Origin: Candidatus Pacearchaeota archaeon
GTDB lineage: Archaea > Nanobdellota > Nanobdellia > Pacearchaeales > GW2011-AR1
Assembly (NCBI GenBank): GCA_038891475.1
Contig: JAWAEI010000001.1
Coordinates: forward strand, 1 to 34,648
DNA: 34,648 nucleotides
Direction: 5' to 3'
The notes beneath the pieces were generated by a model. It saw nothing but the letters and a program-made list of their open reading frames with translations. It searched no databases and had not been told where the DNA came from. Position numbers and translations under genes: made by a program. Shown in pieces: positions 1-34,648 of this stretch (position 1 is its first letter; every line of letters starts with the position of its first letter).

Positions 1-1
1 T

Positions 2-736
2 ATCCTTGATTTCTTCGCTGGTTCAGGAACAACCGCCCACGCTGTTATGAAACTTAACAAAGAAGATGGAGGTAAAAGAAAGTTTATTTTAGTTCAACTT
101 GACGAACCTGTTGATGAAACAAAAGAAACAGGAAAAAACGCTAAAAAATTAGGATTAAACACAATTGCTGACATTTGTATTGAAAGACTAAAAAGAGTAT
201 CCGAAAAGATGAAAAAAAGCGATGATGAAAAATTAATAAAAGAAAATGAAAACCTTGATTTAGGATTTAAAGTATTCAAACTTGCGCCTTCAAACTTTAA
301 TTTAAAAGAAGAATTTGAACTTGAAGAAAACAAAAATTTAGAAGAACTTAAAAAACAGTATTTAGAAAAACTATCTTTTTTTGTTGATCAACCATTAGTA
401 TATGGCAAGAGTTCAAAAATAAATGTTGTTTATGAAATATTAATAAAAAATGGCTTTTCGCTAACTTCAAAAATTGAAGAAATAAAAATAGCTGATAATA
501 TTTTTTACTACGCAAAAGATGAAAAAAACAATCTAGAAATATTTATCAATCTTGAAGAAAAAATAACTGATAAAACTGTTGAAGAGATAAGAACAAATGA
601 CTGGGACTTAAGTATCTCAAAATATAGAGAAATTGAATACGAAGAAGTTAAGTATGAAAAACCGGGTGTTTTAAAGAAGAAAATTTTAGAGTTAGAAAAA
701 GACATTGTTAAGAGATTAAAAGAAATAAACCTTTAA
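2..736 (+). CDS. DNA methyltransferase, 5'-truncated by the window edge. The body is the C-terminal half of a Type III Mod-like (beta-class) enzyme, with a foreign-looking Type I/IIG-like tail.
   Basis: The reading frame is open from base 2 and translates [36 protein letters not shown], the FxGxG AdoMet motif typical of Type III Mod and N4/N6 beta-class methyltransferases. [13 protein letters not shown] and [19 protein letters not shown] also match the usual Mod C-terminal region. The last ~45 aa ([18 protein letters not shown]...LELEKDI) instead resemble the conserved ND-x-x-L-x-x-S-[KR]-Y tail of HsdM/Type IIG methylases. Confidence 0.7.
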
Positions 737-951
737 AATCCGACGAAGATATCACCGAAGAAAATAGGGCCAAATTGAAATATGCTAGAATACACTTTGA
801 AGAGTTAAATAAAAAGCAGAAGAAATTCAAATATTATTTTAAGTTCCTTTCTCCACAAGATTTTCCACAGTTCTTCGAATCCATAAAATCTGGAAACTAT
901 AAGAAATACACGAGCAATCTTGAAGCTGAATTAAGAGATCCTATATTATAA
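712..951 (+). pseudogene. Start-less remnant resembling the C-terminal end of a Type III-like restriction endonuclease (Res/helicase-nuclease) subunit
   Basis: In frame 1 the region is open from 712 to the stop at 949-951, with no plausible start codon. It translates ...[58 protein letters not shown].... This resembles, from memory, the segment after the (E)TK nuclease motif at the end of Res-type enzymes. It is out of frame with the preceding methylase ORF. Confidence 0.3.
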
Positions 952-1027
952 AGTTTAGAATTCATTTTTTCATGAAGAAAGTTTCTTTTATAATAAAATT
1001 TTTAAAGTATTTTTATAATATATCTTA

Positions 1028-1336
1028 ATGCCAAAAGTAAGAATAAAATTGAATAGTACAGATATAGATATGATCAATCTTGTCTGTAAGTCTATAGAAG
1101 AAATAGCTAAAAAATCAGGAATTTCAATATCAGGACCAATACCCTTACCGACAAAAAGGCTTAGAATAACTACAAGAAAATCGCCTTGTGGAAATGGAAC
1201 GGCAACATTCGATAACTTTGAAATGAGAATACATAAAAGACTTATAGATATTCCAGCAAATGAAAAGGTTCTCCATAATATAATGAAAATGCAAATTCCA
1301 AAAAACGTAAATATAAAAATTGAGATGAAGGATTAG
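1028..1336 (+). CDS. rps10: 30S ribosomal protein S10 (uS10)
   Basis: 102 aa. MPKVRIKL...GPIPLPTKRLRITTRKSPCGNGTATFDNFEMRIHKRLIDI is a classic uS10 sequence. An AT-rich TATA-like tract (ttttataataaa, ~986-997) lies upstream. Confidence 0.93.
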   Translation: MPKVRIKLNSTDIDMINLVCKSIEEIAKKSGISISGPIPLPTKRLRITTRKSPCGNGTATFDNFEMRIHKRLIDIPANEKVLHNIMKMQIPKNVNIKIEMKD

Positions 1337-1395
1337 GGAAAAAATATATACTCTAAAATAAATTTGTTTTTAAATAAAAAAATAATGTTTCTTTT

Positions 1396-2754
1396 ATGAT
1401 TAATGAACTTTCTCAGTTGAACCACCCATCAATCGAATTAGATGGGGGAGGTAAGATAATCCTCCTCAATACTGGAGCCGTCATTGATCCAGAAGCAGAA
1501 GCCATGTTACAAGCGTTAAATTCTCGCTCTACAGGCGGTTTAGAAAGCCATCTAAAAGAATTGGAGAAAAAAGGGGCTGATGGCTTTATGAATAAGTACT
1601 ATATAGGTTATGGTCATAAATCAATAGGAGATTGTGGGAGCATTACTATCTTTATAGAAGGAATTTCTATGCTAGAAGTAAAAGCAATACAAGACAACCC
1701 CTTATATGCTGGACAAGAGTCATCTACAAGATACCTAGACTTTTCAAAACAACATTTTATAAACCCAACTGGAACAAAAGAAGGAGAGGATATATTAAAA
1801 ACTGAAAGAGAATTTTACATTAATAGCATAGAACCAACAAAAAAATTTTTAAGGGAGAGACATAAGAAAGAGGAAGGACTGGGCATCAAAGAGTATGAGA
1901 AAGCTATAAAACTAAAGACATTCGATATAGTAAGGGGACTTCTACCAGCAGGGGTTTCAACAAACTGCACTTGGCACACAACAATGAGACAAGTTGCTGA
2001 TAAACTTCTATTCTTAAGACACCACCCTCTTCCGAGAGTAAGAGAAATAGCAAACAAATTAGGAGAACTATTAGAGCAGCATTACCCAAATTCATTCAAA
2101 CACAAAAGATATGAATTAATAGAAGAATATCAAGAGATAGTGGCTAAGAATTATTATTATCATGACCAAAACTCACCAGAAGAACCGGTCATAGATTTTA
2201 GTAAAATAAATTATGAAGAAATAAAAAAGTTTGAAGAAATTTTTCATAAAAGACCTAGAAAAGCAGAGCTACCAAAATATCTTGGGCAATTAGGAACAAT
2301 TGAGGTGAGATTTAAATTGGACTTTGGGTCATATAGAGATTTGCAAAGACATAGAAGCCTAATACAGAGAATGCCATTATTAACTACTGAGCTTAATTTT
2401 AATAATTGGTATATTGAGAACTTCTCTCCGGAGATAAGGTGTGATCTTCTGAAACATTTAGAGGATATAGAAACAAAAATAAAAAAGATGAATATACCTA
2501 TAGAACAGAAACAATACTTTATTCCTATGGGCTATAATATATCAAATAGGGTGGTTGGGGATTTACCTCATATTATCTACATGGTAGAGTTAAGAGATTC
2601 ATCAAGTGTACACCCAACACTTAGGAGGATAGCAAAAATAATAGGGGATGCTATAGAAAACAAATTAGGAATCCCCTTGCATAGAGACACAAGTTCTCAA
2701 GAGTTCAGTGTAGAAAGAGCATCGCAAGATATAATTTCAAAAGAAAGGGATTAA
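1396..2754 (+). CDS. Long-form ThyX-like (flavin-dependent thymidylate synthase family) protein
   Basis: 452 aa. ThyX-type elements are present: YGHKSIGD, GQESSTRY, RGLLPAG and the RHR motif (YRDLQRHRSLIQR). The protein is about twice the size of canonical ThyX, so the assignment is to the family only. Confidence 0.5.
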   Translation: MINELSQLNHPSIELDGGGKIILLNTGAVIDPEAEAMLQALNSRSTGGLESHLKELEKKGADGFMNKYYIGYGHKSIGDCGSITIFIEGISMLEVKAIQDNPLYAGQESSTRYLDFSKQHFINPTGTKEGEDILKTEREFYINSIEPTKKFLRERHKKEEGLGIKEYEKAIKLKTFDIVRGLLPAGVSTNCTWHTTMRQVADKLLFLRHHPLPRVREIANKLGELLEQHYPNSFKHKRYELIEEYQEIVAKNYYYHDQNSPEEPVIDFSKINYEEIKKFEEIFHKRPRKAELPKYLGQLGTIEVRFKLDFGSYRDLQRHRSLIQRMPLLTTELNFNNWYIENFSPEIRCDLLKHLEDIETKIKKMNIPIEQKQYFIPMGYNISNRVVGDLPHIIYMVELRDSSSVHPTLRRIAKIIGDAIENKLGIPLHRDTSSQEFSVERASQDIISKERD

Positions 2755-2763
2755 AGAAATTAA

Positions 2764-2900
2764 CGCCCCGACCAGGACTCGAACCTGGATGCCGTAAAAC
2801 GGCGCGGATTTTTGTAATATCTTAATTCTCAACCAGTAAACTAATTTAAAAAATTTTAGGTTTATAGCAATCCGCTGCAATACCCTTATGCGATCGGGGC
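2764..2900 (-). tRNA. tRNA-Ser (anticodon GCU) with a ~55-nt intron after position 37. No encoded CCA.
   Basis: The reverse complement folds by hand as follows:
- acceptor GCCCCGA/TCGGGGC, discriminator G
- 3-bp D stem GCA/TGC
- anticodon stem GCGGA/TCCGC, loop TTGCTA...A (GCT at 2868-2866)
- long variable arm GCCG-TTTTA-CGGC
- T arm CCAGG-TTCGAGT-CCTGG
The intron lies at roughly 2810-2864. Confidence 0.85.
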
Positions 2901-2923
2901 TGAAACATCTAATAAATAAAACA

Positions 2924-2936
2924 TTATAAAGATTTC
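2924..2936 (-). promoter_or_regulatory. BRE/TATA promoter of tRNA-Ser (GAAATCTTTATAA on the coding strand)
   Basis: The 13-mer ttataaagatttc (plus strand) lies 24-36 nt upstream of the tRNA 5' end at 2900. The identical 13-mer recurs at 3110-3122 and 14328-14340. Confidence 0.6.
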
Positions 2937-2967
2937 CTTTCAATTCTCAAAATTTAAAAAAATAATA

Positions 2968-3080
2968 TAGCGGAGGCAGGATTTGAACCATGCGATCTCA
3001 GGGTTTCCCTTTCTCTCTTAAAAATCATCTAAATGAAATGATATGGGCCCTGCGAGGACTCCAGGCTCCTCTACTCCGCT
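2968..3080 (-). tRNA. Initiator tRNA-Met (anticodon CAU) with a ~37-nt intron after position 37. No encoded CCA.
   Basis: The reverse complement folds by hand as follows:
- acceptor AGCGGAG/CTCCGCT with an A1:U72 pair, discriminator A
- D arm GAGG...CCTC
- anticodon stem CAGGG/CCCTG with three consecutive G:C pairs
- CAT at 3045-3043
- variable loop AGATC
- T arm GCA(T)GG-TTCAAAT-CCTGC
The intron lies at roughly 3005-3041. The overall layout matches archaeal tRNAiMet. Confidence 0.8.
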
Positions 3081-3109
3081 ATAGAACATAAAAAATAAAT
3101 AGCATATAC

Positions 3110-3122
3110 TTATAAAGATTTC
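3110..3122 (-). promoter_or_regulatory. BRE/TATA promoter of initiator tRNA-Met (GAAATCTTTATAA on the coding strand)
   Basis: The same 13-mer lies 30-42 nt upstream of the tRNA 5' end at 3080. Confidence 0.55.
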
Positions 3123-3188
3123 TAATTTAAAAATCAAAGATATAAATTTTTAAAGATGGTTTCATCTTAGTTGAAGTTATATTAAAAA

Positions 3189-3863
3189 ATGGAGATTCTT
3201 TTCTTAGGGATAGATGAAGCCGGACGAGGTCCAGTTATAGGTCCAATGGTTCTAGCCGGATGTTTAGCTGATTCTAAAACATTAGAGGAATTAAAAAAAA
3301 TTGGTGTAAAGGACAGCAAACAATTAACCCAAAGAAGAAGAGAATTCCTAGAAAAAAGGATAAAAGAAATTGTAAGAAAATTTGAAATTGTGGTTTTAGA
3401 CCCTGAACTAATTGATACAAGAAGTAAGAAATGGGGAAATTTAAATGAATTAGAAGCAGTAATGGCTGCCGAAATAATAAATAAACTTAACGAGGGGAGC
3501 AGAAAAATAAGGGTAATACTAGATTGTCCTTCACCCTCTCCTGATAAATGGAGAAATTTACTTAAAAATTATATCAAAAACAGATCTAACTTAGAAATAG
3601 TCTGTGAACATAAGGCAGATATAAATCATGTAATTGTCTCTGCAGCATCAATTTTGGCAAAATGTCAGAGAGAAAGAGAAATGGAAAAGATAAAAAAGAT
3701 TTATGGAGAGGATGTAGGTTCTGGCTATGGTTCTGATCCAAGAACAAAGAAATTTTTAGAGGAAAATGCGGATAGTTACTCTGACAAAAATTTCTTCCGA
3801 AAAACTTGGGCTAGTTGGAAAAGGGCGAGCTCAAACCTAAAACAAAAGAAACTTTTTGAATAA
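3189..3863 (+). CDS. rnhB: Ribonuclease HII
   Basis: 224 aa. The N-terminus LGIDEAGRGPVIGPMVLAG is the RNase HII catalytic DEAGRG motif, and SILAK and GSGY(G)SD motifs lie downstream. Confidence 0.9.
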   Translation: MEILFLGIDEAGRGPVIGPMVLAGCLADSKTLEELKKIGVKDSKQLTQRRREFLEKRIKEIVRKFEIVVLDPELIDTRSKKWGNLNELEAVMAAEIINKLNEGSRKIRVILDCPSPSPDKWRNLLKNYIKNRSNLEIVCEHKADINHVIVSAASILAKCQREREMEKIKKIYGEDVGSGYGSDPRTKKFLEENADSYSDKNFFRKTWASWKRASSNLKQKKLFE

Positions 3864-3904
3864 TTTACGAATTCTTTAAAAACTCAACAAGATTAATTTA
3901 GTTA

Positions 3905-6775
3905 ATGACGTATATAAAAAAGCTGGTGATGCAAGGATTTAAAAGTTTTCCAAAAAAAACAGAAATCATATTCTCAAAAGGAATAAATGTGATAGTTGGC
4001 CCAAATGGCAGTGGTAAGTCAAACATATCTGACGCTATATGTTTCGCTCTGGGTAGGTTGAGTATGAAATCAATAAGGGCTGCAAAAGCCGAGAATCTTA
4101 TATTCCTGGGAACAAAATCCACCCCTCCTTCTAAAGAAGCAATAGTAGAGATTGTATTAGATAATTCAGAAAAAACTTTCTCTTACGAGAGTGAGGAGAT
4201 ATGCATAAAAAGAATAGTAAAAAAAGATGGCCAGAGCATATACAAAATAAATAACGAAACAAAAAACCGCTATGATGTTCTAAATCTACTTGCGCAAGCG
4301 GGAATAGATCCCTATGGATTTAATATAATTCTTCAAGGAGAAATACAAAATTTTGTAACAATGCAACCAGAAGAAAGAAGAAAAATAATTGAAGAAGTAT
4401 CTGGAATTTCTGTTTATGAACAACAAAAAGAGAAAGCTTTAAGAGAATTAGAAAAAACAGAAGAAAAATTAAAGGAAATAAATTCGATTTTGAGAGAAAG
4501 AACAAATTATCTCCTCAATTTAGAAAAAGAAAGACAACAAGCTCTTAAATATAAAAAATTAGAAAGTGATCTGAAAAAACTCAAAGCGAGTATAATCTCT
4601 CATGACTTACATAAAAAAACAAAAGAGTCTGAAAAAGCAAATATAGAAATAATCAAGAAGAATGAAGAAATAGAAAAATTGAAAAACACGATATTTGGGT
4701 TAGAGGAACAAATTAAAAATGCAGATTCAGAAGCTCAAAAAATAAATATTGAAATAAAAAAATTAACTGGGGTAGAACAAGAATCTTTAAATACAGAGAT
4801 TGCCGATTTAAGAGTAGAACTGGCTGGATTAAAGACAAAAATAGAAAATTATGAAAACCAATTATCTTCTCTACTTAATCAAAAGAATAATCTTAAAAAA
4901 ACAATAGAGGAGTTAGAAGATTTCTTATCTAAAATAAAAAAGGAACCCTTTTCAAAAGAGAAAAAAAGAGACGAAATAAATAAGAAAAAAAGAGAGTTAG
5001 AGGTTCTAGAAGAAAAGAGAAAGAAGTTTTATATTTGGAAATCTGAATGCTTAAGTTTAGAAGAAAGGATTTCTGATAAAAAAAATTTAATACAAAATTA
5101 TGAAAGGGATATAAAAACAATAAACAAACAAATAGAGATGATCTCTATTGAAATTGTAGACGAAAAGGCCGATAAAAATAAATTAGAAAAAGTAAGATCC
5201 TTATTAAAGGAAAAAAAAGCTCTTTTGGGCTCTTTATTAAAGAAAGAAATTGAATTAGAAAAGACAATTTCTTCAAATGAGTCTGAAATTGAATTGCAGA
5301 AGGATATGCTTGAAAAAATCCTAAAATTAGACATTTGTCCTCTATGTAAAAATAGAATAACTCCAGAACATATAGGGACTATAAAAAAAGATGTAGAGTC
5401 AAAAACAATCTTATTAAAAAAGGAAATAGAAAATTCAAATAAAGAGTTAAGGGAGATATATCAAAAAAAAGAGGTAATAACTAATGATATAGAAAACCTA
5501 ATCCAAGAGATATCTAAAATAGAATTAGACATAGCAAAATTAAAATCCATAAGTGAAAAAAGGGCCTCATTAAATATTTTAGAAGAAAAGATAAAGGAAA
5601 CAAGAAAAGATGTCGAAAATATGGAAAAGAGGAGAGAAGAAATTCTGAAATTGATAGAAGAAAATTCAAATATAGAAGAGAAATATGAGATTCTAAAAAT
5701 AGAGATGAGGGAAATACTAATGATGGAAAAAGAGAATATAGAACCAGAAATAGAGTCAAAAAAGAGGGAAATTGAAAAATTAAAGATATATCTTAAACAG
5801 ACGAATGAAAAGGAAGAAGAAATAATCAAACAAAAATCTGCCATAATAAATCTCATAAATGAAAAGGAAAAATCTTTTTATGAAAAGAAGAAGCAAGAAG
5901 AAGCGCTCAAAAAAAGATTTGAAGAAATTTTAAATAAAAGAGACTCTATTTATTCTGAAATAAAGAAAAAAGAATCTGAAGTCTTCACAAAGAGGCAAGA
6001 GATTAGGAGATTAGAGGAAGAAGTAAATGAGATAAGAATAAATAAAGCAAGGATTGACGCCGAGCTTAAATCACTTGAATCAGAAATGTCTGAATTCTCT
6101 GGAGTGGAGATAATCAAGGCAAGTAGGGAGATCTTGAACCAAAAACTCTTAAAAGTCCAAGAAGATTTGTCGAAAATTGGTAATGTAAACCTACGTGCTT
6201 TGGAAGTTTATGACGCGGTTAAGAAAGAATATGATTCCATAAAACAAAAATTAGAAGTGATATTAAAGGAAAAAGAGGAGATAGGAAGGGTTATATCTGA
6301 AATAGATTCTAAGAAAAAAAGGGTTTTTTTCCAAACAATGAAAAAAATTAATGAATTAATGACAAGAAATTTTTTCCAATTAAGTTCAAAAGGAGAAGCT
6401 TTCCTGGAAGTAGAAAACAAAGATAATCCTTTTGAAGATAAAAGCGGAGTTTATATAGTTGTCAAAACAGGACATGGAAAATATTTTGATGCAAAATCTC
6501 TTTCTGGGGGGGAGCAGACTCTGTTGGCACTCTCTCTTATTTTTGCGATACAAGAGTATAAGCCATACTATTTCTACCTCTTCGATGAAATAGATGCGGC
6601 TTTAGATAAAAAAAATTCAGAACGTTTAGCTGGTCTCTTAAATAAGTATATGGTAAAAGGACAATACATAATAATAACCCATAATGATGAAGTCATATCC
6701 CGTGCAACAAATATTTATGGTGTAACAATGCCTGGAAGCGATGGCGTAAGTAAAATAACCAGTATCAAGATCTAG
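3905..6775 (+). CDS. SMC-family ATPase with SMC-type heads, no hinge domain, and a central Rad50-like CxxC zinc hook
   Basis: 956 aa.
- N-terminal head: GFKSF...VGPNGSGKSNISDAICFALG (Walker A at 3998-4021).
- C-terminal head: LSGGEQTLLALSLIFAIQEYKPYYFYLFDEIDAALD...IIITHN...IYGVTM (SMC signature, Walker B and D-loop).
- The interior is K/E-rich coiled coil with no glycine-rich globular hinge.
- CPLCKNRITPEH lies at aa 478-489 (nt 5336-5371), the exact midpoint. Confidence 0.85.
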   Translation: MTYIKKLVMQGFKSFPKKTEIIFSKGINVIVGPNGSGKSNISDAICFALGRLSMKSIRAAKAENLIFLGTKSTPPSKEAIVEIVLDNSEKTFSYESEEICIKRIVKKDGQSIYKINNETKNRYDVLNLLAQAGIDPYGFNIILQGEIQNFVTMQPEERRKIIEEVSGISVYEQQKEKALRELEKTEEKLKEINSILRERTNYLLNLEKERQQALKYKKLESDLKKLKASIISHDLHKKTKESEKANIEIIKKNEEIEKLKNTIFGLEEQIKNADSEAQKINIEIKKLTGVEQESLNTEIADLRVELAGLKTKIENYENQLSSLLNQKNNLKKTIEELEDFLSKIKKEPFSKEKKRDEINKKKRELEVLEEKRKKFYIWKSECLSLEERISDKKNLIQNYERDIKTINKQIEMISIEIVDEKADKNKLEKVRSLLKEKKALLGSLLKKEIELEKTISSNESEIELQKDMLEKILKLDICPLCKNRITPEHIGTIKKDVESKTILLKKEIENSNKELREIYQKKEVITNDIENLIQEISKIELDIAKLKSISEKRASLNILEEKIKETRKDVENMEKRREEILKLIEENSNIEEKYEILKIEMREILMMEKENIEPEIESKKREIEKLKIYLKQTNEKEEEIIKQKSAIINLINEKEKSFYEKKKQEEALKKRFEEILNKRDSIYSEIKKKESEVFTKRQEIRRLEEEVNEIRINKARIDAELKSLESEMSEFSGVEIIKASREILNQKLLKVQEDLSKIGNVNLRALEVYDAVKKEYDSIKQKLEVILKEKEEIGRVISEIDSKKKRVFFQTMKKINELMTRNFFQLSSKGEAFLEVENKDNPFEDKSGVYIVVKTGHGKYFDAKSLSGGEQTLLALSLIFAIQEYKPYYFYLFDEIDAALDKKNSERLAGLLNKYMVKGQYIIITHNDEVISRATNIYGVTMPGSDGVSKITSIKI

Positions 6776-6809
6776 CTAAATAGTAACTACCACAAGAGGG
6801 TTACTAAAA

Positions 6810-6822
6810 GAAATGTTTATAA
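6810..6822 (+). promoter_or_regulatory. BRE/TATA-like promoter (gaaatgtttataa) for the 6845 gene. The geometry implies a leaderless or near-leaderless mRNA.
   Basis: It differs by one mismatch from the 13-mer GAAATCTTTATAA found upstream of the two tRNAs and tuf. The TATA is centred about 26 nt upstream of the ATG at 6845. Confidence 0.45.
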
Positions 6823-6844
6823 ACCACACATTCTTAAAAAGAGT

Positions 6845-7333
6845 ATGGGATTAGAAAAAATAATAAAGGATGGGAGAAAATTAGCATCTCCATTATTTAT
6901 TGCAACGGCTTTATCTTTAAATGCTTGTTCGATCGGAGCTTTAAATAATAGGGAGTACTTAGATAGTAGAGTACAACCTTCAGACAAACAAGTCAATGAA
7001 GCTATGAAGATTTTGAATGTTCAAGACGTATCTCAATTAGGTATTTTGAGAAATAGTAAAGGAAAAATATATATAATGCGTGAAAGAGATAAAGATCTAT
7101 TGAGACTAACTGCTGGGATATATTGTGGAAGTATTAATATTTTCATAAAAAGAGAAGAGATTATTATGTCAGGGTATTATTCCCAATCTAAAAACCCAGA
7201 ACCCTTAGATAGTGTTTTGAAAAGGGCTGATAAAAACTATGATAAAATTATCACAGAAAAAGAAGCAAAAGATATTTACAAAAAAGTCCTTTATAAAAGA
7301 ATCAAAGAAAGTAAATCAAATTACTCAAGCTGA
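6845..7333 (+). CDS. Hypothetical secreted or lipoprotein-like protein
   Basis: 162 aa. The N-terminal hydrophobic segment ends in a lipobox-like LSLNAC. No family was recognised. Confidence 0.5.
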   Translation: MGLEKIIKDGRKLASPLFIATALSLNACSIGALNNREYLDSRVQPSDKQVNEAMKILNVQDVSQLGILRNSKGKIYIMRERDKDLLRLTAGIYCGSINIFIKREEIIMSGYYSQSKNPEPLDSVLKRADKNYDKIITEKEAKDIYKKVLYKRIKESKSNYSS

Positions 7334-7395
7334 AGGAATATTGTGTAAATTTAGTCGAGGATAGATTTATTAAATCTATTATTTGTCTATTTTTG

Positions 7396-8037
7396 ATGGA
7401 TAAAACTGAACTTTTAGAATATCTTAAAAGGGCTGGTTTTTCTAAGAAAATAGTAGATGCATTCTCATCAGTTAATAGAGAAGATTTTGTCCCTCCTGAA
7501 CTCGAAGAGCAAGCATATGAGAATACGGCATTACCGATAGGTGAGGGTCAAACAATTTCGCAGCCATACACAATTGCTATAATGTTATCAGAGCTAAAAC
7601 TTAGAGCTGGTCAAAAGGTTTTGGAAGTTGGGTCTGGCTCTGGTTATGTTCTAGCACTTATATCTAAGATTATAGGAAAAAGGGGGCGTGTCTATGGCAT
7701 AGAAATAATAAAAAAAATTGCGGATAAATCTAAAAAGGCTTTAGTCGACTTCAAAAACGTTCGGGTTTACAATAGAAATGGATATAAAGGTCTTCCGGAA
7801 GAAACCCCTTTTGATAGAATCTTAATAAGTGCCGCATGTCGTGAAATCCCTCAACCACTTCTAAACCAGTTAAAAGATGGGGGCCTTCTTGTAGCTCCAC
7901 AAGGTTCCCGTTTTGAGCAAGATATCGTTGTTATGCAAAGAAAAGGTAACGAATTCTTACTCAAAACAAGAATCCCGGGTTTTATATTTGTCCCACTTGT
8001 CGAAGAAACAGAACAAAACATACAAAACAAGAAGTAA
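7396..8037 (+). CDS. pcm: Protein-L-isoaspartate O-methyltransferase
   Basis: GEGQTISQPYTIAIMLSELKLRAGQKVLEVGSGSGYVLALI is the canonical PCMT pre-motif plus AdoMet motif I. The ATG at 7396 is preferred over the TTG at 7393. Confidence 0.9.
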   Translation: MDKTELLEYLKRAGFSKKIVDAFSSVNREDFVPPELEEQAYENTALPIGEGQTISQPYTIAIMLSELKLRAGQKVLEVGSGSGYVLALISKIIGKRGRVYGIEIIKKIADKSKKALVDFKNVRVYNRNGYKGLPEETPFDRILISAACREIPQPLLNQLKDGGLLVAPQGSRFEQDIVVMQRKGNEFLLKTRIPGFIFVPLVEETEQNIQNKK

Positions 8038-8038
8038 C

Positions 8039-9313
8039 TTAATAATAACTTTCACCAAACTCCTCTTTCTCTGGCTTCTTTGTAAGGAGCACTATCAACA
8101 CAACTACTAATATGATAAAGATTATTGCGAGCAAAATTGTTATAACTAAAATCAGATTACTGCTACCGCCTTCCGCTGTCTTAATAACAAAAGCTGTTGC
8201 CTCTTTTACACTAGAGGGGGGCTTAGTAAACTCAAGAGTCTCCACAACCTTATCATCAGGAGTTAAAATGCTTACAAAATATTTTTGTTGGCTAGATACT
8301 TTAGATTCTGCTTCAACCGTAACACTCTTACTTGAGTAAGGAGGTATAGCAACAAGATACTCGCTAACCCTAACAGAAACTTCACTTGTTGATTGGGGAA
8401 CAATTCTATAAACTTTTATTTCATTTGTTGGATTTATTATAAGTAGTTGATTACCTGAAACGATAAAGTTTCCAGCTGGATATTTATTCATTATCTCAAT
8501 TTCATATACTTTATTAAAAATCGCCTTTTCTCCAACAACCTCTATTTCAAGAGCATAACGACCAGATTTTGCTTCATTTGGAATTTCAAACAAGAACCTA
8601 ATGCTCTTGGTTGTCTCTTTACTTTCCCAACACTTTCTAGATATATTAATTCCCCAGTTCTCTTCCGGCGTTGCGTCTTTATCACACTTTAAAGCAATTA
8701 AATCTCCTATAAAAGATGTTTGTTCAATACCTAATGCAGGAATACGCGCTTTAACAAATAAATCCTTCAAGTCATTATAACCTATGTTCCTAAAAACAAT
8801 ATCAACAGGAACAATATCACCAGAATTAATTATTTTTGGTGCGTTAAGTGATACAAATTCAACTTTGTATGACTCTCTCTGAACTCTGATTTTATAAGGT
8901 CCAAAGTCATCCCTAACACCTCTTCCCTTAATAGTAATTGTTAAATGAGCAAAGTCGCTAAGGGTATCCTCTAAATCAAATGGAACTTCTATAGATAGAC
9001 TCTGAACATATCTCTTGCCTTCTTCTACATTAAAAAATTTCGTTTTTTTAACTATATTTTTATTCTTTGTTTCTAATTCTATCTCTACATAAATATTTTG
9101 AGAATTAATTAATGAATCAAATCTAACTTCCACTACAATAAGTTCATTAGACACAACTGAAAGGGGGGTAATAGATACAACATCTCCCCCTACATCAACA
9201 CCGTTTACTAAAATCCTAACATTATCTGCGATATCACGAGCGCTTATGCTCGTTGCAAAGAGTAGAATGCTCATAAAGACGGTGAGTAGGGCTGAAATTC
9301 TTTTTGCGTCCAT
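8039..9313 (-). CDS. Cell-surface (S-layer-like) protein with an N-terminal signal peptide and a C-terminal transmembrane anchor
   Basis: It has a signal-like N-terminus (MDAKRISALLTVFMSILLFATSISA), a long beta-rich body, and a C-terminal hydrophobic helix (LILVITILLAIIFIILVVVLIVLL) followed by KKPEKEE. The ATG at 9313 is preferred over the TTG at 9319. A tttataaa box at 9355-9362 lies upstream. Confidence 0.6.
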   Translation of the reverse strand: MDAKRISALLTVFMSILLFATSISARDIADNVRILVNGVDVGGDVVSITPLSVVSNELIVVEVRFDSLINSQNIYVEIELETKNKNIVKKTKFFNVEEGKRYVQSLSIEVPFDLEDTLSDFAHLTITIKGRGVRDDFGPYKIRVQRESYKVEFVSLNAPKIINSGDIVPVDIVFRNIGYNDLKDLFVKARIPALGIEQTSFIGDLIALKCDKDATPEENWGINISRKCWESKETTKSIRFLFEIPNEAKSGRYALEIEVVGEKAIFNKVYEIEIMNKYPAGNFIVSGNQLLIINPTNEIKVYRIVPQSTSEVSVRVSEYLVAIPPYSSKSVTVEAESKVSSQQKYFVSILTPDDKVVETLEFTKPPSSVKEATAFVIKTAEGGSSNLILVITILLAIIFIILVVVLIVLLTKKPEKEEFGESYY

Positions 9314-9401
9314 TCTCAAAATTTATCCTTTAATGTTTTTTATAAAAAGAGACTATTTATAAACTTTATTGTGATGACATATAATATTAATCAGAGAGTA
9401 A

Positions 9402-10199
9402 TTAAGTGCTCGACTCTTTCTTATATATTTCAAGACCAACTAAAGAATCTTCAACCGGAAAAGGACTCTCATTTATTATTATAATCTCTCTGTTTTTTGT
9501 TAAATTTAGAGAAGATAATCTGGAGATAAGTTTTTCCCATTCCTCTTTCTTTGTTTGAATGTGACTTCTTTCTCCAAGGGAACCGTACTCTATCCCAGAA
9601 AAATGTATATGTAACTCTTTATATTTTCTAAATTTCTCGAAAACTTCATTAAATTTATACTCCTTATATCTAGCAAGGATATGTGCGAAATCTATACAAA
9701 AATCGCAACCCGTTTCTAACGAAAGTTTATAAATCTCATCAATCCCGCCAAAAACATTAACTTTTCCCATCATCTCCGGCGCTAATTTTGGGGTGTATCT
9801 CTCGGTTTTGCATTTCTCTTTTATCTCTAGAATTCTCTTTTTTATATTCTCATAAGCAATTTCCCTATTATTACCGTAATAACCACAATGAAACACAACC
9901 CTATGTGCCCCAAGCCATGTTCCAACTTCACAACATTTTAAAATTCTCTCTTTACTCTTCTCCACCTTTTTTTTATCTCCTGAATTCAAATTAATCCAAT
10001 AAGGTGCGTGTATGCTTAGTTTTATTTTTAATTTTCTTGCGATGTTTCCTATACGAACGGCATCATCTTTTTTGTTTATGTAGATACTATAAGTAAAAGG
10101 TATTTCACATGCTCTTAAACCTAATCTATAATACGTACTTAAATTAGCTAAGGCCTCATTCACGCCCCCCAATCCGGCTGGGCCAAAATAAATAGGCAT
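9402..10199 (-). CDS. nfo: Endonuclease IV-like AP endonuclease (xylose-isomerase-like TIM barrel)
   Basis: 265 aa. HAPYWINLNS, VVFHCGYY, CIDFAHI and LHIHFSG fit the metal-ligand pattern of the Endo IV/AP endonuclease 2 family. Confidence 0.7.
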   Translation of the reverse strand: MPIYFGPAGLGGVNEALANLSTYYRLGLRACEIPFTYSIYINKKDDAVRIGNIARKLKIKLSIHAPYWINLNSGDKKKVEKSKERILKCCEVGTWLGAHRVVFHCGYYGNNREIAYENIKKRILEIKEKCKTERYTPKLAPEMMGKVNVFGGIDEIYKLSLETGCDFCIDFAHILARYKEYKFNEVFEKFRKYKELHIHFSGIEYGSLGERSHIQTKKEEWEKLISRLSSLNLTKNREIIIINESPFPVEDSLVGLEIYKKESST

Positions 10200-10267
10200 A
10201 TTAATCTTTAGTTATTAATAATAAAAAACTTTCTATACCCTCTAAGTCTATACCTTTCTAAGCAATT

Positions 10268-11431
10268 TTATATTTTTATTAACCTAATCTTTGTCTCTGT
10301 TGTGTCAAAATTGTTACCTAAGATAATCTTGATTCCAAAATCTTCCGCTAATTTTATAATGTCCGCTTTAACAAAGTCGTATATTATTAAATACTCGGGC
10401 TTATTCACAAGTTTCTTAAGAGTATTGGAAAAGGATCTTAATGAGACTTTTTTTATTTCATTCATGTTTTTATCTAAAAAGATAACTTTTCCTAGTTCTT
10501 TATTGCCTTCCGCAATAGTTCTTAAGTTTTTTATTACTTCGTGATCAAAACCTTTATATCCAAAAGAACCGGAATCTGTTTGGATTCCGGTTCTGTAATC
10601 CTCTTTAAAACGTCTCTCTTTTTCTAAAAAATCTTCGACAGGTACCTTCTTTCTTAACAATTGAAGAACTTCTTTACTCGTCAACTCCTCAACTTCTTTT
10701 CCATCTGGAGCTATACAAACATAAGATATCTTTGCGTTCTCGAGCACATTTTGTAAGATTAATCTTCCCCCTCTATCTCCGTCTACCATAATAGTTAATC
10801 TCTTTTCTTCACCTAATTTCTTTATACTATCTGGTAGTTTTGTTCCATTCATTCCTATAACGTTTTTAACACCAGATCTTAACAGATTCAAAACGTCTGC
10901 CCTTCCTTCAACAACAATTATCTCATCTGCAGACAAATCACCACAAGGAAGCTTTTCATCCCCATACTCATTAAGATCAGAGGTTTTTATATACTCTTTT
11001 ACCTCTTTTGATATTTCCTTTGAATCAATCTTACCTGCCATCTCTGCCATTAGCTTCTTGGCCCTTTCAATTATATACTCTCTTTTTGTACCTCGAACAT
11101 CCTCTATTCTTTCTACTTCTACCTGGGCATCACACGGGCCTATCTTTTCGATTGTTTCTATAGCAGCAGCAACAAGCGTTGTTTCTGACTGATCAAGGGC
11201 GGTAGGAATTTTTATTTTACCAAAAGTAATTTTATCTTTCCTTTCTATCTCAACCTCAATCCTACCTATTTTCCCTTCTTTTTGAAGCTCCCTCATTTCT
11301 AAATCTGCTCCAAGAAGACCTTCTGTTTGTCCAAATATAGCCCCTATTATGTCTGGCTTCTCTAAGGCCCCTTCTACTCTAAAGGTCGCGTGTATCATAT
11401 ATTTTATGGAAACCGGGCTTATCTTTGCCAT
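10268..11431 (-). CDS. dnaG: Archaeal DnaG-type primase (Toprim domain)
   Basis: 387 aa. KYMIHATFRVEGALEKPDIIGAIFGQTEGLLG is the archaeal DnaG N-terminus. The Toprim motifs are VVEGRADVLNL and MVDGDRGG. A GGAG lies 5 nt upstream of the ATG. Confidence 0.9.
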   Translation of the reverse strand: MAKISPVSIKYMIHATFRVEGALEKPDIIGAIFGQTEGLLGADLEMRELQKEGKIGRIEVEIERKDKITFGKIKIPTALDQSETTLVAAAIETIEKIGPCDAQVEVERIEDVRGTKREYIIERAKKLMAEMAGKIDSKEISKEVKEYIKTSDLNEYGDEKLPCGDLSADEIIVVEGRADVLNLLRSGVKNVIGMNGTKLPDSIKKLGEEKRLTIMVDGDRGGRLILQNVLENAKISYVCIAPDGKEVEELTSKEVLQLLRKKVPVEDFLEKERRFKEDYRTGIQTDSGSFGYKGFDHEVIKNLRTIAEGNKELGKVIFLDKNMNEIKKVSLRSFSNTLKKLVNKPEYLIIYDFVKADIIKLAEDFGIKIILGNNFDTTETKIRLIKI

Positions 11432-11723
11432 TTTAACTCCTTTTTTATTTTAATTATATGAAATCTAAAAGATTCCTAAGAAATATATTTATCCCTAATA
11501 CTTCCTACAAACAAAATGCTAAGGGATGAACGTGAGTGTGATCTTGAATAGAGATAAATATACTTCTCTTTTTTAAGAGGGAAAATTGCTTTTTAAGTTT
11601 TTCTATTTTTTAGATAAACTTAACTCCACGTGTGTCTTAAGTATTCTGCAAAATATATGAAAAAGGTTACGAGAATGATAATCCTAAAAACTGTAGTAAC
11701 AAGAAAAAAATTACTAAACCTAA

Positions 11724-12308
11724 CTAAACAACAGATCTCTTCTCAATAGTATTTTTTAATTCACTATACTCTTTAATCTTTCCTAACTTCTCATAAAGAT
11801 GAAGTAATCTTCTTCTAAATTCGTCTCTTTCCTCTGCACTTATTTTCATTTCTAATAATTTTTCATATATCCTTGCTGCCTGCCCTCTTTTCATATTTTT
11901 CTCATAAAACTCGGCCTTGTTCTTATAAAAATCTTTTATATTATTATAAATCTCTTGTCTTTTTGAGTTTGTAGGTGCTTCTCCTATAGCCTTCTTTACA
12001 GCATCGTCTGCCTTTACAAAATCACTTCCTTTTATATACATTTCAGCTTCTCTTACAAAATAATTTATTTTATCAGAAATAGATGTTGAAATTATCGCTG
12101 CGCGATTATAATATTTTGCAGCTTCTATAGGCATTTCGACGCTCTCATAAAGTTCTGCAAGCTTTAGAAAAACAAATCTTTTTATATCTGTATTTAGAGA
12201 TTGTTGCTTAAGAAATCTTGTTAAATAATCTATTTGAACATACTTACCCTTCTTAGATAATTCCTTCTCAATCTCACTTTTAGTCATATCTGGTCTAAGC
12301 ACTTCCAT
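11724..12308 (-). CDS. Hypothetical all-helical (TPR-like) protein
   Basis: 194 aa with repeated A/Y/K-rich helical hairpins (AAKYYNRAA, AEMYIKG, AARIYEKLL). No specific family was recognised. Confidence 0.45.
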   Translation of the reverse strand: MEVLRPDMTKSEIEKELSKKGKYVQIDYLTRFLKQQSLNTDIKRFVFLKLAELYESVEMPIEAAKYYNRAAIISTSISDKINYFVREAEMYIKGSDFVKADDAVKKAIGEAPTNSKRQEIYNNIKDFYKNKAEFYEKNMKRGQAARIYEKLLEMKISAEERDEFRRRLLHLYEKLGKIKEYSELKNTIEKRSVV

Positions 12309-12364
12309 TTTGACTTAATTATAATATAAAATAATAGTTTTTAAGTATTACTCTTTTTAAATAT

Positions 12365-12966
12365 CTAAAACCTAACATGATATTCTCTCAACCTCTCTTC
12401 GAGATTTTTATAATTCTTAAACAAAATTCCTTTAATTCCTAATACCTCTGCACCCTCAATATATGTAGGATTATCATCAATAAAAATAACTTCATTAGGG
12501 GTGGAATCCATTTTCTTCATAGCCCTTATATATATCTCTGCCTCCGGCTAAACCACTCTTTCGAAACAAGAAAGAATAAATGAATCAAAAATATGGTGAT
12601 ATTTTTTATAACAAAAATAATTTAAAACGGGCAATTCTGTATTTGACAAAATTCCTATTTTGTAGCCCCCTTCTTTTAACTTCATACTAAGAGAAAAAAT
12701 GTCTGCCCTTTCTTTTGCAACATTTATGAAAGCATCCGCCCATAATGATTTAGTCTTGGGAGGCTCGGTTTTAAGAATTTTACAAACATTTGCCAGAGGT
12801 CAGATTCAAGTATCTTCCCTCTTTGAAATCTTTCAAAATATAGAAGAAAAGCCCTTTCAAAATCTTCCTCACTTACTCTCAGTTTCATAGCACAGTACTT
12901 AAACAAATCTCTTATAGGATCTTCTATTAAAACTCCGCCACAATCAAACAAGATAGTTCTAATCAT
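12365..12966 (-). pseudogene. HAD-superfamily (subfamily IA-like) hydrolase pseudogene with one frameshift and one in-frame TAG
   Basis: The N-terminal part is ORF 12724-12966 (MIRTILFDCGGVLIED, HAD motif I). It continues only in another frame: ...KTEPPKTKSLWADAFINVAKERADIFSLSMKLKEGGYKIGILSN (motif II)...FDSFILSCFERVV*PEAEIY...VIFIDDNPTYIEGA (motif IV). The TAG at 12548-12550 replaces the conserved motif III Lys (K-P). Confidence 0.8.
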
Positions 12967-12996
12967 TCAAGTTAAAAATATAGTAAGATAATAACT

Positions 12997-14280
12997 TTAT
13001 TTTTTCTTTACTATCTCAGTACAGATACCTGCTCCAACTGTCTGCCCAGCGTCTCTTATAGCAAATCTACTCATGTATGGATTATCTTTTTGAAGTTCAA
13101 TACATAAATTACCTTTTGCCCTAATTCTAACCTTTGCAGAATCGCCATTCTTTAAGAAATCTGGATTTTTTTCTACTACTTCCCCTGTTCTTGGATCAAT
13201 TTTTTCAATTAACTCGACAAATTGACATGGTACTTGGGTTGTATGAACATGAAAAACCGGAGTATATCCTTTAGCCAGTACTGTTGGATGGTTTATGACC
13301 GTTATAGTTGCTATAAACTCCTCAACTACAGGCATGGGCTTTCCAACATCACAAATAACATCTCCTCTTTCAATATCTTTTTTACCAACACCTCTTATAT
13401 TTACACCAACATTATCTCCTGCCCTCGCCTCAGATAGTGCTTCATGATGCATCTCTATAGATCTAACCTCACCTTCGATACCCTTACCCGTTCGTCCAGG
13501 AAGTATTATTACTTTTTGACCAACTTTCATTACACCACATTCGACTTTTCCAACAGGCACCGTCCCAATCCCAGTTATTTCATAAACATCTTGGATAGGC
13601 ATTCTAAGTGGCAAATCCACTGCTAATTGAGGTTCTGGGAACAAATCAAATTGCTCTAAAACAGTTGGCCCTTTATACCAACTCATTTTTTCAGACCTCT
13701 TTGCTACGTTGTCGCCTTTCAAACCAGAACATGCAATGAAATTAGTAGTATCTGGATTTATCCCCACACCTTTTAGCAATTGACTTATCTCTTTTTTTAG
13801 TTGATTAAATCTTTCTTCTTTATAATCAACAGCATCCATCTTATTTATTGCTACTGCAATATTTTTTACACCCATGGTTCTTAATAACCATAAATGCTCG
13901 GTGGTCTGAACTTCAATTCCAGAAGGAGCGGAAATTACTAAAAAAGCGCTATCTGCTTGGCTTGCTCCAGTAATCATATTTTTGACAAAGTCTCTATGAC
14001 CTGGCGCATCAATAATAGTTATCTGATATTTCTGCGTCATTATTTTTCTATAAGCTAAATCTATTGTAACACCCCTTTCTCTCTCTTCCTTAATTTTATC
14101 CATAACATAAGCAAACTCAAACCCAACTTTTCCGTACTTCTCTGCTTCCTGAACTAATCTTTTCATTTCTTGTTCTGATACAATACCTGTATCAAAAAGA
14201 AGCCTTCCAACTATAGTAGATTTTCCAGCATCTACATGACCAACAAACACGACATTCATATTTGGTTTTTCTCTCGCCAT
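12997..14280 (-). CDS. tuf: Translation elongation factor aEF-1 alpha
   Basis: 427 aa with [17 protein letters not shown] and NKMD GTPase motifs. The full-length similarity is to aEF-1alpha/eEF1A. Confidence 0.97.
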
Positions 14281-14327
14281 CTCAACACAAAATCTCTAAG
14301 AATTTTATTAATGAAAAAAAAATAGGT

Positions 14328-14340
14328 TTATAAAGATTTC
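14328..14340 (-). promoter_or_regulatory. BRE/TATA promoter of tuf (GAAATCTTTATAA on the coding strand)
   Basis: The same 13-mer as upstream of the two tRNAs lies 48-60 nt upstream of the tuf ATG at 14280. That implies a 5' UTR of roughly 20 nt. Confidence 0.55.
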
Positions 14341-14420
14341 TGTTACCTCATAAACAAATTTAATAAATCCAAGACTAATCTCTATTAATTTATCATCAGA
14401 AAATCACTCTAAAACTTGTT

Positions 14421-15047
14421 CTAAAAAATCAGAGGTTTTTTATCTAAAAAATAGAGAAACAAAAAAGTTAGGGATAGGCCAATAAAATATCCCCCAATAA
14501 TATCACTAAACCAATGAACGTTTATGTAAATTCTGCTAAATCCTATAATAAAAACCAGAGAAAGAATCATAAGAAATAAAAGACTTCTGATAAAATTATT
14601 TTTTATTTTATCTTGGTAAAAGTATATCAATAAAGAAAAAAGAATTGTCGAAGAAATAGCGTGCCCACTTGGAAAACTATTTCCATTTTCTAAAATAATC
14701 TGTGGTCTTTCTTTAGGTATCAAATACTTTAAAAAATTTTCAATAACTAAACCAGTAATTAGAGTAATAATTAATACAAAGAAGTCCCTCCTTCTCTTAC
14801 TAAGAAACAATATAAAAAAAAGTATCACAGAAATAAGAATAATAAAAATCCTAGAGTAATTTCCTAAAAAAACAAAAAAATTATTAGCCCACCTTGGAAG
14901 CGCATCTCTTACCAATACCATTTTTTTGTTTACCATATAATCTATTTTTGGGGGATAGGAAAATAAGTTAATTAGTATAACAATTAAAAATAAAAATAAG
15001 AATATAATCCCTAAAGTTAGATATTTTTTATTTATTCTGTCATTCAT
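14421..15047 (-). CDS. PAP2-family membrane phosphatase (phosphatidic acid or undecaprenyl-diphosphate phosphatase-like)
   Basis: A polytopic membrane protein with the PAP2 motifs KYLIPKERP, SFPSGHA and SRIYINVHWFSDIIGG. The ATG at 15047 lies 1 nt after the aEF-2 stop (tgaaATG). The ORF track's TTG at 15062 would overlap aEF-2 by 14 nt. Confidence 0.8.
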   Translation of the reverse strand: MNDRINKKYLTLGIIFLFLFLIVILINLFSYPPKIDYMVNKKMVLVRDALPRWANNFFVFLGNYSRIFIILISVILFFILFLSKRRRDFFVLIITLITGLVIENFLKYLIPKERPQIILENGNSFPSGHAISSTILFSLLIYFYQDKIKNNFIRSLLFLMILSLVFIIGFSRIYINVHWFSDIIGGYFIGLSLTFLFLYFLDKKPLIF

Positions 15048-15048
15048 T

Positions 15049-17238
15049 TCATTGATTCTCACTCAATCCTTTCCTCTCTCTTATCCTTCTTATAACTTCT
15101 GGTTGTAAAGTTGGGGGAAGTTTCTCGAATAATTGGTCTACCAAAAAAGAAGCTCCTCTACCCTCTGTTGCACTTCTTAAATCACTTGACCAACCGATCA
15201 TCTCTGCTACTGGAAGTTTTGCCTTTACTTCTGAATCTGACTCTGTTTGTTTTACTTCTAACAACTGCCCTCTTTTACTCCCAATAAGCTTTGTTATCTC
15301 ACCTAAAAACTTGTTTGGAATTTCTATTAAATAGATCTGTAATGGTTCTAAAAGATGTGCACCCGCTTTCTTCATAGCTTCAATAATCGCTTCTCTAACC
15401 GCTGGATAAACCTGTGCTGGGCCCCTATGAATTGCATCTTCATGAAGTTTAGTATCTACAAGAGAAACTTTTACTTTTATACAAGGTTCCCTCGCCAACG
15501 GACCCTGATTCATCACCATTTCAAAAGCATCAGTAACCATTTCTATAACCTCACCTATGTGTACTTCTCCTCGTGTCTCGTCTAAGAATAAATTTCCTTT
15601 GTAAATGTCTCTTATGTTTCTTATCATATCTCCACTCCAACCAAGTTTTGAAAAAGCTTTGAAAATTTCATCACTCTTCTTTTTTATTCTTCCTTCTTTA
15701 ATTTCGCCGCTCTTTATCGCATCATAAACTTTATCCTCTAACGGTTCAACTTTTATATAAAATATATTGTGCTTATTTGGGCTTCTCCCCTCCATGACAG
15801 GCGATTCTTTTGAGATGGTTTCTCTATAAACCACTATAGGTGGAGATGTTTTTACATCAAGTCCTTTTTCTGTTTTTATCCTATTCTCTATTATCTCAAG
15901 ATGAAGTTCTCCCATACCAGAGATAAGACTTTCGCCAGTTTGTTCATTTATCTCAACTCTAATAGAAGGGTCTTCTTTAGAAACCTTTTTTAATATCTCA
16001 ACAAGCTTAGGTAAATCTAACGTATTTTTAACTTCTATGGCTTTTGTTATAACTGGTTCAAAAATATGTTTTAGCTCTTCAAATGGAACTTCTGGTTCAA
16101 GGGTAATCGTTTCACCAGCCTCACCACTAACTCCAGATATAGCAATGACATTACCGCAAGTAATCTCTTCTACTTGTTCTGGTTTTATACCATTGTAAAT
16201 GAATAACTGTTGAATTTTTTGTCTTTTATTAGCCAAATTCAAATAAACCTCTGTTCCTGTTCTTAACGTACCGGAAAAAAGCCTTCCAGCAGAAACCTCT
16301 TTTCCACTTCTAGGTTCTATAACAATTCTCGTTATAACAAAAGCTGGCTTTCCATTTATATCACAATTAAGAAGAGATCTTCCAAAATCAGAATCTAACT
16401 CGCCCTTCCATATTTTTGGTATTCTATATTTTTGCGCCTCTATTGGACTTGGAAGATGTTTAACTACCATATCAAGTAAAACTTCATAAAGAGGGGAATT
16501 TTTCCATACCCATTCCTTTCTCTCCGCTTCGTCCATCTCATAAATTTTAAATATGTCTTTAAATCCAATACCTTTTTTTTGCATATATGGTAAAGATAAA
16601 GCCCAGTTCTCCCTTGCAGAACCAAAAGCAACACTTCCCGCTTTAATATCAACAAGCCATTTTTCTTTAAATTCCGGCTCAGCCATTTTTTCTATTAATT
16701 CATTAAATTCATGAAATATTTTCATAAATCTTTCCTGCATCTGTTCTGGAGTCAACTTTAATTCTTTGATAAGACGATCCACTTTATTAATGAACAGAAC
16801 CGGTTTTACTCTTTCTCTTAAAGCTTGTTTTATTACAGTCTCTGTCTGCGGCATGATTCCTTCAACAGCACACACAAGAACAACAGTCCCATCAATAGCT
16901 CTCATCGCCCTTGTAACATTTCCAGAAAAATCAACATGCCCAGGGGTATCAATTAAATTAATTAAGTACTCTTCTCCTTGATAATTATGAACCATGGAAA
17001 CATTAGCTGCATCTACTGTCATCAGTCTCTCCTGTTCATCTGCATGCTGCCAAGTAGCCATTCCTTTCTCTAAATCTCCAGCTGCTTTGGCAGCCATATA
17101 TCCTGCAGCTGCGAGAAGATTGTCTGTCATCGCGGTTTTTCCGTGATGTATATGTGCCGAGGTAGCTATATTTCTTATATTCTCTCTCTTCTTACTTATC
17201 CTTTTTATCTTCTCTAATTGTGTTTCTCTTTCCGCCAT
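15049..17238 (-). CDS. fusA: Translation elongation factor aEF-2
   Basis: 729 aa with GTPase motifs AHIHHGKT, DTPGHVDF and NKVDR. The diphthamide-site context is HEDAIHRGPAQ. The full-length similarity is to aEF-2/eEF2. Confidence 0.96.
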   Translation of the reverse strand: MAERETQLEKIKRISKKRENIRNIATSAHIHHGKTAMTDNLLAAAGYMAAKAAGDLEKGMATWQHADEQERLMTVDAANVSMVHNYQGEEYLINLIDTPGHVDFSGNVTRAMRAIDGTVVLVCAVEGIMPQTETVIKQALRERVKPVLFINKVDRLIKELKLTPEQMQERFMKIFHEFNELIEKMAEPEFKEKWLVDIKAGSVAFGSARENWALSLPYMQKKGIGFKDIFKIYEMDEAERKEWVWKNSPLYEVLLDMVVKHLPSPIEAQKYRIPKIWKGELDSDFGRSLLNCDINGKPAFVITRIVIEPRSGKEVSAGRLFSGTLRTGTEVYLNLANKRQKIQQLFIYNGIKPEQVEEITCGNVIAISGVSGEAGETITLEPEVPFEELKHIFEPVITKAIEVKNTLDLPKLVEILKKVSKEDPSIRVEINEQTGESLISGMGELHLEIIENRIKTEKGLDVKTSPPIVVYRETISKESPVMEGRSPNKHNIFYIKVEPLEDKVYDAIKSGEIKEGRIKKKSDEIFKAFSKLGWSGDMIRNIRDIYKGNLFLDETRGEVHIGEVIEMVTDAFEMVMNQGPLAREPCIKVKVSLVDTKLHEDAIHRGPAQVYPAVREAIIEAMKKAGAHLLEPLQIYLIEIPNKFLGEITKLIGSKRGQLLEVKQTESDSEVKAKLPVAEMIGWSSDLRSATEGRGASFLVDQLFEKLPPTLQPEVIRRIRERKGLSENQ

Positions 17239-17340
17239 TTTTATAATCAGAAAAAAATGTTTTTAAATGTTTTTAAGATAGATTAAATTGCTATCAAAAA
17301 GCAACATCATTAATTATAAAAAATAAAACTTATTCGTTAA

Positions 17341-18450
17341 TTATCCATACAATTTCCTTCTAGCTAAATCTCTTTTTTCTTCCAAATTTTTTACAGATTC
17401 TCTAATTTTCATAATTTTTTCTTGTTTTTCTCTAATCCATTCGTTAGCTTTGTTAGCATATTTGTCAGATCGTGTCCTTGCAATTTCACTCTCAAGTTTA
17501 TCAATTTCTTCTTCTAAACGTGAGATATAATCCTGGCGCTCCATAATCCTATATTCCAACCTCTCTATACTGCTTTCTGTCCTTTCTCTCCATTCTTCGT
17601 ATTTTTTCTTTTTTTCTTCTTGTCTTTGTAACCATTCTCCTTGTCTTCTCCTTTTTTCTTCCTTAATCTCGCTAATTTTTGACAGGGCAGTATCCCACAT
17701 CGAACTTAACGTTTTATATATTTCATTTCTTTGGTCTCTATTTAAATATAGATTATGCAAAGTTCCTTGAAACTCTTTAATCTTTTTTAGTGTTTCGTAA
17801 GGATTTCCATACCGTGCCATATTAATGCAGGTACTTATATCTTCTTTTACACGAAGAAAATTAGATTCCCCTATCCCTTTTTGTTTCTGAAATATTTTCT
17901 CATTCGTTTCTTTCCAATATTCCCATAAAGTCTGCCTGTCTTTTTTATAAAGCCTAATTTCTTTCATCTTTTTCAGAGCCTCACTTTGGAGAGACTTTGC
18001 TTTATTTAAATCATCAATAGTGCTAGACCCTTCACATTGAGAATAGGCGCTTTTAATAATAAATTCAATATCATTACGAGCTCTTTCTGATTCATTACAT
18101 TCTTCATTTTGTTTTTCTTTAACACTATCACAGAGATTTTTATAACTTAGCCATAATCTTTGTCTGTCCTCTTTCAAAAGGTTGCGATTTTTAAACATAT
18201 CTGAAATTCTTTTAGCATGTTCCCAAAATTCATGATAATTATATGTTTTCTTAGGGAATAAATAACTTAGCATAGAACCCATAGAAAAAGGATTGGATGA
18301 AGAAGGATTAGTATCAATATCATAAAGATGGTTGGAACGAAGATTTTCTATTTCTCTCTCAATCTCTGAAGAATTAGATTTTACCTCTTCTTTGTTTTTT
18401 TCTCTATTCTGTTTAGCCATTTCACAAATACTACTATAAACAGACCACAA
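17341..18450 (-). CDS. Coiled-coil repeat protein of unknown function. This is the main, downstream part of a gene interrupted by a frameshift.
   Basis: 369 aa. It contains repeated modules of the type EIE-x-EIENL...(Y/H)EFW-x-H-x-K-x-I...L-x-EDR-x-RLW-x-x-Y (for example HEFWEHAKRISDMFKNRNLLKEDRQRLWLSYKNLC and LYKKDRQTLWEYWKETN), followed by a long charged coiled-coil tail. The annotated start is a TTG. Confidence 0.6.
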   Translation of the reverse strand: MWSVYSSICEMAKQNREKNKEEVKSNSSEIEREIENLRSNHLYDIDTNPSSSNPFSMGSMLSYLFPKKTYNYHEFWEHAKRISDMFKNRNLLKEDRQRLWLSYKNLCDSVKEKQNEECNESERARNDIEFIIKSAYSQCEGSSTIDDLNKAKSLQSEALKKMKEIRLYKKDRQTLWEYWKETNEKIFQKQKGIGESNFLRVKEDISTCINMARYGNPYETLKKIKEFQGTLHNLYLNRDQRNEIYKTLSSMWDTALSKISEIKEEKRRRQGEWLQRQEEKKKKYEEWRERTESSIERLEYRIMERQDYISRLEEEIDKLESEIARTRSDKYANKANEWIREKQEKIMKIRESVKNLEEKRDLARRKLYG

Positions 18451-18467
18451 TCTTCCCCGGTCTTCAT

Positions 18468-18611
18468 TTAAAATTGGTTTAAGTGTTTTAAAAGCCTTAG
18501 TATTTTTTTAGTATGACTCCAAAACTCTTTATACTGTTTTTTTGAATAAAATTCTTTTAGATTTTCTATTTCCTTTTCAATTTTAGAAGCATTTAATTTT
18601 GCCTCTTCCAT
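18468..18611 (-). CDS. Out-of-frame N-terminal fragment of the same coiled-coil repeat gene
   Basis: MEEAKLNASKIEKEIENLKEFYSKKQYKEFWSHTKK... is a further copy of the repeat module. After a 1-nt shift in the A7 run (plus-strand T7 at 18503-18509) it reads on as ...NTKAFKTLKPILNEDRGRLWSVYSSICEMAKQ, directly into ORF 17341-18450. Confidence 0.6.
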   Translation of the reverse strand: MEEAKLNASKIEKEIENLKEFYSKKQYKEFWSHTKKILRLLKHLNQF

Positions 18612-18829
18612 GACTATATTTAAATAAAAAATATAAAAATATTTAAATTTACCTCTCAAAAATTTGATCCTGTCTTATCTTTAGTATTATTTCTTTTATT
18701 ATATTTCTATATCTTTATTTTCCATCTTTACCAGAGAACCTTTTTAGAAATTTATTAATTTATTAATTGCTGTAGTAATTTTTTATAAATTTATTTAAAA
18801 AATAAATCTCATATTTTAAAGAAATATTG

Positions 18830-19816
18830 TTATTGCATATCCGCAAACTTTCTTTTTTTCAAATACTCATAAGCAGAATAAGCTGCCACGCAACCCTCGG
18901 CTACTCCTGTAATTAATTGTTTGAAGGGTTTGTCTGTAACGTCTCCTGCAGCATAAACTCCTTTAACATTTGTTTCAGACGTTTTGTGGTTTATCACTAT
19001 TTCACCTTTTTCATTTATTTCTACACCTAATTTTTTAGCCAAATTAGACAAAGCTTCATGTCCAATCGCAACAAAAACTCCCTGAACCTCTAATTCCCTT
19101 CTTCCTTGGTCCCCTATTTCTATAATAATTTTCTCAACTTTTTCATTTCCACATATTTCTACAAGATTGGCGTTATTTATAATCTCTATATTTTTTTTAT
19201 TTTTTATTCTCTCAAAATTTATTGGCTCTGGATGAATTCTCTTTCCCCTATAGATTATATAAACTTTTTTGGCATACTCTGATAAAAGTAAAGCATCCTT
19301 TGCTGCAGAATCACTTCCACCGATGACAGCAACATTCATATCCTTATATAAAGGACCATCGCATAATGCACAATAACTTATTCCTTTATTCTCAAACTCC
19401 CTAGAACCCTTTATATCTTTTGAAAGTTTCTTCCACTTCGTACCGGTAGCAAAGACTATGGTCTTTCCATAATACAGGTTACCCTCTTCAGTTCTAACAA
19501 CAAAATCGTTCTTTCTCTTTTTTATTTGTATCGCTTTTTCAGATAGTATTTTCACTAAGTCATAACTTCTTGCGTGCTCTTCAATTTTTTTTGCTAATTC
19601 GTAACCAGATATTTTTATGAAACCGGGATAATTTTCTACAACATGTGTTGTTGTGATTACCCCCCCTATTGGATGTTCTGTTCCATGTGATTTTCCAAGA
19701 ACAAGAGTTTTCAAACCTAAACGTGCCGCATACATCGCTGCAGCAAGTCCGGCCCCACCTGCACCTATTATTATTATATCATATTCACTTTCCTTTTTTT
19801 TTGTTCCTTGTCTCAT
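18830..19816 (-). CDS. trxB: Thioredoxin reductase (pyridine nucleotide-disulfide oxidoreductase)
   Basis: 328 aa with FAD motif IIIIGAGGAGLAAAMYAAR, redox-active CALCDG, NAD(P) motif VIGGSDSAAKDA and C-terminal GDV...Q. Confidence 0.9.
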   Translation of the reverse strand: MRQGTKKKESEYDIIIIGAGGAGLAAAMYAARLGLKTLVLGKSHGTEHPIGGVITTTHVVENYPGFIKISGYELAKKIEEHARSYDLVKILSEKAIQIKKRKNDFVVRTEEGNLYYGKTIVFATGTKWKKLSKDIKGSREFENKGISYCALCDGPLYKDMNVAVIGGSDSAAKDALLLSEYAKKVYIIYRGKRIHPEPINFERIKNKKNIEIINNANLVEICGNEKVEKIIIEIGDQGRRELEVQGVFVAIGHEALSNLAKKLGVEINEKGEIVINHKTSETNVKGVYAAGDVTDKPFKQLITGVAEGCVAAYSAYEYLKKRKFADMQ

Positions 19817-19855
19817 TTAGAATATACCAAAATAGGTTTTTTATTTTTTATGTTG

Positions 19856-20386
19856 CTAAACTCTTATGAATTTATTTAATAAGTATCCTATACAAAACGC
19901 TAATAATGCGGCTATACTTCCTATAAGGAAAGTTTGTATTGAAGACTTGTATTTATGTTTCTCTGTAACAACTCCTTTAAACCAACCAACAATTAACAGG
20001 GCAATGCTTGTGAAAACGAAGGATAGCTTAAACTGATTTCTTACAAAAAATGGATCTTTTGTTATCGAAGCTATTAAAAATGAAAGAAGGGGGATTAAAC
20101 CTGAGATAAAGAACGCTATAAAGGTCACTATCGCAGATTTCGTCGCATTTTTTTCATATTTTTTTGAAATCTCATTCTTTGATTTTGTGGAAAAAAAATT
20201 CGAAATAGCCATAGAAAACCCGTCAGCGAACATATTAGCAAAACCTAAAATTAAGATTATTGAAGAATTTAAAGAGGCCCCACTTACTCCTGAAACAACT
20301 GCAAAGGTTGTTATAGCACCATCCATACTACCATAAACAATTTCAGGCAAGTATTTTCTCTCTATTTTTTTTATATTTTCACTCAT
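19856..20386 (-). CDS. VIT1/CCC1-family iron/manganese transporter
   Basis: 176 aa. It has EIVYGSMDGAITTFAVVSGVSGA plus further transmembrane helices, which is typical of the short prokaryotic VIT family. Confidence 0.75.
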   Translation of the reverse strand: MSENIKKIERKYLPEIVYGSMDGAITTFAVVSGVSGASLNSSIILILGFANMFADGFSMAISNFFSTKSKNEISKKYEKNATKSAIVTFIAFFISGLIPLLSFLIASITKDPFFVRNQFKLSFVFTSIALLIVGWFKGVVTEKHKYKSSIQTFLIGSIAALLAFCIGYLLNKFIRV

Positions 20387-20434
20387 CTTCTATATGCCCC
20401 AAAGACCAAACACTATTTAAAATAAAATATATTT

Positions 20435-21184
20435 TTAATAATATTGCCTTATCTTTTTAATACCTTCAGAGATAATTTTACTTACTCTCTCTTTCGTTAT
20501 TCCATATCTTTCACCTATTTCTTTCAGAGATAATTTTGAATCATCTAAACGAGACTGCAAATATAATTTTATAATTTCTTTGTTTTCCTCTTTTATTTTT
20601 AAGAGATTAATTATTCTGAATATATCTTCCTTTAAAAATTTTAAATCTGGAGATATATAGTGGTCACTAGATAACATCTCTAAGAATTTAAGTTTACGTT
20701 GATGCCGGGTTGTTATATCCTCCTCCAAACTGATTTCTACAGTTCCCTCACCATTATTTTTATAAAACACACTTTCTGGAATCCTAACGTTTCTCGAATT
20801 TTCTGCAATATACTTAAGAATTCTATTTCTAATCCACCAAGATGCATAATTCACAAACCGGACATTATAAGAGGAATCAAATCTCTCTATAGAAGTTATC
20901 AGCCCCATTACCCCTTCTGAAAAAAGATCATTAAATTCTATAGTAGGGTTCTTATTAGAAGTCTTATAGAACCCATAGGCGATTTTAAATACATATCTAA
21001 GATTTTTAAGAATGAGTTGATTAAAAGCTTTGTGGTAATTTTCTTCTTCCTCGTCTGTTTTGTTTTCTTTCAGTTTATACTCTAAGAGTATTTCAATGGC
21101 GCGCTTCTCTTCTTCAGGCTTTAGGGGAGAGTATTCTTTAAATATTCTTTCCAAAGTGCCGTTAGTTAAATTAAATTTCTTCAT
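20435..21184 (-). CDS. Bacterial-type sigma-70 family protein (regions 1.2/2.1-2.4 and 4.2 recognisable, region 3 reduced)
   Basis: - Region 2: NQLILKNLRYVFKIAYGFYK...FNDLFSEGVMGLITSIERFDSSYNVRFVNYASWWIRNRILKYIAENSRNVRIP.
- Region 4.2 helix-turn-helix: LSLKEIGERYGITKERVSKIISEGIKKIRQ.
The start is placed at the ATG at 21184 (MKKFNLTNG), which overlaps the thermosome stop by 14 nt. An alternative ATG at 21244 would add a 20-aa K-rich extension. Confidence 0.8.
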   Translation of the reverse strand: MKKFNLTNGTLERIFKEYSPLKPEEEKRAIEILLEYKLKENKTDEEEENYHKAFNQLILKNLRYVFKIAYGFYKTSNKNPTIEFNDLFSEGVMGLITSIERFDSSYNVRFVNYASWWIRNRILKYIAENSRNVRIPESVFYKNNGEGTVEISLEEDITTRHQRKLKFLEMLSSDHYISPDLKFLKEDIFRIINLLKIKEENKEIIKLYLQSRLDDSKLSLKEIGERYGITKERVSKIISEGIKKIRQYY

Positions 21185-22778
21185 CTCTATCTTTTTCGTT
21201 TTTCTTTTCTGTTTTCTCTTTTCCTTTAGCAAGAATAATATCATCTATTCTCAATATCATTATCGCCACTTCAGTAGCAGAGCTTATAGCTTGTGTTTTT
21301 ATTTTTAGAGGTTCAATTATTTTTGATTCAAAAACGTTTTCAATTTTATTAGTTAGAAGGTTCAGTCCGGCATTTCTCTCTCCCGAATCATGCCTAGATT
21401 TTAGTTCAGTTAAAATATCTATAGGATCTAAACCAGCGTTCTCAGCAAGAGTTGCTGGTATAAATTCAAGTGCAGATGCAAATTCCTCAACTGCTAATTG
21501 TTCTCTTCCTGTTAATAACTGCGAGAACTCTCTCAAGCGTTTAGAAACTTCTATTTCTACAGCCCCACCTCCTGGAACAACTAATCCGGACTCAACAACA
21601 CAAGCAACATCACCTAATCCATCTCTTATAGCTCTTTTAACTTCTTCTAATACATGATCACTTCCTCCATATACTAATATGGTAACAGCCTTGGGGTTGT
21701 GACAACCTCTTATATATGTAAAAACATTTTCTCCATTTTTAACCTCTTCAACCACTTCTGCTTTTCCGAGTTCAAACATTGTAAGTTCATTTAGATTACT
21801 TATGATCCTCCCTCCAGTTGCTTTTGAAATTTTTTCTAAATCACTTCTGCTTACCCTTCTACAAACATAAATCTTTTCTTTAGAGAGTAAGTACTGAGCA
21901 AAATCATCTACACCTTTTTGACAAAATAGAACATTTGCCCCGGATTTTTTTATTTTTTCAACCATTCCCTTTATAATCTCTTCTTCTTCAGATATGAAGT
22001 TTTGAAGCTGTTCTGGAGTGGTCACTGAAATCCTTGTTTCTATCTCTGGATTTTTTATTTCTATAGGAAAATCTATAAGAGCTATTCTCGCATCTCTTAT
22101 TCGGGTTGGCATGTCATGAGATACTTTTTCTTTTTCTATAACAATTCCTTTTACCAGTTCAGTATTTTCTATTCCATCCTTTTTTACCCCGATTATTTTT
22201 ATATTCTCTAAATCAACTTTTCCACTTTCTGTTATTTGTTTTATTGCCTCAACAATCACCTTAGAGAGTTTCTCTTTTGCCTCCTCAGCACTTTTCCCAG
22301 TCATAGCTGTCATAGCAATTTTTTTTAAAATTTCTTCATCTTCTGGGGTTACTCTCAAAGAGATTTCTTTTAATATATCTTTAGATCTCTCTGCAGCAAT
22401 ACTATACCCTTTTGCTATAACTGTTGGATGAATTTTTTGGTCTAATAGCTTCTCGGCATTTTCAAGAAGTTTACCAGCCAGCATAACTGCAGTAGTTGTT
22501 CCGTCTCCAACTTCACTTTCTTGAGCTTTTGCTATCTCAACCATCATCTTGGCAGCCGGGTGCTCTATTTCCATTTCCTCTAGAATTGTAACTCCATCAT
22601 TAGTTATGGTAATATCGTTAGTCGGAGAAACGAGCATTTTGTCCATACCTTTTGGACCTAGTGTTGTTTTGATTATATCTGCAATCATTCTTGCGGCAAG
22701 GATATTACTTCTTTGGGCATCTCTTCCGAGGATCCTTTGCACGTCTCCAGGCATAATGTCAACCGGTTTATCTACCAT
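21171..22778 (-). CDS. ths: Thermosome subunit (group II chaperonin)
   Basis: 535 aa with [32 protein letters not shown] and an apical-domain helical protrusion region. A tttaaata box lies about 25 nt upstream of the ATG. Confidence 0.96.
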
Positions 22779-22890
22779 ATAATCTCTCTTTCTTCAAAAT
22801 ATTTAAACATTGTCATGTTAAAAAGAGGGAAAAGGTTTAGGGGCTTTAGATATACTAAAAATTTATAAGTTTCAGATGTCTTTAGTTTGA

Positions 22891-23448
22891 ATGAGAACTT
22901 TGATGGCCTCTGATATTATGAATCCCTATCCTATTACAGTTAGACCAGATGACAATCTTTTTGAGTGTGCAAAAAAAATTGTAAAGAAACATGTTGACGT
23001 TCTTATAATAGCTGAGAAGGATGAGTTTAAAGGTTTTATAACCCAAAAAGATATTCTGTGGGCTGTCATAAAAAAAGTTAATCTTCTAAAAACCAAAGCT
23101 AAGGACGTTTCCCCGAAAAAAGTTGTGACCATAAAACCGTCTGAAACAATCGAGGGAATAATAAAGAAAATGGATAAATTCAAATTCTACAAACTTCCTG
23201 TTGTTCAAGAAGGTAAGGTAAAAGGAATAATAAATATGAAAGATATTATAAAATTGCATCCGGACATATTATTCAACTTACAAGAAATAAAGAGTAGAAG
23301 AGATGAAGTAAAAAATATAAAAAGAGGTAAATTTGGAGAGAAGAAAGTTGAGGTCTACAATGGTATCTGTGATGGTTGTGGGGAGAGGAGGAATTTATAT
23401 AGAGAAAATGGATCTCTATTGTGCTCTTCATGTATAGAGTCTATTTAG
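22891..23448 (+). CDS. CBS-domain pair protein with a C-terminal CxxC...CxxC zinc ribbon
   Basis: 185 aa with two CBS repeats (IMNPYPITVRPDD..., VVTIKPSETI...LPVVQEGKVKGIINMKDI) and CDGCGERRNLYRENGSLLCSSC. A tttataag box at 22861-22868 is centred about 26 nt upstream of the ATG, which fits a leaderless transcript. Confidence 0.75.
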   Translation: MRTLMASDIMNPYPITVRPDDNLFECAKKIVKKHVDVLIIAEKDEFKGFITQKDILWAVIKKVNLLKTKAKDVSPKKVVTIKPSETIEGIIKKMDKFKFYKLPVVQEGKVKGIINMKDIIKLHPDILFNLQEIKSRRDEVKNIKRGKFGEKKVEVYNGICDGCGERRNLYRENGSLLCSSCIESI

Positions 23449-23497
23449 TATGCTCTTCTACTATTAGTTATTTAGTATGCTCTTCTACTATTAGTTT
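23444..23497. repeat. Perfect 27-bp tandem duplication (atttagtatgctcttctactattagtt x2) spanning the CBS gene stop codon
   Basis: Copy 1 at 23444-23470 and copy 2 at 23471-23497 are identical on direct reading. Confidence 0.9.
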
Positions 23498-23650
23498 ATT
23501 CTTTCTATAAACTAAAAAAGGGATTACCAAAACCTTTATAAACCAAATTCTGATATCTTTTATTATTAATAAGTCATTAAAAAGTGTTTATTGAGAAGTG
23601 TCATAATTTTATCATCACTATCTCTAACGACGAATACCTGCGTAAATAAA

Positions 23651-23896
23651 ATGCATATTTTGCAACCTAAACATATAAAACTCAGCGAAAAAGAGGCTGA
23701 AGAAGTATTGAAAAAATTTAATGTTTCTAAGGCCCAACTCCCAAAGATTCTTTTAAATGACCCTGCTCTCCCAGAAGGGTGTAAAGTAGGAGATATAATA
23801 AAAATAGAAAGAAAAGAACAGGTAGAATCTGAATCTGAAAAATCTCAATCAATTAAGGACTACAAAATATGTTTGTACTATCGTGTTGTAGTTTGA
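23651..23896 (+). CDS. rpoH: DNA-directed RNA polymerase subunit H (Rpo5)
   Basis: MHILQPKHIKLSEKEAEEVLKKFNVSKAQLPKILLNDPALPEGCKVGDIIKIERK...YYRVVV matches archaeal RpoH. The ATG at 23651 is preferred over the TTG at 23591, whose extension is a low-complexity S/L tract. Confidence 0.85.
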   Translation: MHILQPKHIKLSEKEAEEVLKKFNVSKAQLPKILLNDPALPEGCKVGDIIKIERKEQVESESEKSQSIKDYKICLYYRVVV

Positions 23897-23905
23897 TCAA
23901 AGGGG

Positions 23906-26900
23906 ATGTTGATGATGATAAACAAAAATCAACACATATTGATAAAGAGATATTTAGATGAGTACTCTCTTGTAGAATCTAATATAATTTCTTTTAACAA
24001 TTTTATTGAAAAGAGAATGCAAGAAATAGTTCAAGAGATTTCTGACACAATAGAAAATGACGACTTCGAAATAAAACTAGGGAAAGTTGAGGTGGGGAAG
24101 CCTAAGGTAATAGAAGCTGATGGTAGTTCTTCTTTACTCACCCCTACAGAAGCAAAAATGAGAAATCTTACATATGCCGCGCCCGTAACTTTAGAGATCA
24201 GTGTAAAAAAAGAAGATCAATCAGAATCAGAAGTTGTGGAGATAGGAAAAATTCCCATAATGGTTAGGAGTAAGTACTGTAACACGTATGGCATGACAAA
24301 AGAGGAACTTATTAATCATTATTTTGATCCTCTTGATCCTGGAGGTTATTTCATAATAAAAGGTAATGAGAGGATAATGGTTATGGCGGAGGATCTAGCA
24401 GAAAATCAACCCTTTATAGAACCAGATCAGAGCAGAGGGGTTCGATTAAAATTATTTTCTTCTCGAGGTACTTATAGAATTCCAATAGTAATAACAGAAA
24501 ATAAAGAGGGTATCTTTGAGATTTCGTTTAGCAAATTCAAGAACGTACCTTTAATAGTTGTTTTAAAATCCCTTGGAATGACAAAAGAATCTGAAATTCA
24601 AAAATATATAGGTAAAGTAACCGATTCTGTTATAGTAAATCTCTATGAGTTTATTCAGATTGCAACGAAAGAAGATGCATTACTACAAATAGCAGAAAAG
24701 TCGAGTATGCAGGGTACTAAAAAAGAGATTATAAACAAAGTCAAGCAAAGAATAGATTTTTATTTACTTCCACATATTGGCCAGAAAAGAGAGGACAGAA
24801 TAAAGAAGGCTATAACTTTATGCAAACTATTAAAACAATTTTTAATATCTAAGGAAAATCCAAGCGTACAAACTGAGAAAGATCACTATGCAAACAAGAG
24901 GGTTAGACTTTCTGGAGATCTCTTAGCTACGCTATTTAGGGTTAATCTGGGTATTCTTATTAGAGATATACAGTACTCCCTCCAAAAATTATCAAAGAAG
25001 AAAAGAAATATCTCACTCAAAGTTATTGCAAAATCAACCCTTTTCTCAAATAGGATAGAATCTGCAATAGCTACAGGTAACTGGGTCGGTGAAAGAACAG
25101 GAATAACTCAGAACATGGATAAAACAAACTATCTAGCCATAATCTCCCAACTCCAAAGAGTATCAAGCATGCTCCAGAGTGAGCAAGAGAACTTCCCTGC
25201 AAGAACTTTACACCCAACTCAGTATGGAAGATTTTGCCCCATAGAAACTCCTGAAGGAACCGAAATCGGTTTAAGAAAGAACCTCTCAATCTTAGCACAA
25301 GTCTCTACTAGAATTGATTTAGATAAAGAAAATTTATTTAAGATAATGGAAGAGATTGGAATGTCAAGAGAAGAAAATAATGGAGCGGATATTTTCTTAG
25401 ATGGAATTTATATCGGAAATGTTCATGATCCAAAGAATTTTGTGAAAAGGTTTAAAGAAAGGCGTAGAAAGGGAGAGTTACCAATTCAAGCGAATATAAG
25501 ATATCACGAAGATCTTAATATGATTTCTATTTCAACTGAACCAGGAAGAGTGTTGCGGCCTTTAATAATCGTTGAGAACGGGGTTTCTAAATTAAAAAAA
25601 GAGCATCTTCTAAAGATGGAACAAAAAGAAATGGGTTGGAGGGATTTGATAAAAGAGGGAATTATAGAGTATCTTGATGCTTCTGAAGAGGAAGATGCTC
25701 TTGTAGCTCTTTCTGAAGAGGATATAACTCAAGAACACACACATCTTGAAATAGACCCTTGTGATTTATTTGGAGTTGTAACTGCCCTTGTTCCTTACGG
25801 AAATCATGACCAAAGTTCCAGATTAAATAGGGGAAGTAAGACTCAAAAGCAATCTCTTGGCCTATATGCAGCTAACTACTTAGCAAGAATTGATAGTGAT
25901 GTCTCTATATTACAATACCCTCAAAAACCTATTGTTAGAAGTTTTATTTATGACTTTCTTAATCTTTATCCAGCAGGTCAGAACCTTGTTGTAGCTGTAA
26001 TGACATACGAAGGTTATAATATGGAAGACGCCCTTGTTCTTAACAAAGGGAGTGTTGAGAGAGGGATGGGGAGAAGTTTTTATTACAGACCGTACACTAC
26101 TTTAGAAATGAATTATGCTGGAGGTTGGAAAGATGAAATTACAATACCTGGAAAAGATGTTTCTGGATACAGAACTGAAGCTAGTTATAAAAATCTTGAT
26201 GCGGATGGAATAGTAAGTCCTGAAACAGAGTTAGAAGAAGGAGAAGTTATTATTGGAAAGGTTAGTCCTCCAAAATTCTTATCAGAAGCTAAAGAGATTT
26301 CTATAAAGAGTAAAAAGGATTCGAGTGTCGCAGTAAAGCAGGAAGAAAGGGGAATTGTTGATATGGTTGTAATCAGCGAGGATGATGAGGGAAACAAAGT
26401 TGTGAAAGTTAAATTAAGAGATATGAGAATTCCTGAAATAGGTGATAAATTTGCTACATCACATGGTCAGAAAGGTGTTATTGGTTGGATTGCAGATGAA
26501 AATGATATTCCCTTCACTGCAAGTGGTATAAAACCAGATATAATTTTCAATCCTCACGGTCTACCTAGCAGAATGACTGTAGGTTATCTTCTTGAAGTGA
26601 TGGCTGGAAAAGTTGGTGCAGAAAGTGGAGAAATTATAGATGGAACATCTTTTGTTGGACTTGGAATAAAAGAGTTGGAAAATAAACTTGAAGAGTTAGG
26701 GTTTAGATATGATGGAAAGGAAACTATGTATAATGGCATTACAGGTAAAAAGATGAAAGTAAAAATTTTCATAGGAGATATATACTACATGAAATTGAAG
26801 TATATGGTAGCAAACAAAATACACGGAAGAGCCTCAGGAAAGATTGCTTTATTAACGAGACAACCAATAGAGGGGCGTGCAAGAGGTGGTGCACTAAGGC

Positions 26901-27172
26901 TTGGGGAAATGGAACAACAGGCATTAGTAGCTCATGGAGCTTCTTTACTTCTCAAAGAGAGATACGATTCTGATAAAATAATTCTTCCGATATGTTCTCA
27001 TTGTGGTTCAATAGCAATAGATGACACAATAAGAAATAGAAAAATATGTCCTTTGTGTAGTAGTGAAGATGTAGAGTCTGTTGAAGTTTCTTACGCCTTC
27101 AAACTTTTAGTAGATGAACTTCAAAGCCTTCATATTCAAACAACCTTCGGATTAAAAAATAAGTATGAGTAA
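23906..27172 (+). CDS. rpoB: DNA-directed RNA polymerase subunit B (Rpo2), unsplit
   Basis: 1088 aa with hallmark motifs FCPIETPEGTEIGLRKNL, GYNMEDA, GDKFATSHGQKGV, GEMEQQALVAHGA and a C-terminal zinc ribbon CSHCGS...CPLCSS. The start could be any of the ATGs at 23906-23915. Confidence 0.96.
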   Translation: MLMMINKNQHILIKRYLDEYSLVESNIISFNNFIEKRMQEIVQEISDTIENDDFEIKLGKVEVGKPKVIEADGSSSLLTPTEAKMRNLTYAAPVTLEISVKKEDQSESEVVEIGKIPIMVRSKYCNTYGMTKEELINHYFDPLDPGGYFIIKGNERIMVMAEDLAENQPFIEPDQSRGVRLKLFSSRGTYRIPIVITENKEGIFEISFSKFKNVPLIVVLKSLGMTKESEIQKYIGKVTDSVIVNLYEFIQIATKEDALLQIAEKSSMQGTKKEIINKVKQRIDFYLLPHIGQKREDRIKKAITLCKLLKQFLISKENPSVQTEKDHYANKRVRLSGDLLATLFRVNLGILIRDIQYSLQKLSKKKRNISLKVIAKSTLFSNRIESAIATGNWVGERTGITQNMDKTNYLAIISQLQRVSSMLQSEQENFPARTLHPTQYGRFCPIETPEGTEIGLRKNLSILAQVSTRIDLDKENLFKIMEEIGMSREENNGADIFLDGIYIGNVHDPKNFVKRFKERRRKGELPIQANIRYHEDLNMISISTEPGRVLRPLIIVENGVSKLKKEHLLKMEQKEMGWRDLIKEGIIEYLDASEEEDALVALSEEDITQEHTHLEIDPCDLFGVVTALVPYGNHDQSSRLNRGSKTQKQSLGLYAANYLARIDSDVSILQYPQKPIVRSFIYDFLNLYPAGQNLVVAVMTYEGYNMEDALVLNKGSVERGMGRSFYYRPYTTLEMNYAGGWKDEITIPGKDVSGYRTEASYKNLDADGIVSPETELEEGEVIIGKVSPPKFLSEAKEISIKSKKDSSVAVKQEERGIVDMVVISEDDEGNKVVKVKLRDMRIPEIGDKFATSHGQKGVIGWIADENDIPFTASGIKPDIIFNPHGLPSRMTVGYLLEVMAGKVGAESGEIIDGTSFVGLGIKELENKLEELGFRYDGKETMYNGITGKKMKVKIFIGDIYYMKLKYMVANKIHGRASGKIALLTRQPIEGRARGGALRLGEMEQQALVAHGASLLLKERYDSDKIILPICSHCGSIAIDDTIRNRKICPLCSSEDVESVEVSYAFKLLVDELQSLHIQTTFGLKNKYE

Positions 27173-27181
27173 TTTGTTAAA

Positions 27182-30100
27182 ATGATGTATATAAAAAAGT
27201 GCATAAAAGATCTTTCATTTTCATTGCTAAGTCCAGAAAAAATTAAAAAACTATCTGTGGCTAAAATAGTAACACCTGAACTTTATGATGTAGACGGTTA
27301 TCCCGTTGATGGTGGTTTAATGGATCTTAGATTGGGTGTTATCGATCCTGGATTAAGATGCAGAACTTGTGGAGGTAGGATTAAAGAGTGCTTGGGTCAT
27401 CCAGGAAGTATTGAATTAGCTAGGCCGGTTATTCATTTAAAATATGTTCCGATAATAGAACTCTGTCTAAGAGCTTTCTGTAATAATTGTGGAAAATTAA
27501 TGGTTAGTGAAAAAGAATTAATAAAAAGTCCTCCGAGCAAAATATTAAAAAAAGCAAAAGACGCAAAAAAATGTCCTTATTGCAACACCATAGCTGAAAA
27601 AATAAAATTAGAAAAGCCAACAACCTTCTATAGAAAGAAAATAAGGATTTCTCCTATAGAAATAAGAGAAATTTTGTCAAATATCAAGGATAGTGAGCTT
27701 TTAAAAGTTGGAATAAATCCAAAAAGTTTTAGGCCAGAATGGGCCGTTCTAACTTATCTTTTAGTTCCTTCTGTAACGGTTAGACCAAGCATTATACTAG
27801 AAACAGGGGAGAGAAGCGAGGATGATCTCACTCATAAACTCTCAGATATAGTAAGAGCTAATCAGAGGTTATGGGAAAACCTAAATGCTGGTGCTCCTGA
27901 AGTTATAATAGATGACCTATGGGATCTTCTTCAGTTTCATGTAACTACATTTTTTGATAATTCTGTTCCAGGCATTCCTCCGGCAAGGCATCGATCAGGT
28001 CAATTGTTGAAAACTATAACAGAGAGAATTAAGGGAAAAGAAGGAAGAATAAGAAAGAACCTGGCTGGGAAGAGAGTAAATTACTCAGGAAGAACAGTTA
28101 TTTCACCAGATCCATCAATAAAGATAAATGAAGTTGGAATACCGTTTGAGATAGCAAAAATAGTGACAGTTGCAGAAAGTGTTAATGATTTAAATATTGA
28201 TTCTATGAAAAAATTGGTACAAAACGGGTCAGTATATCCCGGCGCTAATTATGTTATAAGACCTGATGGAAAGAGGAAGAAAATAACAGATGATTTAAAA
28301 GAAGAAATAATAAATGAGTTATCACCGGGCTATAAAATTGAAAGACATCTACGTGATGGCGATATTGTACTTTTTAATAGGCATCCAAGCTTACATAAGG
28401 GAAGTTTAATGGCTCATTATGTAAGAGTGCTACCTGGAAGAACCTTTAGGCTTCATCCAGCCGTCGCAACACCTTATAATGCTGACTTTGATGGGGATGA
28501 AATGAATATTCACAGTCCGCAAACAGAAGAAGCCCGCGCAGAGGCAGAGGTTATTTTGGAAGTAAAGAAGAATCTTATAACTCAAAAAAATAATACAAAT
28601 TGGGTTGGTTGTGTTGAAGATGCAATAACCGGTAACTATATGCTGGGATTTGATGAATTCTCCAGAGAAGAAGCAAATCAATTATTGTATAACTCTGGCG
28701 TAGATTATTATTTCTCTAAAAAAACAGTTTCTGGAATAGAATTATTCTCTAAAATAATACCTAAAATAGACTTTTCTAATGACAAAGTAAAAATTAAGGA
28801 TGGGGAGATAGTAAGCGGAGTAATCGACAAAACACTTTTCGGTGATGAGGATGGTATGTTAATAAAAGAGATTGACAGAGAGTACGGGAGAGAAGTCGTT
28901 TTTGATACAATTGAGAAGGCGTTTAGATTAGGAAAGAATTATCTTTCTGAAAGAGGAATTACTATATCTTTAAAAGATTTTGATGTAGAAGAAAGGATAT
29001 TGAATGAAAGTGAAGAGATCATAAAGAAGGCTGAGGGTAAAGCGAATGATATTATCTCATCCTACAACAAAGGAACACTAGAACAAATTCAGGGGAAAAG
29101 TCTTGAAGAATCAAGAGAGATAAAAATTCTAAGAACACTAAATGAAGTAAGAACCCAAATAGGCGAGATAATTAAGAGAGAATTGCCAAAAGACAACCCG
29201 GTAGCTTATATGATACACTCTGGAGGTGGAGGGAGTATCCTTAATATAACTCAAATGGCGTGTTGTGTTGGACAACAAGATTTCGAAGGTAAAAGGGTTA
29301 GCATAGGCTACACGGGAAGAACCTTATCTTTCTTCAAGAAAGGAGATTTATCTCCAAAAGCTAGAGGATTTATAAAAAGTTCATTTATAAAAGGACTAAG
29401 ACCCGATGAATTCTTTTTTCAATCAATGACCGGCAGAGCATCACTAATGGATACTGCATTAAGAACTCCAAAATCAGGCTATTTATATAGAAGACTTGCC
29501 AATGCCATCCAAGATCTAAGGAAGGAATATGACGGAACAATTAGAGACAGTAATAATAATATAATTCAGTATATTTATGGAGACGATGGTTTTGATGTCT
29601 CTAAACTCCATTTAAAGGAGGACAGAGAACTAGAACCGGGTGAAGCCATTGGACTTATAACTGCTCAATCTTTTGGTGAACCCTCGACTCAAATGGTCTT
29701 GAGAACATTCCACTTTGCAGGGGTTACTGAAATGCAGATAACGCAGGGGCTACCAAGACTTATTGAAATATTCGACGCAAGGAAAATTCCTTCATCCCCG
29801 AAAATGGAGATATATTTAAAAAAAGAATATGACAACGAAAAAGACGCCGGTATCTTTGCTGAGAAGATAAGAGAAGTAACACTTCAAGATATAGTTTCAG
29901 AGATAAATGTAGATTTTACTAACAAAAAAATAGAATTAATTATTGATAAGTCGAGAATTAGGGGAAGTGGTCTAACAATAAATAAAGTGGTCGATAAACT
30001 AAATGAAAAAAAATATAATGCAAAGGAGAAATCTGGCATCATCTTGATAAATGTTGGGGAAAAGAGCTATAAGGAAATTTATCAAATAAAAGAAAAAATA

Positions 30101-30667
30101 AAGAAAGAGGTTATTTATGGGATAAAGGGAATAAAACAGGTGTTGGTAGTTAAGAGGGATAATACTTATGTAATTATGACTTTAGGAACAAATCTTAAAA
30201 AAATTTTTGAAATGGAAGAGGTCAATAAGGATAAAACAATCTCTAATGACCTTCACGAAGTCGCGAGTGTACTTGGTATAGAAGCCGCTAGAAATCTTAT
30301 AATAAATGAGATTCAAAGTGTTTTGAATGTTCAGGGATTGAATATTGATAAAAAACATCTAAAACTTGTTGCAGATGCTATGACTAACACTGGAGAAGTT
30401 AGAGGAGTTACTAGAATTGGAATAATTGCACAGAAATCTTCAATACTTGCAAGAGCTACTTTTGAAACACCAATAAAACAGTTTATCAACTCAACGCTTA
30501 AAGGAAGTAAAGATAGATTATTAAGTGTTATAGAAAATATTATCCTAAATCAACCAGTCCCGGTAGGAACCGGACTTCCTGGGCTTCTTGTTAAAGTTGT
30601 TGGGCCACTAACTATAGAAGAAATGCGTGAGAAACGAGTAGAGAAACTCGAAAGTGAAGAAGAGTAA
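27182..30667 (+). CDS. rpoA: DNA-directed RNA polymerase subunit A (Rpo1), with the A' and A'' parts fused in one ORF
   Basis: 1161 aa.
- A' features: zinc motifs CRTCGG...GHPG and CNNCG...CPYC, active site YNADFDGDEMNIH, bridge helix GRASLMDTALRTPKSGYLYRRL.
- These are followed without a stop by the A'' trigger-loop region EPGEAIGLITAQSFGEPSTQMVLRTFHFAGV...GLPRLIEIFDARK.
The junction is at about 29600-29640. Confidence 0.93.
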   Translation: MMYIKKCIKDLSFSLLSPEKIKKLSVAKIVTPELYDVDGYPVDGGLMDLRLGVIDPGLRCRTCGGRIKECLGHPGSIELARPVIHLKYVPIIELCLRAFCNNCGKLMVSEKELIKSPPSKILKKAKDAKKCPYCNTIAEKIKLEKPTTFYRKKIRISPIEIREILSNIKDSELLKVGINPKSFRPEWAVLTYLLVPSVTVRPSIILETGERSEDDLTHKLSDIVRANQRLWENLNAGAPEVIIDDLWDLLQFHVTTFFDNSVPGIPPARHRSGQLLKTITERIKGKEGRIRKNLAGKRVNYSGRTVISPDPSIKINEVGIPFEIAKIVTVAESVNDLNIDSMKKLVQNGSVYPGANYVIRPDGKRKKITDDLKEEIINELSPGYKIERHLRDGDIVLFNRHPSLHKGSLMAHYVRVLPGRTFRLHPAVATPYNADFDGDEMNIHSPQTEEARAEAEVILEVKKNLITQKNNTNWVGCVEDAITGNYMLGFDEFSREEANQLLYNSGVDYYFSKKTVSGIELFSKIIPKIDFSNDKVKIKDGEIVSGVIDKTLFGDEDGMLIKEIDREYGREVVFDTIEKAFRLGKNYLSERGITISLKDFDVEERILNESEEIIKKAEGKANDIISSYNKGTLEQIQGKSLEESREIKILRTLNEVRTQIGEIIKRELPKDNPVAYMIHSGGGGSILNITQMACCVGQQDFEGKRVSIGYTGRTLSFFKKGDLSPKARGFIKSSFIKGLRPDEFFFQSMTGRASLMDTALRTPKSGYLYRRLANAIQDLRKEYDGTIRDSNNNIIQYIYGDDGFDVSKLHLKEDRELEPGEAIGLITAQSFGEPSTQMVLRTFHFAGVTEMQITQGLPRLIEIFDARKIPSSPKMEIYLKKEYDNEKDAGIFAEKIREVTLQDIVSEINVDFTNKKIELIIDKSRIRGSGLTINKVVDKLNEKKYNAKEKSGIILINVGEKSYKEIYQIKEKIKKEVIYGIKGIKQVLVVKRDNTYVIMTLGTNLKKIFEMEEVNKDKTISNDLHEVASVLGIEAARNLIINEIQSVLNVQGLNIDKKHLKLVADAMTNTGEVRGVTRIGIIAQKSSILARATFETPIKQFINSTLKGSKDRLLSVIENIILNQPVPVGTGLPGLLVKVVGPLTIEEMREKRVEKLESEEE

Positions 30668-30714
30668 TAAATAATAAAAAAATTTATAAAAAAACTTCTC
30701 TTGGGATTTATAAG

Positions 30715-30722
30715 AGAGGTGA
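30715..30722 (+). promoter_or_regulatory. Shine-Dalgarno sequence (GAGGTGAT) for nusA
   Basis: It is fully complementary to the conserved 3' end of 16S rRNA (...AUCACCUC...). It lies 4 nt upstream of the ATG at 30727. Confidence 0.6.
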
Positions 30723-30726
30723 TAAA

Positions 30727-31140
30727 ATGCCCAATGTTATAGATATGCAAAAGATAAGGTACTTGAACCTTTTTGAAAAAATTAGTGGGGTAAGAGCAAA
30801 ATTCTGTTTTGTATATAACAGAAACCTAATATTTTGTGTCCCTCGAAGAAGTATAAAAAGAGCAATAGGAAGGAAGGGGATTAATTTGAAAAAGATAGGT
30901 GGCATTTTAAAGAGAAGAGTAAGAATTATCGCCGAACCCTCTAAATCGAGGGGAATTGAATCATTTTTGAGGTCAATAGTTAGCCCAATAGATATAAAAA
31001 AGAATAGAGTAGATGAGGAAAAAGTAATCATAGAGGGGGGGCATAATAAGGCTGCTTTAATAGGAAGAAACAAAGGGAAGATGATCGAGTTACAAAAAAT
31101 AATTAAAGATTTTTTCGGAAAAAAGCTTAGAATAGTCTAA
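30727..31140 (+). CDS. nusA: Archaeal NusA-like KH-domain protein
   Basis: 137 aa with KH GXXG-type segments ([13 protein letters not shown] and [16 protein letters not shown]). It occupies the canonical position between rpoA and rps12. Confidence 0.8.
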
Positions 31141-31186
31141 ATTATTTTTAGAAAAAATTTTTAAACTCCTATCTAATCAATTTTCT

Positions 31187-31609
31187 ATGGGATTAAAAAA
31201 TGCCTTGAAATTGAAGAAAAATAGAAAAAAATTTAGGTGGAGTGATTTTAAGTATAAGTCAAGAGTCTTAAAGTTACGAGAGAAATCTGATCCATTAGGA
31301 AGAGCGCATCAAGCTAAGGGGATAGTTCTTCAAAAAGTTCAAAAAGAGGCAAAACAGCCTAATTCTGCTATGAGAAAGTGTTGTAAAGTTCAGTTAAAGA
31401 AAAGTGGTAAAGTAGTCACAGCATTTATTCCTGGCAATCTTGCTCAAAAATTTATCGATGAACATGATGAAGTTCTTATCCAGAGAATTGGGGGTAAACA
31501 GGGGAGAACTAAGGGAGATATTCCTGGTGTCAGATTTGAAGTAATTCAAGTTAATGACCAACCCCTTCATCGTCTTGTAAAGGGATTAATAGAGAAAGGA
31601 AGGAGATAA
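31187..31609 (+). CDS. rps12: 30S ribosomal protein S12 (uS12)
   Basis: 140 aa. [15 protein letters not shown]...[10 protein letters not shown]...DEVLI...[18 protein letters not shown] is a typical archaeal uS12. Confidence 0.95.
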
Positions 31610-31621
31610 TTATAGTGTAGA

Positions 31622-32248
31622 ATGGGAGAAAAAAAAATAGAACAAATTAAAAACCTGAAATTTAAACTTTTTGATTTATATGAAACTGAGAATATAATAG
31701 TTAATGATATAGGGCTGAGAAGCGTCATAAATTTAAACCCAAAACTTATACCAAAAAGTTATGGAAGGAATGTAGCAAAATTTGGGCAGACCAGAGTTAA
31801 CATAGTTGAAAGATTGATTAATAGGATTTGTGTCGCCGGCCATAGAGGTAAAAAACATAAAATCATTGTCGGCCATTCAACAGGAAAATTTTCAAAAATT
31901 GCAAAAAAAGTTATTGAAGCATTTAAAATAATAGAAAAAAGAAAGGGAAAAAACCCTGTAGAAGTGTTTGTTAGAGCAATAGAGAATTCTGCGCCAAGAG
32001 ATGAAATTACTACAATAGAGTATGGTGGAGCAAGGTATCCTGTCGCAGTAGATGTCTCGCCCCTAAGGCGAGTTAATTTAGCAATTAAGCACATAGTTCA
32101 CGGTGCATTTGATAGGTCGTTTGGAAAAAAGAAAAAAATAGAGGAGGCTCTTGCAGAAGAGATAATTCTCGCATCAGAAGGAAATCAAGAAAGTTTCGCA
32201 ATAAGAAAAAAAATAGAGTTAGAAAAACAAGCCGATAGTGCAAGATAA
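31622..32248 (+). CDS. rps7: 30S ribosomal protein S7 (uS7)
   Basis: 208 aa. VERLINRI...GKK...AFKIIE...NPVEVFVRAIENSAPRDE...GGARYPVAVDVSPLRRVNLA is a typical archaeal uS7. Confidence 0.93.
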   Translation: MGEKKIEQIKNLKFKLFDLYETENIIVNDIGLRSVINLNPKLIPKSYGRNVAKFGQTRVNIVERLINRICVAGHRGKKHKIIVGHSTGKFSKIAKKVIEAFKIIEKRKGKNPVEVFVRAIENSAPRDEITTIEYGGARYPVAVDVSPLRRVNLAIKHIVHGAFDRSFGKKKKIEEALAEEIILASEGNQESFAIRKKIELEKQADSAR

Positions 32249-32312
32249 AAAAGTGCTTTTAATAAATTAAAACATTTAAAAAATACTAAAATCTTCTTAT
32301 AAAAAGATAAAA

Positions 32313-32825
32313 ATGAGAAATAAGGTTGTGGGGTTTATCATACTAGGAATAGGGGCTCTAATAGGCTTTATAATCTTTTCTTTTAATAAAGCGTTGAAAG
32401 ATATATTAAACGCTACATGCAGTCACGGCTTATCTTGCCCCATGCAAAAAACTATAAACTTCCAGACAAATATTAGCTTGGGAGTAATGTTTTTTGTTGT
32501 GATGATTGCTTTATACTTAATTTTCTTTGGAGAAGAGGAAAAAATTATTACAAAAATTAGAACAATAAAACCGAGGCTTGAGTTAAAGAAAATCACAAAA
32601 GAGAGTTATCGGGAAGTTTTAAATAAATTAAATGATGACGAAAAAATTATTCTTGAGAAGATAATAGAGTCGGAGGGAGCAATCTTTCAATCAGAATTGG
32701 TTGATAAAACAAATCTCTCTAAAGTTAAGGTTACCAGGGTTCTTGATAAATTAGAAGGAAAGGGGTTAATTGAGAGAAGGAGACGCGGAATGACTAACAT
32801 TATAATTTTAAGACAAACGCAGTGA
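32313..32825 (+). CDS. Membrane-anchored winged-helix (MarR/TrmB-like) putative transcription regulator
   Basis: 170 aa. It has two predicted transmembrane helices flanking a loop with CSHGLSC, then a cytoplasmic winged HTH: IILEKIIESEGAIFQSELVDKTNLSKVKVTRVLDKLEGKGLIERRRRG. Confidence 0.6.
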   Translation: MRNKVVGFIILGIGALIGFIIFSFNKALKDILNATCSHGLSCPMQKTINFQTNISLGVMFFVVMIALYLIFFGEEEKIITKIRTIKPRLELKKITKESYREVLNKLNDDEKIILEKIIESEGAIFQSELVDKTNLSKVKVTRVLDKLEGKGLIERRRRGMTNIIILRQTQ

Positions 32826-32993
32826 AAAACGAAAAATTAATTTAGAGAACTTATCAGGATCATAGATATTAAAATGATTCAATAAATAAAATATTCATGA
32901 GCTAATTTAAATTTATTAACATGGGTTAAATTAGATAATTACATGATTTGACAATAAATACTTTTCAAAACAGCAAGTTTCAAATGAATATTA

Positions 32994-34295
32994 TCACCAA
33001 AAGAAACTCTCAATTTTCACATTTTGTTTTTTAACTCCCATCTCTTTTAATATTCTAAATACTCTATCTTTCATCGGTTCTGGACCACAAATATAAAATA
33101 AAGAGTCATTAAAGTTATCTACGTTGTTCTTAATTATCTTACCGTCTACATGGCCCCTCAACCAGCTTTCGGAGGATTTTTCTTCTTTTGATAAAACATA
33201 AATTCTCCTAAACCACCTTTTTCTTATTCTGTCTAATTCTCTTTTAAATATAATATCTTCTTTTGTCTTAGAACTGTAAATTAAAGTTATATTTTGTGGT
33301 CTACTTGAATCGAGATTATTTTTTATCATACTCATAAAAGGGGTTATTCCCACCCCCCCGGCAATAAACACTAAATCTTTAGTTCTATCTTTATCTTCAA
33401 TAACAAAAATTCCAAAAGGACCATCTACAATAACTTCTTCCCCTTTTTTTAACTCTTTAGCTATCTTAGTAAATTTTCCACGTATTTTCATTGTGAAATC
33501 TAAGGTATCTTCATTTGGAGCACTAGAAATAGTAAAGGGGTGTCTTGCATATAATTTATCTTTATTTATTCTTAAAAAACAAAATTGACCTGGCTTAAAA
33601 TTTAATCTCTCACTTGTTTTCAATCTAATCGTAAAGGTATCCCGAGTTTCCCATTTAATTTCTCTAACATAACATCTGAATTTTTTATGTTTTAATTTGT
33701 AATTAATTCTGTAGACTCCCCCCGCTGTTACACCAAATAATAAAATGATAAGTATCAGTTTAACAAAAAATACCTTTGTTTCGGACCCAATATTCATGGC
33801 GTGATATAGACTAAAGAAAAATAAAACATAATTTAGAATATGGAGATATTGCCAGGCCTGATAAGATATCCTTTTATATAATACCGAACAAAACAAGACA
33901 CTAATCAGAAGATAAAGAGCCAATGTTCCGAATATGAATGGGGCTGATGTAAAATTTGGAATTAAATACTTTAAGTAAAAATTGTTAGAAAAAATCAAAA
34001 ATATAGGATGGAATAAAACAAAAAACGCTGTTATTAATACAAACTTTCTCTGAAATTTTATTATTCTATCCATCCCAAAGAATCTATCAAAAAACCTTGC
34101 TGTATCGCCTGAAATTATTAAAATAGAGAGAAAAATGAATCCTATTAAACCAAAGAATTTCCCCAATGAATAAGACAAATTACTATATGTTATATCTCTT
34201 GGTATTGGTAAAATTATCAAATAAATTAGGACAATAGGGATAAAAATAAATATAATGAATATCAATATGAAAAGAAATAATCTACTAAAGTGCAT
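32994..34295 (-). CDS. NOX/ferric-reductase family flavocytochrome (6-TM ferric-reductase domain plus FAD and NAD(P)H binding domains)
   Basis: 433 aa. The transmembrane part has paired histidines (LFHPIF and YLHILNYVLFFFSLYH, spacing 13). The FNR-like part has HPFTISS, GPFG, GGVGITPF and CGP. An AAGGAG lies 7 nt upstream of the ATG. Confidence 0.8.
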   Translation of the reverse strand: MHFSRLFLFILIFIIFIFIPIVLIYLIILPIPRDITYSNLSYSLGKFFGLIGFIFLSILIISGDTARFFDRFFGMDRIIKFQRKFVLITAFFVLFHPIFLIFSNNFYLKYLIPNFTSAPFIFGTLALYLLISVLFCSVLYKRISYQAWQYLHILNYVLFFFSLYHAMNIGSETKVFFVKLILIILLFGVTAGGVYRINYKLKHKKFRCYVREIKWETRDTFTIRLKTSERLNFKPGQFCFLRINKDKLYARHPFTISSAPNEDTLDFTMKIRGKFTKIAKELKKGEEVIVDGPFGIFVIEDKDRTKDLVFIAGGVGITPFMSMIKNNLDSSRPQNITLIYSSKTKEDIIFKRELDRIRKRWFRRIYVLSKEEKSSESWLRGHVDGKIIKNNVDNFNDSLFYICGPEPMKDRVFRILKEMGVKKQNVKIESFFW

Positions 34296-34317
34296 ATTTA
34301 TACTCCTTTATTTCCTA

Positions 34318-34593
34318 TTATTGTAAATCACCAATATAATATCTTTCTAATAGTTTACGTGCATTTTCAGAATGAGGTGTTCCGGAACCTATTTTCTCTC
34401 CAGTTTCTGTTGTCCTGGTCTCAAACAACTTCGTAGAGTCTTTACCACAACCCAGTTCTATTTGTGGCGGATGTTCTCCTAGGGCAATAAAATTAGTTAT
34501 ATCATAAACCTTTTGATTGATTATTATCCAACAATCTTCTGGAGAATTATGTTTAGAAACCTCTTTAAAAGTAATTTTTTCTATACCACCCAT
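34318..34593 (-). CDS. Cytochrome b5-like haem-binding domain protein
   Basis: 91 aa. ITFKEVSKHNSPEDCWIIINQKVYDITNFIALGEHPP...TPHSENARKLLERYYIGDL follows the cytochrome b5 fold pattern (H-x-x-x-x-D-C-W, VYD-[IV]-T, HP, HS). It ends 22 nt upstream of the NOX-like gene. Confidence 0.7.
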   Translation of the reverse strand: MGGIEKITFKEVSKHNSPEDCWIIINQKVYDITNFIALGEHPPQIELGCGKDSTKLFETRTTETGEKIGSGTPHSENARKLLERYYIGDLQ

Positions 34594-34648
34594 ATTTTGA
34601 TTCGTACTTTCTAATATAGTTTGTCGATTAGTATTTTCAGGTAGAATT

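Follow-up and report, generated by a model that had tools for sequence, protein, structure and literature searches.

Organization of the locus

The window, that is, the whole stretch of 34,648 nucleotides of a Candidatus Pacearchaeota contig that was analysed, carries a gene for a bacterial-type sigma factor lodged between a chaperonin gene and a transporter-like gene (Table 1). The first-pass annotation had delimited it as 20435-21244, an open reading frame that does exist on the minus strand, is 269 aa long when read from the first ATG (21244), and whose translation contains the peptides quoted at that time. The gene start is most likely the ATG at 21184 (MKKFNL..., 249 aa), which is the one used in GenBank record P0001, an identical protein named 'sigma-70 family RNA polymerase sigma factor [Candidatus Pacearchaeota archaeon]'. 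With this start, the gene overlaps the thermosome stop codon (TAA, read at 21171-21173) by 14 nt, as described earlier; counted from ATG 21244, the overlap would amount to 74 nt. Such packing would imply co-transcription of the thermosome and sigma genes and possibly coupling of their translation.

TATA-like boxes can be read upstream of the thermosome gene, of the VIT1 gene, where the box lies within a 48-nt spacer following the sigma gene, and of the sigma gene itself in a second archaeal assembly, L003, in which that gene has a box of its own. By analogy with archaeal promoter architecture (PMC7289017), the element ahead of the thermosome is the probable promoter of a thermosome-sigma transcript. 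Around the locus, sites resembling canonical sigma-70 promoters are no more frequent than by chance (18, versus 19.9 +/- 3.4 in shuffled sequences).

Table 1. Features of the sigma locus (coordinates of the window)
Feature	Coordinates	Strand	Remarks
VIT1-family gene (iron/manganese transporter-like)	19856..20386	-	directly downstream of sigma; Pfam VIT1 1.2e-35
TATA-like element TTTTAAATA	20414..20422	-	3' end 28 nt upstream of VIT1 ATG; putative function
Sigma-70 family CDS	20435..21184	-	249 aa + stop; ATG 21184; ORF list, Pfam r2 and r4, TIGR02937, GenBank identity
Sigma4 domain (regions 4.1-4.2)	20441..20650	-	residues ~179-248; helix-turn-helix LSLKEIGERYGITKERVSKI; Pfam Sigma70_r4
Short linker, region 3.2 remnant	20651..20776	-	residues 137-178; sigma3 (regions 3.0-3.1) deleted
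Sigma2 domain (regions 2.1-2.4)	20777..21055	-	residues ~44-136; pLDDT >90
Region 1.2-like N-terminal helices	21065..21163	-	residues ~8-40; aligns with LEKYLQEIG...EEE of short RpoD/SigA (Bacteroidota, Ignavibacteriota)
Sigma start/thermosome stop overlap	21171..21184	-	14 nt, read from the sequence
Thermosome (group II chaperonin)	21171..22778	-	directly upstream of sigma; Pfam Cpn60_TCP1 2.4e-179
TATA-box-like element TTTAAATA	22800..22807	-	3' end 22 nt upstream of thermosome ATG; read from the sequence; probable promoter

A bacterial-type gene residing in an archaeal chromosome

The neighbours on the contig are the thermosome, whose closest relatives are from Pacearchaeota and Nanoarchaeota, aEF-2, aEF-1alpha, Rpo5/H, RpoB, a fused RpoA, S12, S7, S10 and a Toprim (DnaG-like) protein, and all RNA polymerase subunits on the contig examined are archaeal. 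The archaeal neighbourhood initially described thus stands for these protein genes but not for the intron-containing tRNAs that had been included in it, as ARAGORN finds no tRNA and Rfam yields no match of any kind even at E <= 0.1. A sigma-70-annotated protein is therefore flanked by archaeal markers in a sequence whose source organism in GenBank is Candidatus Pacearchaeota, and this domain mismatch is in itself the sole argument for an assembly or binning artefact that would have joined bacterial DNA to an archaeal contig. Against it stand the 14-nt coding overlap, the presence of archaeal genes on both sides, a GC content of 0.299 and a GC3 of 0.276 that equal those of the neighbours, as had been anticipated, and the same gene order in the independent assembly L003 (GCA_053534355.1), which upholds the earlier judgement that the gene is not a chimeric join. 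Moreover, contamination and mis-binning were excluded for the DPANN sigma-70 family by means of linked archaeal genes (Castelle et al., PMC8204110). The artefact is effectively refuted, and its probability is practically nil.

Sigma-70 identity

The gene encodes a genuine sigma-70 family protein, and the bacterial-type homology first proposed for it is confirmed by HMM, structural and residue-level evidence. Both Sigma70_r2 (PF04542; 9e-14, 51.5 bits, cut-off 24; spanning residues 77-151 of the 269-aa ORF) and Sigma70_r4 (PF04545; 3.6e-10, 39.6 bits, cut-off 24.1) matched above their gathering cut-offs, the latter agreeing with the reading of the C-terminus as a region 4.2 helix-turn-helix, and Sigma70_r3 gave no match. 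The generic NCBIfam model TIGR02937 covers residues 73-268 (1.7e-28, 99.4 bits, cut-off 42.9) and is followed in rank by the RpoD, RpoS and RpoH models. In the PDB, phmmer matched 73 sigma sequences (best 5e-19), with region 2 of SigA, RpoD and RpoS at the top. The AlphaFold2 (AF2) model has an overall pLDDT of 81.5, with sigma2 and sigma4 above 90, and the best 50 Foldseek matches listed for it in the PDB were all sigma chains (SigA, SigB, sigmaS) belonging to RNA polymerase holoenzymes or initiation complexes. Their E-values go down to 1.4e-8 with probability 1.00, and the TM of the matches listed is low (~0.4) because the domains of a sigma factor take up another arrangement when it is not on the polymerase.

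The nearly position-for-position correspondence with regions 2.1-2.4 of E. coli RpoD, put forward earlier, was reproduced with the RpoD sequence itself: RpoD 401-453 aligns without gaps to residues 84-136 of the window protein, with 22 of the 53 positions identical. The melting residues Y-x-x-W-W are retained, as had been stated, RpoD Y430, W433 and W434 corresponding to Y113, W116 and W117; also kept are RpoD N383, D403, L404, E407, G408, F419, F427, R436, R448, R451 and P453.

Domain architecture and altered DNA-reading residues

The protein consists of region 1.2, sigma2, a short region 3.2-like linker and sigma4, and lacks region 1.1 and sigma3. Two helices of the region 1.2 type are modelled at residues 9-17 and 23-38 (pLDDT 84-96), and Pfam Sigma70_r1_2 gave no match in the protein. 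Sigma2 contains DLFSEGVMGL (region 2.2) and FVNYASWWIR (regions 2.3/2.4). Compared with bacterial group 1-3 sigmas, the protein has 13 additional residues inserted behind region 1.2, and its loop between regions 2.1 and 2.2 is longer. Opposite residues ~474-510 of E. coli RpoD (regions 3.0-3.1) the alignment opens a gap of ~37-45 columns; residues 143-178 of the model have pLDDT <50 and the three-helix domain is absent. The model of the L003 orthologue, P0011, shows a confident three-helix sigma3 (helices 134-153, 157-164 and 168-178).

Sigma4 is modelled with helices at 179-194, 199-213, 220-227 and 231-248. Its recognition helix reads TKERVSKI, which occurs in no other of the 275 sigma sequences collected; nearly all the others end in ..RQ[IL], typically T[RK]ER[IV]RQI. 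With respect to E. coli RpoD, region 4.2 carries the changes R584K, R588S, Q589K and K593E, and region 2.4 carries Q437N and T440L. The window protein is hence an incomplete sigma factor, with sigma3 missing and an altered -35 recognition helix, and these substitutions suggest that it has moved away from the canonical -35 and -10 elements in its DNA specificity.

A fast-evolving orthologue in a variable slot

In L003 the order CBS (minus strand), thermosome, sigma, VIT1 is the same as in the window. Between the two loci the thermosome is 81% identical, VIT1 74% and CBS 64%, whereas the sigma proteins are only 30% identical; the sigma gene evolves far faster than its neighbours. P0011 is the best non-self match of the window sigma among 1.84 billion proteins, and the one homologue among these representatives that is closer than the generic sigma cloud. 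The two share rare motifs, AYG[FY]Y being present in 2 and SRN.RIP in 3 of the 275 sequences. A neighbour-joining (NJ) distance tree recovers them as sisters in only 5 of 100 bootstraps, so that orthology rests on synteny, the two rare motifs and best-match status.

The slot, situated between the thermosome gene and a thioredoxin-reductase-like (TrxR) gene and common to sigma and VIT1, is variable. Sigma and VIT1 occur together only in the window and L003, and VIT1 is absent from the slot in L013-L020. No sigma gene lies downstream of the thermosome in five relatives whose thermosomes are 74-76% identical, and the slot of relatives holds VapBC, unknown ORFs or an almost direct run to TrxR. A 294-aa ORF abutting the thermosome in L020 was considered as a sigma gene and rejected, as it does not code for one. 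Wider searches returned no further relatives: a search of genome contigs with the single protein gave only two Clostridia sigma genes, a metagenome contig search with the two-sequence alignment gave 554 pattern matches and 0 relatives, and a metagenome search with VIT1 retrieved, besides distant homologues, two closer but incomplete VIT1 genes, with no sigma gene adjoining any of them.

At the 29 columns conserved at >=85% in homologues, the consensus residue is kept at 83% in the window protein and 86% in P0011, and the positions at which the two agree fall preferentially in conserved columns (Mann-Whitney p = 5e-9), a test with some circularity, since similarity to these same two proteins was the basis for choosing the homologues. 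Most residues that are near-invariant in sigma homologues are therefore kept despite fast divergence. This bears on the proposal that the gene arrived by horizontal transfer and is now a relic in decay, its present function slight or nil and its frame open only through chance or weak selection. The contrast of its divergence with that of the neighbours, the loss of the whole sigma3 domain and of R588 and Q589, which are nearly universal in the -35 helix, the patchy presence among relatives and the scarcity of close homologues would all fit such decay. Opposed to it are the intact ORFs in both lineages despite the divergence, the kept near-invariant positions, the confident predicted folds of sigma2 and sigma4, the start tightly packed into the 3' end of the thermosome gene, and the expectation that neutral sequence so diverged would carry stops in a 32% GC genome. 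We consider the relic unlikely.

Relation to known sigma factors and initiation factors

Sigma-70 genes are recurrent in DPANN, with unclear function, in genomes where TBP, TFB and TFE are present and anti-sigma factors were not found (Castelle et al. 2021, Front Microbiol, PMC8204110; fam00359). By annotation and context the window gene resembles those of fam00359, being a bacterial-type sigma in a DPANN archaeon with archaeal neighbours and no anti-sigma nearby; it differs from that report, which stresses Woesearchaeota, in coming from Pacearchaeota, in having lost sigma3, in its changed -35 helix and in its linkage to a thermosome gene (PMC8204110). As the phenomenon is published (PMC8204110) and GenBank already applies the sigma-70 name, the window gene is a divergent further case of a reported kind.

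Among bacterial groups, the window sigma scores far below every equivalog cut-off of groups 1-3 and differs from them by the missing sigma3 and the lack of a bacterial core enzyme on the contig. Assignment to the group 1 primary sigmas (RpoD/SigA) was rejected owing to the absent region 1.1, the deleted sigma3 and a best RpoD-type score of 88.8 versus 384.5 bits. Still, the short (~287 aa) RpoD/SigA of Bacteroidota and Ignavibacteriota have region 1.2, the 2.1-2.4 motifs and the 4.2 helix-turn-helix in common with it, and were the best named matches of a two-sequence profile (E ~1e-30 to 1e-36). The two-domain sigma2-sigma4 layout with a short linker recalls group 4 (ECF) factors, from which it departs by keeping region 1.2 and group-1-like regions 2.3/2.4 (Y-x-x-W-W); since P0011 still has sigma3, the two-domain state represents a recent secondary loss and not ECF ancestry.

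FliA/WhiG was also discarded (61 bits, cut-off 189.6). The stretch TTRHQRKLKFL had prompted consideration of an RpoH-derived sigma beside a chaperonin, an assignment rejected on position, absence from the orthologue and HMM scores: the RpoH box Q(R/K)(K/R)LFFNLR directly follows region 2.4, whereas this stretch lies 25 residues after RIP instead of ~8, falls opposite region 3.2 in the alignment and has no counterpart in P0011, and the RpoH model scores 75.9 bits against a cut-off of 323. MzaA, the sigma of the MZA anti-phage system, is a protein of ~700 aa with an N-terminal extension, compared with 249 aa here; it was set aside because the match is confined to positions 426-512 of the 683 of the model, the NCBIfam score is 83 bits against a cut-off of 800, and the partner Mza genes are absent.

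In archaea, promoter recognition and DNA opening are carried out by TFB and TFE (PMC7289017). These are functional analogues, unrelated to the window sigma in sequence and fold, and universal in archaea, whereas the window sigma is a sporadic accessory gene.

Origin of the gene

The gene presumably entered an ancestor of the window and L003 lineages by horizontal transfer, with a bacterium or a phage as its source. No donor clade emerged from the bootstrapped NJ tree, which groups the window sigma with FliA (67 of 100), probably as a long-branch or gap effect. A close phage homologue was not found, the best phage database matches being 25-36% identical and no better than the bacterial ones; the window sigma, in a non-viral context, differs in this from phage sigmas (PHROG 351) and from rpoS-like genes that DPANN viruses are reported to carry (PMC12647753), which it resembles as a sigma of similarly low GC residing outside bacterial chromosomes. 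Among the low-GC sigma contexts checked for DPANN relatives, P0148 alone is archaeal; those of P0251, P0256 and P0039 (L004, L006, L012) are phage-like, and that of P0008 is a bacterial island.

Another reading places the sigma gene within a mobile element, a provirus or a defence island that was inserted beside the thermosome. The variability of the slot, with VapBC toxin-antitoxin pairs in relatives, agrees with this, as do an RHS fragment just downstream in L003, a PADLOC match to the defence-associated sigma MzaA (5e-19) and the occurrence of a similar sigma beside an Mrr nuclease in bacterial contigs such as that of P0008. Nevertheless, integrase, capsid, terminase and repeat boundaries were not found, the cargo common to the window and L003 is limited to sigma and VIT1, the MzaA match is confined to the generic sigma domain, and the phage matches are no closer than the bacterial ones, making this reading very improbable.

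We regard as scarcely likely at all that the protein acts outside the archaeon, on the RNA polymerase of a bacterial partner or host, as phage-encoded sigmas do. The bacterial-type core-binding and melting residues are indeed kept, many similar low-GC database sigmas are phage-borne (L004, L006, L012; phrog_351, 2e-34) and DPANN viruses have rpoS-like genes (PMC12647753). But the N-terminus, as read from the sequence, has no hydrophobic signal-like segment, secretion or transfer genes were not found nearby, sigma3 and the -35 readout are degraded, and the known hosts of cultivated DPANN are archaea (PMC8204110).

Possible modes of action

A bacterial sigma factor in an archaeal cell could find a partner in the archaeal RNA polymerase. 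TFE binds the clamp coiled-coil at a site homologous to the sigma2 binding site, and a working initiation or modulating factor would dock its sigma2 where TFE and Spt5 bind, on the coiled-coil of the fused RpoA clamp, and would assist or redirect the opening of promoters for some genes only, perhaps those of bacterial origin. For this speak the core-binding helix motif D-L-x-x-E-G-x-x-G-L and the aromatics Y113, W116 and W117, kept after extreme divergence, the survival of a region 3.2-like stretch, the gap-free alignment of the RpoA coiled-coil of the window to E. coli beta' 255-314, and the location of the gene a few kb from the rpoH-rpoB-rpoA cluster. At the level of contacts, the docking put forward in the first-pass annotation found no support: beta' R275, E295 and A302, which we take to be critical for sigma70 binding, are replaced by A226, L246 and H253 in the RpoA of the window, and on the sigma side Q406 is changed to S and N409 to V. 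Furthermore, sigma4 is held by the beta flap-tip helix, for which we know of no established counterpart in archaea, and the gene is absent at this locus in closely related Pacearchaeota, so the protein cannot be a general factor. Docking on the archaeal clamp is possible, with the canonical contact residues not conserved, and a working factor of this kind is rather unlikely. A bolder form, in which the bacterial sigma has been re-wired to the archaeal enzyme, with sigma2 on the RpoA clamp replacing TFE or sitting beside it and opening or selecting promoters of accessory genes, is improbable, although it stays alive because the core-binding helix, the melting aromatics and the 3.2 remnant were kept after 70% divergence.

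From what is known of DPANN genomes in general, and from PMC8204110, we know of no bacterial core polymerase in such archaea, for which reason the role of an accessory DNA-binding regulator appears the most likely. On balance, we lean towards a horizontally acquired, lineage-specific accessory regulator expressed from archaeal promoters. The archaeal machinery would transcribe the sigma gene by read-through from the thermosome TATA-box promoter, and in L003 from the TATA-like box preceding the gene; the protein would then bind DNA through the helix-turn-helix of sigma4 and the DNA-binding surfaces of sigma2. The retained aromatics and core-binding helix hint at a polymerase-linked role of unspecified kind.

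Implications

Sigma on one side and TBP/TFB/TFE on the other constitute the textbook divide between bacterial and archaeal transcription initiation, and the stable presence of a sigma gene in an archaeal chromosome raises the question of whether both systems can mix. The window case alone leaves existing knowledge unchanged; to the published observation it adds a variable slot beside a chaperonin gene in at least two lineages, and very fast evolution in which the sigma signature residues are kept while one copy has no sigma3 and a changed -35 reading head. Should a re-wired sigma indeed work with the archaeal enzyme, which is RNA polymerase II-like, it would constitute the first initiation system of hybrid, cross-domain make-up. 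The orthologue pair, one protein with three domains and the other with two, lends itself readily to comparative binding tests on the polymerases of archaea and bacteria. As a side observation, strand-separating aromatics and a core-binding helix are features that a plain DNA-binding repressor would not need.

Identity and anatomy of the sigma protein

The open reading frame in which the first-pass annotation had seen a sigma-70 homologue is present on the minus strand (20435-21244), and both the homology and the interpretation given to it are upheld. Two ATG codons could open the frame; the internal one at 21184, which is the GenBank start, yields 249 amino acids beginning MKKFNL and produces the 14-nt overlap with the thermosome stop (TAA, 21171-21173) that had been described. 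An identical protein is named in GenBank 'MAG: sigma-70 family RNA polymerase sigma factor [Candidatus Pacearchaeota archaeon]'. The Pfam models Sigma70_r2 (9e-14, 51.5 bits) and Sigma70_r4 (3.6e-10, 39.6 bits) match above their gathering scores; Sigma70_r3, also proposed for checking, and region 1 gave no Pfam match. The generic sigma-70 model TIGR02937 of NCBIfam is passed (99.4 bits against a cut-off of 42.9), and the RpoD, RpoS, RpoH and FliA models match as well, all far below their cut-offs. A PDB sequence search returned 73 sigma sequences, headed by SigA, RpoD and RpoS, and the best 50 Foldseek matches of the AlphaFold model, listed by E-value, are all sigma chains of RNA polymerase holoenzymes or initiation complexes.

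Alignment to the fetched E. coli rpoD product (E. coli numbering) showed retention of N383, D403, L404, E407, G408, G411, L412, F419, F427, Y430, W433, W434, R436, R448, R451 and P453, among them the Y-x-x-W-W aromatics reported earlier. Region 2 carries Q406S, N409V, R423Y, Y425V, Q437N and T440L; in region 4.2, T583, E585 and R586 are kept, with R584K, R588S, Q589K and K593E substituted. The helix TKERVSKI occurs in no other of the 275 sigma sequences gathered, nearly all of which end in ..RQ[IL], typically T[RK]ER[IV]RQI. At the N-terminus, a stretch can be aligned to region 1.2 of short SigA proteins from bacteria. Some 37-45 residues are deleted opposite E. coli RpoD ~474-510 (regions 3.0-3.1), so that the sigma3 domain is gone, and a short ISLEED...KLKFLE stretch aligns to region 3.2. 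The AlphaFold model (pLDDT 81.5) is confident for the sigma2 and sigma4 helices and disordered in the linker 143-178.

The archaeal character of the surroundings (thermosome, aEF-2, aEF-1alpha, Rpo5/H, RpoB, RpoA and ribosomal proteins) was borne out, and the sigma gene matches its neighbours in composition, as claimed (GC 0.299, GC3 0.276). The claim of intron-containing tRNAs was not reproduced: over the whole window ARAGORN found 0 tRNAs and Rfam 0 matches to families of any kind at E <= 0.1. Gene-free gaps include 12309-12996 and 18451-18829. RpoA, with 1161 amino acids, holds Rpb1 domains 1-5 unsplit; separate A' and A'' genes are the usual archaeal state.

Features of the window and of compared loci
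Sequence	Feature	Coordinates	Strand
Window	S10	1028-1336	
Window	ThyX	1396-2754	
Window	RNase HII	3189-3863	
Window	SMC	3905-6775	
Window	Toprim protein	10268-11431	
Window	aEF-1alpha	12997-14280	
Window	aEF-2	15049-17238	
Window	Thermosome	21171-22778	
Window	Rpo5/H	23591-23896	
Window	RpoB	23906-27172	
Window	RpoA, one fused ORF	27182-30667	+
Window	S12	31187-31609	
Window	S7	31622-32248	
L003	RHS-repeat fragment, 99 aa	11493-11792	
L003	ORF pair, ~167 and ~465-480 aa	4553-6589	-
L013	Same ORF pair	502-2489	-
L014	Same ORF pair	379-2371	-
L015	Same ORF pair	5782-7753	+
L013	After thermosome: 169-aa ORF, no assigned identity		
L014	After thermosome: small ORF, then thioredoxin-reductase-like gene		
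L015, L016	After thermosome: ORFs, no assigned identity		
L017-L019	After thermosome: VapBC pair, then reductase	slot 2339-2972 in L017	
L020	After thermosome: 294-aa ORF, not a sigma	5612-6496	
L007/L008	Mrr-type nuclease, then sigma2-sigma4 protein	4508-6954	

Relatives and constraint

An exhaustive search across 1.84 billion representative proteins gave 49,381 sigma-like matches with a sole standout, P0011 (E 5.8e-30). Below it lie P0012, P0013 and P0015 (~1e-26 to 1e-21) and a diffuse cloud at ~1e-20. In those three, region 2 or the whole protein is present twice in tandem; they look like assembly or gene-calling chimeras with scores inflated by duplication. P0011 resides on a 40.7-kb contig (L003) of the independent NCBI assembly GCA_053534355.1, where the order CBS (opposite strand), thermosome, sigma and VIT1 is repeated; the mis-assembly that had to be considered is thereby contradicted, and an artefact can practically be dismissed. 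Identity between both contigs is 81% for the thermosome, 74% for VIT1, 64% for CBS and 30% for sigma. The RHS-repeat fragment just downstream of VIT1 in L003 has no counterpart in the window.

In P0011 the sigma3 domain is still present as three helices modelled with confidence (AF2 pLDDT 89.6) and the -35 helix is the canonical TRERIRQI, which makes the window copy the more derived of the two. They have in common AYG[FY]Y (2 of 275 sequences), SRN.RIP (3 of 275), a lengthened 2.1-2.2 loop and an insert after region 1.2. A neighbour-joining tree made them sisters in only 5 of 100 bootstraps; the window protein joined a FliA group (67/100), which is most likely due to long branches or gaps, and P0011 paired with P0148, a third archaeal sigma that retains a weak sigma3 and has archaeal-type Rad50 and Mre11 as neighbours. 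The segment TTRHQRKLKFL (20681-20713, minus strand; residues 158-168) resembles the sigma-32 RpoH box ATTKAQRKLFFNL, and a chaperonin gene adjoins; it was rejected as such, because its spacing from region 2.4 does not fit, it aligns to region 3.2 and P0011 lacks it, and the likeness is probably coincidence.

At the 29 columns conserved to at least 85% among homologues, the consensus is kept at 83% by the window protein and at 86% by P0011, and their mutual identities concentrate in conserved columns (p = 5e-9), the homologues having been chosen by similarity to these two proteins. That both frames are intact, fold confidently and keep the signature residues speaks against a dead gene; constraint that is relaxed or has shifted is indicated by the fast change, the loss of sigma3 and the alteration of the -35 helix. 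A decaying relic seems unlikely.

Expression and polymerase contact

Read from the sequence, the putative expression signals around the locus are archaeal: 22 nt separate the end of the TATA-like TTTAAATA from the thermosome ATG downstream of it, VIT1 is preceded by TTTTAAATA, and in L003 TTTATAAA stands ~25 nt before the sigma start codon. The window sigma gene lacks a box of this kind and overlaps the thermosome gene, so it would likely be transcribed by read-through from the latter. Around the locus, sites resembling canonical sigma-70 promoters show no enrichment over shuffled sequence (18 versus 19.9 +/- 3.4).

The clamp coiled-coil of the window RpoA aligns without gaps to E. coli beta' 255-314. 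R275, E295 and A302 of beta', which we take to be critical for sigma70 binding, are A226, L246 and H253 there, and for this reason the docking proposed earlier is unsupported in its canonical form. A true partnership with the archaeal polymerase is rather doubtful, and hybrid initiation by sigma with that polymerase, the only reading that would make the locus of high interest, is improbable. That the protein is an effector acting on the polymerase of a bacterium is a reading to which we give hardly any credence. The reading we prefer, with limited assurance, is that the sigma gene was acquired horizontally and would now serve as an accessory DNA-binding regulator.

Sigma-70 genes (fam00359) are known from DPANN, especially Woesearchaeota, through Castelle et al. 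2021 (PMC8204110); that paper ruled out mis-binning, detected no anti-sigma factor and described the mechanism as unclear. A 2025 study reports genes resembling rpoS in viruses of DPANN and in a prophage (PMC12647753), and reviews still present archaeal initiation as sigma-free (PMC7289017, PMC12993045). In the literature searched, no functional study of sigma factors in Pacearchaeota or Woesearchaeota turned up. The phenomenon is already published and the window protein already annotated; it is a divergent member of a known but functionally unexplained kind.

A variable slot after the thermosome

The thermosomes closest to that of the window (74-76% identity) come from Pacearchaeota and Nanoarchaeota contigs, and the CBS-thermosome pair is conserved in five of the closest relatives. 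Over all ORFs of the examined loci, the sigma profile matched in the window, L003 and L010 only; sigma being absent from the thermosome-relative loci, sigma and VIT1 form an accessory insert, so far of two lineages only. That this insert was carried in by a mobile or defence element we consider very improbable.

The slot between thermosome and thioredoxin-reductase-like gene is variable in Pacearchaeota and Nanoarchaeota, holding VapBC toxin-antitoxin, unassigned ORFs, or sigma and VIT1. An ORF pair with no Pfam match recurs near the thermosome in four such contigs. One of them, L013 (P0297; 147-kb contig Ga0369713_1000036), has a thermosome 76% identical to that of the window and the CBS-thermosome order; labelled 'Patescibacteria group bacterium' at NCBI, it is probably an archaeal contig under a bacterial name. 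In two different bacterial contexts (L007 and L008), an Mrr-type restriction nuclease has a sigma2-sigma4 protein of 317 aa encoded immediately after it, possibly as a two-gene defence module.
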